Notes under the pieces: generated by a model
What the model was told of the DNA's origin: nothing
Databases searched by the model: none
What the model saw: only the letters and a program-made list of their open reading frames with translations
From: Planctomycetota bacterium
GTDB lineage: Bacteria > Planctomycetota > JAJSAM01 > JAKLKS01
DNA: 64,000 bases
Assembly: GCA_023150535.1 (NCBI GenBank)
Contig: JAKLKS010000001.1
Span: 8,269-72,268, forward strand
Reading direction: 5' to 3'
Made by a program: the position numbers and the translations under genes
Shown: in pieces, positions 1 to 64,000 of the stretch
Layout of the letters: every line of letters starts with the position of its first letter
Position numbering within the stretch: position 1 is the stretch's first letter

Positions 1-1280
1 TTCTGCCGGTCGGTCCCGGGTCCGGCGGCGATGGCGGCGAGGTCGTTCTCCTGGCGGAGAGAGGCGGCCGCCTCGGCGGCCTTCCGGGCCCGCGCCTGGT
101 CCTCCAGGACTGCGGCGATGGCGCGCTCGAGGTCGAGCACCTGTTGCGCGTTGGCGAGCCGGAGCCCGAGGCGCACCCGCTCGATCCCCTGGGCGGTCCT
201 CCGCTTGTCCTCGTACTCGGCAATCTCGCGCTGGAGCTTCGCCTCCTTGGACTGGGGGTCGATGCCCTGGTGGAGGAGACGGAGGCTCTCGCGGGCTGCC
301 GCGAGGCGCTCCTTGAAGGGCCTCGCGTCCTCGAGGCGGGCCTGGCGGCGGAGGTGCTCCGACTGCTCCCCAAGAACCCGGGCGAGGGCCTCCTCGAGGT
401 CCTTCCGGAGGCGCACCTGCTCCGCGATGACCCCCGCGTCGGCCCCCTTCTGCTGGAGGGCCTTCGCTGCGGTCTCCTCGGTGAGTCCGATCCCCTGGAG
501 ATCCCCCCGGAGGGTCTTCCCGAGGGCGAGGATGGCCATCTCGGCCCGGCGGGCGTTCTCGGAGAGGCCGGCGAACGCCGTCTCCGTCTCCCGGGACTCG
601 GTGATCTCCCGGAGCGACTCGCGGAACTTCCGCGCCGCGACCTCCTGGGAGAGGGCGGCCTTGTTGTAGGCCGCCGTCCTCTCGAACATTGCCTGCTCGA
701 CGGCCTCGTTAGCACGGAAGAGCGCGATGTGCTCCTCGGAGGTGAAGATCACCGCGTCCTTGAGCGCCTGCTGCGCGCGAGCGCGGGCCCGGAGCGCCTG
801 GTCGAGGTTGGCGTCCGCCGCCGTGAGGGAGGCGAGGTTCGACCCCTGGAGGGTGTCGAACCTCTCCGCGCCGGCAACGCGGGCGGCCTTCAGCCTCTCG
901 GCCGCCCCCTTGGTGGCCTCCTCCTGGGCCTTCTTCACCGACTCCCAGGCCTCGGTGATGCGCGAGATGGCGATGGTGACGGCGGTCGCGGCAGCGACGG
1001 TGGCGGCCCCGAACCCCGCGAGGTTCCCCGCCGCGAGGTCCCCGATGAGGGAGCCGACCTTGGAGACGTGCCCCCCGAGCCACCCGAACTCCCGGGTGAG
1101 AAGGACCGTGGCCTGACGGGCCCTGCCGAGTTCGCGCGTGGAGGCGGACCCGATGTCCACGAGGACGGTCTTGGCGTCCTTCCCGGCCCGGCCGAATAAC
1201 GCGAAGTCGGCCTGCGCATCCTTCACCGCGCGCCGGGCCTTCCCGAGATCCTGGGTGATCTGAGCCGAGTCCGCGGACAT
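1..1280 (-). CDS. Phage tail tape measure protein (N-terminal 426 aa; C-terminus lies beyond window start)
   Basis: Minus-strand frame open from ATG at 1280 to window edge (not in ORF track because no stop in window); translation MSADSAQITQDLGKARRAVKDAQADFALFGRAG... is Ala/Glu/Arg-rich coiled-coil typical of TMP; sits right after the tail chaperone pair. Confidence 0.7.
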   Translation of the reverse strand, partial: MSADSAQITQDLGKARRAVKDAQADFALFGRAGKDAKTVLVDIGSASTRELGRARQATVLLTREFGWLGGHVSKVGSLIGDLAAGNLAGFGAATVAAATAVTIAISRITEAWESVKKAQEEATKGAAERLKAARVAGAERFDTLQGSNLASLTAADANLDQALRARARAQQALKDAVIFTSEEHIALFRANEAVEQAMFERTAAYNKAALSQEVAARKFRESLREITESRETETAFAGLSENARRAEMAILALGKTLRGDLQGIGLTEETAAKALQQKGADAGVIAEQVRLRKDLEEALARVLGEQSEHLRRQARLEDARPFKERLAAARESLRLLHQGIDPQSKEAKLQREIAEYEDKRRTAQGIERVRLGLRLANAQQVLDLERAIAAVLEDQARARKAAEAAASLRQENDLAAIAAGPGTDRQ

Positions 1281-1322
1281 CAGGACCTTGAGAACCCCGA
1301 CGGTCGCGCTGCCTGCCACGGC

Positions 1323-1640
1323 CTACTCCTTCACCGGGAGGTGCGCGAACGCCGCCGCGATCCCCCTCGCGGCGGCCAGCTGCTCCTCGAGGCTCTGTTC
1401 GGGGGGCTCCTCGCCGGAGGCCCGGGCGACCACGGTGGCGAGGTCGGGGAGCTTGCCGACGAGGGCGGCCCCGGCTAGGGCCGCCGTCCACCATGCCGCG
1501 CGGGTCTCCCGGACGGACTGGGCGGTCAGGGTCAGGTGGAGCTCCCGCGGCGTCATGCGCCAGAACGCCTCGGGGGGAACGCCCGCGGCGGCGGCCTCGC
1601 GGAGGTAGTCCTCTACGCACCGCCGGCGGGCTTCGAAGGG
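1323..1640 (-). CDS. Tail assembly chaperone frameshift extension (GTA g10.1/TIGR02216-like, lambda GT analogue); upstream boundary undefined
   Basis: C-terminal part of ORF 1323..1994 reads ...GVPPEAFWRMTPRELHLTLTAQSVRETRAAWW... and overlaps the end of the upstream chaperone in the -1 frame; no convincing own start upstream of internal ATG at 1556. Confidence 0.45.
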   Translation of the reverse strand, partial: PFEARRRCVEDYLREAAAAGVPPEAFWRMTPRELHLTLTAQSVRETRAAWWTAALAGAALVGKLPDLATVVARASGEEPPEQSLEEQLAAARGIAAAFAHLPVKE

Positions 1641-2035
1641 TCCGGAGGCTGGCCCCCGACGGATTCGAGCTCCGGGAAGAAGTAGCGGAGCGCCACGCCC
1701 ATGACCCGCTGGGCCTCGCGCCGGCCCATCCGGTCGATGAGGCGGCCCGCCTCCTTCAGCGTGACCTCGGGGTGGTGCTCCTGCAGGCCCGCCCAGAGCA
1801 TGGCCCGCAGCGACTTCGCCGAGAGCTTCTCGCGGGCGACGTCGAGCAGCGCGTCGGAGAGAGGACGCCCCGCGACCTCCTCGAACTCCGCGGCGACGTT
1901 CCAGGTGTAGTGGAGGCGGTAGGTCCGACCGTCGGCCTCGAAGGAGGCTTCGCCTCGAAGGGGGTTTGCCACGTTGCACCTCCAGTGTTCCCATGCGATC
2001 CGCAGGAGCGCCGCGAGGAGCTCCTCCGCAACCAT
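1613..2035 (-). CDS. Phage tail assembly chaperone (GTA-type TAC, lambda G analogue)
   Basis: ORF 1613..2134; N-terminal 33 aa Arg/Gly junk, plausible start MVAEELL at 2035; motif NPLRGEASFEADGRTYRLHYTWNVAAEFEEV typical of GTA g10 family; positioned between major tail and tape measure. Confidence 0.6.
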   Translation of the reverse strand: MVAEELLAALLRIAWEHWRCNVANPLRGEASFEADGRTYRLHYTWNVAAEFEEVAGRPLSDALLDVAREKLSAKSLRAMLWAGLQEHHPEVTLKEAGRLIDRMGRREAQRVMGVALRYFFPELESVGGQPPDPSKPAGGA

Positions 2036-2138
2036 CGCCACGAGCGGTGTCTGGTCCCCCTCGCTCCGAATCCGTTCACGGGGCGCCGCGGCGCGGCCCC
2101 GGGCACGGCGTCCGCGGACCCTGGAACCCGCCACCGGA

Positions 2139-2588
2139 CTACGCCATCCCCTGGGGCGTGGGCTTCCCCACCACCTGGACCTTCACGGCCACCGTAAGGA
2201 GGTCCTTCGTCGCCGAGGTCGGCTCCCACCCCGAGATCCAGCCGGGGAACGTGAGGGACGGGCTGTTCGGGAACTGGGGCCACATGACCCGCCACGTCCG
2301 GGTCGTCCCGTCCTCGAAGTCCTTGAGGAGCCCCGCGGACGAGCCCTGCGAGGTGTGGTCGGGCCGGAAGTTGAGGACGAGGGAGACCTCGCCGCCCTTC
2401 TTCAGGCCCGGGATCGGCTCCTCGTAGTCGTCGGGAGAGTCGAAGTTCGTCGCGTCCACGGCGTCCCGGGACATGGAGGGGCCGCCCAGGGACTTCACCT
2501 CCGCGACCGGCACGTAGGTGCCCGAGCCGACGGGGTCCTCCTTCTCAAAGGTGGTCTTCTTCCCGATCTTCGCGCCCGTGGCGGCCAT
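2139..2588 (-). CDS. Phage major tail protein (TP901-1/GTA family)
   Basis: Real start MAATGAKIGKK at 2588 with AAGGAGA RBS; DFEDGTTRTWRVMWPQFPNSPSLTFPGWISGWEP matches major tail protein family; N-terminal part of track ORF is spurious. Confidence 0.8.
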   Translation of the reverse strand: MAATGAKIGKKTTFEKEDPVGSGTYVPVAEVKSLGGPSMSRDAVDATNFDSPDDYEEPIPGLKKGGEVSLVLNFRPDHTSQGSSAGLLKDFEDGTTRTWRVMWPQFPNSPSLTFPGWISGWEPTSATKDLLTVAVKVQVVGKPTPQGMA

Positions 2589-2602
2589 GGGGTCTCCTTC
2601 TG

Positions 2603-2947
2603 CTACGCGAGCCGGAATGCCCCGACCGTGAGGTCGGCCTCGGTGTCGTAGGTGGCGACCGCCCGCCCGTTGGAGTCGTTGAACGACGCGGGGTCGAGTG
2701 GCCCGATCCACCGCTCCTCGAGGGCGGGAATCTGGACCGCGAGGTTGGTCTTGGCGGCTCCCTGGGGAATGGCGCCCGCGGGGAGCTGCGAGGCCACGGT
2801 GACGGTGCGGGCGACCGTGGCGTGGGTGTTCTTCACGACCAGGAACTCGCGGCCGGTGTTCGGGAACGCGTCCCCGCCCGCGGCCGCGGCCTGGAACGCG
2901 GGCACCAGTCCCGTCCGCGCGATGGCCTGCACTGCCAGGACCGCCAT
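2603..2947 (-). CDS. Hypothetical phage structural protein (114 aa)
   Basis: Clean ORF immediately upstream of major tail gene, normal amino-acid composition. Confidence 0.5.
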   Translation of the reverse strand: MAVLAVQAIARTGLVPAFQAAAAGGDAFPNTGREFLVVKNTHATVARTVTVASQLPAGAIPQGAAKTNLAVQIPALEERWIGPLDPASFNDSNGRAVATYDTEADLTVGAFRLA

Positions 2948-2989
2948 GTCGAGTCCTCCGGATGAACCGACACCCGGAGTGTGGAGGAG

Positions 2990-3009
2990 CGGGAGGCTCG
3001 ATCAACTCG
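2990..3009 (-). promoter_or_regulatory. Conserved 20-nt intergenic motif copy 1 (CGGGAGGCTCGATCAACTCG)
   Basis: Identical 20-mer also at 20854-20873; related copies at 8863-8886 and 11042-11061; lies ~40 nt upstream of start of gene 2603..2947. Confidence 0.5.
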
Positions 3010-3068
3010 GCGGGACCGTGAGACCGCCGCGCCCGGTCAGGACGCGGCGGCGGCGGCGCCGTGCGAAG

Positions 3069-3293
3069 TCAGGCCAGCGCCACGGGGTGCGAGGGGTCGT
3101 GCCGGTCGAAGGCGACGACCGCCTCGTAGAGGTGGCCGGCAGCGAGACAGCGTGCGCAGAGCGGCACGTCCACGACCTTGCCTTCGAGTTCCAGCCGGAG
3201 CCAGAACCCGCCCCCCACGAAGTCCTCCCGGCACCGCGCGCAACGGTGGCGGTTCCCGTAGGGGTTGAGGCCGAACTTCACCCGGAGGGCCAC
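3069..3293 (-). CDS. Small Cys-rich (zinc-finger-like) phage protein, 74 aa
   Basis: RHRCARC...PLCARC pattern. Confidence 0.45.
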   Translation of the reverse strand: MALRVKFGLNPYGNRHRCARCREDFVGGGFWLRLELEGKVVDVPLCARCLAAGHLYEAVVAFDRHDPSHPVALA

Positions 3294-3297
3294 CGGG

Positions 3298-3621
3298 CTA
3301 CTCCTCGGACCCCGGGTGGACCACGACGGGGCAGCCCCCGTCGTCGAGCTTCACCACCCCGCCCTCCCGGGCCGCGCGTAGGGCCGCGTCGTAGGCCCGG
3401 CGCGCGAAGATCCGGGCCTCGGCGTCCGCCCGGGCCGCGACCGGGTCGGTGTAGATCAGCGCGTTCGTGTGGCGCCCCTCGGGGTCGAACCCGCCCCGGA
3501 CCTGGGCCGCGAGGGTGCGGAGGTCCGTCTCGAAGCACACGTCCTCGATGACGCTGTTGGGCCCCGGGTCGTGGCAGACCCAGAACCTCTCGTGCCCGCC
3601 CCTCCTGTTCTGCGGCATCAC
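3298..3621 (-). CDS. Hypothetical phage protein, 107 aa
   Basis: ORF with ATGA-type overlap with upstream gene. Confidence 0.5.
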   Translation of the reverse strand: MMPQNRRGGHERFWVCHDPGPNSVIEDVCFETDLRTLAAQVRGGFDPEGRHTNALIYTDPVAARADAEARIFARRAYDAALRAAREGGVVKLDDGGCPVVVHPGSEE

Positions 3622-3848
3622 TCCTCCTCTCCGTCCTCGCGGACCTCGAACCCGTGGAAGATGGCCCGGGCGTAGAGGTCCCGGTGCCGCTGGATCCAGC
3701 GGGCCGACTCCTCGTAGCCCATCTCACCCGCGAGCCGGGCGACCGTGGGACGGTCCAGCATGTTCGTGAGCCCGGACTGCCGGACCGCCTCGATCCCCTC
3801 GAAGACCTCGCGGGTCACCCGGACCCGTCCCGACTTCGTCGCATCCAT
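3618..3848 (-). CDS. DUF5049-like small phage protein (76 aa)
   Basis: Start MDATKSG at 3848 with GGAGAGGAGG RBS; TREVFEGIEAVRQSGLTNMLDRPTVARLAGEMGYEESARWIQRHRDLY resembles a conserved phage family; N-terminal part of track ORF spurious. Confidence 0.55.
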   Translation of the reverse strand: MDATKSGRVRVTREVFEGIEAVRQSGLTNMLDRPTVARLAGEMGYEESARWIQRHRDLYARAIFHGFEVREDGEEE

Positions 3849-3889
3849 GTCGTCCTCCTCTCCGCAGTCGTCGTCTACCACCGGCCCGG

Positions 3890-4465
3890 CTACCGCAGCA
3901 CGGCCCGCAGGCGGTTCGACAGCGACCCGCCCTTGTTGCCGACCTTCTCCCGGGGGCCGACGTGCTTCTCGCAGAACGCGTAGGCGGCCTTGTTGATGGA
4001 CTCCTTGAGGGCGGCGAGCGGGATCACCTCGGAGGTGCCGGGCTTGCCCTTCACCGCGACCCGGACGCCCTTTTCGACCCGCTCGACCTCGAAGGAGACC
4101 TTCTCCGACACGTTGGCCCCGCGCCCCCCCTCGAACTCGCAGGGGACCTCGGCCTTCCGGCACGCCTCGCGGTAGGGCGCCACGGCCTTGCGGTAGGCGT
4201 CCTTGGCCCCGGCGACCATCGCCCGGGCCTTCTCGGTCATCTCGTTCGCCTCGGCCTCCGCCACCGCCAGCGCGGTCCTGGCCTCGTCCACCGGCTTCCG
4301 GAGCGCCTCGAGATCCACCGGGGGCGGGGCCTTCGTCTCGGCGGCCTTCGGCGCCTTCACCCGCTTCCCCTTCTTCCCCGTCGCGGCCGGCGCGGCCACC
4401 GTGGTCGTCGCGCCCTCGGCCGGCGCCGCGTCCTTCCTCGTCGCCTTTTTCTTCGCCTTCGCCAT
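3890..4465 (-). CDS. Lys/Ala-rich histone H1-like phage protein (192 aa)
   Basis: Start MAKAKKKATRK at 4465 with GGAGAGGAG RBS; N-terminal 60 aa KAP-rich low complexity then globular domain. Confidence 0.55.
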   Translation of the reverse strand: MAKAKKKATRKDAAPAEGATTTVAAPAATGKKGKRVKAPKAAETKAPPPVDLEALRKPVDEARTALAVAEAEANEMTEKARAMVAGAKDAYRKAVAPYREACRKAEVPCEFEGGRGANVSEKVSFEVERVEKGVRVAVKGKPGTSEVIPLAALKESINKAAYAFCEKHVGPREKVGNKGGSLSNRLRAVLR

Positions 4466-4515
4466 GATCGTCTCTCCTCTCCGGGCCTTCGCCCGGAACG
4501 TCGGAACCAGCGTCC

Positions 4516-4696
4516 TCACGCCTTCACCGCCTCGATGCCCCGGACCTCGGCGAGGTCCCCGTAGAGGGCACGGGCTTGGAGGAGCGCGTCCTTTCCGTCC
4601 GTGGCGTGGAGGTCGGGGACCCTCATCGCGAGGGTCTCGCCGTCCACGGCGACGCGGACGTACACCTCGAACCGTTCGAGCTGCGGGCGGGCCACG
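4516..4696 (-). CDS. Small hypothetical phage protein (60 aa, GTG start)
   Basis: C-terminal part of spurious ORF 4516..5412; GTG at 4696 preceded by GGAGG and overlapping stop of upstream gene. Confidence 0.35.
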
Positions 4697-4697
4697 G

Positions 4698-4925
4698 TCA
4701 GGCCTCCGTCACGCAGAGGTGGCCCGGCCCGTTTCCCTCCGCGTCCTGCCAGGCCTGGAGCACTACGCGCTGTCCCGCGCGCGTGCGGACCTCGACCTCC
4801 GCCACCACCCGCCCGTCGAACATCCGGGCCGGGCGGACCTCGACGAGGGTGGCGCCCGCCAGCCCGGCGTACTCCTGGCGGATGGCGTCCTCCTCGCGCT
4901 TCTCCCACTCCGTGGGTCGCGGCAT
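4698..4925 (-). CDS. Hypothetical phage protein (75 aa)
   Basis: Start MPRPTEWEK at 4925 with GGAGAGGAGG RBS. Confidence 0.5.
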   Translation of the reverse strand: MPRPTEWEKREEDAIRQEYAGLAGATLVEVRPARMFDGRVVAEVEVRTRAGQRVVLQAWQDAEGNGPGHLCVTEA

Positions 4926-5056
4926 CTCTTCCTCCTCTCCGGTCCGTGCGGGCCCCGACCGCCGGGACCTCGTGGACCGCTGGACATGAGGGCGAGGGCC
5001 GCCAGACACATCCACTTCCTTCCGCCGACTGGTCGGGGACCGCCGCTAGGGAGTTG

Positions 5057-5458
5057 CTAGGGGGCCTCCTCCCCCGAGGTCCAGACCTCGAAGTCCTGGG
5101 TCGTGCGATACAGGTCCACCTCGGCGTCGTAGGCCCACCGCTCCGAGACGAGGAAGGCGGCCTGGACCTCGAGGCCCCCCGCCGCCCCGGAGTGCCCCGC
5201 GAGGACCCGCCGCACCGCGAGCCCGAGCGCCGTCGCGTCGGCACGCTTCCTCGCCCAGGAGTCCACGACGACGCTGACCCGCCGAACCCCCGTGGGGCCG
5301 GAGAGGGAGATGTCCTCGTCGGCGGAGACGACATCGAACACCACCGCGGGCGGCGTCGGTGCCTGCGGGAGGACCTCGCTGTAGACGCGGTCCGCGGCCA
5401 GCGCCGCGACACCCGGGTCCTGGGTGAGGACCATCCGGAGGTACGCGCCGAGGGTCAA
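5057..5458 (-). CDS. DUF3168-like phage tail completion/terminator protein
   Basis: TTG start overlapping gp10 stop with GAAGGAGAG RBS; position after gp10 as in GTA g8. Confidence 0.55.
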   Translation of the reverse strand: MTLGAYLRMVLTQDPGVAALAADRVYSEVLPQAPTPPAVVFDVVSADEDISLSGPTGVRRVSVVVDSWARKRADATALGLAVRRVLAGHSGAAGGLEVQAAFLVSERWAYDAEVDLYRTTQDFEVWTSGEEAP

Positions 5459-6009
5459 TCGAGGAGGCTCTCCTTCGCCTTCTTCGAGAGGGTGCCCTTG
5501 TTGGCTTTCCGCGCGAGGTCCTCGGCCTTCTTCGCCAGCGCCCGCCAGAGTTCCTCACCGATGGCCACGGCGGTCCTCTCGGAGTGCATCGCGAACGCCG
5601 GCCCCAGGAACTCGAAGGCGCGCGTGGCGGAGTGCCGTCGCTTGTTCCTCCGAAACTTCCCCCGGTCGTCCCGGTAGACGCGGCCGCGGCGCTTCGTACC
5701 CTTCTCCACGAACAGCCCGTAGAAGTGGTCCGCGTCGGGGCCGAGCTTGACCGCGATCTCGTTCGGGAACTCGGAGTTCGCCTTCACAGCGGAGACGGTG
5801 ATGGAGTCTGCCAGCGGCTTCAGCTCTCCCGCGGGGACGCCCCCTCGTACGCGGGGGTTCGCCTGGCGACGCACCCGCGCCTTCGCCTCCCGGACCATGG
5901 GCTCGGCGGCCTTCTTCAGGGCCCCGAGGACGAGCTCCCTCCTCAGGGACTTCGGCAGTTGGGCGAGGGCCTCGTCGAGTTCCTTGAAGCCCACCACCGC
6001 CACCCTCAT
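5455..6009 (-). CDS. Phage protein, HK97 gp10 family
   Basis: Start MRVAVVGFKELDEALAQLPKS at 6009; family-typical N-terminus; ATGA overlap with adaptor gene. Confidence 0.7.
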   Translation of the reverse strand: MRVAVVGFKELDEALAQLPKSLRRELVLGALKKAAEPMVREAKARVRRQANPRVRGGVPAGELKPLADSITVSAVKANSEFPNEIAVKLGPDADHFYGLFVEKGTKRRGRVYRDDRGKFRRNKRRHSATRAFEFLGPAFAMHSERTAVAIGEELWRALAKKAEDLARKANKGTLSKKAKESLLD

Positions 6010-6348
6010 GGCCGCCTCTCCGTTCGCCCGCGGGCGACGATGAGGAGCGCCTCCTGCCGACCTTCTTCGGCGACGGAGACGACGTCGTAGGGGACGTCGG
6101 CGTAGGTGACCCGGTGGAGGGGGGTGATGTCGTCCCGCCACCGAACGGTGAACCGGAGGTCCCCCGTCGCAACGAACTGCTGCGCGCCGAAGTTCTCCCG
6201 GCCCCCGAGGGGCTCCACCCGGGCCCACACCGTGGCGAGCGGCACCCAGGAGACGACGGTCTGTCCCGATGGGTCGACGACCTCGACCCGGCGCTCGAGG
6301 GTCACCCGGCGGTCGAGCAGCCCCGCGCGGACTACCACCGGAGCACTC
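6006..6348 (-). CDS. Phage head-tail adaptor / head closure protein (SPP1 gp16-like)
   Basis: C-terminal 114 aa of spurious 838-aa ORF: RVTLERRVEVVDPSGQTVVSWVPLATVWARVEPL... typical head-tail joining family; GTG start overlapping connector stop. Confidence 0.55.
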
Positions 6349-6901
6349 GGTAGGGACCGAGGAGCCACTCGGCCGAGTGTGGAATGGGTTGCATGGCCAC
6401 GGGGGCGACCGTCTCGCGGTTCGCGTAGAGGGTGCCGACGATGAGGAGGACGGCCGCCCGGATGGCCTCGGGCACGTCCTCGGGGTCGCCGTAGCCGCAG
6501 GTGTACTCGACCCGGACGGCGTCCTCGGTCGCGAGCTGGAAGGGCCACGCCTTCCCGTAGGCGGGAACGACCTCGCCCGGGACCTCGGCGGCGCGGACCT
6601 GGTAGTCCTCCGCGGGGACAGTCTGGAGGATGCCGTCCAGGTCGAGGTACCGGACCGCCTCCACGGACTGGAGAGGCGGGTACTGGAGGACGATGGCGCC
6701 GCCGGGGAAAGCGTCGAGGGTCAGCCGCCAGCGCTGCGTCAGGAACCGCCGCCGGCAGAAGGCCTCCGCCTGCCCGGTCGCGGCGAGGGCCAGGGACTGG
6801 ACGAGGGCGGCCTCCTCGGGGTTCTCGGCGCGGAGGTGGACCTGGGCGTCCTCGAGGGACACCAGCGGCGCCGCCGGCGCCTCCAGGAGGAGGAGGCCCA
6901 C
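6332..6901 (-). CDS. Phage head-tail connector (gp6-like, DNA packaging)
   Basis: 189-aa ORF, QYPPLQSVEAVRYLD... connector family; GTG start with AGGAG RBS. Confidence 0.7.
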   Translation of the reverse strand: MGLLLLEAPAAPLVSLEDAQVHLRAENPEEAALVQSLALAATGQAEAFCRRRFLTQRWRLTLDAFPGGAIVLQYPPLQSVEAVRYLDLDGILQTVPAEDYQVRAAEVPGEVVPAYGKAWPFQLATEDAVRVEYTCGYGDPEDVPEAIRAAVLLIVGTLYANRETVAPVAMQPIPHSAEWLLGPYRVLRW

Positions 6902-6904
6902 GCG

Positions 6905-7123
6905 CTACTCCTGGGGAGGAGGCGGGGCCTCCTGGCGCGGCGCACGGGGCTTCCGGGGGGCAGGGGGCTGCGAGGCCGGCGGGGCGTCGGGGACCTCCGC
7001 GAGGCACCGGGCCCGGACGAGCCGCCTCACGTCCTCGGCCGGGAGCAGGGGGCAGTCCTGCCCCGGGTCGACGTAGCGCCCGGTCGCCCGGTGGAAGAAC
7101 CGCGAGATGACCTGGAGGGCCAC
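6905..7123 (-). CDS. Hypothetical phage protein (72 aa)
   Basis: ORF between capsid-adjacent gene and connector; Pro-rich C-terminus. Confidence 0.4.
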   Translation of the reverse strand: MALQVISRFFHRATGRYVDPGQDCPLLPAEDVRRLVRARCLAEVPDAPPASQPPAPRKPRAPRQEAPPPPQE

Positions 7124-7132
7124 GGGCGCCCC

Positions 7133-7531
7133 CTACGGTCCGTACCGGCGGTTCCCGCGGGCGAGGTAGGCCGCCCCGAGCTTCGCCGCCTCGTCGATGG
7201 AGAGGGTCACCCCGACGTGGGTGAACCCGTTCTTCCCGTCGAGGTCCTCGGGCACGAACTCCACCTCCACGTCGGGCGGGGACGCGCCCCCCACCCCGGC
7301 CGCGGTCGCTGCCACGCCGAGTTCCTTGGCCCCCGTCCCGGCCGCGTCCTTGGCCTGCCTGGCCTGCACGGTGAGGACCTTCCCCGCGGTGACCGCCCCG
7401 GCCTTCGCGAGGAGCACGATCCGCCCCGCGTGGGTGCAGTCCAAGTACCCGCTCGTCACGGGCGCCGTCCCCACGTCCTGGGGGGGCACGAGCGCGTCGA
7501 ACGCCACCGCCTCGGTGAGCTTCCTGGTCAT
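7133..7531 (-). CDS. Hypothetical phage head protein (132 aa; possible decoration protein)
   Basis: Immediately downstream of major capsid gene; ATG with RBS. Confidence 0.55.
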   Translation of the reverse strand: MTRKLTEAVAFDALVPPQDVGTAPVTSGYLDCTHAGRIVLLAKAGAVTAGKVLTVQARQAKDAAGTGAKELGVAATAAGVGGASPPDVEVEFVPEDLDGKNGFTHVGVTLSIDEAAKLGAAYLARGNRRYGP

Positions 7532-7555
7532 GGGTCTCTCCTCCCTCTCCCCCGA

Positions 7556-8818
7556 CTACGCGGGCACGTCGAGCCCCACGAAGGGGCTGTAGGTCTGCCC
7601 GTCCTCCTGGGCGATGGGCCCGTCGAGCCACGGGGCCCCGTCCACGCTCTTGAAGGCCTTCACGACGGTCTTGTTCTGCTTGAAGAGCACGTGCTCGCTG
7701 GCGGCCACCGTGGTCTGGACCCCGTCCTTGATGAGGTAGTAGCTCGGCACGAGGAGTAGGACGTCGCCGAGCGACCCGAGCGCCGGGCTCCGGTAGTTCC
7801 GGACCACCTGGCGCCCGAGGAGAGTGGGCGGCGCCCCCGACCGCGCGTCCTCCTGCCAGATGAGGTGCCCCGCCGTGTCCTCCATCTGGCGGAGCTTCGG
7901 GATGACGCGGGGGTTCACGATCCAGACGGCCTCGCCGTCCTCGTGGAGCTCCGCCTCCATGTTCACGAGGTCGCCGTAGCCGACGTCGTTCGCGGCGGCG
8001 CGGTTGACCTTCTTCAGCGCCGGGGACGCCAGCGCCCCGAGCGGCCGCCCCACCCCGTTCCCCCGGAGGAACGCCACATCCTCCGCGGCGAGGATCCCCG
8101 CCCGGAGCATCCGCTCGATGAAGGTCGTCGCGGAGCGCCAGTTCCGGAGCAGCTTGTCCGTGACGACAATGTGGGCCGCGACCTCCTTCGGGCTCCAGCG
8201 GGACTCGCGGAGCTTGAGGCTCGTCTCGGGCTTCTCCGCCCCCTCCCGCACCCAGTCCACCTGGACCCCGCCGTAGATACTGGCGCCGGAGCCCTGGTTG
8301 AGGCTCGGGAGCACCAGGTCGGCGTCCGGGGAGTCCCCCGCGGGGACGACCACCGCGCGGGGCCGCATGATGGCATCCTGCGGGGCGACCTCGCGGATCG
8401 TGGGGTCGATGTCGTCGGGGATGGGGAGACCGCCGGACTCCCCGGTCCCCATCTCGAGGAGGGCCTGGACGCGGGGGTCCTCGGGCCGGAAGCGGGCGCA
8501 GTAGACGAGCTCCCCCACGCACTCGAAGCCGGGATTGGCGATGACGGGCTTCTTGCCCTTGGCGCTGGGGGCAGCCGGAGGGGGCGGGTCCCCCTCGGGG
8601 CGCGGCTTCACCGGCATGGGGTCGAGGCGGGCGAGCGCCGTGCGCTCTCCCTCCACGAACTCCGCCCGCTCGATCTGGCGGGCCAGCCCCTCGAGCTGGG
8701 CCCGCATCTCGGCGAAGGCCTTCTGCTCGGCCTCGTCGAGGGGCTCCTTCTCGGCGAGGGGGGCGAGCTTCTCGACGAGTTCCTTCCGGGCGCGCTTGAG
8801 CTCCAGCACCTTGGGCAT
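7556..8818 (-). CDS. Major capsid protein, HK97 family
   Basis: 420 aa with coiled-coil delta domain at N-terminus and HK97 MCP-like core. Confidence 0.9.
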   Translation of the reverse strand: MPKVLELKRARKELVEKLAPLAEKEPLDEAEQKAFAEMRAQLEGLARQIERAEFVEGERTALARLDPMPVKPRPEGDPPPPAAPSAKGKKPVIANPGFECVGELVYCARFRPEDPRVQALLEMGTGESGGLPIPDDIDPTIREVAPQDAIMRPRAVVVPAGDSPDADLVLPSLNQGSGASIYGGVQVDWVREGAEKPETSLKLRESRWSPKEVAAHIVVTDKLLRNWRSATTFIERMLRAGILAAEDVAFLRGNGVGRPLGALASPALKKVNRAAANDVGYGDLVNMEAELHEDGEAVWIVNPRVIPKLRQMEDTAGHLIWQEDARSGAPPTLLGRQVVRNYRSPALGSLGDVLLLVPSYYLIKDGVQTTVAASEHVLFKQNKTVVKAFKSVDGAPWLDGPIAQEDGQTYSPFVGLDVPA

Positions 8819-8862
8819 GGGGTCGGTCTCCGTGGCCTCCTGCGTCAGGACGAGTCTCGGGG

Positions 8863-8886
8863 CGCGGGAGGGCCGATCAAGTCAGG
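8863..8886 (-). promoter_or_regulatory. Conserved intergenic motif copy 2 (CGCGGGAGGGCCGATCAAGTCAGG)
   Basis: Shares GCGGGAGG-N2-CGATCAA core with copies 1,3,4; between protease stop and capsid start. Confidence 0.4.
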
Positions 8887-9743
8887 CGGAACACGTCCAG
8901 GATCCGCCGGCGGGCGTCCCGGGAGAGCCCGGGGGCATGGGGCGGGGTCTCCTCGTCGGGAAGGGGCCGCTCCACCCGCGGCGCGGCGATCTCGGCGGTC
9001 CGAGGGAGGGCGGGGAGCGGGCCCTGCCCGCCGGGGGGCTCCTCCGCGGTGGCCCCGCCGACCCGCGCCGCGAGGCGCTCCGGCACCCGCTTGAACCGCT
9101 CGAGGCCGAACACCGCCGCGGCCTTCTCCGGCTTCTCCGTGCCGTCCGCGAACCCCTCCGCCACCGCCTCTTCGGCGGTCATCCACCACTCCCCACCCGC
9201 GTCCGCCACGCGCTGGGCCAGCGTGGCGGCCCGCCGCCCCGTCCGCCGGGCGTAGGTCGCGAGCATCGCCGACCACGCCTTGTCCAGCGTCTCGGCCTGC
9301 CGGCGGAACTCCTCCGCGTCGCCGAGTACCGCGGTCCAGGGCCGGTGGACCATCAGCATCGCGTTCTCCGCCACGATGGTCTCGTCCCCGGCCAGGGCCA
9401 CGAGGGACGCGATGGAGGCAGCCAGTCCGTCCACGTGGACCGTCACCTTCCCCGGGAACCGGGTGAGCGCGTTGTAGATGGCGATGCCCTCGAAGACGTC
9501 GCCGCCGTTGGAGGAGAGCCGGACGTCGAGGGCGGGCACGTCCGCCAGCGCGCGGAGGTCCTCCACAACCCGGCGGGCCGGGATGCCCCCGAGGAAGTCC
9601 TCCCCGAGGATGTCGTAGAGGTAGAGCGTGGCCGTGACGGGCCCGGGCTCGACGACCTGGGCTCCGTCCTGCTCCCCGGCGGGGATGGCGGCCCACACCT
9701 TCTCCACGGCGTAGCCCTTCCCGTCCTTCAGCGCGGTGGTCAT
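8877..9743 (-). CDS. Prohead protease (ClpP/S14-like head maturation protease)
   Basis: Start MTTALKDGKGYAVEKV at 9743 with AAGGAGA RBS and ATGA overlap with portal stop; VRLSSNGGDVFEGIAIYNAL and MVHRPW motifs of ClpP family. Confidence 0.85.
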   Translation of the reverse strand: MTTALKDGKGYAVEKVWAAIPAGEQDGAQVVEPGPVTATLYLYDILGEDFLGGIPARRVVEDLRALADVPALDVRLSSNGGDVFEGIAIYNALTRFPGKVTVHVDGLAASIASLVALAGDETIVAENAMLMVHRPWTAVLGDAEEFRRQAETLDKAWSAMLATYARRTGRRAATLAQRVADAGGEWWMTAEEAVAEGFADGTEKPEKAAAVFGLERFKRVPERLAARVGGATAEEPPGGQGPLPALPRTAEIAAPRVERPLPDEETPPHAPGLSRDARRRILDVFRLT

Positions 9744-11023
9744 GCGGGGGTCTCCTTCTGCGGCAGGGTGGTGGCCTGGTCCGTCGGCGCGGCCGGTGCG
9801 ACCGGCGCGGAGGTGCCCACGGGAACGAGGTTTCCGGGCCTGACGCGGTGCTTGCCGAGCCCGTCCGGCAGAGCGTTGAGCTCTTCCAGCTCGCGGACCT
9901 CGTCGAGGTCGTAGACCCCCCTGTCCAGCATCTGCCCGTAGAACTGCGCCCGGGCCGTGAGGTCCCCGCGTAGGAGTGCGTTCAGGTTGTGCCGGGCGTA
10001 GTAGCGGCCCCTCTCCGAGGGGAGGAGGAGGTCGCGGGTGATGGTCGCCTCGAACCGCACGAGCCAGGGCCGAAGCGTGTTCTGCACGAACTCCAGCGCC
10101 GCCTGCTCCATGTTCGCGCGCGGCTGCGCGGTCGTGTCCCCCAGCATGTGGAGGGGGACGCGGAAGATGCGGGCGATCTCGGCCACCTGGAACTTCCGCT
10201 GGTCGATGAACTGGGCGTCGTCGAGGTTCATCCCCACCTTCTCGAACTTCGCCCCCGCCTCGAGGATGACCGTCTTCCCGGCGTTGACGGCGCCGGCGTA
10301 GGCCGCATCCCAGGAGGCCTTGAAGCGCTGGTATTCGGGGTCCTCCATCACGGCCGGGTGGGTGACGACCCCGGCCACGCGGGCGCCGTTCTTCATGAAG
10401 GACGCCTGCGCCTGCTCGAGGACCAGGGAGATGCCCATCGACTCCCGACAGAGGCCGATGGGGCTGAGGCCCGTCACACCGTTCCACGAGAGGCCAGGGA
10501 TGCGCCACACCTCCCTGGGCCGGAGGGTCCGCGGCTTCACCCCGGGCTCGTTCACCTCGACCAGGAGGGGGCCGCCTGGGGTCTCGCGGTAGTCCCGCGT
10601 GTGAGCCGGGAGGAGGGGCCAGAGTTCCCGCACGTCCCCGCCGCCGTCCCGGACCACCTGCGCCCGGGCGTTGCCGCGGAGGAGGACGTGGGCGCAGAGG
10701 GTCTCCCGGAGGGACTGAGCGGTGATCTCCTCGTTGGCCTCGACGTGGAGGACCTGGTCGAGGGGGTGCTCGTCAGCGAGGCGCCGATCCCCGTTCGCCT
10801 GCTTCTCGTAGACCCGAAGCGGCAGCGTGCTGATGGTCTCGGCGATCACCTTCACACTGGAGAGGACGGCCGTGATGCGAAGCGCTGAGTCGTCGGTGAC
10901 GGAGACGCCCGAGGCCGTCGGGGCGGAGACTCCGGGGTACTTCCAGAAGGTCTCCGGGGGCTCGTCCGAGATCACCCACCCGAGGAGTCGGCGGGCCAGG
11001 CGGCGGATGGGACCGGGGGGCAC
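9740..11023 (-). CDS. Phage portal protein, HK97 family
   Basis: 427 aa; ...FQVAEIARIFRVPLHMLGD... portal motif. Confidence 0.9.
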   Translation of the reverse strand: MPPGPIRRLARRLLGWVISDEPPETFWKYPGVSAPTASGVSVTDDSALRITAVLSSVKVIAETISTLPLRVYEKQANGDRRLADEHPLDQVLHVEANEEITAQSLRETLCAHVLLRGNARAQVVRDGGGDVRELWPLLPAHTRDYRETPGGPLLVEVNEPGVKPRTLRPREVWRIPGLSWNGVTGLSPIGLCRESMGISLVLEQAQASFMKNGARVAGVVTHPAVMEDPEYQRFKASWDAAYAGAVNAGKTVILEAGAKFEKVGMNLDDAQFIDQRKFQVAEIARIFRVPLHMLGDTTAQPRANMEQAALEFVQNTLRPWLVRFEATITRDLLLPSERGRYYARHNLNALLRGDLTARAQFYGQMLDRGVYDLDEVRELEELNALPDGLGKHRVRPGNLVPVGTSAPVAPAAPTDQATTLPQKETPA

Positions 11024-11041
11024 GTCCTACAGCGTGGGGGC

Positions 11042-11061
11042 GCGGGAGGATCGATCCATCC
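11042..11061 (-). promoter_or_regulatory. Conserved intergenic motif copy 3 (GCGGGAGGATCGATCCATCC)
   Basis: Just upstream of portal start. Confidence 0.4.
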
Positions 11062-11191
11062 ACGGTCGTCAGCCAGCCCTGGCGGCACTCCCACTCCACT
11101 ACGGCCTGCGGTGTGCGAGCGCCAGACGGCGGCCAGGTGTTCCGCGACTCGGGGATCCGGGCACCCACCTCAGGGCTACCTCAGGACCCGA

Positions 11192-13702
11192 CTACTTCCT
11201 CCTCCGCCTAGCCTGCTTGGTCACGTCCTCGTGGAGGTGGGTCGGGGAGAGCCTGAGTTCATCGAGCAGGAGCGCGACGTCCTTTCGGCTCCAACCTCCT
11301 GGCTCCCGCGCCGCGAGTCTGCCAACCAGCTGGGTGGCACGGTCCTTGAGCTCAGCGAGCCCCTCGTGCTCGATGGTCCGCAGGTGGTCGATCGGATCGA
11401 GGTCGGCCAACGCCGTGTCGATGACCATCACGGGCGTCACCGGTGCGCCAGGGTAGTTCCTCTCGAACCAGGAATGGCTCAACGTAATCTGCCCCATGTC
11501 GCGCTTGCAGATTGCATCCGTCTCAGACCGGCTCTTGCACTCGATCACCCAGCTCATGTCTCGCCAACGCCACAAGTTGTCGGGGCCGTCACCTTCATCC
11601 CGCTCCGGTCGCTCGCTCTGCGCGCCCAAGACGGCCCCTAAGAATTCCGTGGCGTCCTCGAAGGCCACATGTCCGACGCCAAAGTACAGGTCCATGAGTC
11701 GGCTGGCCGCCTCCGCCACGGCTCCCTGGCCATCGGCGAATTGCCCGTACCATTTCAGGACGTTGTCGGCCGCAGAGGCCAGAGCGGCATCTCTCGGCCT
11801 CAGGGCTGTGACCTCTGTAGGCCGGAGCAGTCGATGTGAGATCGCGTACGCCTTTCGCTGGATACGCATGGCCTCATCTGGGTCCGATCCGACCGTCATC
11901 CTGCCGAGGACCTGGAGGTATCGAGCGTAGGAGGGGCCCGAGTCCAGCTTCGCCTTGTTGAGCGCCTTGCTCAATGTGTCGACTGCCGCCGGCGCATCTC
12001 CATCGATCGCCTGAACGAGCGACCTGCGTTCAGCATCGGCAAGATTCACCGCCACCGGATCGCCACCCTTCGGAGGGTTGGGGACCCGGTTCCGCACTCT
12101 CTGGATGTAGATGTCCTTCCACACGCCCGCTCGGCGAAGGCAGTTGTCGACGAGCTCGTCGAAGGCCTCTTCGCCCGACGCACTCTCCGCTCCGCGGGCC
12201 AGATCTATGAGCTCCTTCCCGAGAGTAAGTTGCGCCTGGACCTCGTCACTCATCTGCGATCGAACGTCGGTCTTCGAGACGAAGCTCGCCAGCGCTTCTC
12301 CACCAAGGACGACGACCGCATAGTCGGCACTCGATCGCACCGCGCGTCCCATTCCCTGCTCGATGCGATAAACAACGCGGTTCCGGACCCCACCGTCCCT
12401 TGGACTGCTGCTACTGTCCATCTCATCTGTAAGGCCCTGCCCCCGGGGGATTCCATCGAGGACCAGGATCCGGCAAGCGTCGTCAGGCAGATCGATGCCG
12501 TCGAACCTCTGCGCAAAGGCGGCGAATCGTAGATCCCCCTTACGAAGGTCTCTTACGGCAGCAGCCACGTCGGCGTGGCCAGCTGGCGCGGCAGCACCAT
12601 GGGCCTCCCACTCCTTGGCTTCAGCCGCACTTGAGCAGAGGACGACCACGGCATCCTTCTCCGAGCGAGATGCGGCCCACATCATGAGCCACTCGCGGTT
12701 CATTTCTCGGTCGATCAGAGTAGGCGCCAGGATCATCCGCTCGCCAATGCCCGACTCCTTGGAGGGGGTAATGGGCCCCAGAGCCGCTGCGACTTCGCAC
12801 CCGAGTTCGCGGACCAGCACGGAGTCATCCGAGAGGGTCCCCGACATGAACAGCCGATGAGCCGCTTCATGGTATGGGCGGATCTCGCGGACAAGCGGGA
12901 CCTCTGTAGATAGCTCGACTACTCCGCGCCCGATCACGACCCGCAAGAATGGCAGAGATGCCCTGATCAGTGGCCAACGGAGATCTCGATCCGCTCCTGT
13001 TGCGTACTTGCGAACGAGGGCTTCGACCCGGTCACCCAGCTGGGGAAGGTGCCAGTAGGGGACCTCGATAAGAACCCTGGGGTCGCCCTCGCGAATGTCC
13101 CGCCACGCACTGCGAAGGTGCTTCACCATCACTCCATCGATCTCGCCGATGAAGTGCGTCACTCCCTCCGGGTCGGAGATCCGAAGAGTGAAAGCGTCTC
13201 GCACCTCCTCGACCCCCGCATGGGCATCGTCGAGAACCAGTGCCGTGGGAACGATCCCGACGTCTTGGCGGCTGAACGTCGTACGGGCATTGAACAACTT
13301 GTCGTAGGTGCAAACGATCACGGCTTGGCCAGAGAGACAATCGGCGTGGGGGTGAGGTTCTCCCGACGCGTAGGGGTGGGCGTCTAGGCCGAGGCGTCGA
13401 GCCTCCACCAGGACCTGGTCAGCGAGTTGGAGATTGGGGCATAGGTAAACGCCGACCCCCTGGGTTGCAGCCATGTGGGCCTTGAGGTACAGAAGCCCGA
13501 CGGTCGACTTCCCAGACCCCGTGGGCATCTTCAGCACTAGGTCGCGCTCGTCCCGCCGCTTGTGAAGCTCCTTCAGCGCCGCGACTTGGAACGGCCGAAG
13601 GTTGACGTGCGAGGTCTTCCGGTCGAGGCCCTCGAACAGCTGGAGTGGATCCGTCGGTTGGCCGCCGCCACGCTTCGAGAGGAGCTTCCGCAGGTCAACC
13701 AT
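11192..13702 (-). CDS. SF2 DEAD/DEAH-box helicase fused to C-terminal putative PD-(D/E)xK nuclease domain (836 aa); moron in packaging module
   Basis: Walker A LKMPTGSGKSTVG, DExH-like LVLDDAHA, motif VI QGMGRAVRS; C-terminal WRDMSWVIECKSR. Track ORF 1433 aa but N-terminal ~600 aa overlaps terL in another frame; start MVDLRKLL at 13702 with GGAGGA RBS (alternative 13765). GC visibly lower than neighbours. Confidence 0.8.
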   Translation of the reverse strand: MVDLRKLLSKRGGGQPTDPLQLFEGLDRKTSHVNLRPFQVAALKELHKRRDERDLVLKMPTGSGKSTVGLLYLKAHMAATQGVGVYLCPNLQLADQVLVEARRLGLDAHPYASGEPHPHADCLSGQAVIVCTYDKLFNARTTFSRQDVGIVPTALVLDDAHAGVEEVRDAFTLRISDPEGVTHFIGEIDGVMVKHLRSAWRDIREGDPRVLIEVPYWHLPQLGDRVEALVRKYATGADRDLRWPLIRASLPFLRVVIGRGVVELSTEVPLVREIRPYHEAAHRLFMSGTLSDDSVLVRELGCEVAAALGPITPSKESGIGERMILAPTLIDREMNREWLMMWAASRSEKDAVVVLCSSAAEAKEWEAHGAAAPAGHADVAAAVRDLRKGDLRFAAFAQRFDGIDLPDDACRILVLDGIPRGQGLTDEMDSSSSPRDGGVRNRVVYRIEQGMGRAVRSSADYAVVVLGGEALASFVSKTDVRSQMSDEVQAQLTLGKELIDLARGAESASGEEAFDELVDNCLRRAGVWKDIYIQRVRNRVPNPPKGGDPVAVNLADAERRSLVQAIDGDAPAAVDTLSKALNKAKLDSGPSYARYLQVLGRMTVGSDPDEAMRIQRKAYAISHRLLRPTEVTALRPRDAALASAADNVLKWYGQFADGQGAVAEAASRLMDLYFGVGHVAFEDATEFLGAVLGAQSERPERDEGDGPDNLWRWRDMSWVIECKSRSETDAICKRDMGQITLSHSWFERNYPGAPVTPVMVIDTALADLDPIDHLRTIEHEGLAELKDRATQLVGRLAAREPGGWSRKDVALLLDELRLSPTHLHEDVTKQARRRRK

Positions 13703-13788
13703 GGGGATCCTCCGCGCACCAGTGAGAACTGGAGTGTACTGGCCTGACCTGCGCCGAGGAAGCATGGTCCTTCGCCCCTGGGTGACTA

Positions 13789-15666
13789 TCAGACGGTGCG
13801 CACTCCTCGAGTGGCGTATGGAGACGCGGGGCCACTGGGCAGAACCATGAGTCGCGAGAGCGCCGTCACCGTAGCGACGACCCCGTCGATGCGCCTCTTC
13901 GGATTCGCTTTCACGGGCCGGATGTTCTCGTTCTCGTCCTCCTTCACGGCGGCGTTCGAAACGCACCAGGACATCGCGCGGTTCCCGTCGTGGTGGACCC
14001 GGCGCGCGCGGGTGAGGGCGTGGAGGACCTTGCACGAGGTGGAGAGCGTCTTCGGACCCTGCCGGACCTCTACTGGCTGGAGGCCCGCCTTCTCCAACTG
14101 CAGCGCGAACTGGAGCGCGTTCCAGGGGTCGTAGCCGATCTCCTTCACGCGGTACCGCGGGGCCAGCTCGTCCACGATGGTCCGGAAGATGAAGTCGTAG
14201 TCCACGACGCTCCCGGGAGTGGTGCGGAGATGGCCCTCCCGGACCCATACCCCGTAGTCCACGCCGTCCTCCTTGGACCGCTCGTGAAGGCGCTCCTCGG
14301 GCATCCAGAGGAAGGGGAGCACGGCCAGGTCGTAGTTGATGGACAGCACCTTCTTCACCGGGGCACCCGCGGCGTCGAACTCGACCGCCTGGACCGTGGG
14401 GACCTTCTCCCCCTCGAGACGGCTCTCGGGGAGGCGGAACACCAGGACGAACGCCGTGAGGTCCGTCGTCGAGGAGAGGTCGAGCCCGCCGGCGACGGGA
14501 CGCTTGACAAGGGACTCGGGCCCGGGCAGCGACGGGCAGTCCTTCCACCACTCGATGGGGATCCAGACCTCGTTCGTCCGGGTCCAGATGTTGAGGTGGA
14601 GGCGCTTGAAGGCCCCCTGCTTGCGAGGCTCCGCCTGGGCCGCCCGGCACTCCGCCTCGAGGTAGTCCCGCTTCACTGTCACCCCGAGGGAGGGGTTTGC
14701 CTTCGCCCAGATCCGCGGGTCCCGCCAGTCGTCCCCCTCCTTCGCCTCGAAGATGACGGGGAGGTAGGTCTCGTCCTCGATGAGCCCCGACATGACGCGC
14801 TTGGCGTACTCGTACTCCTCGTAGCAGACCGAGTCCTGATCGTCGCCGGCCGTGGTGATGAGGACCACGATGGGCTGGCGCCGCGCGGCGATGCCCTTGG
14901 ACAGTGTGTCGTAGAGGTCGCGGTTCGGCTGGGTATGGAACTCGTCGAAGAGGAGCGCGTGGATGTTCGGCCCGTGGCGGCCCTTCACCTCCGAGGAGAC
15001 CACCTTGAAGGAGGAGCGGGTCTCCGGCACCACGATGGCGCGGCGGTAGGTCTCGGACCTCGCTGCCAGGCGCCGGCTCGCAGCGTTCATGTCGCGGGCC
15101 TCGTTGAACACGATCCCCGCCTGCTCGCGGTCGGCCGCCGCGGCCACGATCTCCGCTCCGGGCTCGCGGTCGCAGTGGAGGAGGTAGAGGCCGAGGCCGG
15201 ATATGCAGGCCGACTTCCCGTTCTTCTTCCCGATGACGATGAACACCTTCCGGAACCGCCGGAGGCCGTCCGAGGCCCGCTTCCACCCGAAGAGCGGCCT
15301 GACGAGGAGCTCCCGCTGCCAGTCGAGGAGGTCGAAAGGCTGCCCCGCGAACTCCCCCGTCAGGTGCCGGAGGAAGGTCGGGAAGAAGTCCACCGCCCGG
15401 GCGGCCTCCTCCTCGTCGAAGAAGTAGCGTCCCCCGTGGTCGTGGACGGGGATGGTGACCGCGGGCCAGCGCTCGAGGGCCAGGGCGTTCCACGGGGACA
15501 CGGGGGCGGTCTGATTCACACCGACCAAGATCGGGGCGAGCGAGACTCGTGCCACTCCGGTAAGGTCATCCTCCTGCGGCGCCGGAGCCATCCGACCCGA
15601 GGAATGCCCTTCAGTGGTACTCTCGGAGTTGTTGACGTGCTGGCGGAGGGCCGGAGATTGGAGCAC
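13789..15666 (-). CDS. Terminase large subunit
   Basis: 625-aa ORF with ATPase and nuclease halves (..VFIVIGKKNGKSA.., LLFDEFH, ..EIGYDPWN..); start may be internal ATG at 15591. Confidence 0.85.
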   Translation of the reverse strand: MLQSPALRQHVNNSESTTEGHSSGRMAPAPQEDDLTGVARVSLAPILVGVNQTAPVSPWNALALERWPAVTIPVHDHGGRYFFDEEEAARAVDFFPTFLRHLTGEFAGQPFDLLDWQRELLVRPLFGWKRASDGLRRFRKVFIVIGKKNGKSACISGLGLYLLHCDREPGAEIVAAAADREQAGIVFNEARDMNAASRRLAARSETYRRAIVVPETRSSFKVVSSEVKGRHGPNIHALLFDEFHTQPNRDLYDTLSKGIAARRQPIVVLITTAGDDQDSVCYEEYEYAKRVMSGLIEDETYLPVIFEAKEGDDWRDPRIWAKANPSLGVTVKRDYLEAECRAAQAEPRKQGAFKRLHLNIWTRTNEVWIPIEWWKDCPSLPGPESLVKRPVAGGLDLSSTTDLTAFVLVFRLPESRLEGEKVPTVQAVEFDAAGAPVKKVLSINYDLAVLPFLWMPEERLHERSKEDGVDYGVWVREGHLRTTPGSVVDYDFIFRTIVDELAPRYRVKEIGYDPWNALQFALQLEKAGLQPVEVRQGPKTLSTSCKVLHALTRARRVHHDGNRAMSWCVSNAAVKEDENENIRPVKANPKRRIDGVVATVTALSRLMVLPSGPASPYATRGVRTV

Positions 15667-15969
15667 ATTCCATACCTCGCGTTCCTTCCCTACCTACCGC
15701 TGGAGAGGCCGGTCGTGTTCTCGAACTGGTGGCTGGGCCCGGCGGCGAGGTTCAGGAGACCCTGGGCGAGCCCCGAGTTCCACACGGCATCACGGCGGTT
15801 CCTCACCAGGTTCCGGACTGCAGACGGGCGGCGAGTGACTAGCCCTGCGATCCTTGCCCATCGTGAGCGGGGGGCCGATGGCCGCCTCCCAAGTGCACAT
15901 GAAGTTGAGATCCTCGAAGCCACGATCCTATTCGCCGTCCTTGACGCCAACCCGGAATGGTCTGAGGAA

Positions 15970-16824
15970 GTGGATGCGAGGAGGGTCGCCACCTCGGACA
16001 ACGCAGATCTGTTCCTCTGGCCCATCGATGTCGGCGGCGGCGTCACGATGGGGCCTCACGGACTGATCGTCCAGCACATCACCGGAGGACTCCGATTCAC
16101 GCGACGAGGATTTCGAGTGCCGGGCCCTCTGGCCCTCTCGCTGCCACGCAAGCTGACGCTCGACGCGGACCTCATGGGAGCGCTAGTCGGCGCGATGTCG
16201 ATGGCAGGGCCACGGCAGCCAGAGTCCGATGCTGCGCGGATGCTCCGGGCGATCCGCTGGTACGGCAAGGCGTGGAGGAACGACCTGAAGCTCGACTGGG
16301 GCGAGCGGGTCGTGATGCTCAAGACCGCGTTCGAGACGCTCCTCAACGAGGACGACACCCGGATGGCCGCACGCAAGATCGAGAGGCTCTTCTGCCGTGT
16401 CCTCGGAACCCGCGACACGGACCTCCTGTGGAAGCCGAAGGAGCGTAGGCGGGTCGTGACGTACACCAAGCTGAGCGGCAATACTGCTCATGAGGCGCGC
16501 ACGGACCTGATGGACTGGTGCATCACGTTCGGTGAGGCGCGCAACACCGTCGTCCACAAGGGGCTCTCACCCGAGATGATGTACGCCTGCCCTGGAGGAT
16601 CTGCGTACGACGGTCACCTGTTCCACACTGGTTCCCGGCTCTTCCGCGAGGCGGTGAAGGTGCGGCTGGAGGACGTGGGATTCCCAATGATGTGGGCGAG
16701 CGCGCGCGTGCGACACGGCGTCCGCCTCTTCACGCGAATCCGGCAGAGACTCGCCCGTTCGCGCCGAGGGGGTTGTAGCACCCGAACTTCAGAGGCAGTG
16801 ACGGTGCGGACGCCGAGACCCTGA
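15970..16824 (+). CDS. HEPN-motif hypothetical protein (putative RNase/abortive-infection-like); start uncertain (GTG 15970 or ATG 16048)
   Basis: Plus-strand coding in C-terminal third of track ORF 13990..16824; lower GC from ~15890; C-terminal DWCITFGEARNTVVHKG contains canonical R-N-x3-H HEPN signature; embedded between terL and terS on opposite strand. Confidence 0.5.
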   Translation: MDARRVATSDNADLFLWPIDVGGGVTMGPHGLIVQHITGGLRFTRRGFRVPGPLALSLPRKLTLDADLMGALVGAMSMAGPRQPESDAARMLRAIRWYGKAWRNDLKLDWGERVVMLKTAFETLLNEDDTRMAARKIERLFCRVLGTRDTDLLWKPKERRRVVTYTKLSGNTAHEARTDLMDWCITFGEARNTVVHKGLSPEMMYACPGGSAYDGHLFHTGSRLFREAVKVRLEDVGFPMMWASARVRHGVRLFTRIRQRLARSRRGGCSTRTSEAVTVRTPRP

Positions 16825-16829
16825 GTTCG

Positions 16830-17342
16830 CTACCCCGCCCCGAAGAACCGCTCGTCGAGGTCGGACTCGCCGGGCGCCACGCCCCGCGCCCCGCCCGCGG
16901 CGTGGACCCGGGATCGGCTCGACGGCGTCATCCCGAACTCCACGAGGAACGCCCGCATCTGCTCCAGGGCCTTGTTCGCGATGGCGAGGTAGGGCGAGTG
17001 GGCGAGGTAGCCCGAGGGGGCCTTCACGACTGCCCCGTACTGGCGGACCTTCTCCTCGGCGTCCAGGAGCCGGGCGTAGGCGAGGCAGTAGCCCATCAGT
17101 GCCGGCCCGTCGATCTCGGTCAGGAGCCCGGCCTTGAAGAGGATCCTCCCCATCCGGTGCCACTCGCGTCGGGACGCTCCGTCGAGCACCTTGGGGCAGG
17201 CCGGCATCCGCCGGCGGGGCTCGGGCTCGGTCTGGTTGAGCGGCCGGTGCCCGGGATTCCCCGCGAGGACCTTGAGGAGCGTGGGCTTGGGCTTCCGGCC
17301 GCCGCCGGGCGCGCGGGACCTACCCACACGCCACCTCCGCAA
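16830..17342 (-). CDS. Terminase small subunit (P27 family)
   Basis: ...GYCLAYARLLDAEEKV...YLAIANKALEQMRAFLVEFGMTPSSR... typical P27 TerS. Confidence 0.8.
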   Translation of the reverse strand: MRRWRVGRSRAPGGGRKPKPTLLKVLAGNPGHRPLNQTEPEPRRRMPACPKVLDGASRREWHRMGRILFKAGLLTEIDGPALMGYCLAYARLLDAEEKVRQYGAVVKAPSGYLAHSPYLAIANKALEQMRAFLVEFGMTPSSRSRVHAAGGARGVAPGESDLDERFFGAG

Positions 17343-17517
17343 GGGCGCGGGCGCCGTTCGAGGACGGGCCGCGCGGACTCCGGGGGACGAGGGCGCCGTC
17401 GCCGGGCCCCCTCGGCCCTCGCTTCCCGCAGAAGATGCACCACACCCCGGGGTCGTACCGGTCGCCGCGCTTCCAGGATGGCGGCGCGAGGAGGTACTGC
17501 CAGTAGTGGATCCCCAT
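17320..17517 (-). CDS. Small hypothetical protein (MGIHYWQYLL...WCIFCGKRG)
   Basis: Part of ORF 17320..17595; no clear RBS. Confidence 0.3.
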   Translation of the reverse strand: MGIHYWQYLLAPPSWKRGDRYDPGVWCIFCGKRGPRGPGDGALVPRSPRGPSSNGARALAEVACG

Positions 17518-17537
17518 CCAGCAGAGGAGGCGGCGGA

Positions 17538-18950
17538 TCACGCGGCCCCCTTCGCTGGGACGCGTTCCGCCTTCTTCCCGGTGAACTGCTCCCACCGCGC
17601 GACGATGACGTCGGTGTAGAGCGGGTCGATCTCGATGAGCCGCGCATTCCGCCCCATCTGCTCAGCGCCGATGAGCGTGCTGCCCGAGCCCCCGAAGAGG
17701 TCGAGCACCGTCTCGCCCGGGCGCGAGCAGTACTTCATGGCGAGCGTCGCTAGCTCGACGGGCTTCTCGGTAAGGTGGACCATCTTCTGCGGCGAGACCT
17801 TTTTCACGCTCCAGACGTCGGTCGCGTTGTTGATGTCGGGGGCGAAGTAGTGGGCGGCGCCTTCGCGCCATCCGTAGAACGCCCACTCATGGTTCCCCAT
17901 GAAGTCCTTCCGCGTGAGGACGGGGTGCTCCTTCACCCAGATGATGGCCTGGGAGAAGTAGAGCCCAGCCTCGACGAGCGCGGGCGGGTAGTTGGCGATA
18001 TTGCTGTACCCGCCCCAGATGAAGAACCCCCGCCCCGGGAGGAGGACGCGGGCGGCGTTCCCGAACCACGCGCGGAGCTTCTCCCGGAACGCCTCGTCGG
18101 ACATGAAGTCGTTCTCGAGGGGGCGGTCCTTCGCCCGCATCCGCTTGTGGGTGGGCTTCGACTTCTCCGGGTGGCGGTCGAGGTCGGCCGCCTGGTGGTG
18201 CATCGTGCCCTGGAAGGAGGAGAGGCCGGCGGCGATGGCGTTGTTCGAGCGCGGCTCGACGCGGACGTTGTAGGGCGGATCGGTGTTCAGAAGGTGGACC
18301 GGCCCGCCGTCCAGGAGCCGGTCGAGATCCTCCGGGCTCCCCGAGTCGCCGCACAGGAGCCGGTGTTCGCCGAGGATCCAGAGGTCGCCGCGGCGCGTCG
18401 TCGGCGTCTCGGGCGGCTCGGGGATGTCGTCGGGGTCGGTCTCCCCCTCCTTCGCCTCCGCGCCGATGCCGGACTTCTGCGCGAGGTCATCGAGCATCGC
18501 GCGCAGCGCGGCGTCGTTGACGGTTGCCTGCGCGAGGAGGGCCTCCAGCTTGGCCGGGTCGGCCGTCGCCATCCCGGCGAGGGGGTCGAGCGACGCGAGG
18601 ACGAGCGCCTCCTCGGCCTCGTCGAGGTCCACGTAGACGACGGGGATCGCGGTCTCGCCGCGCGCCCGAGCGAGTTCCACGCGGAGGTGCCCGTCCACGA
18701 GGTGGCCCGTGCGGCGATTGACGACGACGTCCTGGACCCATCCGACCTGGTCGAGGAGGCCCGCGAGCGCCGCTTGCTGCGCTGGCGGATGCCCGCGCCA
18801 GTTCCTCGGGTTGGCGACGAGCGCCGCCGGGGAGGCCTCGCCGCGGTCCACGATGCGGGAGCGCCAAGGACCGGGCGAGGGCGCCGCCGGAGCGGCCTTC
18901 CGCTTGCGGCCCTTCCGGGTGGCGGCCTGGCTCACGACCAGGCCTCCCAC
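17538..18950 (-). CDS. ParB-like nuclease domain fused to DNA N6-adenine/N4-cytosine methyltransferase
   Basis: N-terminal ParB/Srx-like domain, C-terminal MTase with TDPPY motif and FGGSGST AdoMet motif; common terminase-adjacent phage gene. Confidence 0.85.
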   Translation of the reverse strand: MGGLVVSQAATRKGRKRKAAPAAPSPGPWRSRIVDRGEASPAALVANPRNWRGHPPAQQAALAGLLDQVGWVQDVVVNRRTGHLVDGHLRVELARARGETAIPVVYVDLDEAEEALVLASLDPLAGMATADPAKLEALLAQATVNDAALRAMLDDLAQKSGIGAEAKEGETDPDDIPEPPETPTTRRGDLWILGEHRLLCGDSGSPEDLDRLLDGGPVHLLNTDPPYNVRVEPRSNNAIAAGLSSFQGTMHHQAADLDRHPEKSKPTHKRMRAKDRPLENDFMSDEAFREKLRAWFGNAARVLLPGRGFFIWGGYSNIANYPPALVEAGLYFSQAIIWVKEHPVLTRKDFMGNHEWAFYGWREGAAHYFAPDINNATDVWSVKKVSPQKMVHLTEKPVELATLAMKYCSRPGETVLDLFGGSGSTLIGAEQMGRNARLIEIDPLYTDVIVARWEQFTGKKAERVPAKGAA

Positions 18951-19311
18951 GAGGAGCCGCAGGCGAGGCTAAGGACGCGGCCCGCCGCGTAGGGGTCCGG
19001 GCCGCGGGCGTCCTCGGGGTGGAGACAGGCGCCCTCGGCGCCTGGGCCGGGGGGCCCCCCCCCTCCCTTATTTCGCGGGCGCACGCGCGAGATTGCGCGC
19101 CCGGTACAGGAGGCGAGACCTGTCACAAACCGCTCCCCCTCCCCGGTGCCGGTTTCGCCGTCTGCCAGGCTGGCACCGTCGGTGGCGAAGCCGACTCCCG
19201 CGCCGTCGGGCGCCCCGTTGCCACCCGTGGCGGCCGGCGCGGCCATGGCCACCGGGGCGACGCCGTTGTGGATCGCGCCACCCGTCGCGCCACGGGCGCC
19301 CTCGGGCGCGG

Positions 19312-20460
19312 TCACGGGCGGGCCTCCCCAACCGTAGGGCTCGGCGTCTCTGCCACGCCGAGGTCCCGGAGGAATCCCCCCAGGACCTCGGGGAGCTCCG
19401 TGAGGGCCTGGCGCACGCCGGCGTCCGCGGAGGCGAAGCGCTTGCGGTCCGCGTCGTCCCGAGGGTTCGAGAGGTAGGACACCAGGGAGTCACGGAGGCG
19501 GCGGGCGGAGCGCAGGATCTCGGAGAACTCGTCGCGCTCGGGTGGCTCAGCCAGTTCGCGGAGGTCGTCGAGAGACTCGACGCCCTTGTCGAGCGCCTCC
19601 TCGATCTGGCTGCGCGAGAGCCGGATCTCGCGATTGAGGACGGCGCGGCGGGCGTGAGGAACTGCGCGGTCGAGGGCGTCGAGGGCCTCGGCGAGGGCGG
19701 CGGCGCGGCGGACGGTCTTCTCCCCGACACCCGTCTCGGAGGCGATCTTCGCGCTCGTCTCGTTTGCCCGTCCGTTCCGGTCACTTTGACCGGAACGCAC
19801 CTTGAAGCCCGTCTGCTTCGTCGCGTTGTACTGCCGCCCCAGGTAGTACATCGCCCAGGCGGGCGTGAGGGAGCGCCGCGCCCGCTGCGCCGTGAGGAAC
19901 CACGCCAGCGCCGCCGCGCGGTCCGGGAACGACCGCTTCTCCACGCGGAACGCGATGCCGAGCTCGCGGCAGAGCTCGAGGCGGTGGTGGCCATCGAGGA
20001 GGACGTCCTGCTCCTGCCAGACGACGAGCGCCTCGCGGCACCCCTCGGCGCGGAGCGACTCCCGGAGCGCCGCCTCGGTGGCCTCGTCCATGGGGGCGGA
20101 GAGCTCGGCGATCTCCCGGTCGATGCGGGGCGAGGAGCGGTCGGCCTTCTCCTTCGGGGCGTAGGGCACCTGGTCGGAGCCGGTGACGCGGGTCCAGGCC
20201 TTTTCGCCCTTCATCTGCGCGTAGACCCGGGCGCGCTGTGGAGGAGTCGTCGGGAGATCGAAATCGAGGAGCCCCCGGGCGAGGGACTCGACGACGTCCT
20301 TCGTGCCCGCGAGCACGCTCGCCGGGACGCCGGGCTCCGCGGTGACGGTCTCGGGGTCGTCCTCCTCGGCGTCGAGCGCGGCCTCGAGGAGCGCCGATCC
20401 CGCGGAGGTCCTCCACGCGAGGTCGAGGTCCGTCAGGGCCACGGCGTAGCGGACCTTCAC
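19312..20460 (-). CDS. ParB-like nuclease domain protein (382 aa)
   Basis: GTG start VKVRYAVAL at 20460 with GGAGG RBS; VVWQEQDVLLDGHHRLELCRELGI ParB/Srx motif; N-terminal 102 aa of track ORF spurious. Confidence 0.7.
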   Translation of the reverse strand: MKVRYAVALTDLDLAWRTSAGSALLEAALDAEEDDPETVTAEPGVPASVLAGTKDVVESLARGLLDFDLPTTPPQRARVYAQMKGEKAWTRVTGSDQVPYAPKEKADRSSPRIDREIAELSAPMDEATEAALRESLRAEGCREALVVWQEQDVLLDGHHRLELCRELGIAFRVEKRSFPDRAAALAWFLTAQRARRSLTPAWAMYYLGRQYNATKQTGFKVRSGQSDRNGRANETSAKIASETGVGEKTVRRAAALAEALDALDRAVPHARRAVLNREIRLSRSQIEEALDKGVESLDDLRELAEPPERDEFSEILRSARRLRDSLVSYLSNPRDDADRKRFASADAGVRQALTELPEVLGGFLRDLGVAETPSPTVGEARP

Positions 20461-20834
20461 GCGGGCCTCCGGACGCGACGCCCGAAGCGCCCGTCCTCGC
20501 GGGCGGTCTTGCGGGAGTGGCAGGAGGCACATGCGGCCTGGAGGTTCCGGGGGTCGTGGGTGCCGCCCCGGGCCAGGGGGAGACGGTGGTCCACCTGGGT
20601 CGCGGGGACGGAGAGGCCGCGGGCGGCGCACTCCATCTCGCAGAGCGGGTGCCGACGGAGGAAGGCGTCGCGGATTCGCTTCCACGCCGCGTCGTAGCCC
20701 CGGCGGGAGGGCGAGCCCCGGGTGGAGTCGATCTCCGCCTGGAGCGCGCGGTCGTGCTCGGGGCAACGGGCGCCCCGGCGGACGAGGGCCCCGCAGCCCT
20801 GGACGACGCAGCCGTGCGGAGGTCGATGACCCAT
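20457..20834 (-). CDS. HNH endonuclease (phage-type, terminase-associated)
   Basis: CxxC...HDPRNLQAACASCH motif; start ATG 20834 preferred because conserved motif copy 4 lies just upstream (alternative ATG 20879). Confidence 0.65.
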   Translation of the reverse strand: MGHRPPHGCVVQGCGALVRRGARCPEHDRALQAEIDSTRGSPSRRGYDAAWKRIRDAFLRRHPLCEMECAARGLSVPATQVDHRLPLARGGTHDPRNLQAACASCHSRKTAREDGRFGRRVRRPA

Positions 20835-20853
20835 GGCCTGCAGCGTCGAGGAC

Positions 20854-20873
20854 CGGGAGGCTCGATCAACTCG
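20854..20873 (-). promoter_or_regulatory. Conserved intergenic motif copy 4 (identical 20-mer to copy 1)
   Basis: CGGGAGGCTCGATCAACTCG identical to 2990-3009; different reading frame relative to flanking ORFs than copy 1, so conserved at DNA not protein level. Confidence 0.5.
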
Positions 20874-20875
20874 CG

Positions 20876-21325
20876 TCATCCGAGGCTTGCCCGGAAGACG
20901 CGGGGTGGCGACGGGGATGCGATGTCGTTCCCGTCCATCTCCTCCCGGCGGACGAACTCCCGCCAGCAGGCGAAGGAGCAGTAGGTGCGCCGGCGCGGAG
21001 GCAGGGGGCGTCCGCATGTGCGGCACTCGTGGTTGCCCCCGACGACGCGGTCGGAGCGGTCGAGGCGGGGAAGAGGCGGGATCGCCTGGAGGGGCGGCGG
21101 AGGGGGGAACCCGCAGACGGGGCAGCGGTCGAGCCCCTGGGACCTGGGATCGCGGCCTCCCGCCCGGCGGCAGAGGGCGCAGTTCCCGTCCGGGCAGCAC
21201 CGGACGCCGAGGAGGAGCCCGGCGATGCAGTGCCGGCCTTCGGCGTCGAACGGGATGCAGGGGGCGGGTCGCACCGGGGTCACCGGGGGGAGTCCCCATC
21301 GGAAGCGGGGACGCACGAGGGGCAA
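20876..21325 (-). CDS. Cys-rich zinc-ribbon protein (149 aa)
   Basis: CPVCG...NHECRTCG...YCSFAC pattern; start uncertain (overlaps primase end). Confidence 0.45.
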   Translation of the reverse strand: MPLVRPRFRWGLPPVTPVRPAPCIPFDAEGRHCIAGLLLGVRCCPDGNCALCRRAGGRDPRSQGLDRCPVCGFPPPPPLQAIPPLPRLDRSDRVVGGNHECRTCGRPLPPRRRTYCSFACWREFVRREEMDGNDIASPSPPRVFRASLG

Positions 21326-23874
21326 TCGCAGGAGGAGGAGTGCCCGGGCGTGGCGGGGGCGTCGGGGTCGGCGGCGGTGCCGTTGTGGGGGAAGTGGGGG
21401 AACTGGGGGACGGAGTAGGCCCCAGGGTTTACGGAGTAGGAAGGAGAAGGCCTCCTCCCTCCTCCTCTTCTCTGTTCGTCCTGATCCCTCCTGATGTACC
21501 CCCTCTCCTCTAGGTCCTGCAGCGGGGGATCCAGGTCCTCAGCCTTCTGGAACCTCCCTCCCTTGGTCTCCTGCCAGACCTCCCTTTTGGTGAACCTGTC
21601 CCTAGGCCTCCTGAGGATCCAACGGAGGAGATAGAGAGAGTCCTCCTTCTCTCTGTTCGTTCCCATGAGCCCAAAGGCTGCCAGGGCATGGGGGATGAGG
21701 TACCGCCCCAGGAGGATGGCCCGCTCGACCGCCTCCCTTGAAACCGTACTGGGTCCCCCAATTCCCCCACATCCCCCGGAACTCCCGGGATCCGCGCCGT
21801 CGGCCAGGGTGAGGAGCCCGGCGATGCGGGCGACGGCCCCCGGGAGCTTGGCCGCCCAGTCCCGGACGGCCTCCAGGTCTCCACCCTCGGCGAGGCGGGG
21901 CTCGATCTCGCCGGAGAACCGAAGGAGCACCTCGACCGCCTCCGGGGAGAAGTGGAGGGCCCGAGAGACGATCTCCCCGTCCTGCCCCCGGTCGGCCGGG
22001 AGGTCGAGGAGGGTCCACACCGTGGCGGCGTAGGCGGCGGTGACGCCGGCGGGGACCGGGGGCGGGTCCACCCGGCGGCGGCCGACGAGCGACTTCGGCA
22101 CGCTGTAGAGGAAGCGGGCCAGAAGGCCCCGCCCCCGGAACCCCGGCTTGTCGGCCAGGCCTTCGATGACGGCGGGCTGGACCGCCAGCCCCACCGTGAG
22201 GGCGGGCTCGCGCAGGTGCTCGGCGGGCCTCCCGATGCGGTCCACGCGGAGCTGGTCCCCGGAGTGGGCCTTGAGGAAGGCGTCGAGGTTCGGGAGGCCG
22301 TCGGAGTACCGCCCCGCGAGGAGGTCGAAGATCCCGCCCTCGGGCGAGAGGATGCCGAGGCGGCCACCCTGCTCGGTCAGGAGCCCGAAGAGCCGCTCCG
22401 GGGTCACGTCGTCGGCGAGGACGCGAGGGGCGACCGCTCGGGGGAGCGCGGCCACGTCCTCGTTCAGGCAGCGGAGGTCCTCCTCGGCCACGAGGCGATC
22501 GGCACCCCGGGCCTTGATGGCGCGCGTCTTGGCGTCCTTGAGCCGCCCCTCGGCGATCTCCAGGGAGAGGGCGGCCCCCCGGAGCCGGGGGCCCTCCCGC
22601 TGAATGGCATCGCGCTCCCAGTCGAGGAGGGGCGCCGTGGCGTCTCGGAAGACGGCGGACTTCCGCTCGCCCGGGGGGAGGGTGACCTCGGTGTAGACGT
22701 TGAGGGGCTCTACCCACTCGGGTCGGATGGTGGCGCGGTACTTCTTGGCGGCCGCGGTCGCGAGGACGGAAAGCGCGATCATCCCCGGGAGGTCCTCGGG
22801 GGTCTGGGTGGAGACGGCCTCCGCGCGGATCCAGTCGGCCACGGATACGGGGAAGGCGTCGGTCGGGAACGCCGGGAGGTCCGAGGCCGCATCGAACGGG
22901 ATCGGGGATTGCCAGGGGTCCGGTGCGGCGGACGCTGGGGACCTCCGGGCAGGGAGCGCCGCAGGGCCCGCCGGCTCGTAGAACTCCGTCCGCCCCTCGA
23001 GTGCCTTGGCCAGGGTCCGCTCGCGGTAGTCCTGGCGGTCCCACTTCTCCCGGTAGAGCCGGGAGCGCCGGAAGAGGCGGTCCACCTGGACCACGTCGCC
23101 CCGGCACCAGAAGGCGAGGTGGGAGCAGAGAGCCAGGTCGGCGGAGGAGTCGTCCCCTGCGTGTCCCGAGGTGTCCCCGTTCCACAGGCGGAGGAAGGAG
23201 GCGCCGTTGCGGGCACCGATGGCTCGGCGGAGGACCTCGTCGTCGCCGAGGTGCCCCGGCTGGCGGGGAGAGCCCTGGGCGGGCGCCGTTGGCTCCTTCG
23301 TGTCCAGGGAGGCGTAGAGGCGGTCCACGGCCGCCTGGCGGTCCTCGATGCCCGCGGGGTACTCGGGCAGGCGGCTCCCGGTGACCGTGAAGTAGCGCCC
23401 CCGGTCGTAGATCTCGACGGCGGCCTCGGGGTGGGCTCCATCCTCGCGGACGGGCCGCTTGCGGCCGGATCCGGAGAGGGCGCCCCGAACGAGGACGTGG
23501 ACGCCCGTCCCCGAGGGGCTCACCTCGGTGTAGGAGGCGAGTGCGGCGAGGATGGCCGTGGCCCAGGGTGCCAGGGCCCCCGTCTCGGCGTCCCGGCAGT
23601 GGTCCAGATCCACGCCCACGAGGCCGTCGCCGGCGAACACGAAGCCGACGCCGCCCTGCTCCCGTCGCCGCTGGGCGGCAAGTGCCTCCTCCAGGGAGCA
23701 CCATGTGGTGGGCGCAGTGCTCCTCGCATGGGTGCCGCGCGTGGTGTAGGGGACCTTGGTCGGCTTGCGCTTCCCCTTGACCGTCTCCAGCCGCCAGAGG
23801 ACCCACTGCCGGCGGTCCTGGAGTTCGGCCGGGACGTTCGCCCGCACCAGCGCGGGGTCAAAGGGGAAGGTCAT
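21280..23874 (-). CDS. Bifunctional primase-polymerase (PrimPol N-domain + PriCT-2 + D5_N/DUF3987 helicase-like), 864 aa
   Basis: Start MTFPFDPAL at 23874 (ATGA overlap with VRR-NUC stop); GFVFAGDGLVGVDLDHC..SPSGTGVHVLV PrimPol motifs; VVQVDRLFRRSRLYREKWDR PriCT_2. Confidence 0.8.
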   Translation of the reverse strand: MTFPFDPALVRANVPAELQDRRQWVLWRLETVKGKRKPTKVPYTTRGTHARSTAPTTWCSLEEALAAQRRREQGGVGFVFAGDGLVGVDLDHCRDAETGALAPWATAILAALASYTEVSPSGTGVHVLVRGALSGSGRKRPVREDGAHPEAAVEIYDRGRYFTVTGSRLPEYPAGIEDRQAAVDRLYASLDTKEPTAPAQGSPRQPGHLGDDEVLRRAIGARNGASFLRLWNGDTSGHAGDDSSADLALCSHLAFWCRGDVVQVDRLFRRSRLYREKWDRQDYRERTLAKALEGRTEFYEPAGPAALPARRSPASAAPDPWQSPIPFDAASDLPAFPTDAFPVSVADWIRAEAVSTQTPEDLPGMIALSVLATAAAKKYRATIRPEWVEPLNVYTEVTLPPGERKSAVFRDATAPLLDWERDAIQREGPRLRGAALSLEIAEGRLKDAKTRAIKARGADRLVAEEDLRCLNEDVAALPRAVAPRVLADDVTPERLFGLLTEQGGRLGILSPEGGIFDLLAGRYSDGLPNLDAFLKAHSGDQLRVDRIGRPAEHLREPALTVGLAVQPAVIEGLADKPGFRGRGLLARFLYSVPKSLVGRRRVDPPPVPAGVTAAYAATVWTLLDLPADRGQDGEIVSRALHFSPEAVEVLLRFSGEIEPRLAEGGDLEAVRDWAAKLPGAVARIAGLLTLADGADPGSSGGCGGIGGPSTVSREAVERAILLGRYLIPHALAAFGLMGTNREKEDSLYLLRWILRRPRDRFTKREVWQETKGGRFQKAEDLDPPLQDLEERGYIRRDQDEQRRGGGRRPSPSYSVNPGAYSVPQFPHFPHNGTAADPDAPATPGHSSSCDCPSCVPASDGDSPR

Positions 23875-24206
23875 CGGAGGAGCCTCTCCACGTCGTCGAG
23901 GGACCGGACGACAGCGGCGAGGCCACCTGCCTGGACGACGGCGAGGAGGAACGCGCGCTGGGCGGGCGCGAGGTGGCCCGAGGAGGTCTTCACCTCCAGC
24001 GCGACAAACTGCGCGACGCCCGAGGGGAGCGTTCGCCATCCGACGAGGTCCGCGGAGCCCGGGCAGAGCCCGTAGGGGATAGCCCCGCCCCCGGGGAGGC
24101 GGACCATCCCCACCGAGTTCCTGAAGAGCCGAAGCCCGGGCCTCGCGCCGAAGGTGCGCAGGATCGCCCGGAGGAGGCGGGTCTCGTCGTGGCGGCGGGA
24201 TCTCAT
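23871..24206 (-). CDS. VRR-NUC domain nuclease (111 aa)
   Basis: Start MRSRRHD at 24206; ..FVALEVKTSSGHLAPAQRAFL.. VRR-NUC signature. Confidence 0.7.
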   Translation of the reverse strand: MRSRRHDETRLLRAILRTFGARPGLRLFRNSVGMVRLPGGGAIPYGLCPGSADLVGWRTLPSGVAQFVALEVKTSSGHLAPAQRAFLLAVVQAGGLAAVVRSLDDVERLLR

Positions 24207-24409
24207 GCCTCGCCCCCCGGCGTCGGCGGCGGGCCAGCTCTCCGGATCGCCTCCGGGGTCTGGCGGACGTAGCGGACGAAGGCCCCGCAGGCCGCGCACT
24301 CGGCCCGGATGTGCGTGGTCCCGTCGCGGAAGACCTGCCACCGCAGGAGGAGCCCGGCGCACCCGGGGCGGGCACGGGGGCACCCGTTCGGCGCCGAGGA
24401 GGAGGTCAT
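24203..24409 (-). CDS. Small zinc-ribbon protein (68 aa)
   Basis: Two CxxC pairs; ATGA overlaps on both sides. Confidence 0.5.
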   Translation of the reverse strand: MTSSSAPNGCPRARPGCAGLLLRWQVFRDGTTHIRAECAACGAFVRYVRQTPEAIRRAGPPPTPGGEA

Positions 24410-25890
24410 GCGGACACCTCGTCCGCGGCCGCCTCGGGCACGGAGGGACCGAGGCGCCGGCTACGGTGCCGGGCGCGCCAGACGTTCCTGGCCCAGGCGC
24501 GCGGGTTCCCGTAGCCGCGCCGGATGCCGAGGTCGACGAGCTCCTCAAAGGTGCGGCAGCGCCCCTGCTCGATGTGCGCCTGACGCATTCGCTCCCGCAC
24601 CGGAGTCCAGAGGTCCCGGGGGGCGCGACTCACCCTCTCGAGCTGGGCGTCCGGGTCGACGCGCAGTCCCTCCCGCCCCTCGCCCCCGTAAACGTGCCCG
24701 CAGACGGGGCACATCCGCGCCGGGGGATGGCAGGCGAAGCACTCAGGACACCGGCACACGGGCGCTTCCCCCGCGGAGCGGCGCATGGCGCCGTCGAGGT
24801 CCCAGGAGCGGTCCGCGTCGGGAAGGCCGTGGCGCTTGACGTTCCCGACGTGGTCGAGGACGGTGGCCGAGGCCTTCCCGGGGGCGGGGCGAAGGACCCG
24901 CCCGACCTGCTGCAGGTAGAGAGTGAGGGACTGCGTCGGCCGAAGGAGGATGGCCACCTCGACCGCGGGGAGGTCGAACCCTTCGGACACGATCTCGCAG
25001 GAGGTGAGGACCTGGATCTCCCCTCGGGCGAGGTCCTCGAGGACGCCGTCCCGCTCCACGTCGCTCATGCCGCCGTCGATGGAGGCGGCGGGGACGTCCG
25101 CGTCGGTGAAGGCCTCGGCGACGTGCTCCGCGTGTTCGACGGACGTGCAGAAGGCGATGGCGGGCCGCCCGGGCGTGAGGCGGAGGTAGTGGTCGACCGC
25201 GTCCCCGGAGATGACGGGCTTGTCCATTCGGAGCCGCATCTCGCGGCGGTCGAAGTCCCCGAGGCGCGTGCCGACCCCGGACAGGTCCGCCTTCATAGGC
25301 GGGGCGTAGACATCCGCGGGGGCGAGGAAGCCGGCTTCGGTGAGAGCTCGGACCGAAGGGCCGAGGACCAGGTGGTCGAACGGGCCGTCCACGTGGACGC
25401 CGAGGCCCTTCCCGTCGAGGCGTGCCGGGGTGGCCGTGACTCCGAGGACGCGGGCACGGGGCCACTGCTCGAGGACGCGCCGCCACGACCCCGCCACCGC
25501 GTGATGGGCCTCGTCGATGACGACGAGGTCGGGGGGCGACACGTGGTCCAGCCGGCGGACGAGGGTCTGGACCGAAGCGATTCGCACCTGCGCGTCGGAG
25601 GGCGGAAGGGTCGGCGCGATGAGGCCGTGGTCGAGCCCCACCTCCCGGAGCGCCCGGCTTCCCTGGAGGAGGAGCTCGCGGCGATGGACCAAGATGAGGA
25701 CCCGGGTCCCCCGCTTGGCCCCCTCGCGGGCGATGTGGGCGAAGACCACGGTCTTCCCACCGCCCGTGGGGAGCTGGTACACGGGCGCCCGCTTCCCTGC
25801 GGCGAAGGCCGCACGGAGCGCCCGCACCGCCTCGACCTGGTAGGGCCGGAGGGCGAGGCCGTCGTTCTCCCGGACAGGGGCCTCAACCAC
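24406..25890 (-). CDS. DEAD/DEAH-box (SNF2/SSL2-like) DNA helicase, 494 aa
   Basis: QLPTGGGKT Walker A, VVIDEAHH, QQVGRVLR motif VI; C-terminal Cys cluster. Confidence 0.85.
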   Translation of the reverse strand: MVEAPVRENDGLALRPYQVEAVRALRAAFAAGKRAPVYQLPTGGGKTVVFAHIAREGAKRGTRVLILVHRRELLLQGSRALREVGLDHGLIAPTLPPSDAQVRIASVQTLVRRLDHVSPPDLVVIDEAHHAVAGSWRRVLEQWPRARVLGVTATPARLDGKGLGVHVDGPFDHLVLGPSVRALTEAGFLAPADVYAPPMKADLSGVGTRLGDFDRREMRLRMDKPVISGDAVDHYLRLTPGRPAIAFCTSVEHAEHVAEAFTDADVPAASIDGGMSDVERDGVLEDLARGEIQVLTSCEIVSEGFDLPAVEVAILLRPTQSLTLYLQQVGRVLRPAPGKASATVLDHVGNVKRHGLPDADRSWDLDGAMRRSAGEAPVCRCPECFACHPPARMCPVCGHVYGGEGREGLRVDPDAQLERVSRAPRDLWTPVRERMRQAHIEQGRCRTFEELVDLGIRRGYGNPRAWARNVWRARHRSRRLGPSVPEAAADEVSA

Positions 25891-26080
25891 CGCGGCGCCC
25901 CCGGGACCACACGACGAGCCGTTCGAGGTACCGCACGGCGCGCTGGTAGTCGCGGCGCCCGGGAGCGGCCTTCTGCTCGGCGACGGCGAGGAGGTTCCCG
26001 TCCTGGGCCCGGAGGAGGGCTTCCAGGCCGCGGACGACCCGGCACCCGAGGCGGGGTCGGGGAGGCCGGTCGCTCCTGGC
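25883..26080 (-). CDS. Possible small hypothetical gene (boundaries uncertain)
   Basis: C-terminal 60 aa of ORF 25883..26311 read protein-like and fill gap between helicase and next gene. Confidence 0.25.
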   Translation of the reverse strand, partial: ARSDRPPRPRLGCRVVRGLEALLRAQDGNLLAVAEQKAAPGRRDYQRAVRYLERLVVWSRGRRGG

Positions 26081-26112
26081 TGGCCCGGGGGCTGCCAGGT
26101 GCTCGCGGCTCT

Positions 26113-26466
26113 TCACAGGAGCCTCCGATCGACGGGGCCGCGGCGGTTCAGGCGGTCCGTGGTCGTCTCCGCCCGGAGGGCCTCCAGGAAGCGGTCGGGC
26201 ATCCGCTTCCGCCTGCGCTGCTTCGGCGGGTAGTAGCCGCCGGCCATGGGGGACTTCGGCGAGGGCGGCGCGACGCAGAACCGCCTGCAGGGCTTCTCCC
26301 GTGTGGCCCACCCGTCTCCGGATGTGTGCTCATGCGGGAAACGGCCGTGGGCGCCCCGATGTGCGCCGCACACGCAGCGATCCCAGTAGCCCGACTCGCT
26401 CCGGCCGGGAGGGTTCTCGGTCAGGGCAGCCTTCGTGAGGCGATCTTCTGCGGTCTCGGCGGGCAT
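26113..26466 (-). CDS. Hypothetical phage protein (117 aa)
   Basis: Start MPAETAEDRL at 26466 with GAGGAG RBS; CVCGAHRGAHGRFPHEH Cys/His cluster. Confidence 0.5.
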   Translation of the reverse strand: MPAETAEDRLTKAALTENPPGRSESGYWDRCVCGAHRGAHGRFPHEHTSGDGWATREKPCRRFCVAPPSPKSPMAGGYYPPKQRRRKRMPDRFLEALRAETTTDRLNRRGPVDRRLL

Positions 26467-26581
26467 CGATTCGCTCCTCGGTGGCAGGGGGCCGGACTCG
26501 AACCGGTCGGCGAGCGGGGTGATCACGTCCCGCCCACCCGCGGCTCCCACCGCGCTCCCCCTGCCTGGCTCTTCGCTTCGG

Positions 26582-27223
26582 CTAGAACGGCACGTCGTCG
26601 AGGTCGAGGTCGGGCGGCGGCTCGTCCCCGGGCGGGGGCGACGTGGCCGGGGGAGCGCCAGGCTTCCCGGGGGCCGAACCGCGGGCGGGGGCGGGCGCCT
26701 TGGGGGCGGTTCCCGCGGTCCTCCGCGCGGCCGGCGCTCCCGCGGGGGCGGCGGTCCCCGCGGGAGGCCGGGCCCCCGCCTTCGGCGGAGCCACCCGCAT
26801 CAGGCGCTTCCGGAGGTCGGCGGCGAAGGCCTTCGCCTCCTCCGGCGCGAGGCGCTCGACACCCGCGCCGCCGGCGGCGTTCACGAACCGGACCTTCGTG
26901 TGGAACTGCCCCGACCCCTCGGGGTACTCCTCCTCCTCGAGGACGAGCACCACGGCACGGCCCTTGAGGACGTCGGTGTCGTCCAGCGAGAGGACGTCCC
27001 AGTTGTTCGCCTCGGGGTCCCACCCCATCGCTCGCAGGGCCTCGACCGTCCACGGGAGCGCCGCGTCGGTGAAGAAGTGGAAGGAGGTGACGAGCCGCCG
27101 CCTCCCCTCCTCGTCCTGGTACTCGAACGTCACCGCGAGCTGCTGCTTCCCGGTCCCGGCCACGCCGAGGACCGACTTCACGACCGTCGCGTCCACCTTC
27201 CACTGCCCGTCGCGGAGCGCCAT
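26582..27223 (-). CDS. SSB-like single-stranded DNA-binding protein (213 aa) with acidic C-terminal tail
   Basis: Start MALRDGQWKV at 27223 with GGAGGTG RBS; Pro/Ala-rich linker and terminal DLDLDDVPF mimicking SSB DDDIPF tail. Confidence 0.55.
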   Translation of the reverse strand: MALRDGQWKVDATVVKSVLGVAGTGKQQLAVTFEYQDEEGRRRLVTSFHFFTDAALPWTVEALRAMGWDPEANNWDVLSLDDTDVLKGRAVVLVLEEEEYPEGSGQFHTKVRFVNAAGGAGVERLAPEEAKAFAADLRKRLMRVAPPKAGARPPAGTAAPAGAPAARRTAGTAPKAPAPARGSAPGKPGAPPATSPPPGDEPPPDLDLDDVPF

Positions 27224-27225
27224 GG

Positions 27226-28236
27226 CTACTTCACCTCCGTGGTGGCGGCCTTGGCGCGGAGGCGATCCACGACCTTGGCCAGGTAGGCGGCGTTGTCCCG
27301 GTGCTTCACGAGGAGCGGCCTCGCCGCGGCGGCCGTCTCGGGGTCCACGCTCTTGAGGAGGCCCTCGGCCTCGGCGAGGAGGAGTGCGGGATCGGCGGGC
27401 CGGCGCGCCTCGCGCGCCTTCACGTACTCCTCCCACGAGAGCGCCAGCGTCTCGGGAAGCGAGTAGCGGTTCTTCGCGTCCCAGGCGGCGTTCCAGGAGG
27501 TGTGGAGGATGCGATTCCCGGTGGACCAGCCCTTCCCCCTCTTCAGGGATTCGGGCTCCTTCCCGCGGGCCTCGACCGACACGCCGGCCTCGTAGGTCGC
27601 GAAGAGCACCGCGTGGGCCCAGGCCTTCCAGAGCGCGGGCGCGAGGTCGCCCATGAGGTTGGGCTCCCAGCGCAGGTAGTCGGCGCCGGCGGGGTTGCGG
27701 AAGTTCTTGGTCCTGGCGTGCGCGATGACGACGGCCGCCATCCCGCGCTCGTCCTCGAGGCGGCGGAGCGCGTTGATGACCTTCCGCCACTCGTCGGGGG
27801 TGACCTTGAGCCCGCGGCCGTAGTCCCCGAAGTCCTCGACCGACCACCCGTTCCGCCGGCAGATCTCGTCCCGCAGGAGGCCGTCGAGCCAGTCCAGCGT
27901 GTCGATGACGACCGTGCGGTAGGGGTGGTCCTCGGCCCGGAGCATCTCGAGGGCGTCGAGCACATCCACCCACGCGCGGATCTCCGGCACGCAGTCCGGG
28001 ACCGGCGAGAGGTTGCGGACGCCGTCTTCGGCGGCGAGGAAGACCGGTGCCGCGGCGTCGGCGGCCATCGAGGACTTGCCAACTCCCTCGATTCCGTAGA
28101 GCAGGACCCGGTCGGGGCCGGGGGCAAGTCCCTTGCGGATGTTGGCGATGGTGAAGCGCTTCGTCCCCGCGGGACCACCGCTCGCCGCGGTCGGGGCGGC
28201 CGGGGCCGTCGCCGGCCGCGTCGTCGTGCGCGCCAT
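27226..28236 (-). CDS. AAA_24-family RecA-like ATPase (Sak4-like recombination mediator)
   Basis: Start MARTTTRP at 28236; Walker A LLYGIEGVGKSSMA, VVIDTLDWLD Walker B. Confidence 0.75.
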   Translation of the reverse strand: MARTTTRPATAPAAPTAASGGPAGTKRFTIANIRKGLAPGPDRVLLYGIEGVGKSSMAADAAAPVFLAAEDGVRNLSPVPDCVPEIRAWVDVLDALEMLRAEDHPYRTVVIDTLDWLDGLLRDEICRRNGWSVEDFGDYGRGLKVTPDEWRKVINALRRLEDERGMAAVVIAHARTKNFRNPAGADYLRWEPNLMGDLAPALWKAWAHAVLFATYEAGVSVEARGKEPESLKRGKGWSTGNRILHTSWNAAWDAKNRYSLPETLALSWEEYVKAREARRPADPALLLAEAEGLLKSVDPETAAAARPLLVKHRDNAAYLAKVVDRLRAKAATTEVK

Positions 28237-28238
28237 GG

Positions 28239-29252
28239 CTACACCTCCTGTGCCTGGAGTTCGGGGTTGACGTCCTGGATCTGTCCGTAGAGGGACGGGA
28301 GCGCCGCCGGCGACGACCCGGTCGAGCAGGCCTCCCAGTACGCGCACTGCCCGAAGCGGTGACATGCGTCGGGGTTCCGGGGCGCGTGGCCCATGCGCTC
28401 GGAGAGCCGCATCGCCGCGGCCTGCTGCCAGGCGTCCGACAGGAAGTCACGGATCTGGCTTTCGGTCCGCGGGATCAGCCGGCGCTGGAAGTAGCGGGCC
28501 GGGCTCTCCTCGATGGAAGACCGGACCCGCGTGCGGTACTCGTCCGGCGTCTCGTCAGCCTCGCGCTGCCCCGCGTAGAGGCCGCCGTCCTTGCGGTACT
28601 TCCGGTTCTCGGGAGGCGTGGCGAAGAGGGGGCGCAGGCCCGGGCGAAGCGCCACGTCGTAGAGCGTGTCCGTGACCTCGTGCCCGAGGGACTCCGCGCC
28701 GATGACGTAGGCCGAGATCTGGGCGTCCATCTGGAGCCTCGCCCAGTAGGCCGCGGCCGGATCATCCATCGCTTCGGAGGTCGTCTTGTGCTCGCAGACC
28801 AGCACCCGGCCGTCGAGCCGGCGCCGGAGGAGGAGGTCCACCTTCCCGGCGAGGCGCCACGTCGCCGACGACCTCCAGGTCTCCGGGTTGAGGAGGGGGG
28901 CCTCGAAGGGGACCTCGACGCCGAGGACCTCGTACTGGACTGCGTCCACGGCCCAGGCGGTGTCGTAGCCTCGGAGGACCTCCTCGACCTTCGCCTGCTC
29001 GTAGGCGTCCCCGGCGCGGCCAGCTACGGCGGCGAGCGCATCGCCAAGGGCCAGGGCGGGCTCTCCGCGGCGCCACGCGCGCCACCAGGCTTCCAGTCCC
29101 CGGTGGACGAGCGTGCCGAACCGCAGCGCCTCCGACTCCCTGACCGCCCGCCAGCGCTCGATGTACTTCAGGTGGTGGAGCCGGGGACACTCCCGGTAGG
29201 CGCGAAGCCGGGACTGCGTGAGCAGGACTCGCCCCCCATCCGGCTGGCGCAT
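28239..29252 (-). CDS. PD-(D/E)xK exonuclease, Cas4/RecB-like with C-terminal Fe-S Cys cluster
   Basis: ..VLVCEHKTT.. and C-terminal CHRFGQCAYWEAC. Confidence 0.75.
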   Translation of the reverse strand: MRQPDGGRVLLTQSRLRAYRECPRLHHLKYIERWRAVRESEALRFGTLVHRGLEAWWRAWRRGEPALALGDALAAVAGRAGDAYEQAKVEEVLRGYDTAWAVDAVQYEVLGVEVPFEAPLLNPETWRSSATWRLAGKVDLLLRRRLDGRVLVCEHKTTSEAMDDPAAAYWARLQMDAQISAYVIGAESLGHEVTDTLYDVALRPGLRPLFATPPENRKYRKDGGLYAGQREADETPDEYRTRVRSSIEESPARYFQRRLIPRTESQIRDFLSDAWQQAAAMRLSERMGHAPRNPDACHRFGQCAYWEACSTGSSPAALPSLYGQIQDVNPELQAQEV

Positions 29253-29254
29253 GG

Positions 29255-29740
29255 TTACCTCTCCCCCTTCCGTTCGCCACCGTCCTGGAGTCGGAGGTCG
29301 ATGCCCTGGAGGTCGACCCCGGGTTCGAAGGTCCGCGTGCGATCCCGGCTGCGGTCGAGTCCCCGCTTGAGGCCGCGGTGGGTCCGCTGGCGGAGCGCGG
29401 CGCAGACCTCACACCGTCTCGGCGTCCCACGGGTGGTCCGCCCCGTGTCCTGGCCGCAGGTGGGGCAGTAGTAGGGCGTCGTCACGAGGCGTAGGCGCTC
29501 CGCCTTCCGGCGCGAGACCTCCTCGGCGCGGCCGAGCGCGGAAGCGACGGCCTCCTCGATCGATGCCCCGCGACCAACGGTGCGCCAGCGGCGAGGGGCG
29601 ACCTGCGCGTTGACGCAGACCGAGGGGCGCTCCCCGCTCCACCGCGCCACCTGGAGGATGCCCCAGTACTTCCGCAGCGGCTGGAGGGCCTCGATGTCCC
29701 CCGGGCGGAAGGTCCGATCCGGAACGCAGTGGGGGGTCAC
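29255..29740 (-). CDS. Hypothetical zinc-ribbon protein (161 aa)
   Basis: YYCPTCG...RRCEVC. Confidence 0.5.
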   Translation of the reverse strand: MTPHCVPDRTFRPGDIEALQPLRKYWGILQVARWSGERPSVCVNAQVAPRRWRTVGRGASIEEAVASALGRAEEVSRRKAERLRLVTTPYYCPTCGQDTGRTTRGTPRRCEVCAALRQRTHRGLKRGLDRSRDRTRTFEPGVDLQGIDLRLQDGGERKGER

Positions 29741-29877
29741 AGGGCGCCCCCGAGAAGGGCGAGGAGCGCCAGCGCGAAGATGGCCACGGCGGCGACCCGG
29801 GCGGAGGTCTCGAGCTCGGCGGAGCTTCGACCCTGGCCGCCGACGACGAGGGGCCGGGACTCGCGAGGGTCGGTCAC
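29737..29877 (-). CDS. Possible small membrane protein (46 aa, GTG start)
   Basis: C-terminal hydrophobic helix AAVAIFALALLALLGGAL; GTGA overlap with upstream stop. Confidence 0.3.
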   Translation of the reverse strand: MTDPRESRPLVVGGQGRSSAELETSARVAAVAIFALALLALLGGAL

Positions 29878-30161
29878 GAGCGTGCCCCCTTCGCAGCCCC
29901 CGTCTCGGCGTCTCGGCGAAGGCGCGCCAGGAACTCCTCCACGGCCGGGTGCGGCACCGCCCCCCGGGGCTCCAGGGGGCGGGAGGGGCGCTCCGGCGCC
30001 CCGATGGCGGCCAGGATCCGGCGCCGGAGGGCGTCGAGGTTTCGCATCAGCCGCCATACGAACTCGTCGTCCACCGGGTGGGCGGCCACCAGGCCCCCGA
30101 TGAGGAGCGCCTCCTCCTCGAAGACCTCACGGATGAGCGCCTGGACTTCCTCGCGATCCAT
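29874..30161 (-). CDS. Hypothetical phage protein (95 aa)
   Basis: Start MDREEVQALIREVFEEE at 30161 with GGGAGGT RBS. Confidence 0.5.
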   Translation of the reverse strand: MDREEVQALIREVFEEEALLIGGLVAAHPVDDEFVWRLMRNLDALRRRILAAIGAPERPSRPLEPRGAVPHPAVEEFLARLRRDAETGAAKGARS

Positions 30162-30268
30162 GGCCTGCGGACCTCCCGAAGGCGGCTTCCCTCGCAACCG
30201 GCCGGGTTCCCGGCACCTGAAGGAAGAATGTGGTGGTCCAAGTGGCCGCGGGACACGGGGCCGCGGAA

Positions 30269-31066
30269 TCACGGCTCCACCTGGGGGCCGAGGAGGCGCC
30301 GAAGGACCGCCTCCGCCCGCTGGCGGCGCTTCTTGGCCATCTCGTAGGCGACTCCGCGCAACTCTGCGAGCGCCTTGAGGTTCTGGCCGTAGAGGCGGGT
30401 GGCCACGATGAGGTGCCGGTCGAGGTCGGAGATGAGCCCTTCCGCGACGGCCCGCTCGCAGGCCCGGGCGAGCGCCTGGGCGAAGGCCCCCCTGCGGGCC
30501 GCGGTCTCCGCCTCCTCCGCGAGTGCGGCCGGGTCCAGAGAGGAGGAGGAGACGGCGACCTCCCCCGTCCGCTCGGCTGCCCGAAGGAGCCCCGCCACGG
30601 CCTGCTGCTCCTTCGCCCTGTCCGCCTCGACATCCCCCAGGCGATGGAGCGTGTCGAGCTTGAGGTTCTGGGCGACGCGGGAGGTCCGCCGCGCCACGGG
30701 GAAGCGCCAGGCCGTCTCCAGGAAGGCCCAGTAGACCTCGGCCCAGAGCTCCTCCGGCTCCCGGGCCGGCCCCCGCTTCGAACGCGCAATGGCCGCAAGC
30801 CCAGGCCAGAGGGCGAGGAGAAGGAGCGCCCCGACACCGGGGCGCTGCGGGCCACCGGCCTGGAAGGTCCGCAGGAGTGCGCAGAGGGCGGCGTCCTTCC
30901 TCGCGTACTCCTCCGAGGGTGCGTGGAGGAACTCGAGGAGCGCCGCCGACGTCGGGAACGGCGCGAGACCCTCGTCGCACCGGAGCGACTGCTCGAAGAA
31001 CGACTGGAACGCCTCCCCGGAGACCTCGCGCTGGAGGTCCCCCGGGATCCCGTGGGAGAGAGGCAC
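30269..31066 (-). CDS. Sigma-70-family-like phage transcription factor (265 aa)
   Basis: C-terminal ISDLDRHLIVATRLYGQNLKALAELRGVAYEMAKKRRQRAEAVLRRLL resembles sigma region 4; region-2-like ELWAEVYWAFLETAWRF. Confidence 0.55.
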   Translation of the reverse strand: MPLSHGIPGDLQREVSGEAFQSFFEQSLRCDEGLAPFPTSAALLEFLHAPSEEYARKDAALCALLRTFQAGGPQRPGVGALLLLALWPGLAAIARSKRGPAREPEELWAEVYWAFLETAWRFPVARRTSRVAQNLKLDTLHRLGDVEADRAKEQQAVAGLLRAAERTGEVAVSSSSLDPAALAEEAETAARRGAFAQALARACERAVAEGLISDLDRHLIVATRLYGQNLKALAELRGVAYEMAKKRRQRAEAVLRRLLGPQVEP

Positions 31067-31159
31067 GGACGCCTGGCCTTTCCGGCCGGGCGTCGGGCGC
31101 CTCTACTGGCCGCTCAGGGCGTCAAGCGCCTCTCGGTGGTTGGTAGTGCAGCTACGGCG

Positions 31160-31390
31160 TCAAGGAACCGGCGGCGACGGACCGCTCGCGGCGGCCGGCG
31201 CCGTGCGCGTGGGGGGATGGTCGTTCGCGAGGCCGCACTTGCGGCAGATGGCGATGGCCTCGCCGAGGACCACGTACTGTGCTTTCTTGTGGCGGAGGTA
31301 GAGGCGCCCTCGGCGTTCCACGCCGAGAAGCGCATCACAGCCGGTGCAGCGCCACTCGCGCGGGTCTAGGTTGGCGCGAGGACCTCGCGC
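31160..31390 (-). CDS. Mu Com-like zinc-finger protein (start uncertain)
   Basis: WRCTGCDALLGVERRGRLYLRHKKAQYVVLGEAIAICRKCG resembles Com translational regulator. Confidence 0.4.
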   Translation of the reverse strand, partial: ARGPRANLDPREWRCTGCDALLGVERRGRLYLRHKKAQYVVLGEAIAICRKCGLANDHPPTRTAPAAASGPSPPVP

Positions 31391-32613
31391 CAAGTCCGGA
31401 GCGCCGCAACCTTCACGAGGGCGTTGTCCCCGAACTTCCCCGCGGTCGTGGTGAGCGCGGTCAGACACGAGTCCACACCCCGGTCGAGGAGAGCCTTCGC
31501 CTCCGCCTGGCGGGCGTAGAGGAAGTGACTCTCGCAGTGCCCGTCCTCGCCCATCGCTGCGAATCGATCGATGTTGGAGCCGTAGACATCCCGGCACGCC
31601 TTGCAGGGGCACCGCAGGGACCCGTGCTCACGCAGCAGCCGCTCCGCGTTCGCGAGCTCCATCGAGCGGTGGAGCGCTGGGACGTAGAACTTCGGCTTCG
31701 GTGCTCCGCCTCCAGGTCCAAACGCATAGGCGTTCTTCCAGGCTCCTTGCCCAAGTCCGCACGTGAATCCGGTCAATCCTTGGGCGAAGAGGAGCATCGA
31801 GAAGTAACCGCCGTAGAGCTTGAACACCTGGCGGCCACCTGAGGAGAGGCCGCGCACGAGCCGGACGAGCCCCCGCAGATGCTCGGCCGGCGCTGCGTCC
31901 TCGGGGAGGTCGTTCACCCACAGGAGGCAGGCGTCGAATGCCCGGGCACGGTAGTCCGCCACGATCCGATCCACGACAGCCTCGTCCTCGAGCGCAACGG
32001 CATCGAGGTGGATCACCGGGGCGATCCGTTCTCCCTTCTCGCGAACCGAGAGCGCCCGCTCAGCGAGGCGGAGATCGAGGTCGTACCAGGGGTCTTCCAC
32101 GTTGCGGAATGGGAAGTAGGGCGGCACGAGAAAGGCCGGTCCCGCCGGAGGTGGGGAGGACGATGCGGGAGCGGAGTCCCCGTAGAGGGCGTACTTCGCG
32201 TAGTAGGGCTCGAGCGGGAGGTTCATCTGGCCCAGGAACTTTGCCTTCTGGTGGGTGAGTACCCTCCGCACGGCGTCGTCGGTGGCGTTCCCCTTCTCCG
32301 GGAAGTCGGCAGGGACGAGGGCGCGGCGTCCCAGTGCAACCTCGAACGGTGCGCCGAAGCCTTTCGCAAGCCGCAAGAGCCACGGACGGACGGCCTTCTT
32401 GTCCGCATCGCACAGCCGCTCCGGCCGTAGCACGAAGAAGTACGTGGTGGGATCCGCAATGAAAGGCTTGTCCGTCTCGAGGACGAAGTTCGCCACGTGG
32501 TCGACGACCGTTACAGGGACGTGGAGGCCGTGGTAGAAGCCGTCCGCGGCACGGAGGAGGCGCTTGTGTCCTCCTTGCGGTCGAAGGAGCATCAGCGGCC
32601 CCAGCGGCTTCAT
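31366..32613 (-). CDS. tRNA-guanine transglycosylase (TGT)/DpdA-like protein, 415 aa
   Basis: C-terminal zinc site RCPCKACRDVYGS...HFLY matches TGT CxCxxCR(N/D)Y...H motif; Gly-rich LGQGAWKN segment. Confidence 0.55.
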   Translation of the reverse strand: MKPLGPLMLLRPQGGHKRLLRAADGFYHGLHVPVTVVDHVANFVLETDKPFIADPTTYFFVLRPERLCDADKKAVRPWLLRLAKGFGAPFEVALGRRALVPADFPEKGNATDDAVRRVLTHQKAKFLGQMNLPLEPYYAKYALYGDSAPASSSPPPAGPAFLVPPYFPFRNVEDPWYDLDLRLAERALSVREKGERIAPVIHLDAVALEDEAVVDRIVADYRARAFDACLLWVNDLPEDAAPAEHLRGLVRLVRGLSSGGRQVFKLYGGYFSMLLFAQGLTGFTCGLGQGAWKNAYAFGPGGGAPKPKFYVPALHRSMELANAERLLREHGSLRCPCKACRDVYGSNIDRFAAMGEDGHCESHFLYARQAEAKALLDRGVDSCLTALTTTAGKFGDNALVKVAALRTWREVLAPT

Positions 32614-32646
32614 CGACGCCTCCCTGCACCACGGATGCCTACGAGA

Positions 32647-33081
32647 TCACTCGAACGCTCCGCGAAGCTGATGCGCGTGCCGCCGGTTGAGGAACGACTG
32701 CCTCCTCGGAGCCGCGACGACCCGCGCCTCGCGTCGCCCCCTCGGGCCCTCGGCCACTTCTATGACGCCAAGGCCGTGGCTCTGGATGACGGCGACCCGT
32801 TCGGCATCGAGGTGGCGGTGCCAGAGCGCCACATAGACCCGGTGCGCGCCGAGCTGGTACACGGCCGCCTGGAGGAGGGCCTTCCGCCACTTGCTCACTT
32901 TGAGCTCGACGGCCACGAGGCGGCGGGTCTCCCGGTCGAGGAACAGCATGTCGATGCTCTTTCCGTGGAAGGAGACCTCTGTACGGAGCGCGAACCGCCG
33001 CGCCGGGAACAGCTTCCGTAGCGGCGCGCGGAGCGAGCGCTCCGCAACGACTGCCCGGGCGGGGTCCCCTCGGCGCTTCAC
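32647..33081 (-). CDS. Small PD-(D/E)xK nuclease (Mrr-cat-like), 144 aa
   Basis: SIDMLFLDRETRRLVAVELKVSKW = D...ExK restriction-endonuclease-like core. Confidence 0.55.
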   Translation of the reverse strand: MKRRGDPARAVVAERSLRAPLRKLFPARRFALRTEVSFHGKSIDMLFLDRETRRLVAVELKVSKWRKALLQAAVYQLGAHRVYVALWHRHLDAERVAVIQSHGLGVIEVAEGPRGRREARVVAAPRRQSFLNRRHAHQLRGAFE

Positions 33082-33899
33082 TCGTCCTCGCCGAGGACTC
33101 GGCGGCGGATCTTCGACTTGGTCGTGAGGGCGGGGTAGCGCTCGTAGACGAGACGGACCAGGTCCTTGAGAGGAAGCGAGCCGTACTTCGAGCTCACGTC
33201 GCGCACCCCGGCCAAGATGGCGGGATCCCGAGCTTCAGCGCTCCTGGCCAGCGACTCGGCAACCCTCTTCCCCTTGGCCGTCAGCCGGAAGGTGTACTCG
33301 ACCTCCTTCGAACCGCGGACGAGGTCCACATCGTCGTCCTGCTGTCGGCCCCGGCGTGGGGGCCGGACGGCCTCGAGAACGCCCGCCCGCCGGAGCCCCG
33401 CGATGTCGTCGTAGACCGCCTTGTCGAAGGGACCGTAGTCGTAGGCGACGTGCTGGTAGTAGTCCGGGACGAACCGCTTGGCCATCCCCTCCTCGCCGAC
33501 GAGGAGGAGCATCTTGACGGCCTGCGTGAAGCCGCGGATCTCGTTCATCACGTAGAGGAGGAGGACGAGGAAGTCCGTGCGCTGGCTCACCGGGATCGGG
33601 GGAAGGGCGGGCGAGCCCTCGGCCACACCTTCCGGCACCGTGTCCTGCCCTGGTCCCGCGAGGAACCTCGCCCGCACCGCGGCGAAGCCGGAGCGCGCCC
33701 CCTCGCTCACGATGAGATCCCGCGTCTCGTCCCTCACCTGAACCGCCGCCTCGAGGAGCGGGCGAAGCTCCGAGGCCAGGGCGGGGTAGTTCCGGAGGAA
33801 AGCTCCCACCGAAGGACCCTTCCCGGAGTTCAGTCGGTCAACGAAGTCCGAGATGGCGTCCGCGAGAGCCCCCTCTTTCCGATCGTCACTCCCCATCAT
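33078..33899 (-). CDS. Hypothetical protein, possible anti-sigma factor or Panacea-like antitoxin (273 aa)
   Basis: Translationally coupled downstream of ECF sigma and upstream of nuclease; helical N-terminus; wHTH-like C-terminus. Confidence 0.55.
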   Translation of the reverse strand: MMGSDDRKEGALADAISDFVDRLNSGKGPSVGAFLRNYPALASELRPLLEAAVQVRDETRDLIVSEGARSGFAAVRARFLAGPGQDTVPEGVAEGSPALPPIPVSQRTDFLVLLLYVMNEIRGFTQAVKMLLLVGEEGMAKRFVPDYYQHVAYDYGPFDKAVYDDIAGLRRAGVLEAVRPPRRGRQQDDDVDLVRGSKEVEYTFRLTAKGKRVAESLARSAEARDPAILAGVRDVSSKYGSLPLKDLVRLVYERYPALTTKSKIRRRVLGEDE

Positions 33900-34521
33900 G
33901 GCCAGCTGCCCCCTTCCTGGTCAGGAGGTCCGCGAAGTAGGAGCCGGGCGCACCTCCTCTCTCGGCGAGGCCGCGGAGAGTGCGCGCATGGAGCATCTTC
34001 ACGGCCCCTTCCGACTTCCCCATGAGCACGGCGGTCTCCGCGACGCTCAGGCCGTTCAGGTTGCGGTGCACCACAACCTCCCTCTGAGCCTCCGGGAGTT
34101 TGGCGAGAAGATCGACCAGGTGGTAACGGCGTTCCTCGGCCAGAAGCCCTGCGGCGGGGCCAGTTCGGGGGGAGTCATGGGGATCCGCAACGCCTTCCAG
34201 GACCTCCGGATCGTTCACCGCCCCATTGGGGGGACTCCGACTGGCCTCCCGGCGCCGGTGATCGACGGCAGCATGCCGTGCGAGCGTGATGAGCCAGGTC
34301 CGGAGGCGGCAGTCTCCCCGGAAGGTCCCGATGGACCTGAATGCCCGCAGGAACGCGTCCTGGGTGATGTCCTCGGCGTCGTGGAAGGCTCTCCCCTTCA
34401 GAATGGCGATGGCCACGAACCCGAACACGGCCTCGTAGTGGGAATCCCAGAGGCGCCGCTGCGCCTCCGGGCAGCCAGTCTTGAGCCCTTGGATCAGGTC
34501 GATCTCGTCGCCGTCCGACAC
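33886..34521 (-). CDS. ECF-type RNA polymerase sigma factor (sigma-24 family)
   Basis: Region 2 ...DAEDITQDAFLRAFRSIGTFRG... and region 4 LNGLSVAETAVLMGKSEGAVKMLHARTLRGL. Confidence 0.85.
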   Translation of the reverse strand: MSDGDEIDLIQGLKTGCPEAQRRLWDSHYEAVFGFVAIAILKGRAFHDAEDITQDAFLRAFRSIGTFRGDCRLRTWLITLARHAAVDHRRREASRSPPNGAVNDPEVLEGVADPHDSPRTGPAAGLLAEERRYHLVDLLAKLPEAQREVVVHRNLNGLSVAETAVLMGKSEGAVKMLHARTLRGLAERGGAPGSYFADLLTRKGAAGHDGE

Positions 34522-34788
34522 CCGTTACCTCTCGGACCCACCGTCTTCCTTCGGCTTCGGCAACGCCTACAGGTTCGGCGCAGGGCCGGCCCCCGAGGTA
34601 ACGGAGGAATCCCGGGAGGTGTCGCGCCGCGCCTCACCCCGCCTCTCTCCCGGAGGCGACCGCCACAACAGGGGATTGTAGCAGAGGTTGCATCGAAGGA
34701 GACCCACGAGCCGGCTCCCTGACCTGTCCCGCGTGGCTCCCGCCCGGCACATTCTTCATGCGGACGGTTATCCGACGGAGGGACTGCC

Positions 34789-35133
34789 GTGCGGCCCAGC
34801 GACGCGCTCCCGGCGGAGGCTTCTGAGCCTCGTCGCCACCTCCTCCCCGGCGACCTCCTGTCCGTGGCCCAGGCGCTCGAGCTCCTCCCCGTGGGCCGGG
34901 CGACGCTTTACCGGCTCCTCGCGGAGCAGGCGATCCCCTCCATCCGGGTGGCCACCCTGGGGTCGCGGAGGGGGCGGGTGCTCATCGTGCGGGGCGGCCT
35001 TGAGCGCTTCGTGGCCTCGCTCCTCGGGCCCCCCGAGGAGCGCCGCGTGAGTCCCCGTCCCCTCGACGTGAACGCGCTCCGCGACCGCATCGTCGGGGCG
35101 GGCGCTGTCCGTGCCCGCTTGGAGGCTCGCTGA
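34789..35133 (+). CDS. Excisionase-family HTH DNA-binding protein
   Basis: LLSVAQALELLPVGRATLYRLLAEQAIPSIRV HTH; GTG start with GGAGGG RBS; directly upstream of integrase. Confidence 0.6.
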   Translation: MRPSDALPAEASEPRRHLLPGDLLSVAQALELLPVGRATLYRLLAEQAIPSIRVATLGSRRGRVLIVRGGLERFVASLLGPPEERRVSPRPLDVNALRDRIVGAGAVRARLEAR

Positions 35134-36554
35134 TGGGCGATGGCTGGCCCAGGAACACCCTTGATGTGCCCCCCGGGACGAGCCCTCATGCGGACATGCC
35201 CAGGAACCAGACCCCGGAGCCGCTCGATCCCGAGGCCCGAGACCGGCGCTCCGCATCATCCTCCCACGAGGAGGGGGGCCGGCGGCGCCGACGGGTATTC
35301 GGACGGATCTACCGCAAGCCCACCTCGCAGTCGACGTGGTACGTCCGGTTCCCGGACCCCGAGCGGCGCCGGGCCCCGAACGGGCGGGTCCGGGAGATCG
35401 TCCGGTCGGTCCCGTCCCGCCGGGCGGCCGAGGCCCTGCTCGCGGAAGTCCGGAAGGCCCTCTACGCGGGCACCTACGCCCCGCCGCCCCCGGCCCTGGC
35501 GGGACCCGCGGCCCTCACGATGCAGAGCGCCGCCCCGGGGACCGCCGCCGAGACTCCCGCCCGCCCCTTCACCGTCCTCGACGCCATCGACGAGTACATC
35601 GCCTCCCGCGAGGCCGCGGGCCGGATGCGGAACACGCTCGACTCCTACCGCGGGCACCGCAACGCGATCGCGCAGAGCCCGCTGGGAACCGTCCCTGCCG
35701 ACGCGGTGACCCCGGCGGACATCGAGGCCTTCCGGGCCTGGCGGCGGGAGCGATCCTGGAAGACGGTCCGCCGGCCCGGGGAGGTGAAGGATCCCGACGT
35801 GACGGAGGTCGCCCGGGCTGCGTCGAACGCAACGGTGAACCGGGCGCTGATGGTCCTTGGGGCCTCACTCAACCGACTCGTGAAGCTGGGGCGCCTCCGG
35901 GAGAACCCAGTCCTCCGGGTCGTGAAGGCGCGGGAGGCACGCCAGCCGCGGGTCTCCCTCACCAAAGACGAGGCCCGCCGCCTCATCGAGGCTTCCGACC
36001 CGGCCCTCCGGCCGCTCGTGGCCGCGGGGCTCTACACCGGGGCGCGTCTCGGAGAGCTCCTCCGTCTCACGTGGGCGGACGTCACCTTCGGGTCCGGGAG
36101 TGGGACGGGGACCATCTCCCTCTTCCGGCCCAAGGTCGGGAACGCCTCCCGGATCCCGTTCCACCCACGGCTCGCCGAGGAACTCCTGCGGGTCCGGGAG
36201 TCGCGGGCACGCAAGCGCGGCCGGCCCGTCCCCGATGACGAGCCCATCTTCCTCTCGTCCTACGGCCGGGCGTGGGTGACCATCGGGGGGGCGTTCAAGA
36301 AGGCGCTCCGGACCGCGGGCCTCGAGGGGCGGGGCATCGTCTACCACAGCCTCCGCCATACGTTCGCCGTCCACTTCCTCGAGGGCGGCGCGGCGGTGAC
36401 CGACCTCCAGGGGATCCTCGGCCACGCGGACCTCACCACGACCCAGATCTACGCCCACATGGTGGACAGCCGGACTCGAGCGAGTCTGGTCGCCCTCGAC
36501 TACGGGGCGCCGGCGGCCACGGGAGACGGCGCAGATCCCGGCCCAGCCCGATAG
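35133..36554 (+). CDS. int: Tyrosine-type site-specific integrase
   Basis: R...HSLRHTFAV...Y catalytic pattern (GARLGELLRLTWADV, YHSLRHTF, TTQIYAHM); ends 33 nt before tRNA. Confidence 0.9.
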   Translation: MGDGWPRNTLDVPPGTSPHADMPRNQTPEPLDPEARDRRSASSSHEEGGRRRRRVFGRIYRKPTSQSTWYVRFPDPERRRAPNGRVREIVRSVPSRRAAEALLAEVRKALYAGTYAPPPPALAGPAALTMQSAAPGTAAETPARPFTVLDAIDEYIASREAAGRMRNTLDSYRGHRNAIAQSPLGTVPADAVTPADIEAFRAWRRERSWKTVRRPGEVKDPDVTEVARAASNATVNRALMVLGASLNRLVKLGRLRENPVLRVVKAREARQPRVSLTKDEARRLIEASDPALRPLVAAGLYTGARLGELLRLTWADVTFGSGSGTGTISLFRPKVGNASRIPFHPRLAEELLRVRESRARKRGRPVPDDEPIFLSSYGRAWVTIGGAFKKALRTAGLEGRGIVYHSLRHTFAVHFLEGGAAVTDLQGILGHADLTTTQIYAHMVDSRTRASLVALDYGAPAATGDGADPGPAR

Positions 36555-36586
36555 AATACCCCCCTGTTGCAACGGGCCGCATCTGG

Positions 36587-36663
36587 GTCCCCGTAGCTCA
36601 GTAGGATAGAGCGGCTGGTTCCTAACCAGCAGGTCGCAGGTTCGACTCCTGCCGGGGATACCA
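36587..36663 (+). tRNA. tRNA-Arg (anticodon CCU)
   Basis: Hand-folded cloverleaf: acceptor GUCCCCG/CGGGGAU, D arm GCUC-AGUAGGAUA-GAGC, anticodon stem GCUGG/CCAGC loop UUCCUAA, T arm GCAGG-UUCGACU-CCUGC, discriminator A, encoded CCA. Confidence 0.9.
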
Positions 36664-36731
36664 GAACTCCCTCATCGTTGATCTTCGCCGCGGTCGAGGC
36701 CGCTCCTTGGGTGTAATGGGTGGTGCGGAAT

Positions 36732-36760
36732 TTGACAGGCATCATCCTGTCGGCTACGGT
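36732..36760 (+). promoter_or_regulatory. Putative promoter/operator upstream of czc module 1 (TTGACAGGC box with 6-6-6 inverted repeat GACAGG-N6-CCTGTC)
   Basis: TTGACAGGC also present upstream of module 2 at 43651; rare AT-containing hexamer in this GC-rich DNA. Confidence 0.35.
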
Positions 36761-36768
36761 TCCGGCCC

Positions 36769-37173
36769 ATGTACGCTTTCTCCCGCTGGTTGCTTGTCCT
36801 CCCGATGGTCGCCATGGCCCTCTTGCCATTCGGTTCCGGCGGCATCGTTCTCTGCGTGGACAACGGACCCAACGCGCACGTCGCCATCGAGTGGGGCCCG
36901 TGCGACGTCTCTCGATGCGTCCCTGCTATTCCTACGGCACCTCAGGGCCCGTCCGCGGGGAGTGAAACGCAGTGCACCGCCTGCGAGGACCTGCCGCTCC
37001 CCCGGTGGGATGCGCGCGGGATCGTCCGGTTGCAGATCCCGGACGTTGCCGTCGCTCCCCCTTCCGCCGGAGGTTTCGTCCTCGCGCCGCGCCATGTGGG
37101 GAGCCCCGCGCTCCATGCGGCCGTTCCGCGGCCCCGGGTCGCTCCCTCCCTCCCCCTCGCGCTCCGCATCTAG
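36769..37173 (+). CDS. CzcI-like small secreted Cys/His protein (DUF2946-like metal-resistance accessory)
   Basis: Signal peptide then LCVDNGPNAHVAIEWGPC...TQCTACEDLP; paralog of 44128..44535; immediately upstream of czcC. Confidence 0.5.
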   Translation: MYAFSRWLLVLPMVAMALLPFGSGGIVLCVDNGPNAHVAIEWGPCDVSRCVPAIPTAPQGPSAGSETQCTACEDLPLPRWDARGIVRLQIPDVAVAPPSAGGFVLAPRHVGSPALHAAVPRPRVAPSLPLALRI

Positions 37174-37224
37174 CCGGCTTCCTCGTCGGGTCTTCGTTCC
37201 CGTTCCCCGTCCCGAGGAAGCCCC

Positions 37225-38565
37225 ATGCGATCCGCCGTTCTCGCTGCCGTACTCTGCGCTCTCGTCACACCCTCCTGCGCCAGCACCGGCAGGCCTGCGT
37301 TGCCGCCGCCCCGGCCGCTGGGAGCGGAGGTGCGTCCGCCAGCCGAGAGTGGGCCGCTACCGGAGGAACCGGACGGCCCGCTGACGCTTCGCGAGGCGCT
37401 GGCGCTGTCCCTCCTCCGCAGCCCCTCCCTTCCTGCGGCAGCACTGGAGGTCCGGGCGGCCGAGGCCCGCCAGATCCAGGCAGGGCTCCTCCCCAATCCC
37501 GAGGCCTCCTACTCCCACGAGAACGTCGGAGGGACGCTCAAGGACAGCGCCGAGAGGACGGTGCTGCTCTCCCAGCTCGTGGAGCTCGGCGGGAAGCGTT
37601 CCGCCCGGATGGCCGTGGCGGAGGGGGAGGCGGAGCTCGCCGGCTGGGACTACGAGGCCCTCCGGCTCGACGTCCTCACCGCGACGGCCCGGGACTTCGT
37701 CGGGGTGCTCGGGGCCCAGGCGCGGCTTCGTGTCGCCGAGGACTCCCTGCGCATCGCGGAGGAGACCCTGCGGGCGACGAGGGCCCGCGCCGAGGGCGGG
37801 GCCGTGGGACCCGTGGAGGTGCGGCGGATCGAGATCGACGCGGCCGCGGTGTCCATCGAGCGGGACAAGGCCGCGGCCGACCTCGAAGGAGAGCGCGCCC
37901 GCCTGGTGTCGAACTGGGGGTCGAAGAGACCCCGTTTCACCGAGGCGGTCGGCGACCTCCCGCCCGTCCCGGCGCCACCCGGCGCAGAGGACCTGGTGCC
38001 GCTCCTCGACCGCAATCCGGACCTTGCCCGCTTCGAGGCCGAGGAACGGGTGCTCCGGGCGGAGCTCGACGCGGCGAAGGCGGGGCGCATCCCGGACGTG
38101 ACCCTGGGCGCGGGACGCCGGGGCTTCGAGGAGACGGGCGACCGCGGCTACCTGTTCGAGGTCTCGATGCCGCTCCCCGTCTTCGACAGGAGGCAGGGGG
38201 AGATCGCAGCCGCGGAGGCGCGGCTCTCCGCTGTGCGCATGCGCCGGAACGCCGCGCAGCAGAGGCTGCGGGCCGACCTCGTGGCCGCGAGGGCGGCTCT
38301 GGATGCCTCCGTGCGGGAGGCCGAGTCCTTCCGGATCCGCATCGTCCCCTGGTCCCGAGAGGTCCTCGAGGCCACGACGGAGCGCTACCGTGCCGGCAAG
38401 GTCGGCTACCTGGAGCTCCTCGACGCGCGGCGGACCTACGCGGAGTCCGCGGCGAGGGAGGCGGAGTCCCTGGCGGGGCTCCACCGCAGGCGCATCGAGA
38501 TCGAGCGGCTCATCGCCGGACCGCTGGAGGCCGCACCCGCGCCCGGCCCGGAACGGAAGGAGTGA
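37225..38565 (+). CDS. czcC: Outer membrane efflux protein CzcC (TolC family)
   Basis: 446 aa, signal peptide, two coiled-coil repeats typical of OMF. Confidence 0.85.
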   Translation: MRSAVLAAVLCALVTPSCASTGRPALPPPRPLGAEVRPPAESGPLPEEPDGPLTLREALALSLLRSPSLPAAALEVRAAEARQIQAGLLPNPEASYSHENVGGTLKDSAERTVLLSQLVELGGKRSARMAVAEGEAELAGWDYEALRLDVLTATARDFVGVLGAQARLRVAEDSLRIAEETLRATRARAEGGAVGPVEVRRIEIDAAAVSIERDKAAADLEGERARLVSNWGSKRPRFTEAVGDLPPVPAPPGAEDLVPLLDRNPDLARFEAEERVLRAELDAAKAGRIPDVTLGAGRRGFEETGDRGYLFEVSMPLPVFDRRQGEIAAAEARLSAVRMRRNAAQQRLRADLVAARAALDASVREAESFRIRIVPWSREVLEATTERYRAGKVGYLELLDARRTYAESAAREAESLAGLHRRRIEIERLIAGPLEAAPAPGPERKE

Positions 38566-38569
38566 CTCC

Positions 38570-40063
38570 ATGAAGACCAGGATCCCGTTGGGCATGGCCG
38601 CGGTGATGGGGCTCGCTCTCCTGCTGGTCGGATGCGGCAAGGGAGAGCACGTGGAGAACGCGCCCCGCGGCGGGCACAAGGAGCAGGCCGGGGAGGCGGG
38701 CCACGAAGGCCATGCCGGCGAGGCCGGGCACGAAGGGGAGGAGGAAGGTGGCGACCATGTCGCCCTCTCCCCCGAGGCGGCCGCCGAGGCCAAGTTGGAG
38801 ATCGGATCGCCAGGCCCCGGGAAGATCGAGATCTCGCTGGAACTCCCCGGCGAGGTGATCGCTGACCCGGACCAGGTGGCCCACATCACGCCGAAGGCCG
38901 CCGGCACGGCACGGGAGGTGAAGGCTGTCCTCGGCTCGCGGGTGAAGGCGGGCGAGGTGCTGGCGGTCATCGAGAGCCCCGAGCTCGGCGAGGCGAAGAT
39001 CGGATACCTGGAGGCGCTCCGGGCGCGGGACCTCGCCTCCTTCGACCACGACCGCCAGAGCACGGTGAGCGGGAACACCAAGACCATGCTCGGCGTGCTG
39101 GCGAAGGAACCGAGCCCGGAGGCCGCACGGGAGGAGACCGCCGGGCTGGCCATCGGAGAGGACAAGGGCCGACTGCTCACGGCCTACTCCAACCACAGGC
39201 TCGCGAAGCGCAACCGCGACCGCGAAGAAGACCTCTTCCGGCGGAAGATCAACAGCGAGGCCGAGCTCCTCACGGCGAGGAACGCCTTCGACGCGGCGGC
39301 GGCCGAGTACGCCTCGGTGCGGGAGTCCGTGGAGTTCGCCCACGTGGCGCGGCTCCTGGACGCTCAGAGGGCGCTGCGCGCCGCGGAGGCGAACCTCCAG
39401 AACCGCGAGCGGCGGCTCCACCTCCTCGGCGTCGCCGAGAGCGAGGTCGAGGGTCTCGGCAAGGAGCCCGACGACCGCATCGCGTGGTACTCGCTCCGCT
39501 CCCCCATCGAGGGCATCGTCGTCGAGAAGCACTGCGTCCTCGGGGAGAGCGTGGACACCTCAACGCGGGTGTTCGTAGTGACGGACCTCTCTCGCGTGCA
39601 GGTGCGGTTCCAGGTGCCGCCCGCCGACCTCCCGCGAGTGCGCCCCGGCCAGAAGGTGCGCGTCCGAGTGGACGGGCTCGATGCGTCGGGCGAGGGGCGC
39701 GTGGACTACCTCAGCCCCGTCGCGGAGGAGAGGACCCGCATGGCCGAGGGCCGGGTCTTCCTCCCGAACCCCGACGGGAAGTGGCGGCCCGGGCTCTTCG
39801 GGGCCGTCCGGATCGTGCTCGAGGAGGCGGAGGCGAAGGCCGCGCTCCCGGCCGAGGCCGTCTTCCGGCACGAGGGGCGCGAGGTGGTCTTCGTCGAGGA
39901 GGAGGAGCGGAAGTACGAGCCCCGGCCCGTCCGCATCGGCCGCAGGGACCCGGCGACGGTGGAGGTCCTGGAGGGGGTCAAGCCCGGGGACAAGGTGGTC
40001 GTGAAGAACGGCTTCGTCCTCAAGGCGGAGCTCGGGAAGGAGGCGGGCGGCCATGACCACTAG
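38570..40063 (+). CDS. czcB: Membrane fusion protein CzcB with His-rich N-terminal segment
   Basis: Start MKTRIPLG at 38570 with AAGGAG RBS; lipoprotein-like signal; GHKEQAGEAGHEGHAGEAGHEGEEEGGDH then RND MFP domains. Confidence 0.85.
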   Translation: MKTRIPLGMAAVMGLALLLVGCGKGEHVENAPRGGHKEQAGEAGHEGHAGEAGHEGEEEGGDHVALSPEAAAEAKLEIGSPGPGKIEISLELPGEVIADPDQVAHITPKAAGTAREVKAVLGSRVKAGEVLAVIESPELGEAKIGYLEALRARDLASFDHDRQSTVSGNTKTMLGVLAKEPSPEAAREETAGLAIGEDKGRLLTAYSNHRLAKRNRDREEDLFRRKINSEAELLTARNAFDAAAAEYASVRESVEFAHVARLLDAQRALRAAEANLQNRERRLHLLGVAESEVEGLGKEPDDRIAWYSLRSPIEGIVVEKHCVLGESVDTSTRVFVVTDLSRVQVRFQVPPADLPRVRPGQKVRVRVDGLDASGEGRVDYLSPVAEERTRMAEGRVFLPNPDGKWRPGLFGAVRIVLEEAEAKAALPAEAVFRHEGREVVFVEEEERKYEPRPVRIGRRDPATVEVLEGVKPGDKVVVKNGFVLKAELGKEAGGHDH

Positions 40064-40409
40064 CGCCATGTTCCGGGTGCGGGGCGTGTTCCAGCCGCAC
40101 CGACTCGCGGAGGTGGTCCGGGCGCTGCACGCGCTCCCGCACTTCCCGGGGTTCACGGTCCAGGACGTGCGGGGGCAGGGGCGCGGTCGCGGAGCGGGCG
40201 GGGCCTTCAAGGTGGTCGAGGACGAGATCGACTACCACCGGAAGACCGCCATCGAGGTCGTCTGCGCCGGCAGTCAGACGGACGCTGTCGTGCAGGCCAT
40301 CCTGCGAGGGGCGAAGACCGGCCACGCGGGCGACGGCATCGTCATCGTCGAGCCGCTAGCTCGCGTCGTCCGGATCCGGACGGGCGAAGAAGGGGAGGGG
40401 GCGGTCTGA
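40053..40409 (+). CDS. P-II (GlnB-like) family protein embedded between czcB and czcA
   Basis: 118 aa, ...GDGIVIVEPLARVVRIRTGE... P-II fold signature; overlapping start/stop both sides. Confidence 0.65.
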   Translation: MTTSAMFRVRGVFQPHRLAEVVRALHALPHFPGFTVQDVRGQGRGRGAGGAFKVVEDEIDYHRKTAIEVVCAGSQTDAVVQAILRGAKTGHAGDGIVIVEPLARVVRIRTGEEGEGAV

Positions 40410-43400
40410 TGCTCGACAGGGTCCTCCTCTTCGCCGTCCGGCAGCGTATCTTCGTGGTCCTCCTCGCCGTCGCGCTCGCGGGGGTCGGGATCTGGTCCTT
40501 CGGAAAGCTCCCCATCGACGCCGTGCCGGACATCACCAACGTCCAGGTGCAGATCAACACCCAGGTCCAGGCGCTGTCCCCGGTCGAGGTGGAGAAGCTG
40601 GTCACCTTCCCCATCGAGTGGGCCATGGGGGGCATCCCCGGGGTGGAGCAGGTGCGCTCGCTCTCCCGGTACGGGCTCTCCCAGGTCACGGTCGTCTTCG
40701 AGGACGGGACCGACATCTACCGGGCCCGCCAGCTCGTGGCCGAGCGGCTCCTGGAGGCGAAGGAGTCGCTCCCGGCCGGGATCGGGGAGCCCACGATGGG
40801 CCCCATCTCCACGGGGCTCGGCGAGATCTACATGTGGGAGGTGCACGCGACGGGTCCGAGGCCCGACGGGAGCCCGTACTCCCTGACCGATCTGCGGACT
40901 GTCCAGGACTGGATCGTCCGGCCGCAGCTCCGCACGGTGCCCGGCGTGACCGAGGTGAACAGCATCGGCGGCTACGAGCGCCAGATCCACGTGACGCCCG
41001 ACCCCGCGAAGCTCCGCGCCTACGGGCTCTCCTTCCGGGACGTGGCGGATGCCCTCGCGGCCAACAACGCCAACGTCGGCGGCGGCTACGTCGAGCACCG
41101 GGGCGAGCAGTACGTCATCCGCTCCACGGGCCGCGTGGAGTCGCTGGAGGACGTCCTCAACGTGAAGCTCGGGGTCCACGACGGGGTCCCGGTCCTGGTC
41201 CGCCACGTCGCCGGGGCGGCCGAGGGGAAGGAGCTTCGCACGGGGGCGGCGACGGTGAGCGGCGAGGAGGCGGTCGTCGGGACGGCCATCATGCTCCTCG
41301 GCGAGAACAGCCGGACCGTCTCCCGTCGCGTGGACGAGAAGATCCGGGCCATCGCGAAGTCCCTCCCGGAGAACGTGGAGGTCAAGACCCTCTACGACCG
41401 TACCTACCTGGTCGAGGCCACGCTACAGACCGTGCGGAACAACCTGCTCGAGGGCGCCGTCCTCGTGATCGTGATCCTGTTCCTCCTCCTGGGACACGTG
41501 CGGGCGGCGTTGATCGTGGCTCTCGCCATTCCGCTCTCGATGCTGTTCGCCGTGGCGGGGATGGTGCGAGGCGGGATCAGCGGGAACCTCATGAGCCTGG
41601 GCGCCGTGGACTTCGGGATCATCGTGGACGGGGCGGTGGTGATGGTGGAGCACATCCTCCGGCGCCTGGGAGAGGCGGGGCACAACCTAGGACGTGCCCC
41701 CACGCGGGCGGAGCGCGTCTCGCTGGCCTACGAGGCGTCCCGGGAGGTGGCGCGACCGGTCCTCTTCGGGGTCGGGATCATCATGATCGTCTACATCCCG
41801 ATCCTGAGCCTGACGGGGATCGAGGGGAAGATGTTCCGGCCGATGGCGGAGGTGGTGCTCCTGGCGCTGGCCGGCTCGCTGCTCCTCACGTTTACGCTGG
41901 TCCCGGCGCTCATCGCCCTCCTCCTCGGGGGGAAGGTCTCCGAGAAGGACAACGCGCTCGTCCGCGCGGCGAAGGCCTCCTACGCGCCGACGCTGGACGT
42001 CGCGCTCCGCCGCCCAGGGCTCGTCGTGGGCTCGGCCCTCCTCCTCCTCGCGGGGACGGGGCTCCTCGCCTCGGGGCTCGGGAGCACGTTCGTCCCGAAG
42101 CTCGGGGAGGGCGCCATCGCGGTCCAGCCGGCGCGGATGCCCTCCATCTCGCTGGGACAGAGCGTCGCCATGCAGGGGCAGGTCGAGAAGCGGCTCCTCG
42201 CGGAGTTCCCCGACGAGGTGCTCTCCGTCTTCGCCCGTACGGGGACCGCGGAGGTGGCCACCGATCCGATGGGCCCCAACGTCTCCGACACCTACGTGAT
42301 GCTGAAGCCTCGCGAGGGGTGGAAGAAGGCCCGCACGCAGGAGGAACTGGCCGACCGGATGGCCGAGGCGCTGGAGGCCGTCCCCGGGCAGGCCTACGAG
42401 TTCAGCCAGCCCATCGAGCTGCGGTTCAACGAACTCATCTCCGGGGTCCGGAGCGACCTCGCCGTGAAGGTCTTCGGGGACGACCTGGAGACCCTCCGGG
42501 GGTACGCCGGGAAGGTGGCTCGGATCCTGGGCGGCATCCCGGGGGCGGCCGACGTGAAGGTGGAGCAGGTGACGGGGCTTCCCGTGCTGACCGTGGAGGT
42601 GGACCGCGCCGCCATCGCGCGCTACGGGCTCAACGTGGCCGAAGTGCAGGAGGTGGTCGAGATCGCGCTCGGGGGCCGTGAGGCGGGAGAGTGGATCGAG
42701 GGGGACCGCCGGACGCCGCTCGTCGTGCGTCTCCCGGAGCGCATCCGCAACGACCTCGACTCTCTCCGCAACCTCCCGGTGCCCGTCCTCTTAGGGGGGT
42801 CGGACGAGGAGCCTCCCGGTGACGGGGAAACGTCGTCCGGGGGGCCCTCGTTCCTCCCGCTCTCGACCTTTGCCCGTATCGAGCTCGTCGAAGGGCCCAA
42901 CCAGATCAGCCGCGAGGCCGGCAAGCGCAGGGTCGTCGTCCAGTGCAATGTGCGGGGGCGGGACCTCGGGTCCTTTGTCGAGGAGGCCCAGGTCCGCATC
43001 GACCGGGAGATCCCCAAGCTCCCCGAAGGCTACTGGCTCGGCTGGGGCGGTCAGTTCGAGAACCTCATCGCTGCGAAGGAGAGGCTCGAGGTCGTTGTCC
43101 CGCTGGCGCTGTTCCTCATCCTGCTGCTCCTCTTCGCGACCTTCGGGTCCATCAAGCAGGCGCTCCTCGTCTTCACGGGAGTCCCCCTGGCTCTCACCGG
43201 GGGCGTGGTCGCCCTGTGGGCCCGGGACCTTCCGTTCTCCATCTCCGCGGGGATCGGGTTCATCGCGCTGTCGGGAGTCGCGGTGCTGAACGGCCTCGTG
43301 ATGGTGTCCTTCATCAACCGGTTGCGCGAGGAAGGGAGGCCGCTCGCGGACGCCGTCCGGGAGGGATCGCTGGCCCGGCTCCGCCCCGTGCTGATGACGG

Positions 43401-43633
43401 CGCTGGTCGCCTCGCTGGGCTTCGTGCCGATGGCGCTGGCCACGGGGACGGGCGCGGAGGTCCAGAGGCCGCTGGCCACGGTGGTCATCGGGGGACTCGT
43501 CTCCTCGACGCTGCTCACCCTCGTTGCCCTGCCGGTCCTCTACCGGCTGTTCCACCGCGGCGATGAGAGCGGGAACGGGATGCCCTCAGCCCCAGTCCCC
43601 GAACCCTCTCCGGCGGCAACGCCGGCCGCATGA
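40409..43633 (+). CDS. czcA: Heavy-metal efflux RND transporter CzcA/CusA family
   Basis: 1074 aa, 12-TM RND with HME-type motifs. Confidence 0.95.
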   Translation: MLDRVLLFAVRQRIFVVLLAVALAGVGIWSFGKLPIDAVPDITNVQVQINTQVQALSPVEVEKLVTFPIEWAMGGIPGVEQVRSLSRYGLSQVTVVFEDGTDIYRARQLVAERLLEAKESLPAGIGEPTMGPISTGLGEIYMWEVHATGPRPDGSPYSLTDLRTVQDWIVRPQLRTVPGVTEVNSIGGYERQIHVTPDPAKLRAYGLSFRDVADALAANNANVGGGYVEHRGEQYVIRSTGRVESLEDVLNVKLGVHDGVPVLVRHVAGAAEGKELRTGAATVSGEEAVVGTAIMLLGENSRTVSRRVDEKIRAIAKSLPENVEVKTLYDRTYLVEATLQTVRNNLLEGAVLVIVILFLLLGHVRAALIVALAIPLSMLFAVAGMVRGGISGNLMSLGAVDFGIIVDGAVVMVEHILRRLGEAGHNLGRAPTRAERVSLAYEASREVARPVLFGVGIIMIVYIPILSLTGIEGKMFRPMAEVVLLALAGSLLLTFTLVPALIALLLGGKVSEKDNALVRAAKASYAPTLDVALRRPGLVVGSALLLLAGTGLLASGLGSTFVPKLGEGAIAVQPARMPSISLGQSVAMQGQVEKRLLAEFPDEVLSVFARTGTAEVATDPMGPNVSDTYVMLKPREGWKKARTQEELADRMAEALEAVPGQAYEFSQPIELRFNELISGVRSDLAVKVFGDDLETLRGYAGKVARILGGIPGAADVKVEQVTGLPVLTVEVDRAAIARYGLNVAEVQEVVEIALGGREAGEWIEGDRRTPLVVRLPERIRNDLDSLRNLPVPVLLGGSDEEPPGDGETSSGGPSFLPLSTFARIELVEGPNQISREAGKRRVVVQCNVRGRDLGSFVEEAQVRIDREIPKLPEGYWLGWGGQFENLIAAKERLEVVVPLALFLILLLLFATFGSIKQALLVFTGVPLALTGGVVALWARDLPFSISAGIGFIALSGVAVLNGLVMVSFINRLREEGRPLADAVREGSLARLRPVLMTALVASLGFVPMALATGTGAEVQRPLATVVIGGLVSSTLLTLVALPVLYRLFHRGDESGNGMPSAPVPEPSPAATPAA

Positions 43634-43675
43634 CCACGGGATTGGGGATCTTGACAGGCCGGTGTTCATTCCATA

Positions 43676-43704
43676 CCTTTGGAAATGATGAAGCGTTCCA
43701 AAGG
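43676..43704 (+). promoter_or_regulatory. Perfect 9-11-9 inverted repeat CCTTTGGAA-N11-TTCCAAAGG spanning ArsR start codon (candidate autoregulatory operator)
   Basis: Seen directly; preceded by TTGACAGGC at 43651. Confidence 0.4.
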
Positions 43705-44128
43705 ACGAAAGGGCTGGAGGCGGCGCGTCGCCGAGGGCGTCTGCGAGGTGGACTTCGTGGACCCGGTCGAGGTAGCCGCGGCCCGCAAGGCCTCACCCGA
43801 GGAACCCATCCTCCGCGCGGCGGCGGAGGCGTTCCACGTCCTCTCCAACCCGAGCCGCCTGCGCATCCTCCTGGGGCTCGAGGGGCGGGAGCTCTGCGTT
43901 TGCGACCTGGCGGCGCTGCTCGGCCTCTCGATGGCGGGGACCTCCCAGCAGCTCAAGGAGCTCCGCAATGCCGGGGCCGTGGCCTACAGGGCACAGGGGA
44001 AGCTGGCCTACTACCGGATAGCGGATCCCTCCTGGCTCAAGTTGGCGCGGAGCGCGCTCGAAGGGGCTGCGGTCCGGCCCGGCGTCCCGCCCCTTCGCGG
44101 GGTAGTCGTGGAGCGGGCCGCGTCGTGA
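43685..44128 (+). CDS. ArsR/SmtB-family metalloregulator
   Basis: HVLSNPSRLRILLGLEGRELCVCDLAALLG HTH with CVC metal site. Confidence 0.8.
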   Translation: MMKRSKGRKGWRRRVAEGVCEVDFVDPVEVAAARKASPEEPILRAAAEAFHVLSNPSRLRILLGLEGRELCVCDLAALLGLSMAGTSQQLKELRNAGAVAYRAQGKLAYYRIADPSWLKLARSALEGAAVRPGVPPLRGVVVERAAS

Positions 44129-44535
44129 TGCGGCGCGTCCTCCCGCTGGTCCTCCTTGCGCACACGTGGCTCCTCTTCCTGCCGGGAGGGGTCAGCATCT
44201 GCGTGCACACGGACGGTACCTGGAAGCTGGAGTCGGCGGCGTTCCCCTGCTGCGCCGGCAGGGGCACGAGCGGGGAGCTGGAGCCCCGGCACGGTCCCGA
44301 GGCAGGCAGGGACGGATGCGAGGACTGCACCGACTACGCCGTGCCCACCGTGAGGGACGCCGCGATTGCAGGCTCCGTCAGGAGAACCGTTCCAGCCCAG
44401 GTCGCGTCCCTTGCGGTCCTCGAGTCGCCTCTGACCGCGGTCGTCGTCGCGCCGGGACTCTGGGACCTGAGGGACCGGCCGCTCCGAAGGCCGCCGCCTC
44501 CCGGACCGCGGACCACGACCGTCCTTCGCTGCTAG
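44128..44535 (+). CDS. CzcI-like small secreted Cys/His protein (paralog 2)
   Basis: Signal peptide then ICVHTDGTWKLE...GCEDCTDYAVP; homologous to 36769..37173. Confidence 0.5.
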   Translation: MRRVLPLVLLAHTWLLFLPGGVSICVHTDGTWKLESAAFPCCAGRGTSGELEPRHGPEAGRDGCEDCTDYAVPTVRDAAIAGSVRRTVPAQVASLAVLESPLTAVVVAPGLWDLRDRPLRRPPPPGPRTTTVLRC

Positions 44536-44624
44536 CGATCCGGCGCGAGCCGGCGGGGCATCGACCGCCCCGGTCCGGCCTCCGGGGTTCGCTCCCCCTT
44601 CCCCAACCGCGTCCGGAGACACGC

Positions 44625-46067
44625 ATGCCGAGGCCGTTCCCCACATCCTGGATCCTCCTGCCCGCCGTTGCGCTCGCGGGATGCGTCTCCTACGAACCGG
44701 ATCCGCTCGACCCGGCGAAGGAGCTCGCGGCGCTCAGGACCCGCGGGATCCCGGAGGTCGAGCTGGTCCGCAGCACCGCCGGGCCTCTGGTTCCCCGGGG
44801 GGCGGCGTTCGATCCAGCGGACGGCCTCGACGAGGCGGAGCTCGTCGCGGTCGCGCTGACCCTCAACCCGGAGCTCCGGGCGAGGCGGCTGGAGGCCGGC
44901 GAGGCCCGCGCGGCGCTCATCCAGGCGGGTCTCTGGCCCAACCCGGAGGTCGGCCTGTCGGTCGCCCGAGGCCTGGAGTCGGGCGCCGGCACGACCGTCG
45001 ACTTCGACTTCCTCTTCGAGCTCCTCCGTGGGGCGGAGAGGTCGGCGAGGATCGACGCTGCCACGGCGAAGGTGGAGGAGGTCCGGGCGGGGATCGTGGC
45101 CGAGGAGTGGCGCCTCGCGGCCGAAGTCCGCCGCCAGCGGCTTGCGGTCCTCGCGGCCGAGAGGGAGGTCTCGCTCCTCGGGGAGGAGGCCGCGCTCCGA
45201 GAGAGGACTCGGGAGACGGTCCGGCGGCGCCGCGACATGGGAGAGGGCACCGAGGTGGAGGTGGCGGCCTCGGACCTGGAGGTCGCCGAGGTCCGCCGGG
45301 AGACCCTTCGCGCCGAGGGAGAGGTCGAGGCCGCCCGGCGCGAGCTCGCCCGGCTCCTCGGACTCCCTCCCGGGTACGCCCTGCGGATCGTCGGATCCGG
45401 TGACCCGCTCCCGGTGGAGGTGCTGCCGGATGTCCCCGAGGCCGAGATCGACCGCCGCCTCCTCGCGGGCCGCCCGGACCTGAAGGCGCTGGAGGCGGCC
45501 TACAAGCGTGCGGAGCACGAGCTCCGGCTCGCGGTCGAGAGGCAGTACCCGCACCTCAATCTCGGTCCGCTGATCACCCGCGAGGACGACGGGGCCTGGC
45601 ACGCGGGGCCCTCCATCGGCCTGGAGCTGCCCCTCTTCGACCGCAACCAGGGGGAGATCGCCGAGAAGGAGGCGCAGCGCGCAAGGGCCCGGGCCGAGTA
45701 CGTCGCGGCGCTCCAGCGCGCCCGGGCGGAGGCCATGGACGCCCTGGGCCGCATGCGGAGGGTCCGGACGGAGCTGGACGCCTTCGAGAAGGAGGTCCTG
45801 CCGCTCGTGCAGCGCACCCAGGATCTCGCCGAGAGGGCGTTCCGGGCGGGCGAGGTCGGGGTCCTCGACTGGATCACGGCCCAGCAGAGGGCGCTCACGA
45901 CCCGCAAGGCGCTCCTGGAGTCCGCGGTCCGGTACCGGGCCGCGGCGCTGGACTTCGAGGCCGCCGTCGGACCGCCGCCGGAGGCGATCGATGCCGGGAG
46001 CGGGCGGGACAAGGATGCGGGACCCCCGGGAGAACAGCCCCCGGCGGGTCCGAGGAGGCAGCGATGA
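44625..46067 (+). CDS. czcC: Outer membrane efflux lipoprotein CzcC paralog
   Basis: Start MPRPFPTSWILLPAVALAGC lipobox; TolC-family repeats. Confidence 0.85.
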   Translation: MPRPFPTSWILLPAVALAGCVSYEPDPLDPAKELAALRTRGIPEVELVRSTAGPLVPRGAAFDPADGLDEAELVAVALTLNPELRARRLEAGEARAALIQAGLWPNPEVGLSVARGLESGAGTTVDFDFLFELLRGAERSARIDAATAKVEEVRAGIVAEEWRLAAEVRRQRLAVLAAEREVSLLGEEAALRERTRETVRRRRDMGEGTEVEVAASDLEVAEVRRETLRAEGEVEAARRELARLLGLPPGYALRIVGSGDPLPVEVLPDVPEAEIDRRLLAGRPDLKALEAAYKRAEHELRLAVERQYPHLNLGPLITREDDGAWHAGPSIGLELPLFDRNQGEIAEKEAQRARARAEYVAALQRARAEAMDALGRMRRVRTELDAFEKEVLPLVQRTQDLAERAFRAGEVGVLDWITAQQRALTTRKALLESAVRYRAAALDFEAAVGPPPEAIDAGSGRDKDAGPPGEQPPAGPRRQR

Positions 46068-47692
46068 GTGAAGACACGCGGACGCTGGGGTCGTCGGTCG
46101 TCCGGTTGGGCTCCACGGTGCTCGTCTTCGGGGCTCTCGGCGCCGTGGGCCTCTGGGGCCACCGCAATGGCTGGAAGGCACCGAAGTTCTCGGAAGCCAT
46201 GGGGAAGGCGCCCGTCGTCGAGGAGAAAGAGGACTGGTGCGAGGCGCACAACGTCCCCGACTCCAAGTGCATCGCCTGCCACCCGGAACTCGCTGGCGGC
46301 AACGCCAAGGACTGGTGCAAGGAGCACGGCGTCCCCGAGTCGAAGTGCACCGCCTGCCACCCCGAGATCCTCGAGAAGGGCAAGGCCGACGACTGGTGCA
46401 AGGAGCACGGACTCCCCGAGTCGCAGTGCACGCTCTGCCACCCGGAGATCGCGGTGAAGGGCGAGGTCCCGAAGGACCCGGCGGCGCCGGCGGTCGTGGC
46501 TGAGCCCGGTGCTCCCGGCGCCAAGGAGCCCTTCACCTGCCAGACGCACCACCTCCGGGTGCAGTTCGCCAGCGCGGAGGCCGTGCGGAAGGCGGGAGTC
46601 GCCCTCGGTCCCGTCGAGGAGCGCCCCATGGCCGCACGCCTCGTCGCCAACGGGGAGACGGACTACGACCAGACCCGCGTCGCGCGGGTCTCGGTGAAGG
46701 CAGCCGGGACCGTCGCGCGGGTCTTCAAGGAGGTCGGGCAGGAGGTCCGGCGGGGCGAGGTCGTCGCGCTCGTGGACGCGGAGGAGGTCGGTAAGGCGAA
46801 GGCGGAGTTCCTCTCGGCCCTGGCCCAGGCGGACGTGAAGGCTCGGGTCCTCGAGCGCATCCAGGCTTCCGCGAAGGAGGGCCTGCGCCCCAAGGCGGAC
46901 CTCCAAGAGGCGGAGGCCGAGGCCCGGGAGGCGCGCATCAGCGTCTTCAACGCCCAGCAGCGGCTCGTGAACCTCGGCCTCCCCGTCCGCGCGGAGGACG
47001 TTTCAGGGCTCGCGGACGACGCGCTCACGGAGCGGATGCGCCTCCTGGGCCTCCCGACCGAGGTCGCGAAGTCCCTGGGAGACAGGGCCGCGACCGCGAA
47101 CCTCCTCCCGGTCACGGCCCCGCTCGACGGCGTCGTCATCGAGAAGGAGACGGTGCCGGGTGAGGTCGTGGAGGCGGCCCGGACCCTCTTCGTCGTAGCC
47201 GACGTCTCCCGCATGTGGGTGCAGCTCGACGTCCGGCAGGAGGACGCCTCCCTCGTCGCAACGGGGCAGGCGGTCTCCTTCCATCCCGACGGGGCCCGAG
47301 ACGGCGCCTTCAAGGGGAAGGTGACCTGGATCGCGACGGCCGCGGACGAGAGGACCCGCACGGTCCGCGTGCGGGCCGAGGTCGAGAACCCCGACCGCGC
47401 CATCCGCGCCCGGACCTTCGGCACGGGACGCATCACCGTCCGCGAGGCCCCGAAGGCTGTGGTCGTTCCCGACGAAGCGGTGCAGTGGGAGGGCTGCTGC
47501 CACGTCGTGTTCGTGCGCCTGAGCGACGAGATCTTCCAGACCCGCAAGGTGCGCGTCGGCGTCCGTTCGGGGGGCTTTACGGAGGTGCTGGGTGGTGTCC
47601 TCCCGGGCGAGGTGGTCGCCACGGCGGGGAGCGCGGTGCTCAAGGCGGACATCCTGAAGAGCAAGCTCGGCGCCGGCTGCGTGGACGACTAG
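46064..47692 (+). CDS. czcB: Membrane fusion protein CzcB paralog with three N-terminal DWCxEHGxPESxCxxCHPE repeats
   Basis: 542 aa; ATGA overlap with czcC2; repeats at aa 57-135 then MFP domains. Confidence 0.85.
   Translation: MSEDTRTLGSSVVRLGSTVLVFGALGAVGLWGHRNGWKAPKFSEAMGKAPVVEEKEDWCEAHNVPDSKCIACHPELAGGNAKDWCKEHGVPESKCTACHPEILEKGKADDWCKEHGLPESQCTLCHPEIAVKGEVPKDPAAPAVVAEPGAPGAKEPFTCQTHHLRVQFASAEAVRKAGVALGPVEERPMAARLVANGETDYDQTRVARVSVKAAGTVARVFKEVGQEVRRGEVVALVDAEEVGKAKAEFLSALAQADVKARVLERIQASAKEGLRPKADLQEAEAEAREARISVFNAQQRLVNLGLPVRAEDVSGLADDALTERMRLLGLPTEVAKSLGDRAATANLLPVTAPLDGVVIEKETVPGEVVEAARTLFVVADVSRMWVQLDVRQEDASLVATGQAVSFHPDGARDGAFKGKVTWIATAADERTRTVRVRAEVENPDRAIRARTFGTGRITVREAPKAVVVPDEAVQWEGCCHVVFVRLSDEIFQTRKVRVGVRSGGFTEVLGGVLPGEVVATAGSAVLKADILKSKLGAGCVDD
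46232..46465 (+). repeat. Three tandem ~78-81-nt coding repeats (GACTGGTGC(A/G)AGGAGCACGG...TGCCACCC)
   Basis: Repeat units start at 46232, 46310, 46391; encode the CxxC/His motif. Confidence 0.7.
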
Positions 47693-47710
47693 GGGACCCC
47701 GGGGACCGCC

Positions 47711-50860
<3,150 letters not shown>

Positions 50861-50872
50861 GAAGGAGGAGTC

Positions 50873-51226
50873 ATGCGCAGGGCGAACGAACGCAGGGCGT
50901 TCCTGGCGGTTGCGTTGCTGTACGCGGCGAGCGCCTCGGGTTGCGGCGGAGAGGAGAAGCCGGCGGCACCGACGCAGGCACCACCGGCGAAGCCAGAGCC
51001 CGCCTCCCCGAAGGTCCCTCTCGTCGCGCCGCCCAAGGCCGCGGACTGGTGCGGGGAGCACGGGGTGCCGGAGTCCGCGTGCACGCGCTGCAACGCCGAC
51101 CTCGTTCCGGAGTTCAAGAAGAAGGGCGACTGGTGCGACAAGCACGGCCTCCCGGAGTCCCAGTGCGTGACCTGCGACCCCGCCGTCGCCGAGAAGCTCA
51201 AGGCCCTCGCCCCGGCGGGCAAGTAG
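50873..51226 (+). CDS. Periplasmic lipoprotein with two DWCxxHGxPESxC repeats (putative metallochaperone)
   Basis: Signal + lipobox ASASGCGG; DWCGEHGVPESACTRCN and DWCDKHGLPESQCVTCDP. Confidence 0.65.
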   Translation: MRRANERRAFLAVALLYAASASGCGGEEKPAAPTQAPPAKPEPASPKVPLVAPPKAADWCGEHGVPESACTRCNADLVPEFKKKGDWCDKHGLPESQCVTCDPAVAEKLKALAPAGK

Positions 51227-51246
51227 GCCTGGTGGCGCTCGCTGCC

Positions 51247-51681
51247 ATGGACGGGGCATCCGGGAGCCGGCCCTGGACTCGCACCGTCGCGAGGGGCGTG
51301 TGCGAGGTGGACAGCGCCCATACCGATCGCATGGAGGCCGCACGGCGAGCTCTCCCCGGGGAGGACATCCTCCGCGAGGTCTCGGGCACCTTCCGCCTGC
51401 TCTCTCACCCGGCAAGGCTCCGGATCCTGCTCCTCCTGCAGACGCGCGAGCTGTGCGTCTGCGACCTGTCGGCGCTCCTCGGTCTCCCGATGCCGGAGAC
51501 GGTGCGGCACCTCCGGAGGCTCCGGTCCGCGGGGGCGGTCACCTACCGGACTGAAGGGAAGATCGCGTACTACCGGCTGGCCTGCCCTTCGTGGCCCAGG
51601 CTGGTGGCCAAGGCGATCGCGGAGGGCGAGGAGCGAGGAGCTCATCCAGGTCTGCGACGTGCAGCGGGGCGGCGGCCGTGA
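51247..51681 (+). CDS. ArsR/SmtB-family metalloregulator (paralog 2)
   Basis: FRLLSHPARLRILLLLQTRELCVCDLSALLG. Confidence 0.8.
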   Translation: MDGASGSRPWTRTVARGVCEVDSAHTDRMEAARRALPGEDILREVSGTFRLLSHPARLRILLLLQTRELCVCDLSALLGLPMPETVRHLRRLRSAGAVTYRTEGKIAYYRLACPSWPRLVAKAIAEGEERGAHPGLRRAAGRRP

Positions 51682-52358
51682 AGGATGAGAGGATCGCGAC
51701 CGGACCAAAGGTGGATCCGCTGCCCTTGCGCGGAGCCGTTCCAGCGAGGGACTGGCGCAGAACCGCGATCTGGCTCGTCAGTGCGACCCTGGCTTACAAC
51801 GTGGTCGAGGCCGTGATCGCCCTCTGGAGCGGCGAGAGGGCCGACAGCATCGCGCTGTTCGGCTTCGGGCTCGACAGCGTGATCGAGTTCTCTGCCTCCG
51901 GGGTCGTCCTCTGGCGCTACCGGGTCGAGTCGGCGGGAGGCTCCGTCGAGGCCGTCGAGGTGGCCGAGAAGCGGGCGCATCGGTTCATCGGGGGCACGTT
52001 CCTTGCGCTCGCGGCCTACGTGGCGGCGAATGCCGGCTGGACCCTGTGGAAAGCGGAAGCCCCGCAGCCCAGTCTCCCGGGCATCCTCCTCGCCACGGCG
52101 TCGCTCCTCGTCATGCCGGTGCTGTCCGTCGCCAAGCTCCGCGTCGCGTCCCGCCTCGGGAGCCGGCTCCTCCGCGCCGAGGCGAAGGAGACCCTGGCGT
52201 GCTCCTGGCTCTCCCTCACGCTCCTCCTTGGCCTCGCGGCGAACGCGTGGCAGGGCTGGTGGTGGGCCGATCCCGTCTCTGCCATTGCAATGGTCCCCTG
52301 GCTTGTGAAGGAGGGCCTCGAGGGTCTCCGCGGAGAGGAGTGTGCGTGCGATGAATGA
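51678..52358 (+). CDS. Cation-efflux (CDF)-like membrane protein lacking C-terminal domain; ends ...GEECACDE
   Basis: Several TM helices, ADSIALFGFGLDSVIEF resembles CDF TM2; GTG start overlapping ArsR stop (uncertain). Confidence 0.55.
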   Translation: MKDERIATGPKVDPLPLRGAVPARDWRRTAIWLVSATLAYNVVEAVIALWSGERADSIALFGFGLDSVIEFSASGVVLWRYRVESAGGSVEAVEVAEKRAHRFIGGTFLALAAYVAANAGWTLWKAEAPQPSLPGILLATASLLVMPVLSVAKLRVASRLGSRLLRAEAKETLACSWLSLTLLLGLAANAWQGWWWADPVSAIAMVPWLVKEGLEGLRGEECACDE

Positions 52359-52406
52359 GGAGGTCCGGGCGCCCATCCCCTCCGTCTTGACGGGCGGGAG
52401 CGCCCG

Positions 52407-52769
52407 ATGAAGCACCGCGGGGCTGGAGAGGCCGGGTGGTACCGACGCAACTGGAAGACGGTGGCCGGCGTCTGGGGGATCCTGCTCGGGCTGCTTGGTC
52501 TCGTCGCGGCGATCGGGTGGACGGCCATCTGGCTATCGCGGCCCAAGCCCCACGTGCATGTCCGGACCAACCTGGAAGTGGTCGAGCCCTCTGCCGACTA
52601 CCCGCTCGCGACGTGCGTCGTCAGCGGCAAGCCCCTCCGGCCCCTCCCGGACCGCATCGCCGTCATCTACGGCGGCACGGAGGTCCAGTTCTGCTGCGAG
52701 GTCTGCATCCCGGAGTTCGAGAAGGACCCGGAGAGGTTCATGAAGACCGTGCGGGACAAGTCCCGATGA
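52407..52769 (+). CDS. Membrane-anchored YHS/TRASH-domain metal-binding protein
   Basis: One TM helix then ATCVVSGKPL...IYGGTEVQFCCEVCIPEFEKDPERF. Confidence 0.7.
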   Translation: MKHRGAGEAGWYRRNWKTVAGVWGILLGLLGLVAAIGWTAIWLSRPKPHVHVRTNLEVVEPSADYPLATCVVSGKPLRPLPDRIAVIYGGTEVQFCCEVCIPEFEKDPERFMKTVRDKSR

Positions 52770-52820
52770 CTCCCCGCCGCCGTGTACCGTCGGGCGCAGG
52801 TCCACCGGGAGGAGCCTGAG

Positions 52821-52934
52821 ATGCACACGACCACCCTCGACCCGTGGAAGCACCGGCACGACTTCGGGGCGGACGCCTACGGGACCGCCGAGCGACCCAC
52901 CCGCTGGGTCGTGGGGCTCCGCGCCCCGAACTAG
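52821..52934 (+). CDS. Possible small ORF (37 aa, MHTTTLDPWKHRHDFGADAYGTAERPTRWVVGLRAPN)
   Basis: Strong SD GGGAGGAGCC 7 nt upstream of ATG; below ORF-track size cut-off. Confidence 0.3.
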   Translation: MHTTTLDPWKHRHDFGADAYGTAERPTRWVVGLRAPN

Positions 52935-53110
52935 ATCGGTTTCACCCGACCTCCCGCCACAATCCCCCCGACGCGGCGCGGGTCGGAGCAGAGATGGACA
53001 CCCCTTGGTACCCTGAGGTCCGCAACGGAAACTGAGGGTCCGATGGTGTCGTTGTAACCCACGCAGCCACAAGGGTTACGGCGCTACGGGGTGGGGCGCC
53101 CGACCCGAGC

Positions 53111-53158
53111 GTCAGTTTAGGAAACCGCCGCTCTATCCTACTGAGCTACGGGGACACC
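53111..53158 (-). pseudogene. Inverted partial copy of tRNA-Arg(CCU) 5' half (29 nt identical, ~45 nt similar), not foldable into a complete tRNA
   Basis: Minus strand reads GGUGUCCCCGUAGCUCAGUAGGAUAGAGCGGCGGUUUCCUAAACUGAC then unrelated GC-rich hairpins; no matching acceptor 3' strand or T arm. Confidence 0.5.
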
Positions 53159-53224
53159 GTGGACCTCGCGGCATCCTACCGCGCGGGCGCCGCCGCGGGG
53201 AGATCCCGGAGACCGGAGGACCCC

Positions 53225-53563
53225 ATGGACGCCCCCCCCACCATCGACGACTTCGCCCGGCTGGACCTCCGCGTCGGCACCATCCGCGAGTGCCTCCCCT
53301 TCCCCGAGGCCCGCAGGCCCGCCTGGCGGCTCACGGTCGACCTCGGGCCCCTCGGCCTCAGGACCTCCAGCGCGCAGCTCACCGGCCTCTACCGCCCCGA
53401 GGACCTCGTCGGCCGCCAGGTCCTCGCCGTCGTCAACCTCCCGCCCCGGCGCATCGGCCCCTTCGTCTCCGAGGTCCTCGTCACCGGGTTCCCCGACGCC
53501 GAAGGACGCGTCGTCCTCGCCGTCCCCGAGCGACCCGTCCCCGACGGCGCCCGCCTCTTCTGA
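53225..53563 (+). CDS. csaA: tRNA-binding domain protein CsaA-like
   Basis: Start MDAPPTIDDFARLDLRVGTI; OB-fold tRNA_bind signature. Confidence 0.7.
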   Translation: MDAPPTIDDFARLDLRVGTIRECLPFPEARRPAWRLTVDLGPLGLRTSSAQLTGLYRPEDLVGRQVLAVVNLPPRRIGPFVSEVLVTGFPDAEGRVVLAVPERPVPDGARLF

Positions 53564-53595
53564 CCCCGTCGGGGCCCCCTCGGGCGGAGGGTACG

Positions 53596-53790
53596 ATGGG
53601 GTCCATGGACACCGCCGAGGCCCTGCGCGCCGCCGCCCGCCTGCGAACGGCCCTGGACATGCACGACTTCGGCGTGGCCATGGAGAGGCAGAGGCTCCGC
53701 AGGCTCGACCCCGCCGCACCGGAGGAGGAGATCGAGGGCCGCCTCCTCCGCTGGCTCCGGGACCTTCCCCCCGACGCGGACTCCCCGTGA
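53596..53790 (+). CDS. Small hypothetical protein (64 aa)
   Basis: C-terminal part of ORF 53290..53790. Confidence 0.3.
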   Translation: MGSMDTAEALRAAARLRTALDMHDFGVAMERQRLRRLDPAAPEEEIEGRLLRWLRDLPPDADSP

Positions 53791-53994
53791 GCCTCCTGGA
53801 GGAGATCCTCCGGAGGGTTGCCCGGGATCCCGCGTCCGCCGTGGTCCGCTCCGCTCTCGCCGGGGAGCGCGGATTCCCGCGGGGGAGGAACCTCTTGGCG
53901 GCCGTCCGGGCGCAGAGGGCCGGCCGCCCCGCCTGACACCCGACTCCCGGTCCCCGCGCTTCCCCTCCGACGCCCGATCCCGTACCCTCGGCCC

Positions 53995-55308
53995 ATGACC
54001 GCGACGGAGAGCCCGCCGCCCCCCCCGCCGCCCCCCCCGGGGGGCGCGCCCGCCCCCGCCTCCCCGCTCCTCCTCTGGCTCCTCGTCGCCGGCGCCGTCG
54101 GCGGCGCGGCCGCGGGGGCGATCGGGGGGAAGCCCGCCGCGGAGACCCTCGGCTGGATGGGGGACCTCTTCCTCGACGCGCTGCGCATGGTCGTCGTCCC
54201 CCTCGTCATGGCCTCCCTCGTCTGCGGCGTCTCCGCCATCGGGGACGTGCGGGGCCTCGGGCGCGCCGGGCTCGTCGCCGTCCTCTACTTCCTCGGCACC
54301 ATGCTCCTGGCCGTGGTCCTCGGCCTCCTCCTCGTCACCCTCCTGCGCCCCGGGGAGGGCGCGGGCCCGGGCGTGCTCACCGCGGCGGAGTCCGCGCGGT
54401 TCTCCGCGAAGGCCGACGTCGGCCTCCCCGACCTCGCCCGGTCCTTCGTCCACCCCTCCCTCCTCGACGCCATGGCCCGGAGCCTCGTCCTCCCCTGCAT
54501 CGTCTTCTCCCTCGCCTTCGGCGCCGCCCTCACCACGCTCGGGGAGAAGGGGAGGCCCGTGCTCGCCGTCGTGGACGGCGTCAACGAGGCGCTCCTCAGG
54601 GTCGTCCACTGGCTCCTCTGGCTCGCGCCCCTCGGCGTCCTCGGCCTCGTCGCCGGGCGCATCGGCGCCACCGGGGGCGGCGGCGCCGCCATGGAGGAGT
54701 TCCGGCGCATCGGCGCCTACATGCTGGTCGTGATCCTCGGCCTCGCCCTCCACGGGCTGCTGGTGCTCCCCCTCCTCCTCCGGTTCCTCGGCGGGAGGAA
54801 CCCGCTCACCTACGCCCGCGGCATGCTCCCGGCGCTCGTCACCGCCTTCTCCACCGCCTCCTCCTCCGCGACCCTGCCCGTGACCATCGAGTGCATCTCC
54901 GACAACAACGGCGTCTCCCGGAAGGCCGCCGGCTTCCTCGCCCCCCTCGGCGCCACCCTCAACATGAACGGGACCGCCCTCTACGAGGCGGTGGCCGCGG
55001 TCTTCATCGCGCAGGCCTACGGCATCGAACTCGGCGTCGGCGCCCTCGCCGTCGTCGCTCTCACCGCGGTGCTGGCGGCGGTCGGGGCGGCAGGCATCCC
55101 GGAGGCCGGCCTCGTCACCATGGTGCTCGTGCTCCAGGCGGTCGGCCTCCCGCTGGAGGGCATGGGGCTCCTCCTCGCCGTGGACTGGTTCCTCGACCGC
55201 TGCCGCACCATGGTCAACGTCTGGGACGACGGCGTGGGCGCGGCGGTGCTCGAGAGGCTCGCCTTCCGGCCGGGAATGGGGCCGGCGGCGGGGACGCCCC
55301 TCCCGTAG
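53995..55308 (+). CDS. Dicarboxylate/amino acid:cation symporter (DAACS/GltP family)
   Basis: Start MTATESPPPPP at 53995; multiple TM helices and conserved NMNGTALYEAVAAVFIAQ motif. Confidence 0.85.
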   Translation: MTATESPPPPPPPPPGGAPAPASPLLLWLLVAGAVGGAAAGAIGGKPAAETLGWMGDLFLDALRMVVVPLVMASLVCGVSAIGDVRGLGRAGLVAVLYFLGTMLLAVVLGLLLVTLLRPGEGAGPGVLTAAESARFSAKADVGLPDLARSFVHPSLLDAMARSLVLPCIVFSLAFGAALTTLGEKGRPVLAVVDGVNEALLRVVHWLLWLAPLGVLGLVAGRIGATGGGGAAMEEFRRIGAYMLVVILGLALHGLLVLPLLLRFLGGRNPLTYARGMLPALVTAFSTASSSATLPVTIECISDNNGVSRKAAGFLAPLGATLNMNGTALYEAVAAVFIAQAYGIELGVGALAVVALTAVLAAVGAAGIPEAGLVTMVLVLQAVGLPLEGMGLLLAVDWFLDRCRTMVNVWDDGVGAAVLERLAFRPGMGPAAGTPLP

Positions 55309-55318
55309 ACTCCCCCCC

Positions 55319-57079
55319 GTGCAGGGGGCATGGGCGTCGGCCGCGATCCTCGTCGCGGCGGTGTTGCCGGTCACGGGTCCGGGACCCGCCGCGGGCGGCG
55401 GCGCGGAGCCTCCCCGCTGGCGCCTCGATCCGGGGGCGCTGGCGGAGTACGACCTCGTCCCCGTCACCGTGGACGCGAAGACAGGCGAGCGGAAGCGGGG
55501 GAAGGGGAGGCCCTTCGGCGTCTTCGGCCACCGCGTCCTCGAGGGCCGCGCCCCGCGCCCCCTCCACGCCGACCTCGACGACCTCGGCCCCGCCTTCGCC
55601 CTCACCCTCCCGCCGGAGGCCGCGGGGGGGAGGGAGGCGGTCGTCCTCCCCGTCCCCGGGAACCTCGGCCCCGTCGAGGTCTCCGGGAAGTGGACCGCGG
55701 CGGCCCGCCCGGACGGGAAGGTCGCCTGCGCGGCCGACCTCGTCCTCCGCCACCGCGGGCCCCCGAAGTCCGACGCCTTCGACCGGGTCCTCGTGGACGG
55801 GACCCTGGCCGTCTCGTCGGTCTTCGACCCCGCGCGCGGGATCGTCGAATCCGCCGCCTTCGACCTCCGCGCCCGCACCGTGCCCGACGAGGGGGCGGTG
55901 AAGGACCGGAAGGTCGCCGAGGTGCGGCGCGCGGGGGAGCTGGCCTTCGTCCGGATCGCCTCCGCGGCGGGGCCGGAGTTCCAGCCCGCCGTGGACGGGG
56001 CCATCGCGAAGGGGGTGGAGTGGCTCCGGAAGCAGCCGAAGGACGGGAAGTACCCCGAGTACGGCGGCTACCCCGGGGGCGTGGACGGGCTCGCGGCGCT
56101 GGCGCTGTTCGCCTGCGACCCCGAGCGGAAGGCGGGGGACGCGGCGCTCGCGGCAGCGATGTCGGTGGAGCCGGCGAAGACCTACCAGGCGGCCGTCACC
56201 ATGATGGCCATCGAGATGAAGCGCACGCCGCCCGGCGAGGCGGAGCTCCTCCGGGCCGGGAAGATCGCGAAGCCGGTCCGCAACCTCGACGCCTTCGAGC
56301 GGATGTGGATGGAGAAGGGGGCGAAGTTCCTCCTCGACACCGCGGCCGGGCCCGGGAAGTGGAACTACCCCTCGAAGCAGCACGGCGGCCGGTTCGTCCC
56401 GCCGCCGCCGGACCTCAGCAACTCCCAGTACGCCGTGCTCGGCCTCCTGGCCGCCCACCGCTGCGGCGTGCCCGTGGAGGAGGGGGCCTGGCTCGGGATC
56501 CTCCGGGCGTTCCTCCAGGCCCAGCAGAGGGACGGGCCGCCGGCGGCGGGCTGGTTCCCGTCCTACCGGGACCTGCGGGAGGCGGCGGCGGGGGGGACGT
56601 CGGTCCGCTCCGAGAGGCTCCGCGCCCGGGGCTGGCCCTACCGCACCGGGGAGGCCGCCTCGGGGACCATGACCTGCGCCGGCATCGCGTCGGTCGCCCT
56701 CGCGCGGGACGTGCTCCGCGAGGTCGCCCCGCGGAGGGTCGCGCCGGACCTCGCCGCCGAGGCGGACCGGGCGATCCTCGACGGCTTCGCCTGGCTCGCC
56801 GCGCGCTGGACCGTGGAGCAGGCCCCCCACGAGGACGGGAAGGCGCGGGAGTGGCTCCACTACTTCCTCTACGCGCTGGAGCGGGCCGGGATCCTCGCCG
56901 ACGTGGCGCGGGTGGACGGGCGGGACTGGTACGGGGAGGGGGCCCTCCACCTCCTGCTGACCCAGGAGGCCGAGGGCTGGTGGACGGAGGAGGCGGGCTC
57001 CGCGCCGCGGAAGGTCGCCGACACCTGCTTCGCGCTGCTCTTCCTCAAGCGCGCCGTCACCCCCGTGGCGACGCGGTAG
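55319..57079 (+). CDS. Secreted hypothetical protein with prenyltransferase/terpene-cyclase-like alpha-toroid repeats
   Basis: Signal peptide; repeated QxxDGxW-like segments. Confidence 0.55.
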   Translation: MQGAWASAAILVAAVLPVTGPGPAAGGGAEPPRWRLDPGALAEYDLVPVTVDAKTGERKRGKGRPFGVFGHRVLEGRAPRPLHADLDDLGPAFALTLPPEAAGGREAVVLPVPGNLGPVEVSGKWTAAARPDGKVACAADLVLRHRGPPKSDAFDRVLVDGTLAVSSVFDPARGIVESAAFDLRARTVPDEGAVKDRKVAEVRRAGELAFVRIASAAGPEFQPAVDGAIAKGVEWLRKQPKDGKYPEYGGYPGGVDGLAALALFACDPERKAGDAALAAAMSVEPAKTYQAAVTMMAIEMKRTPPGEAELLRAGKIAKPVRNLDAFERMWMEKGAKFLLDTAAGPGKWNYPSKQHGGRFVPPPPDLSNSQYAVLGLLAAHRCGVPVEEGAWLGILRAFLQAQQRDGPPAAGWFPSYRDLREAAAGGTSVRSERLRARGWPYRTGEAASGTMTCAGIASVALARDVLREVAPRRVAPDLAAEADRAILDGFAWLAARWTVEQAPHEDGKAREWLHYFLYALERAGILADVARVDGRDWYGEGALHLLLTQEAEGWWTEEAGSAPRKVADTCFALLFLKRAVTPVATR

Positions 57080-59537
57080 GCGCGGTCCGCACGAAGCGCC
57101 GCAGCAGCACGGGGAGGAGCACCAGCGAGGCGAGCAGCGCCGCCGCCATGGCGAGGCTCGTGAAGACCCCGAACCAGATGGTGGGCTTGAACTTGCTGAA
57201 GACGAGCACCCAGAAGCCCCCCACCACGGTGACGGCGGTGAAGAAGATCGCCTTCCCGATGCTCCCGTGGGCGAGCACGATGGCCTCCTCGGGCGTGGCG
57301 CCGTCCGCGAGCTCGTTGCGGTAGCGGAAGGTGTAGTGGATGGTGGCGTCCACCGCCTGCCCCATGGCCACGCTCGCGATCATGATGGTCATCATGTCGA
57401 GCGTGATGTGGAGCCACCCCATGGTCCCGAGGATGAACAGGATGGGGAGCACGTTGGGGACCAGCGCCAGCAGCGCGACCTTGAGGTCCCTGAAGAGGAC
57501 CCAGAGCATGAGCAGCAGGGCCCCCACCACCATGCCCAGGGTCTGGACCTGGCTCGTGCGGAGCGAGCGGAGCATGTTCGCGTAGAGGACGAACACCCCG
57601 GTCACCCGCGGGGAGACGTCGGCGAGGGCGGGGTCGGCGGCGATGCGCGCGCGGAGGCCGGCCAGCAGGTCCTCGCGCCGGAGGTCGGGGTTCGTCTCCT
57701 TGATCCGGACCTGCAGGCGCGCCGCGGTGCCGTCCTCGCTCACGTAGTCCCGGAGGATCCCGTCGATACGCTCCTTCCCGAGCATCGTCCTCGCCACGGG
57801 CAGCAGCATGGTGAGGGGCTGCCCGGCGAGGGGGGCCATGGGGGTCCCCGCCAGCAGGCGCCTCCCCTCCTCCCGCAGGCTCGCGAGGGAGAGGACCGGG
57901 CCCCGCTCCTTCCCCCCGTCGAGCCCCGCGAGGAGGTCGTGGACCCTCTTCAGCTTCGCGTACTGCTCCTCCTCGAAGAAGGTGGCCCTCGCGGCGCCCG
58001 GCGCCGGCTCCGGGGTGCGGAGGATCACCTCGAGCGGCGTCGTCCCCCCGATGCGCGCGTCGATGAAGTTGAGCCCGCGGCTGATGGGGCTCGAGGCGCG
58101 GAAGTAGTCGGTGAAGCGGGTCTCGACGTCGAGGCGGAGGATGCCCGCCACGGAGGCGACCAGGACGAGGAGGGAGGCGAGGACGATGGGGCGCCCGTGG
58201 GCGATGGTCCACCGGGCCACGGCCGCCATGGGGAACCGGCGGACGGGGCCGCTGGCGGGCTCCACCTCGCGCACCCTCTCGTGGGGGAGCAGCGCCATGC
58301 CCGCGGGGATGAGGGTGAAGGAGACGGCGTAGGCGAAGAGCGTGCCCGCGGCCATGAAGAGGCCGAAGTCGATGCAGGGGCGCACGTCGCTCACCGCGAT
58401 GGAGGCGAAGCCGACGGCGGTCGTGGTGCAGGCGTAGAAGCAGGGGAGCCAGATCCCCCGGACGGTCCGGCGCACGACCTCCTTCACGGAGGCGGTCGGA
58501 TCGACCCTGCGGATCTCGTGGGAGTGGACGGCGAGGTGGATGGCGTGGGCCATGCCCACGATGAGGGTGAGGGAGGAGATGTTGCTCGTGACGACCGTGG
58601 CCCTCATGCCCGCCATCACCGTGGAGGCGACCACGACCAGCGCGACGACGAGGACGGCCGCCATGGGCAGGGCGACCCAGCGGGGGCTCCGGAGCGCGAA
58701 ACCGAGGACGACGACCATGAAGCCGACGGCGAAGACCCCGAAGAGGACGAGGTCGTCCTCCAGCGCCTGCACCATGTCCACCACGATGGTGGGCACGCCG
58801 GAGGCGTGGACCTCCACCACCGTCCCGCCCCGGGCCGCGCCGATGGCCCGGACGCGGGCCACGATCTCGCGCAGGCGGGCCTGGCCTGCGTCGGAGGCGG
58901 CGAGGTAGTCGGCCCGGGCCTTCGCCCTCTCCGCCTCCGTCGCCGAGGCATCGGCCTCGACCTCCCGGAGCCGGTGCCGCGCCGCCCGGTCGGGGCCGTC
59001 GGCGAAGTAGGCCAGCAGCGCGAAGGCGTCCCCCTTCGGGGAGACGAGGTTGCCGGCGTAGAGGGCGCTCCCCGTCAGCTCCTCCCGGGCCAGCGCGGGA
59101 TCGGCGTCCGGGTCGAGCAGGGTGACCGGCTTCCAGGCCCGCAGCGCCGCCTGCGCGGCCGGGACGCTCCGGAAGAGGGGCTGGTTCACCGGGCTGACGA
59201 CCCGGGTGATGGCCGGGAGGGGGCCGTACCCCGGCGGGGTCACGGTGGTGAGCGCCTCGAGGTCCCTCGTCAGGAGGTCGAGCCGCTCCAGGGAGCCCTT
59301 CGACCAGGGATCGGGGGGGGCCAGGGCCACGATGACGTAGTCGTCGCTCCCGAAGAGGGCGCGGGCCTCCTGGTAGGCGTCCCGCTCCGGGTCGTGCTCC
59401 AGGGTGAGGGACTCGGAGTCGGCGTCGAGGCGGAACCCGGGGAGCTGGGAGGCCGCGGCGGCGGCCAGCGCCAGGAAGAGGAGCACCGGGATCCAGGGCC
59501 GCCGCAGGACGGCCAGCAGGTAGAGCCTCTCGAGCAT
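57057..59537 (-). CDS. MMPL/RND-superfamily exporter (HpnN-like)
   Basis: 826 aa, two 6-TM bundles with large periplasmic loops. Confidence 0.85.
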   Translation of the reverse strand: MLERLYLLAVLRRPWIPVLLFLALAAAAASQLPGFRLDADSESLTLEHDPERDAYQEARALFGSDDYVIVALAPPDPWSKGSLERLDLLTRDLEALTTVTPPGYGPLPAITRVVSPVNQPLFRSVPAAQAALRAWKPVTLLDPDADPALAREELTGSALYAGNLVSPKGDAFALLAYFADGPDRAARHRLREVEADASATEAERAKARADYLAASDAGQARLREIVARVRAIGAARGGTVVEVHASGVPTIVVDMVQALEDDLVLFGVFAVGFMVVVLGFALRSPRWVALPMAAVLVVALVVVASTVMAGMRATVVTSNISSLTLIVGMAHAIHLAVHSHEIRRVDPTASVKEVVRRTVRGIWLPCFYACTTTAVGFASIAVSDVRPCIDFGLFMAAGTLFAYAVSFTLIPAGMALLPHERVREVEPASGPVRRFPMAAVARWTIAHGRPIVLASLLVLVASVAGILRLDVETRFTDYFRASSPISRGLNFIDARIGGTTPLEVILRTPEPAPGAARATFFEEEQYAKLKRVHDLLAGLDGGKERGPVLSLASLREEGRRLLAGTPMAPLAGQPLTMLLPVARTMLGKERIDGILRDYVSEDGTAARLQVRIKETNPDLRREDLLAGLRARIAADPALADVSPRVTGVFVLYANMLRSLRTSQVQTLGMVVGALLLMLWVLFRDLKVALLALVPNVLPILFILGTMGWLHITLDMMTIMIASVAMGQAVDATIHYTFRYRNELADGATPEEAIVLAHGSIGKAIFFTAVTVVGGFWVLVFSKFKPTIWFGVFTSLAMAAALLASLVLLPVLLRRFVRTAPTASPRG

Positions 59538-59612
59538 GGCCGAAGGGTAATCGAGTCCCCGCGCCCCGGGAGAAACTCATAAAAAGGGGACGGGTTCGTT
59601 TTTATCTCCTCC

Positions 59613-60383
59613 ATGCGCTACCCCTCCCCGCTCCTCGAAGGGACGCTCCTCCGCCGCCGGGTCCGGTTCTTCGCCGACGTCCGCCTCGACGACGGCACGG
59701 AGGCGACCGCGCTCTGCGCCAACACCGGCTCCCTCCGCGGGGTGATCGCCCCGGGCCAGCGGGTGCGGCTCTCCCGCTCCGCCAACCCGGGGAGGAAGCT
59801 CCCCTTCACCTGGGAGCAGGCGCTCGTCGGATCCACATGGGTCGGCGTGAACACCGCCGTCCCCAACGCGGTCGTCGGCGAGGCGCTGCGGGCCGGCCTC
59901 GTCCCCCTGCAGGAGGGGCGGGACCGGGTCCGCGCCGAGGTCCCCTTCGGCCGCGAGCGCTCCCGGGTGGACTTCGTCGTCGAGGGGGCGGGGCTCCCGC
60001 CGCTCGCGCTGGAGGTGAAGAACGTCTCCATGGCCGAGGGGGACCGGGCGCTCTTCCCCGATTCCGTCACCGAGCGGGGCCGCAAGCACCTCCGCGAACT
60101 CGCGGCCGAGGTCCGCGCGGGGCGGGCCGCGGCGGTGCTCTTCCTCGTCCCCCGCGCCGACGCGGCCGCCTTCGCCCCCGCGGACGCCGTGGATCCCGCC
60201 TACGGGCGGGCGCTGCGGTGGGCCGCGCGGGAGGGGGTGCGGCTCGCCGCCCACGTCGCCCTCCTCGACGCGGAGGAGGTCCGCCTCGGACCGGGGATCC
60301 CGGTGGACCTCTCCTCCGGGCGGCGCAACGGGGCCACCCTCCTGCCGGGAAAACCCCTCGCCCGGCCCCGCCGCCGCCGGTAG
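59613..60383 (+). CDS. sfsA: Sugar fermentation stimulation protein SfsA-like nuclease
   Basis: ...FFADVRLDDGTEATALCANTGSL...LALEVKNV... SfsA signature. Confidence 0.75.
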   Translation: MRYPSPLLEGTLLRRRVRFFADVRLDDGTEATALCANTGSLRGVIAPGQRVRLSRSANPGRKLPFTWEQALVGSTWVGVNTAVPNAVVGEALRAGLVPLQEGRDRVRAEVPFGRERSRVDFVVEGAGLPPLALEVKNVSMAEGDRALFPDSVTERGRKHLRELAAEVRAGRAAAVLFLVPRADAAAFAPADAVDPAYGRALRWAAREGVRLAAHVALLDAEEVRLGPGIPVDLSSGRRNGATLLPGKPLARPRRRR

Positions 60384-60412
60384 CCTCTCCCCCGCAACCC
60401 GGGAGGAGCGCC

Positions 60413-61009
60413 ATGGCCGCCGCCTACGGCATCGAGGGGTACTGTCGCGACCTCACGCGCCTCATCGGCCCCGACACCCCCGCCGAGAAGTGCGTGGAGA
60501 TCGCCCGCGAGCGGTGCGCCTCCATGCTGAAGCGGGGCCTCGACCTCCGGGACGAGTTCAAGGTCGTGGTCCCCGGGCAGTACTCCCGCAACCTCGTCCA
60601 CCGCGACCCCCGCGGGCTCTTCGTCGTGATCGCGCTCCTGTGGAAGCCGGAGACCGCGAGCGCGATCCACGACCACACCACCTGGGGGGTGATGGGCACC
60701 TACGAGAGCGCCATTGAGTGCACGAACTACGACCGCGTGGACGACGGCTCCACCCCGGGCATGGCGCAGGTGAGGGAGCGCGAGGTCATCCCGAGCGGCG
60801 AGGGGAACGTGGAGATCGTCCTCCCGCCGAGGGTGGACATCCACAGGATGCGCAACCCCACGAAGCGGCGGACCATCACCATCCACACCTACGGCCGCGA
60901 GGTGGACGCCTGCAACGTCTACGACCCCGCCACCTGCCGGATGGGGACGGTGTCGCTGCGCTACGCCAACCGGCCGGGGGAGATCCCGGGGGCGAGCCGG
61001 ATCGGCTAG
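60413..61009 (+). CDS. Cysteine dioxygenase type I-like cupin
   Basis: Start MAAAYGIEGY with GGGAGGAG RBS; AIHDHTTWGVMGTYES...HTYG cupin metal site. Confidence 0.7.
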   Translation: MAAAYGIEGYCRDLTRLIGPDTPAEKCVEIARERCASMLKRGLDLRDEFKVVVPGQYSRNLVHRDPRGLFVVIALLWKPETASAIHDHTTWGVMGTYESAIECTNYDRVDDGSTPGMAQVREREVIPSGEGNVEIVLPPRVDIHRMRNPTKRRTITIHTYGREVDACNVYDPATCRMGTVSLRYANRPGEIPGASRIG

Positions 61010-61024
61010 GGGCGGCGGCGCGGC

Positions 61025-61546
61025 CTAGTACTGGACGACGGAGAAGACGTGCTCCCCCTCGAGCTTGTCCCGCCCCGAGAGGAAGGACAGCTCCATGAGG
61101 AAGGCGACGCCGACCACCTCGCCGCCGAGCTTGCGCACGAGCTGGGCGCAGGCGGCGATGGTCCCGCCCGTGGCGAGCACGTCGTCCACGAGCACGACCT
61201 TCTGCCCGTCCCGCACGGCGTCGCGGTGCACCTCCAGCGCGTCCACGCCGTACTCGAGCGCGTAGGAGGCGGAGATCCGCTCCCGGGGGAGCTTGCCCGG
61301 CTTGCGCACCGGGATGAAGCCCTTGCCCAGCTTGACGGCGAGCGGCGCCCCGAAGAGGAACCCGCGGGATTCGACGCCGAGCACGAGGTCCACGCCCCGG
61401 TCCTTGAACTCGTCGTGCATCCGGTCGATGACGAACCGGTAGGCGGCGGGGCTCTTCAGGACCGGGGTGATGTCCTTGAAGGAGATGCCGGGCTTGGGGA
61501 AATCCGGCACCTCGACGATGTAGGTCTTCAGCTCGCGGGCGTCCAT
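61025..61546 (-). CDS. apt: Adenine phosphoribosyltransferase
   Basis: Start MDARELKTYI at 61546; VVLVDDVLATGGTIAA PRPP-binding motif. Confidence 0.9.
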   Translation of the reverse strand: MDARELKTYIVEVPDFPKPGISFKDITPVLKSPAAYRFVIDRMHDEFKDRGVDLVLGVESRGFLFGAPLAVKLGKGFIPVRKPGKLPRERISASYALEYGVDALEVHRDAVRDGQKVVLVDDVLATGGTIAACAQLVRKLGGEVVGVAFLMELSFLSGRDKLEGEHVFSVVQY

Positions 61547-61643
61547 GGCGTCGCTCCTCTCTCCACGGGAGGGGCGGAGCATAACACGGGGCCGCCGGCC
61601 GCGGAACCCTCGCCGCGGCCGCTCCCGGTGCGAGAATGGGCGC

Positions 61644-62771
61644 GTGCGGATCCTCTACGGCGTCGTCGGCGAGGGCATGGGGCACGCCACCCGGAGCGCG
61701 GTGGTGATCGACCACCTGCTGGCCCGGGGGCACGAGGTCCGGGTCGTCGTCTCGGGCCGGGCCCACGCCTTCCTCGCGGAGCGCTTCCGCGGCCGGCCCC
61801 GCTTCGCGCTCGTGGAGATCCGGGGGCTCGTCTTCTCCTACCGCGGGAAGGGGGTGGACCGCTCCGCCTCCCTGCGGGTCAACCTCGCCGCCGCCCCCGC
61901 CGGCCTCGCCCGGAACCTCCGCGCCTACCGGAGGGTCGCCGAGGACGGCTTCCGGCCGGAGGCGGTCGTCTCCGACTTCGAATCCTGGTCCCACCTCTAC
62001 GGGGTCCTCCACGGGGTCCCCGTCCTGTCGCTCGACAACATCCAGGCCCTCGCGCGCCTCCGCCACCCCCGGGAGTTCGCGGGAGGGGGGCGGCGGGCGC
62101 TCCTCCTCGCGAGGGCGGCGGTCCGGGTGAAGGTCCCCGGCGCCTGGCACTACCTGGTGACCTCCTTCTTCTTCCCCCCCGTGGCGCGCTCGCGGACGAC
62201 CCTCGTTCCTCCCGTCCTCCGGCCCGAGGTGCTGGCGCTGCGCCGGGAGCCCCGGGATCACGTGCTCGTCTACCAGACCGCCGCCTCCGACGACGGCCTC
62301 GTCCCGTCCCTGCGCCGCCTCCCCCACCGCTTCACCGTCTACGGCATGGGCCGCGCCGCCGTCGAGGGGAACGTCACGCTCAAGGCCTTCTCCGGGCCCG
62401 GGTTCCTCGAGGACCTCCGCTCCGCCCGCGCCGTGCTGGCCGGCGGCGGCTTCTCCCTCGTGAGCGAGGCGGTCCACCTCGGCGTGCCGGTCCTCTCCCG
62501 CCCCGTGGAGCACCAGGCGGAGCAGGAGATGAACGCCTTCTGGCTGGAGCGCCTGGACTACGGCGCGCGGGCGGAGGCCTTCGACGCCGCCACCGTGGAG
62601 CGGTTCCTCGCCGACCTCCCGCGCCGGGAGCGCGCGCTCGCCTCCTTCCCCCGCCGGGACAACGCCATGACCTTCGCCTGCGTGGACGAGGCGCTCGACC
62701 GCATCCACCGCGGGGAGCGGGCCCCGGCCCGGCTCCGGAGCCCGAACATGGGCGGATGGAGGGGGCGGTGA
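61644..62771 (+). CDS. Glycosyltransferase (MGT/GT-B family)
   Basis: GTG start VRILYGVVGEGMGHATR; C-terminal GGGFSLVSEAVHLGVPVL...EQEMNA motif. Confidence 0.65.
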   Translation: MRILYGVVGEGMGHATRSAVVIDHLLARGHEVRVVVSGRAHAFLAERFRGRPRFALVEIRGLVFSYRGKGVDRSASLRVNLAAAPAGLARNLRAYRRVAEDGFRPEAVVSDFESWSHLYGVLHGVPVLSLDNIQALARLRHPREFAGGGRRALLLARAAVRVKVPGAWHYLVTSFFFPPVARSRTTLVPPVLRPEVLALRREPRDHVLVYQTAASDDGLVPSLRRLPHRFTVYGMGRAAVEGNVTLKAFSGPGFLEDLRSARAVLAGGGFSLVSEAVHLGVPVLSRPVEHQAEQEMNAFWLERLDYGARAEAFDAATVERFLADLPRRERALASFPRRDNAMTFACVDEALDRIHRGERAPARLRSPNMGGWRGR

Positions 62772-63862
62772 ACCGCCGGGCGCTCCTCCTCGGGGCGGCG
62801 GCGGCCGTCGCCGCCGGCGCCGGCTGCGCGATCTGGGTCGGCTGCTCGGGGAACGCGGAGCGGGCGGCGATCCGGACGGCCTCCGTCCTCCTCGACCCGG
62901 CCCGCCCGGAGACGGCGATCCCCGTGGAGGGGTTCCTCTACGAGCCGGAGACGGGGTCCCCGGAGCGCCTGCTGGCGCTCTCGGCCTTCCGCGGGGCGCT
63001 CGGCCTCGAGGCCGACGCCGAGGGGAAGGCCCGCTTCCGGGAGCGCGGGGCGGCCTTCCTCGTGGACCGGGAGTCGGAGGCGGAGGTGGAGGCGCTCGTC
63101 CCGGGGACCGGCGTCCCCTCGGTGCGCCTGCGCACCGGCCCCGACGGGCGGTTCGCGGGCTCGATCACCCTCCCCGCCGACGCGCTCCGCTCCCGGCTCG
63201 TGGACCGCGGGTTCACCCGGGGGTGGCTCCCGGTGGCGATCCTGTCGACCGACCCGCCCGGGGAGGGGTGGGTCCAGTGCCTCGGGCCCGAGGGGACGAC
63301 GGTCGTCTCCGACATCGACGACACCGTGAAGGACACGCAGGTCCTCGACCGGGAGGAGATGCTCGCCAACACCTTCCTGCGGGAGTTCCGCGCGGTGCCC
63401 GGGATGGCCGCGGCCTACGACCGGTGGGCGCGGGAGGGGGCGGCGTTCCACTGGCTGAGCGCGGGGCCGGTGCCGCTCCAGGGGTTCCTCGAGGAGTTCC
63501 TCGCCGACGAGGGGTTCCCGGCGGGGGCCTTCACCATGCGGGAGTTCCGCTGGTCGAAGGGGCCGATCGACGATCTCCTCCACGGGGACCCGGCGGCCTT
63601 CAAGGGGCGGGTGCTGGACGGCCTCGCGGAGCGCTTCCCGCGGCGGCGGTTCGTCCTCGTCGGGGATTCCGGGGAGAGGGACCCGGAGGCCTACGGCGCC
63701 TTCGCGCGGCGCCACCCGGGGCGCGTGGCGGGGATCCTCATCCGCGAGGTCCACCCCGGGGGGGCGCCGCCGGTGCGGTACGAGCGGGCCTTCGAGGGGC
63801 TCGAGCCCGGGGCCTGGAGGGTGTTCACCGACCCGGGGACGCTGGGGGGGCTGCCGCGGTAG
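62756..63862 (+). CDS. App1-like phosphatidate phosphatase (DUF2183) with Tat-type signal
   Basis: NRRALLLGAAAAVAAGAG twin-arginine motif; ...VVSDIDDTVKDTQVL... HAD-like DxDxT. Confidence 0.6.
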   Translation: MEGAVNRRALLLGAAAAVAAGAGCAIWVGCSGNAERAAIRTASVLLDPARPETAIPVEGFLYEPETGSPERLLALSAFRGALGLEADAEGKARFRERGAAFLVDRESEAEVEALVPGTGVPSVRLRTGPDGRFAGSITLPADALRSRLVDRGFTRGWLPVAILSTDPPGEGWVQCLGPEGTTVVSDIDDTVKDTQVLDREEMLANTFLREFRAVPGMAAAYDRWAREGAAFHWLSAGPVPLQGFLEEFLADEGFPAGAFTMREFRWSKGPIDDLLHGDPAAFKGRVLDGLAERFPRRRFVLVGDSGERDPEAYGAFARRHPGRVAGILIREVHPGGAPPVRYERAFEGLEPGAWRVFTDPGTLGGLPR

Positions 63863-63889
63863 GGGAGGCGCGGGGGCCCCGCGCCCCGC

Positions 63890-64000
63890 CTACATCTCCT
63901 CCGGAGCCTCCATCCCGACGAGGAAGAGCCCCCGCTCCAGCGTCGCGCGCACCGCCCGCGCGAGGCGCACCCGCGCCGCCGCCGTCTCCCGGTCCTCGCA
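63890..64000 (-). CDS. C-terminus of unidentified minus-strand gene running off window end
   Basis: Open minus frame ...LERGLFLVGMEAPEEM* ending with TAG at 63890-63892. Confidence 0.35.
   Translation of the reverse strand, partial: CEDRETAAARVRLARAVRATLERGLFLVGMEAPEEM

Follow-up and report, generated by a model that had tools for sequence, protein, structure and literature searches.

Does a zinc site of the tRNA-guanine transglycosylase (TGT) type in a prophage-encoded protein mean that the phage replaces guanine in its own DNA? Enzymes of this fold include TGT itself, which exchanges guanine in tRNA, and DpdA, which does so in DNA; an earlier note on the present DNA, made from the sequence alone, had taken a 415-aa protein for a TGT/DpdA-like enzyme possibly involved in phage DNA hypermodification. 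The window, which is the whole stretch of 64,000 nucleotides from a Planctomycetota bacterium that was analysed, does hold a prophage, as had been supposed: an integrase gene adjoins a tRNA-Arg gene, and genes for TerL, portal and capsid proteins are present. The features of the locus, with the basis of each, are as follows.

30269..31066 (-): 265-aa protein with a sigma region-4-like C-terminus (weak SigZ and sigma70-ECF matches at residues 166-259)
31160..31394 (-): zinc-ribbon protein, 77 aa, C17xxC20...C52xxC55 (TTG start; conservation with related loci L001 and L002)
31366..32613 (-): TGT-fold protein gene, 415 aa (open reading frame and codon GC)
31525..31611 (-): zinc-site motif C335-x-C337-xx-C340-x22-H363 of the 415-aa protein (conservation and hhalign against E. 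coli TGT)
32452..32454 (-): codon of D54, within KPFFID-P, where the third barrel strand ends (family conservation and model strand 51-54)
32647..33081 (-): PD-(D/E)xK nuclease-like partner, nuc, 144 aa, 33 nt upstream of the TGT-like gene (catalytic motif conservation)
33078..33899 (-): 273-aa protein with a Panacea-type C-terminal half (hhalign to the partners in loci L013 and L014; PADLOC PDC-M19A)
33081-33587 (-): Panacea (SocA/DUF4065)-type domain of the 273-aa protein, residues ~105-273 (hhalign)
33886..34521 (-): ECF-type sigma factor, first gene of the cassette (Sigma70_r2, r4_2 and ECF matches)
34789..36663 (+): prophage boundary (Phage_integrase match, tRNA and synteny)
34789-35133 (+): putative excisionase-like HTH gene (synteny and sequence; HTH_17 match on the syntenic gene of L001)
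35004-36554 (+): tyrosine integrase (Phage_integrase match)
36587-36663 (+): tRNA-Arg(CCT) (tRNA call)

The 415-aa reading frame at 31366..32613 on the minus strand is a real gene; its codon GC is of the coding type (GC1/2/3 of 0.71/0.46/0.82). The zinc site reported by the earlier note is present near the C-terminus of the protein, with RCPCKACRDVYGS at residues 334-346 and HFLY at 363-366 forming a CxCx2Cx22H motif. Its three cysteines and histidine are retained in 96-99% of 151 full-length relatives, so the motif is not a product of chance, and hhalign sets CPCKAC of the family on CDCYTC of E. coli TGT. The zinc motif of DpdA is of the same kind, CXCX2CX22H (PMC10164549).

An AlphaFold model of the protein (pLDDT 86.7, pTM 0.87) consists of a (beta/alpha)8, or TIM, barrel with a C-terminal zinc subdomain. 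In a Foldseek search of the PDB with this model, ranks 1-42 were all TGT or QTRT1 at a probability of 1.0 (E down to 6e-5, TM 0.42-0.52), with sequence identities of 8-11%; DpdA was absent from the top 50, and viral TGT-like matches were present in a structure search of BFVD. Only tRNA-guanine transglycosylases are thus convincingly matched by the predicted structure, and on that model the TGT structural superfamily includes the 415-aa protein as a divergent member. The superfamily assignment of the earlier note therefore stands for the fold and the zinc site but not for the sequence families. Searching with TGT/DpdA profiles, the check that had been proposed for it, gave no Pfam match (PF01702, the TGT family, included) and no NCBIfam match at E ≤ 1, and the same held for PHROGs and PADLOC. 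The single sequence matched nothing in a PDB sequence search, and the family profile reached no PDB chain at E ≤ 10; in contrast, E. coli TGT alone reaches DpdA (7ui4) at E = 1.7e-4. Alignment of the family with TGT by hhalign gave probabilities of 1-12% across attempts. With E. coli TGT alone, alignment was limited to the zinc motif or to beta5-beta6; with a six-sequence TGT alignment, a weak but colinear match (E 0.0024, probability 12%) ran from alpha4 to the zinc site, pairing PVIc with LFGIIQG at beta5, FDGxLLWIxxFxE with FDGYAIGGLAVGE at beta6, LYGG with LMGVG at beta7, and CxCxxC with CxCxxC. The N-terminal half of the family gave no sequence alignment to TGT in these comparisons.

The protein belongs to a large, unannotated family of 937 representative clusters (50% identity; homologues at E ≤ 1e-3), which is without a model in Pfam, NCBIfam, PHROGs or PADLOC. 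A scan of the genome collection for this family returned one locus, and tblastn of the 415-aa protein against 50,697 isolated phage genomes found no homologue; with E. coli TGT as query, the phage genomes yielded bacterial-type TGTs only, and DpdA was not recovered. The aGPT-Pplase families, associated with thymidine hypermodification, were also considered for the 415-aa protein and were rejected, as no such Pfam match occurred at E ≤ 1.

Whether the predicted barrel could carry out canonical transglycosylation depends on its aspartates, the absence of which the earlier note had named as evidence against its own proposal. One has a candidate counterpart: D54, at the end of beta3 in the model, is conserved in 146 of the 151 relatives (P55 in 149) and may correspond to the general acid/base of TGT Asp102, DpdA Asp95 and Cap10 D73, an equivalence drawn from model topology because the N-terminal half is not alignable by sequence. 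At the other two positions no such residue was found. The end of beta4, where the base-binding aspartate would be expected (D156 in the Zymomonas mobilis enzyme (Zm), D122 in Cap10), reads P164-P165-Y166-F167; P165 is present in 151/151 relatives, and the family consensus over residues 157-169 holds neither D nor E. At the end of beta8, which carries the nucleophile in the reference enzymes (Zm D280, DpdA D256, QTRT1 D279, Cap10 D248), the strand at 282-286 is GFTCG, ending T284-C285-G286, with no acidic residue; across the family these last positions are S/C/V/A, S/H/C/R and G, respectively, and the nearest semi-conserved acid is E291, a YGE glutamate found in 70% of the family and replaced by Ala291 in the window protein. 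Two of the three key TGT aspartates, the base-binding residue and the nucleophile, thus appear to be absent, as judged from model strand order and the low-probability profile alignment rather than from structural superposition.

The presumptive catalytic face of the barrel carries a strongly conserved pocket, comprising D54-P55, P165-Y166-F167, W232, E238, Y267-G268, K/R293, Y310, R368 and E371. Another acid could be catalytic: E238, which follows beta6 and aligns with the glutamate of GLAVGE of TGT in the weak hhalign match, E371, or the YGE glutamate of the family (Ala291 here). An insertion of ~100 residues separates the third and fourth strands, with residues 128-156 partly disordered.

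The earlier note had also stated that no preQ0 synthesis genes were visible in the window and that the enzyme might draw on host precursors. The first statement was borne out: phmmer searches with E. coli QueC, QueD, QueE, FolE and TGT found nothing in the six-frame translation of the whole window, when 48 related loci were also translated in six frames, queC, queD, queE and folE gave no match at E ≤ 1 there or in the window, and Pfam scans of the prophage open reading frames recovered no preQ0 synthesis genes. The host may encode such genes elsewhere than in the window. As for the parallel drawn with phage Mu, the small gene that follows the TGT-like gene is a real gene encoding a four-cysteine zinc ribbon. 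It lies in the frame of a 150-aa open reading frame (31160..31612), in which the only plausible start is the TTG at 31394; 29 nt of it lie within the end of the TGT-like gene, and it stops 93 nt from the next gene. L001 and L002 keep the TTG, the core sequence and both CxxC pairs, with 12 synonymous codon differences; beyond these closest relatives the gene is not kept across the family. Its identity as a Com-like protein was rejected: no match to the Com family was obtained at E ≤ 5, and the only profile matches were to generic zinc ribbons (E 0.11-0.17). The 265-aa gene downstream of it is syntenic in L001 and L002, and an analogous sigma-like gene occurs in L008 and L005.

What the TGT-like gene does travel with is a small nuclease-like gene and a Panacea-type gene. 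The 144-aa nuc product retains E14, D44, E59, K61 and Q71 in 34-35 of 35 homologues, D44...E59-x-K61 constituting a D...(D/E)xK motif; by these residues it is predicted to be a small, catalytically intact PD-(D/E)xK nuclease. Profile searches gave weak, sub-threshold matches to YhcG_C, Cas4 and PDC-S02, and a single-sequence AlphaFold model (pLDDT 52) is too poor to judge the fold. Of 37 non-redundant loci, 33 have nuc immediately before the TGT-like gene, at gaps of -56 to +33 nt, and the two are fused in P0108 and P0114 (BLASTP E = 6e-18 and 4e-14). They are almost always, therefore, a conserved and translationally coupled pair, twice fused; the pairing is not obligatory, since four sigma-linked loci retain the TGT-like gene without nuc.

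The 273-aa gene shares 14 nt with the sigma gene and 4 nt with nuc, and a Panacea gene lies upstream in 28 of 29 loci. The C-terminal half of the product matches by hhalign the stand-alone 208-aa partner of L013 (99.4%, E 5e-22) and the equally stand-alone 188-aa partner of L014 (99.2%). The L013 protein scores 31.9 bits against Pfam SocA_Panacea (PF13274; cut-off 25.7), a model matched by 13 of 22 members of the partner family (best E = 3e-8) and not matched directly by the window protein in the Pfam scan, for which the Panacea domain is accordingly assigned transitively, through its homologues. PADLOC PDC-M19A is matched at E 1e-8 by the window protein and 8e-14 by the L013 partner, and there is a weak DarG-model match on the Panacea partner; it alone matches the candidate system PDC-M19, the TGT-like protein and nuc matching no PADLOC model. 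In the 273-aa protein, the first ~100 residues, found only in sigma-linked versions, may represent an anti-sigma part.

The remaining gene varies. A PIN gene occupies the middle slot in L013, L022, L023, L028, L042, L043 and L052, and a gene for a ~210-aa membrane protein in L026, L027, L030, L031 and L033-L036; in chromosomal copies one or the other directly follows the Panacea gene. In prophage and recombinase-linked copies the ECF sigma factor takes the place of this output gene, its gene preceding the cassette in the window, L001, L004, L005, L008, L011, L016 and L051. Defence genes were associated in three or four of ~10 neighbourhoods inspected: L026 lies near an McrB-like AAA_5 gene with PDDEXK_7 and an Eco57I-type methylase, L023 near IS110 and an MmeI-type enzyme, and L011 near GmrSD and RadC. 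The neighbours of L016 are recombinases, with a co-oriented LexA/CI-like repressor gene directly upstream. Searches of the literature on Panacea with transglycosylases, on PDC-M19 and on TGT in defence islands yielded no account of the present operon.

The loss of two of the three aspartates, together with the conserved operon containing a nuclease and a Panacea protein, suggests a conflict or defence module rather than phage DNA hypermodification. We tentatively favour the cassette as a candidate multi-gene defence or superinfection-exclusion module beside the prophage integrase, built of a TGT-fold protein, a nuclease, a Panacea protein and a swappable output, a plausible reading. The TGT-fold protein would form the large subunit of a pair with the nuclease and would bind a base of DNA or tRNA, perhaps flipping it out, excising it or altering it; this event would direct or license the nuclease partner, and the Panacea protein would restrain the output component until it took place. 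The prophage version would then be an integrase-proximal module with a transcriptional output, and the guanines of its own phage would not be hypermodified. The substrate, chemistry, sensor and effector logic and anti-sigma role of such a cassette are what we infer from the above. A more specific form is unlikely in its particulars: nuc and the TGT-fold protein may be a base-flipping reader-nuclease for a particular, possibly modified, purine, relaying its signal through the Panacea protein to one of several interchangeable outputs, which would be the ECF sigma factor in prophages and otherwise a PIN RNase or a membrane toxin. Candidate targets would be 7-deazaguanine in invading phage DNA or G34/Q34 in the anticodon loop of GUN tRNAs, and the prophage would possess an immune sensor with a transcription programme as its output. 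The cassette stands at the head of the strand that carries the replication genes of the window, so an early lytic function, such as anti-defence, is equally possible; a scan of 28-36.7 kb found no promoter or terminator.

A DpdA-like DNA-guanine transglycosylase that used host preQ0 to convert phage guanines to 7-deazaguanines, and so evaded restriction, is rather improbable. The fold, the DpdA-type zinc motif, the near-invariant D54 and a prophage position near early genes would all suit it, and phages with dpdA and without the precursor genes have been described. Against it stand the want of precursor genes in the window and 48 related loci, the lack of any TGT/DpdA sequence signal in Pfam, NCBIfam, PHROGs or the PDB, the ends of beta4 and beta8 without an acidic residue, the absence of homologues from the isolated phage genomes searched, and the company of a nuclease and an antitoxin domain, including at non-phage chromosomal sites. 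Similarly doubtful is a restriction-modification-like pair, in which the TGT-fold enzyme would mark resident DNA by some change of base and the PD-(D/E)xK partner would cut incoming DNA that lacks the mark, as in Dpd. The coupling and fusion of a nuclease to a nucleic-acid-modifying fold recall type IIG/IIL enzymes, restriction-modification genes occur among the neighbours, and Dpd itself provides a precedent; but the canonical transglycosylation residues are missing, the scanned neighbours include no precursor gene or DpdB-like ATPase partner, and the nuclease is dispensable in the four loci mentioned above.

The constancy of the Panacea and TGT-fold genes, the most constant pair of the operon (28 of 29 loci), would suit a toxin-antitoxin (addiction) module whose main effect would be to stabilise the prophage or island. 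The toxin, damaging bases of DNA or tRNA, would be the TGT-fold protein, either by itself or together with the nuclease, and the Panacea protein would be its antitoxin. Antitoxins of the Panacea type act against dozens of unrelated toxin folds, and operons of more than three genes were left out of the published survey (PMC8832971); the weak DarG-model match would agree with this scheme. We nonetheless consider it unlikely: the separate PIN or membrane gene right after the Panacea gene is better suited to the role of toxin, no toxin logic is apparent in the sigma variant, and the Panacea and TGT-like genes are usually two genes apart. Finally, a phage regulatory device is conceivable, in which a sigma/anti-sigma pair would control prophage genes and the TGT-fold protein would sense a small molecule (e.g., a queuine or preQ-type base) or a nucleic acid and pass the signal to that switch. 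An ECF sigma gene overlapping its downstream neighbour is typical of sigma/anti-sigma pairs, a second sigma-like gene lies just downstream, and the cassette sits between the integrase (or, in L016, the CI-like repressor) and the replication genes. The PIN and membrane variants, which make up most of the family, lack a sigma factor and lie outside prophages, so that regulating phage genes cannot be the general or ancestral role. The reading as a whole is very improbable.

With TGT-fold proteins already known in conflict systems (Dpd, CBASS Cap10 and BRC), the present family would add another case in which the fold was recruited, extending over ~940 clusters, with a remodelled active site and, as fixed partners, a restriction-type nuclease and a Panacea antitoxin domain. 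If the candidate defence module is indeed one, it would contribute a new type of sensor or enzyme to prokaryotic immunity, and a case in which, in prophages, a sigma factor has taken over a toxin slot. Annotators should note that finding CxCxxC...H in a phage protein does not suffice to name it DpdA or to expect 7-deazaguanine in the DNA.

Compared with known systems, the similarity to Mu Com is confined to a small protein with two CxxC pairs beside a gene suspected of nucleic-acid modification. The Cys pairs of Mu Com are spaced ~16 residues apart, as opposed to 31 here, and the 77-aa gene follows the TGT-like gene rather than preceding it; hence of the Com-like neighbour proposed earlier the zinc ribbon survives and the mom parallel does not. 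With DpdA (PDB 7UI4), the 415-aa protein shares the TIM barrel, a large beta8/alpha8 insertion pinned by the zinc site, a zinc histidine from the terminal helix, a beta-hairpin before the Cys triad, and mobile or defence contexts. It differs in having no detectable sequence similarity and no counterpart of the nucleophile Asp256, in its nuclease and Panacea partners, and in that general scans of the neighbours recognised no DpdB, DpdC or preQ0 genes. TGT and QTRT1 are the best structural matches, colinear from beta5 to beta8 and the zinc motif in the weak hhalign alignment; the missing equivalents of Asp156 and Asp280 (Z. mobilis numbering) and the insertion between the third and fourth strands set the 415-aa protein apart from them.

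Cap10 of type IV CBASS, a TGT-family enzyme that acts on protein-linked 7-deazaguanine, likewise illustrates how the fold, with its substrate surfaces remodelled, is re-used in systems directed against phages (bioRxiv 10.1101/2025.04.06.647259). Cap10 retains D73/S74/D122/K154, which bind the nucleobase, and the catalytic residues D248 and H226, and its gene is accompanied by those of a CD-NTase and of Cap9, a QueC homologue; of all these, D73 alone has a candidate counterpart here, D54. A parallel in gene order exists with the PanAT toxin-antitoxin systems (a Panacea/DUF4065 antitoxin with variable toxins), of which toxin-type swapping is the hallmark: chromosomal copies of the present operon likewise have a Panacea gene followed by a PIN or membrane-protein gene. 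Here, in contrast, the operon has four genes and includes the nuclease and TGT-fold pair, and in the prophage versions an ECF sigma factor stands in the toxin slot and the Panacea protein is extended by an N-terminal domain.

The 415-aa protein, which the earlier note had likened to tRNA-guanine transglycosylase (TGT) and to DpdA, is encoded inside a prophage. Its gene is the last of a minus-strand cassette of four, the members of which overlap or lie no more than 33 nt apart, and the surrounding features are arranged as follows.

36587-36663, plus strand, tRNA-Arg(CCT)
35004-36554, plus strand, tyrosine integrase
beside the integrase/tRNA-Arg end, plus strand, excisionase-like gene
33886-34521, minus strand, ECF sigma factor, first in the minus-strand order
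33078-33899, minus strand, 273-aa protein (pan), after the ECF sigma factor
32647-33081, minus strand, 144-aa protein (nuc), between the 273-aa and TGT-fold genes
31366-32613, minus strand, TGT-fold gene (415 aa), placed by ORF and codon-position GC
start 31394 (TTG) in the frame of ORF 31160-31612, minus strand, 77-aa zinc-ribbon gene with two CxxC pairs
30269-31066, minus strand, 265-aa protein whose C-terminus resembles sigma region 4, after the zinc-ribbon gene

Beyond the 265-aa gene, the minus strand carries a PD-(D/E)xK exonuclease, an AAA_24 ATPase, a helicase and a DUF3987/NrS-1-type primase-polymerase and, further along, an N6/N4 DNA methylase followed by small and large terminase, portal, capsid and tail genes. 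The methylase (17538-18968, minus strand; Pfam N6_N4_Mtase, E 3e-23) is a candidate conventional phage-DNA-modification gene, independent of the TGT-like gene. The primase-polymerase (21280-24405, minus strand) is a large replication-type protein with DUF3987 and an NrS-1 polymerase helix-bundle domain; the next ORF (518 aa; 19312-20865) is without a family match, as is a 161-aa ORF (29255-29740, minus strand) between the sigma-like and exonuclease genes, which has coding-type GC (GC3 0.89) and a CPTC...CEVC zinc-ribbon motif. Between the large terminase and portal genes lies an 865-aa ORF (11195-13789, minus strand) with DEAD/ResIII and Helicase_C_2 domains and a GC of ~0.63; its GC3 of 0.74, against ~0.9 around it, is clearly lower than its surroundings. 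The ORF has the look of a moron, a cargo gene picked up from elsewhere, and may serve a further defence or anti-defence function.

The TGT-fold ORF has GC1/2/3 values of 0.71/0.46/0.82, as for a genuine gene in sequence of 72% GC. Membership of a TGT/DpdA profile family was not borne out: no family matched at E ≤ 1 in Pfam, NCBIfam, PADLOC or PHROGs, and searches of the PDB with the sequence or an 18-member profile returned nothing at E ≤ 10, while, for comparison, E. coli TGT on its own picked up DpdA (7ui4), a DNA-guanine transglycosylase, with E = 1.7e-4. Word-indexed searches gave just 18 relatives; with an exhaustive profile search the number rose to 937 representative clusters at E ≤ 1e-3, of which 424 reached E ≤ 1e-30, and almost all the proteins are 400-450 aa long. 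The suspected likeness to TGT did emerge in structure. An AlphaFold model built from the 18 sequences is confident (pLDDT 86.7, pTM 0.87). Its barrel has eight strands, residues 308-319 form a beta-hairpin, and a Cys triad and a long terminal helix bearing H363 are also seen. Foldseek ranks 1-42 for this model in the PDB were all TGTs, including mouse QTRT1 and Z. mobilis TGT (probability 1.0, E from 6e-5, TM 0.42-0.52); the GH10 xylanases that followed had much lower TM values. Matches in BFVD were TGT-like proteins of phages and archaeal viruses; among 50,697 isolated phage genomes, no homologue of the protein was found.

The zinc motif noticed earlier is present (RCPCKACRDVYGS at residues 334-346, HFLY at 363-366) and reads C335-x-C337-xx-C340-x22-H363. 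It is of the same kind as that of DpdA, CXCX2CX22H, where a beta8/alpha8 insertion supplies the Cys residues and the terminal helix the His (PMC10164549). Across 151 full-length relatives, the three Cys and H363 are 80-100% conserved, together with D54-P55, Q122, P165-Y166-F167, W176, W232, E238, Y267-G268, G279, G286, Y310, E371, W408 and the basic residues at 293 (K/R) and 368 (R368). Conserved positions sit at or just past the C-terminal ends of the model strands, a placement which indicates that a pocket on the catalytic face of the predicted barrel is under selection.

TGT, DpdA and Cap10, the TGT-family enzyme of type IV CBASS, use three aspartates: one at the end of beta3 (Z. mobilis D102, DpdA D95, Cap10 D73), a base-binding residue at the end of beta4 (Z. 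mobilis D156, Cap10 D122) and the nucleophile at the end of beta8 (Z. mobilis D280, DpdA D256, Cap10 D248) (PMC10164549; bioRxiv 10.1101/2025.04.06.647259). Only the first of these has a possible equivalent. The third model strand ends in nearly invariant D54, which may be its counterpart, and no aspartate stands at the ends of strands 4 and 8: the fourth ends in P164-P165-Y166-F167, and the eighth is G282-F-T-C-G286, with S/C at 284, S/H/C at 285 and G at 286 in the family. The closest partly conserved acid to it is E291, present in 70% of the family; the window protein has Ala at that position. When the family was compared by hhalign, at low stringency, with an alignment of six TGT sequences, the match was colinear from alpha4 to the zinc site at a probability of only 12% (E 0.0024), pairing PVIc with LFGIIQG (beta5), FDGxLLWIxxFxE with FDGYAIGGLAVGE (beta6), LYGG with LMGVG (beta7) and CxCxxC with CxCxxC; the N-terminal half gave no alignment at all.

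The zinc-ribbon gene overlaps the 3' end of the TGT-fold gene by 29 nt, and its TTG is the only sensible start in frame. In the closest related contigs, L001 and L002, the TTG is retained and the core is almost unchanged, with synonymous changes in 12 codons, and the gene is therefore genuine. Its proposed resemblance to Mu Com did not hold: at E ≤ 5 the only matches were generic zinc ribbons (FGT1, E6, SprT; E 0.11-0.17), none of them Com, and the gene comes after the TGT-like gene, not before. Conservation is limited to L001/L002, and the family as a whole shares no conserved genes 3' of the TGT-like gene. The same place holds HNH-type genes in L004 and L011; in L005, L006 and L016, two prophage clades, a different small conserved ORF (6382-6603, 3678-3899 and ~5490-5680, respectively) ends in ...IQDGLP(I/V)(S/C)AEYVKKKVKF. 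In the L008 clade it holds an unrelated small CxxC...CxxC gene and then a sigma-like gene, so that in the window and L008 alike a small four-Cys protein stands just ahead of a second sigma-like gene. If the zinc-ribbon protein is regulatory, one might speculate that it would pair more naturally with that sigma-like gene than with the TGT-like one. This second, divergent sigma-like protein with a region-4-like C-terminus (window 30269-31066, minus strand; L008 5728-6336; L005 7595-8218) means that several prophage cassettes are bracketed by two sigma-type genes.

The order sigma/~270-aa/(144-aa)/TGT-like recurs elsewhere. Related loci, 33 of them added by metagenome scan, came mostly from one pattern-based search (KPFFIDP[MV]) and so form a biased sample of the family.

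L001: sigma-linked cassette adjoining a tyrosine integrase
L005, L008, L016, L051: sigma-linked cassette adjoining serine recombinases
L016: cassette also downstream of a LexA/CI-like repressor
L011: proteobacterial MAG, cassette beside GmrSD and RadC
L004: chromosomal site, cassette followed by an HNH gene
L026: chromosomal copy of the membrane-protein type; neighbours include a McrB-like AAA_5 ATPase together with a PDDEXK_7 protein, and an Eco57I-type methylase
L023: chromosomal copy of the PIN type beside an IS110 transposase and a MmeI-type enzyme

When HMMs of the partner genes were searched against every ORF of every locus, nuc directly preceded the TGT-like gene in 33 of the 37 non-redundant loci with enough upstream sequence (gaps of -56 to +33 nt). 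Its residues E14, D44, E59, K61 and Q71, kept in 34-35 of 35 sequences, make up a complete predicted PD-(D/E)xK catalytic set. In P0108 and P0114, two members of the family, nuc is naturally fused to the N-terminus of the TGT-like domain (BLASTP against window nuc, E = 6e-18 and 4e-14). Of 29 loci, 28 have a homologue of pan's C-terminal half; PF13274 is matched by 13 of 22 (best E = 3e-8, the L013 member exceeding the gathering score), and the window protein aligns with these at an hhalign probability of 99%. By sequence, pan is probably a Panacea (SocA/DUF4065) domain protein; it also matches the PADLOC candidate PDC-M19A. The gene between pan and nuc varies. At seven loci it codes for a PIN domain protein, and at ~10 its product is ~210 aa long and has predicted membrane helices. 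Sigma-linked loci have nothing in this slot; there the sigma gene stands ahead of pan, which is longer at its N-terminus by ~100 residues.

The most distant viral copy (22% identity; L009 5825-9089, IMG/VR UViG_2816332561_000003) has the nuc/TGT-like pair without a Panacea gene, and ~700 nt upstream a 290-aa protein that weakly resembles nucleoside 2-deoxyribosyltransferase (E 8e-4). In L051 (7756-10172) the sigma-linked cassette is followed by genes for a DUF6119 protein (E 5e-138) and for a TIM-barrel protein resembling 4-HFC-P synthase. The TGT-like ORF of L038 (671-2635) runs on to 654 aa; the added part is a separate downstream ORF in L039/L040, and the apparent fusion is probably a frameshift or assembly artefact.

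What has to be explained is a TGT fold with a conserved non-canonical pocket, coupled and occasionally fused to a predicted intact nuclease of restriction type, a Panacea-type partner, a component swapped between PIN, membrane and sigma types, and a location at the integrase end of prophages or in defence-gene neighbourhoods, the latter association being anecdotal (~10 neighbourhoods). A constant core with swapped effectors and Panacea paired with PIN or membrane proteins are typical of toxin-antitoxin-derived conflict systems, and for this reason we rank first, at somewhat under even odds, the inferred function of a defence or exclusion module. The TGT-fold subunit would supply the nuclease with base-level nucleic-acid recognition or chemistry, and the Panacea protein would gate output. 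An addiction module with the TGT-fold protein as toxin is unlikely. A little less probable still is a mark-and-cut pair resembling restriction-modification. The DpdA-type self-modification first proposed is rated equally low: the zinc site is of the DpdA kind, two of the three aspartates have no counterpart in the model, and homologues of QueC, QueD, QueE, FolE and TGT are absent from the window, as the earlier note had stated for preQ0 genes, with no que or folE gene in 48 related loci. A purely regulatory sigma switch is rated lowest. The prophage copy, which heads the strand that also bears the replication genes, may serve an early lytic, anti-defence role.

No description of a Panacea/PD-(D/E)xK/TGT-like operon was found in the literature, possibly because the PanAT survey explicitly excluded operons of more than three genes (PMC8832971). 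TGT-fold proteins are known from three conflict settings, Dpd (PMC10164549), type IV CBASS Cap10 (bioRxiv 10.1101/2025.04.06.647259) and the BREX-related BRC systems (PMC12839542); in each the protein can be recognised as a TGT homologue and retains the aspartates, and deazaguanine-pathway partners accompany Dpd and Cap10. The present family differs from them in sequence, active site and partners. We class it as a further branch of the TGT superfamily, set in an operon of new architecture, and not as a new member of DpdA.

Follow-up and report, generated by a model that had tools for sequence, protein, structure and literature searches.

In the stretch of Planctomycetes DNA analysed here (64,000 nucleotides, hereafter the window), the native tRNA-Arg(CCU) gene is, as alignments with related loci demonstrate at the sequence level, broken at its anticodon loop, at the attachment junction of a tyrosine integrase. 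A second, intact tRNA-Arg(CCU) stands about 16 kb away, directly downstream of the integrase gene of a prophage, and two RND metal-efflux systems occupy the space between. On balance, we favour reading this arrangement as tRNA-dependent lysogeny in a Planctomycetes form, with metal-efflux genes as cargo.

The Two tRNA-Arg(CCU) Sequences

The broken gene occupies 53115–53155 on the minus strand and diverges from a CsaA-like tRNA-binding-domain protein (53225–53563, plus strand; Pfam tRNA_bind, NCBIfam CsaA, E 2e-43), which marks the host flank and anchors the synteny. The interval between them (53156–53224, minus strand) is the native promoter and spacer of the broken gene; it has a TAGGAT box, is divergently shared with csaA, and is orthologous to the spacers of the related loci L115 and L118. 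The comparison with a genome free of the czc genes, proposed in an earlier note on this DNA, is provided by L115: it holds an intact tRNA-Arg(CCU) divergent from csaA, its CsaA is 79% identical, its right-flank synteny is the same, and the metal-efflux genes are absent from this locus. The window fragment, together with the upstream 'cacggt', equals the L115 tRNA through nt 41 and diverges beyond. These 41 identical nt comprise the acceptor 5' strand, the D arm, the anticodon stem 5' strand GCGGT, the loop TTCCTAA (53117–53123), and AC; towards the arm, the match with the native tRNA stops 2 nt past the 7-nt loop.

As previously stated, the 53.1-kb copy has neither acceptor stem nor T arm. ARAGORN reports no tRNA, the Rfam tRNA model scores 17.7 bits (cut-off 29), and a scan of the 850 nt downstream of the fragment for a 7/7 acceptor partner, a 5-bp T stem, or the T-loop consensus gave none of them. 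The suggested search for the tRNA 3' half elsewhere gave no copy of either type within the window. A group I intron or split tRNA, prompted by the intact-looking anticodon arm, was rejected, as was a bona fide long-arm or intron tRNA, the counter-case named in the earlier note: Rfam finds no group I intron at the copy, and neither Rfam nor the 850-nt scan yields a 3' exon.

The intact gene (36587–36663, plus strand; ARAGORN, Rfam 69.3 bits) folds into a cloverleaf with anticodon stem GCTGG/CCAGC and T stem GCAGG/CCTGC, has its CCA encoded, and is identical at 77 of 77 positions to the integrase-linked tRNA of L124. Judged by its letters, it is a separate, self-consistent gene, with a perfect GCTGG/CCAGC stem against the native-type GCGGT/ACCGC of L115; its T stem likewise differs from the native-type AGAGG/CCTCT.

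What the two copies share is inverted. A 26-nt probe from the 5' end matches the window only at 36587 (plus) and 53130–53155 (minus), with 0 matches expected in shuffles; the reported recurrence of the first 29 nt is exact at 53127–53155, and a repeat search pairs 36587–36636 with 53106–53155 (50 nt, 86%). The further similarity described through the anticodon loop is present, its true extent being nt 41 when measured against the native gene of the relative. The two TTCCTAA cores are the only ones in the window and the approximately 16 kb to its left. The copies are not two attachment repeats of one insertion, because such repeats would be direct and because the anticodon stems and promoters differ (the intact tRNA has its own promoter at 36.6 kb, the fragment the csaA-side promoter). 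The idea of paired att repeats bordering one simple island must therefore be given up, the copies being inverted and belonging to different genes. Most likely, the intact tRNA, 16 kb from the fragment, replaces the broken native gene, and we infer that the carried tRNA is needed on account of the native tRNA's loss.

Prophage, xis, and Integrase

A prophage, missed by the earlier note, fills the left 36 kb of the window, its integrase abutting the intact tRNA. The prophage body runs off the window's left end (1–34521, minus strand; PHROGs and Pfam matches). On this strand it encodes a partial tape measure, the major capsid (7556–8818), the portal (9740–11023), and the large terminase (13789–15666); further genes of the body are a DNA methylase, a primase/helicase, a Sak4-like protein, a PDDEXK nuclease, and an ECF sigma factor. 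Beyond it, on the plus strand, lie an excisionase-like HTH_17 gene (xis, 34789–35133; Pfam PF12728, E 3e-6), which also precedes int in L124, and a tyrosine integrase of 473 aa (35133–36554; Pfam Phage_integrase, E 1.5e-21). Relatives of this integrase (71–75% identity) likewise stand directly 5' of a tRNA, namely Arg-CCU in L124 and Gly-CCC in L121 and L129. A viral collection scanned with the junction, the core of arm X (described below), the degenerate motif, and the integrase gave no relative.

Contigs L099, L125, and L127 are 100% identical to the window across the overlaps and add about 15 kb of prophage, bringing it to at least 51 kb. Searched by way of these contigs, about 16 kb of DNA beyond the window's left end gave no tRNA 3' part, TTCCTAA, or repeat that could mark the far junction; the last phage-like gene there is succeeded by one for a CsoR-type repressor. 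Because that junction was not found, we infer, and do not observe, that a single element comprises prophage, integrase, tRNA, metal genes, and arm. Such an element would exceed 68 kb, and 16 kb of RND cargo would be unusual in a phage.

The Attachment-Site Arm

Next to the break lies arm X (52921–53114, minus strand), homologous to the integrase-downstream regions of L129 (72%, E 5e-20) and L121, in both of which the homologous sequence begins at the integrase stop codon, and to the arm of L124. Within it, on the same strand, are the second copy of a U box (52921–52969), a 38-nt motif with a near-palindromic centre (52994–53031), then a spacer, and about 38 nt in place of the tRNA 3' part (53077–53114). 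The first copy of this promoter-like U box (…GATAGAATACCCCCC…) is found at the integrase stop (36515–36563, plus strand; blastn, alignment); window 36263–36563 matches L129 9704–10010 at 78% (blastn).

Six loci are colinear in the alignment up to the loop, and in all six the palindromic motif lies 85–86 nt from it (85 in the window, L115, L121, and L129; 86 in L124). This constant distance marks X as a conserved attachment-site arm of this tyrosine integrase family, and it is this arm that had been described as GC-rich hairpins past the point of divergence. In the tRNA-Gly elements, the orientation of the motif relative to the tRNA is reversed and its distance to the loop is the same. No other stretch nearby is as well conserved as X together with the fragment (97–100% versus 72–90% elsewhere); compared with L118, X is 97.2% identical, against 82–83% for the neighbouring genes and 72% for the adjacent spacer. 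The motif was also considered as code for a conserved integrase C-terminus ('RGHLLRT*') and rejected: the tails after ALDYG are unconserved read-through, and the L115 frame differs.

Related Loci and Strains

The layout of int, tRNA, cargo, arm, and fragment can be seen, from gene order and alignment, to recur elsewhere with different cargo. In L124, from a different genome with an integrase 71–73% identical, xis and int are followed by an intact tRNA identical to that of the window, then by three unrelated ORFs and the arm, and the series ends in the 5' part of a tRNA, inverted and cut immediately behind TTCCTAA; the cores in the intact tRNA and the fragment of L124 are the only ones in its 21 kb. 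In L115, the arm still comes behind a true tRNA 3' part, and a 45-nt direct repeat, from loop to CCA, flanks a 2.8-kb insert (its small ORFs find no Pfam support as an integrase). The tRNA-Gly relatives have the arm directly after int and then a complete tRNA. In L120, a Pfam-confirmed integrase is followed directly by tRNA nt 1–41 and then by non-tRNA DNA; a phage Mu-F-like identity for the ORF beside this partial tRNA was rejected for want of Pfam support.

Compared with the window, L109-type contigs have 0 differences over 49082–53207 and 49 in 53208–53863 (right flank 7.5%); at the right-flank rate, the chance of 0 differences in about 4 kb is about 1e-137. This pattern demonstrates, as far as alignments can, that the DNA left of the fragment was exchanged recently between strains. 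Because the identical block reaches about 52 nt beyond the tRNA 5' end, the strains may have exchanged this DNA through flanking homology instead of at the att core. A search of genome contigs with CsaA gave, among the matches listed, identities of 69% or less and no close relatives.

Metal-Efflux Genes, the Proposed Cargo

The metal-efflux region (36769–52769, plus strand; Pfam, NCBIfam, and gene calls on identical contigs) opens with a 134-aa ORF (36769–37173). The first module consists of OEP (37225–38565), MFP (38570–40063), a P-II-like protein (40053–40409), and RND (40409–43633), with an ArsR regulator (43679–44128) and a 135-aa ORF (44128–44535) behind it. The second has OEP (44625–46067), MFP (46064–47692), and RND (47711–50860), followed by a 117-aa Cys-repeat ORF (50873–51226), a second ArsR (51307–51681), a weakly matching CDF-like protein (51720–52358), and a YHS protein (52407–52769). 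The earlier account of the gene content thus holds for both OEP/MFP/RND modules, the two ArsR-type regulators, the weak CDF-like protein, and YHS; the 'czcI' label on the 134-aa ORF finds no family support in Pfam or NCBIfam.

A 37-aa ORF (52821–52934, plus strand) has no family match, and coding at its 3' end is not shared by L118, where the frame differs. It was rejected as a truncated CDF N-terminus and as an integrase 3' relic, having no significant similarity to the CDF-like protein or to integrase tails. GC is 0.70–0.74 in island and flanks alike, so a compositional island test is uninformative.

Mechanism and Alternatives

We propose that a tyrosine-integrase element, made up of a temperate prophage and an adjoining cargo region, would have recombined at the anticodon loop of the native tRNA-Arg(CCU), on the minus strand and divergent from csaA. 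The junction would be a dead gene (native promoter, tRNA nt 1–41, then arm X) because the integrase-side arm brings no usable tRNA 3' half. The element would compensate by bringing a complete tRNA-Arg(CCU) gene of its own, set 33 nt behind int, and the dual RND cluster would be cargo between the carried tRNA and the arm. Tentatively, one may go further and picture a single element of temperate-phage origin, about 68 kb long or longer, with a 16-kb dual RND cargo, that destroys the native tRNA-Arg(CCU) and supplies the only working copy, so that the host cannot easily lose it; within the integrase family, the arm would have changed target, from tRNA-Gly(CCC), addressed on its 5' side, to tRNA-Arg(CCU), addressed on its 3' side, with the 85-nt geometry kept.

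The foremost alternative, which we consider unlikely, invokes two independent back-to-back elements. An old, integrase-less one would have broken the native tRNA and left the arm (52921–53114) as a scar, and the prophage would sit separately at a second tRNA-Arg(CCU), having integrated into, or rebuilt from its 5' side, the tRNA that borders the metal cluster on the left; the cluster would be ordinary chromosomal or separately acquired DNA in between. The U box, present after int (36515–36563) and again before X (52921–52969), looks as if there were two int-proximal regions, and could mean two tandem or nested elements, the second without an integrase. L120 resembles an attP form, so some elements supply the 5' half; the order of int, arm, and complete tRNA in the tRNA-Gly relatives fits 5'-side rebuilding; and the fragment/arm/YHS junction is old, being common to L118 at 83% CsaA identity. 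However, the window and L124 would each have had to acquire the same inverted pairing on their own, and the tRNA 5' fragment with arm, in direct orientation, predicted at the far end of the prophage is absent within about 16 kb. A dead scar should also drift, yet X is 97% conserved, well above its flanking genes and spacer, and on the metal-gene side the strains agree at 100% identity as far as the fragment.

The integration suggested in the earlier note is borne out by a tRNA broken at an integrase attachment junction; the inversion offered beside it is disfavoured, as is a recombination between two tRNA-Arg loci. Such an inversion would have flipped 16.5 kb between two inverted tRNA-Arg-type sites, either by integrase at the loop or by homologous exchange within 29 nt. 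The sites are indeed inverted and hold the only loop cores in the region, 29 nt of exact identity could support homologous exchange, and intramolecular att recombination splitting elements is documented for tripartite ICEs (PMC5882170). A loop crossover, that is, a half-swap, nevertheless implies parental stems with 2 (GCGGT/CCAGC) and 3 (GCTGG/ACTGA) mismatches, when the observed pair has 5/5 and 4/5. An intact attP would have had to be resident in the chromosome, the gene remainder predicted at the prophage far end by a breakpoint in the 37-aa ORF is absent (L127 gap), and the same accident must recur in L124; we regard this history as very improbable.

Least probable of all is that fragment and X form a functional RNA gene driven by the native tRNA promoter (a tRNA-like ncRNA, a decoy, or a regulator acting antisense to the YHS/efflux operon) and owe their conservation of 97–100% to RNA function: the promoter is kept, the anticodon arm is nearly intact (4/5 pairs), and there is a weak Y-RNA-like (YrlA) match, itself rejected at 15–16 bits against a cut-off of 69, but the predicted fold gains no stability over shuffles (z = -1.0), every Rfam family stays below threshold, and the reversed motif at the same distance in the tRNA-Gly elements better fits a DNA-binding arm site.

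Comparison with Known Systems

tRNA-dependent lysogeny was described in the actinobacteriophages Fionnbharth, LeBron, and Gaia by Guerrero-Bustamante and Hatfull in 2024 (PMC10865867). A tyrosine integrase recombines at a host tRNA through an attP/attB common core of about 8–17 bp without restoring it, and the cognate tRNA is encoded in the phage genome, in Gaia downstream of int; the criterion is a host tRNA that is essential or single-copy and an element tRNA required for stable lysogeny, and in close relatives within the integrase family the tRNA is restored (PMC10865867). The window similarly has a tyrosine integrase with an xis-like gene upstream and contiguous phage genes, and an attB overlapping the host tRNA (the L115-matching fragment). 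Its observed junction forms no functional tRNA; the second, not found within about 16 kb to the left, may still reconstruct one. As in Gaia, the window and L124 have a tRNA of the same anticodon directly downstream of int, whose membership in the same element is suggested by the recurring layout, and rebuilding relatives (L115, L121, and L129) stand against the window. The differences are a host that is a Planctomycetes MAG and not an actinobacterium, tRNA-Arg(CCU) as target, the approximately 16 kb of metal-efflux genes separating the carried tRNA from the att junction, and the inversion of that tRNA relative to the broken gene.

With classical tRNA islands (Islander, PMC4383910), the window shares the tyrosine integrase, the anticodon-loop crossover, and a displaced tRNA fragment at the island end, and L115, with its direct repeat and insert, is the textbook form. 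A classical island restores the gene and leaves a fragment that directly repeats its 3' part. In the window it is the 5' part that survives, promoter included; the junction there does not restore the gene, and besides the fragment the tRNA-derived DNA consists of one complete, inverted gene, with no direct repeat of either half. Accreted or multipartite elements, such as tripartite ICE3 (PMC5882170) and phage-ICE tandems (PMC13651849), have units that share an att region and move or rearrange together; there too, att sites can take unusual relative orientations. By comparison, the window junction has no conjugation genes or second intact integrase nearby and involves one recombinase family, and its repeats are inverted, whereas tandem accretion predicts direct ones.

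Implications

tRNA 5' fragments with intact promoters can be att junctions and not random pseudogenes, and elements of this kind will escape island finders limited to direct 3' repeats. The arm motif's constant 85-nt spacing in Arg- and Gly-targeting relatives offers a handle on how integrases change target. If the composite reading is true, tRNA-dependent lysogeny would reach beyond actinobacteriophages to Planctomycetes, and the design of breaking a host tRNA and carrying one's own could be coupled to large adaptive cargo, here two RND metal-efflux systems and their regulators, with the tRNA as a possible retention device for the island.

A Broken Native tRNA Gene

The tRNA-Arg(CCU) gene at 36587-36663 (+) is borne out by both ARAGORN and Rfam, and the earlier note was right that its 5' end recurs in inverse orientation. 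A 26-mer from it occurs elsewhere in the window only at 53130-53155 (-), where the chance expectation is 0, and a self-repeat search of the window lengthens the inverted match to 50 nt (86% identity), of which the first 29 nt are exact. The 53.1-kb copy is not a tRNA, in keeping with the earlier note (Rfam 17.7 bits against a cut-off of 29). It contains no Rfam intron family, the 850 nt downstream of it lack an acceptor partner, T stem, and T-loop consensus, and there is no copy of the tRNA 3' half elsewhere in the window.

This observation stands, and its interest goes beyond that of the decayed 36.6-kb tRNA duplicate described earlier. The synteny comparison proposed earlier succeeded: in L115-L117, contigs of relatives that lack the metal genes, csaA (CsaA 79% identical to that of the window) is preceded, in divergent orientation, by an intact tRNA-Arg(CCU), and the right flank of the window (csaA, SDF transporter, 579-aa protein, MMPL, and SfsA) is syntenic with them. 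The window fragment (53115-53155, minus strand) equals the L115-type tRNA from the upstream “cacggt” through tRNA nt 41 and diverges beyond; the matched part includes the GCGGT strand of the anticodon stem and the TTCCTAA loop. The fragment is therefore the promoter and 5' 41 nt of the native gene, with the break at the 3' edge of its anticodon loop, and no decayed duplicate of the 36.6-kb tRNA, which differs from the native gene in the anticodon stem (GCTGG/CCAGC), T stem, and promoter. We are confident, short of certainty, that the fragment is the native tRNA and its break an integrase attachment junction.

L115 also carries a textbook 45-nt direct repeat (7035-7079 and 9853-9897), running from anticodon loop to CCA, that borders a 2.8-kb insert. 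The insert lacks a recognizable integrase and contains small ORFs, an ankyrin repeat being present in one of them. The arm motif described below comes after the distal repeat, and the csaA-linked tRNA-Arg(CCU) is therefore an insertion hot spot that has been used repeatedly.

The Attachment Arm

The ~190 nt directly after the break (X, 52921-53114, minus strand) are homologous to the corresponding arm of L124, a contig with a related integrase (260 nt, E 9e-19), and to sequence in L129 and L121 that starts exactly at the stop codon of integrases 73-75% identical to that of the window. Six loci align colinearly through a promoter-like box, a 38-nt motif with a near-palindromic centre (GCGGACCTSAGGTCCGC; one copy per locus), a spacer, and up to the 7-nt loop. 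The distance from motif to loop is 85 nt in the window, L115, L121, and L129, and 86 nt in L124; L118, another relative, aligns like the window. The arm lies 5' of the tRNA in both tRNA-Gly(CCC) loci (L121 and L129) and 3' of it in the tRNA-Arg loci. Spacing that is fixed whatever the tRNA orientation is the behaviour of an integrase arm-type site, and argues against an RNA function. By homology and motif geometry, X is thus the arm on the integrase side of an attachment site, fused at the loop to the native tRNA.

In the more distant L118 (CsaA 83%), the YHS gene, a 37-aa ORF, X, and the fragment already stand beside csaA. Identity to the window is 97% for X and 100% for the fragment, versus 82-83% for YHS and csaA and 72% for the adjacent spacer. 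Such conservation is what an attachment arm still in use would show; a neutral scar would not be conserved better than everything around it. In L120, an unrelated low-GC contig, tRNA-Arg nt 1-41 come directly behind an integrase confirmed by Pfam, and the first bases beyond nt 41 are the same as in the window (ACTGAC); this locus looks like an unintegrated attP form.

On L121, a second, unrelated tyrosine integrase (9053-10297, minus strand) lies just 3' of the tRNA-Gly(CCC) that comes after the family integrase and arm; therefore, two elements adjoin one tRNA, one on each side.

Recurrence of the Layout

L124 derives from another genome assembly and encodes an integrase of 71-73% identity. 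In order, it carries xis, int, an intact tRNA-Arg(CCU) with the same sequence as that of the window, three unrelated ORFs, the arm, and, inverted, a tRNA 5' part that breaks off immediately after TTCCTAA. Neither the window locus nor the L124 locus has any loop core besides those of its intact and broken tRNAs. This layout therefore characterizes the element family, in which the cargo between carried tRNA and arm varies.

L124 also has an inverted repeat (11321-11467/14178-14341), perfect over ~85 nt and then of lower identity, that extends into the final ~26 integrase codons, present there as a diverged copy. Its broken tRNA was therefore formerly linked to an integrase, a sign that integration into tRNAs carried by elements may have been serial.

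Prophage and Metal Cargo

The earlier note overlooked a prophage filling the window left of the intact tRNA. In this Planctomycetes/Planctomycetaceae MAG, position 1 to ~34.5 kb (minus strand) encodes tape measure, capsid, portal, large terminase, methylase, primase/helicase, Sak4-like, and nuclease proteins, ending in plus-strand xis-like (34789-35133) and tyrosine-integrase (35133-36554) genes, with 33 nt separating the stop codon of the latter from the intact tRNA. Metagenome contigs of 100% identity carry the prophage ~15 kb past the left edge. Just beyond the last phage-like gene, L127 (10318-10898, ~15.5-16.1 kb left of the window start) encodes a CsoR/RcnR-type metal-sensing repressor and the next gene; this region may belong to the host, or may be further metal-related cargo at the element's opposite end.

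Flanked by the large terminase and portal genes, 11192-13702 (-) has low GC (0.63-0.66 vs. 0.72) and encodes an 836-aa DEAD/ResIII/Helicase_C_2 protein, an unusual insertion within a phage packaging module. Two ARAGORN calls are probably false positives in GC-rich sequence: a 93-nt “tRNA-Arg(ACG)” at window 63663-63755, with no Rfam match even at E≤1, and a 96-nt “tRNA-Leu(CAG)” at L099 10248-10343, inside a 454-aa phage ORF.

The gene content described earlier for the metal cargo (36769-52769, plus strand) holds for two OEP/MFP/RND modules, two ArsR-type regulators, and YHS; the CDF-like assignment is weak, and a P-II-like gene is to be added. The latter (40053-40409; 118 aa; PF00543, weak DUF3240) is peculiar to the first module, where it sits between the genes for the membrane-fusion and RND proteins. 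An 81-nt (27-aa) repeat encoding DWC-x-EHG-x-PES-x-C-x-x-C occurs in five copies (46220-46459 and 51032-51196): the second membrane-fusion protein has three at its N-terminus, and a 117-aa ORF upstream of the second ArsR gene has two. It matches no family, and is possibly a metal-binding module common to the pump and regulator operon.

Second-strain contigs, picked solely by their variant CsaA (92% identical), show 0 differences from window 49082-53207 and 49 over the next 656 nt (7.5%); at that rate, the probability of 0 differences in ~4 kb is ~1e-137. The metal-gene side up to the fragment has therefore recently been common to host lineages, with the exchange boundary somewhere from the loop to 53207. 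One such contig, L109, has an extra AbiEii-family gene (4705-5298, between window 53863 and 53932) downstream of csaA and a small Rv0078B-like gene, which the window lacks.

One Element or Two?

The closest described system is tRNA-dependent lysogeny, in which a tyrosine integrase recombines at a host tRNA through a short common core without restoring that tRNA, and a cognate phage tRNA compensates; close relatives with long cores rebuild the host tRNA (PMC10865867). The window matches four of the testable features of this system, and L115, where the arm still follows the true tRNA 3' part, is its “rebuilding” counterpart. For these reasons we lean, modestly, toward a single composite element with a replacement tRNA. 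Prophage, xis, int, carried tRNA, metal cargo, and arm would have inserted together at the native tRNA, and on the minus strand the far junction would read TTCCTAA then ACCGCAGGTCAGAGGTTCGAGTCCTCTCGGGGATACCA. No such junction turned up in the ~16 kb to the left of the window. The implied size (>68 kb) counts against the composite, as does the strain-identity block, which passes the tRNA 5' end by ~52 nt.

The promoter-like box is present twice, after int and before X, so two nested or tandem elements are conceivable; we regard two independent elements back to back as a less likely but still plausible alternative. The inversion or recombination between two tRNA-Arg loci put forward in the earlier note is disfavoured: the anticodon arms pair 5/5 and 4/5, whereas parents of a loop crossover would have 2-3 mismatches, and one concrete breakpoint prediction failed. 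A functional tRNA-like RNA is unlikely, given a fold no better than shuffles, absent Rfam matches, and the orientation-independent arm geometry.

The finding belongs to a kind of system described only recently. Relative to the known cases, the favoured composite would be set apart by its host phylum, the tRNA it targets, the inversion of its two tRNA sequences, and the size of its metal-efflux cargo.
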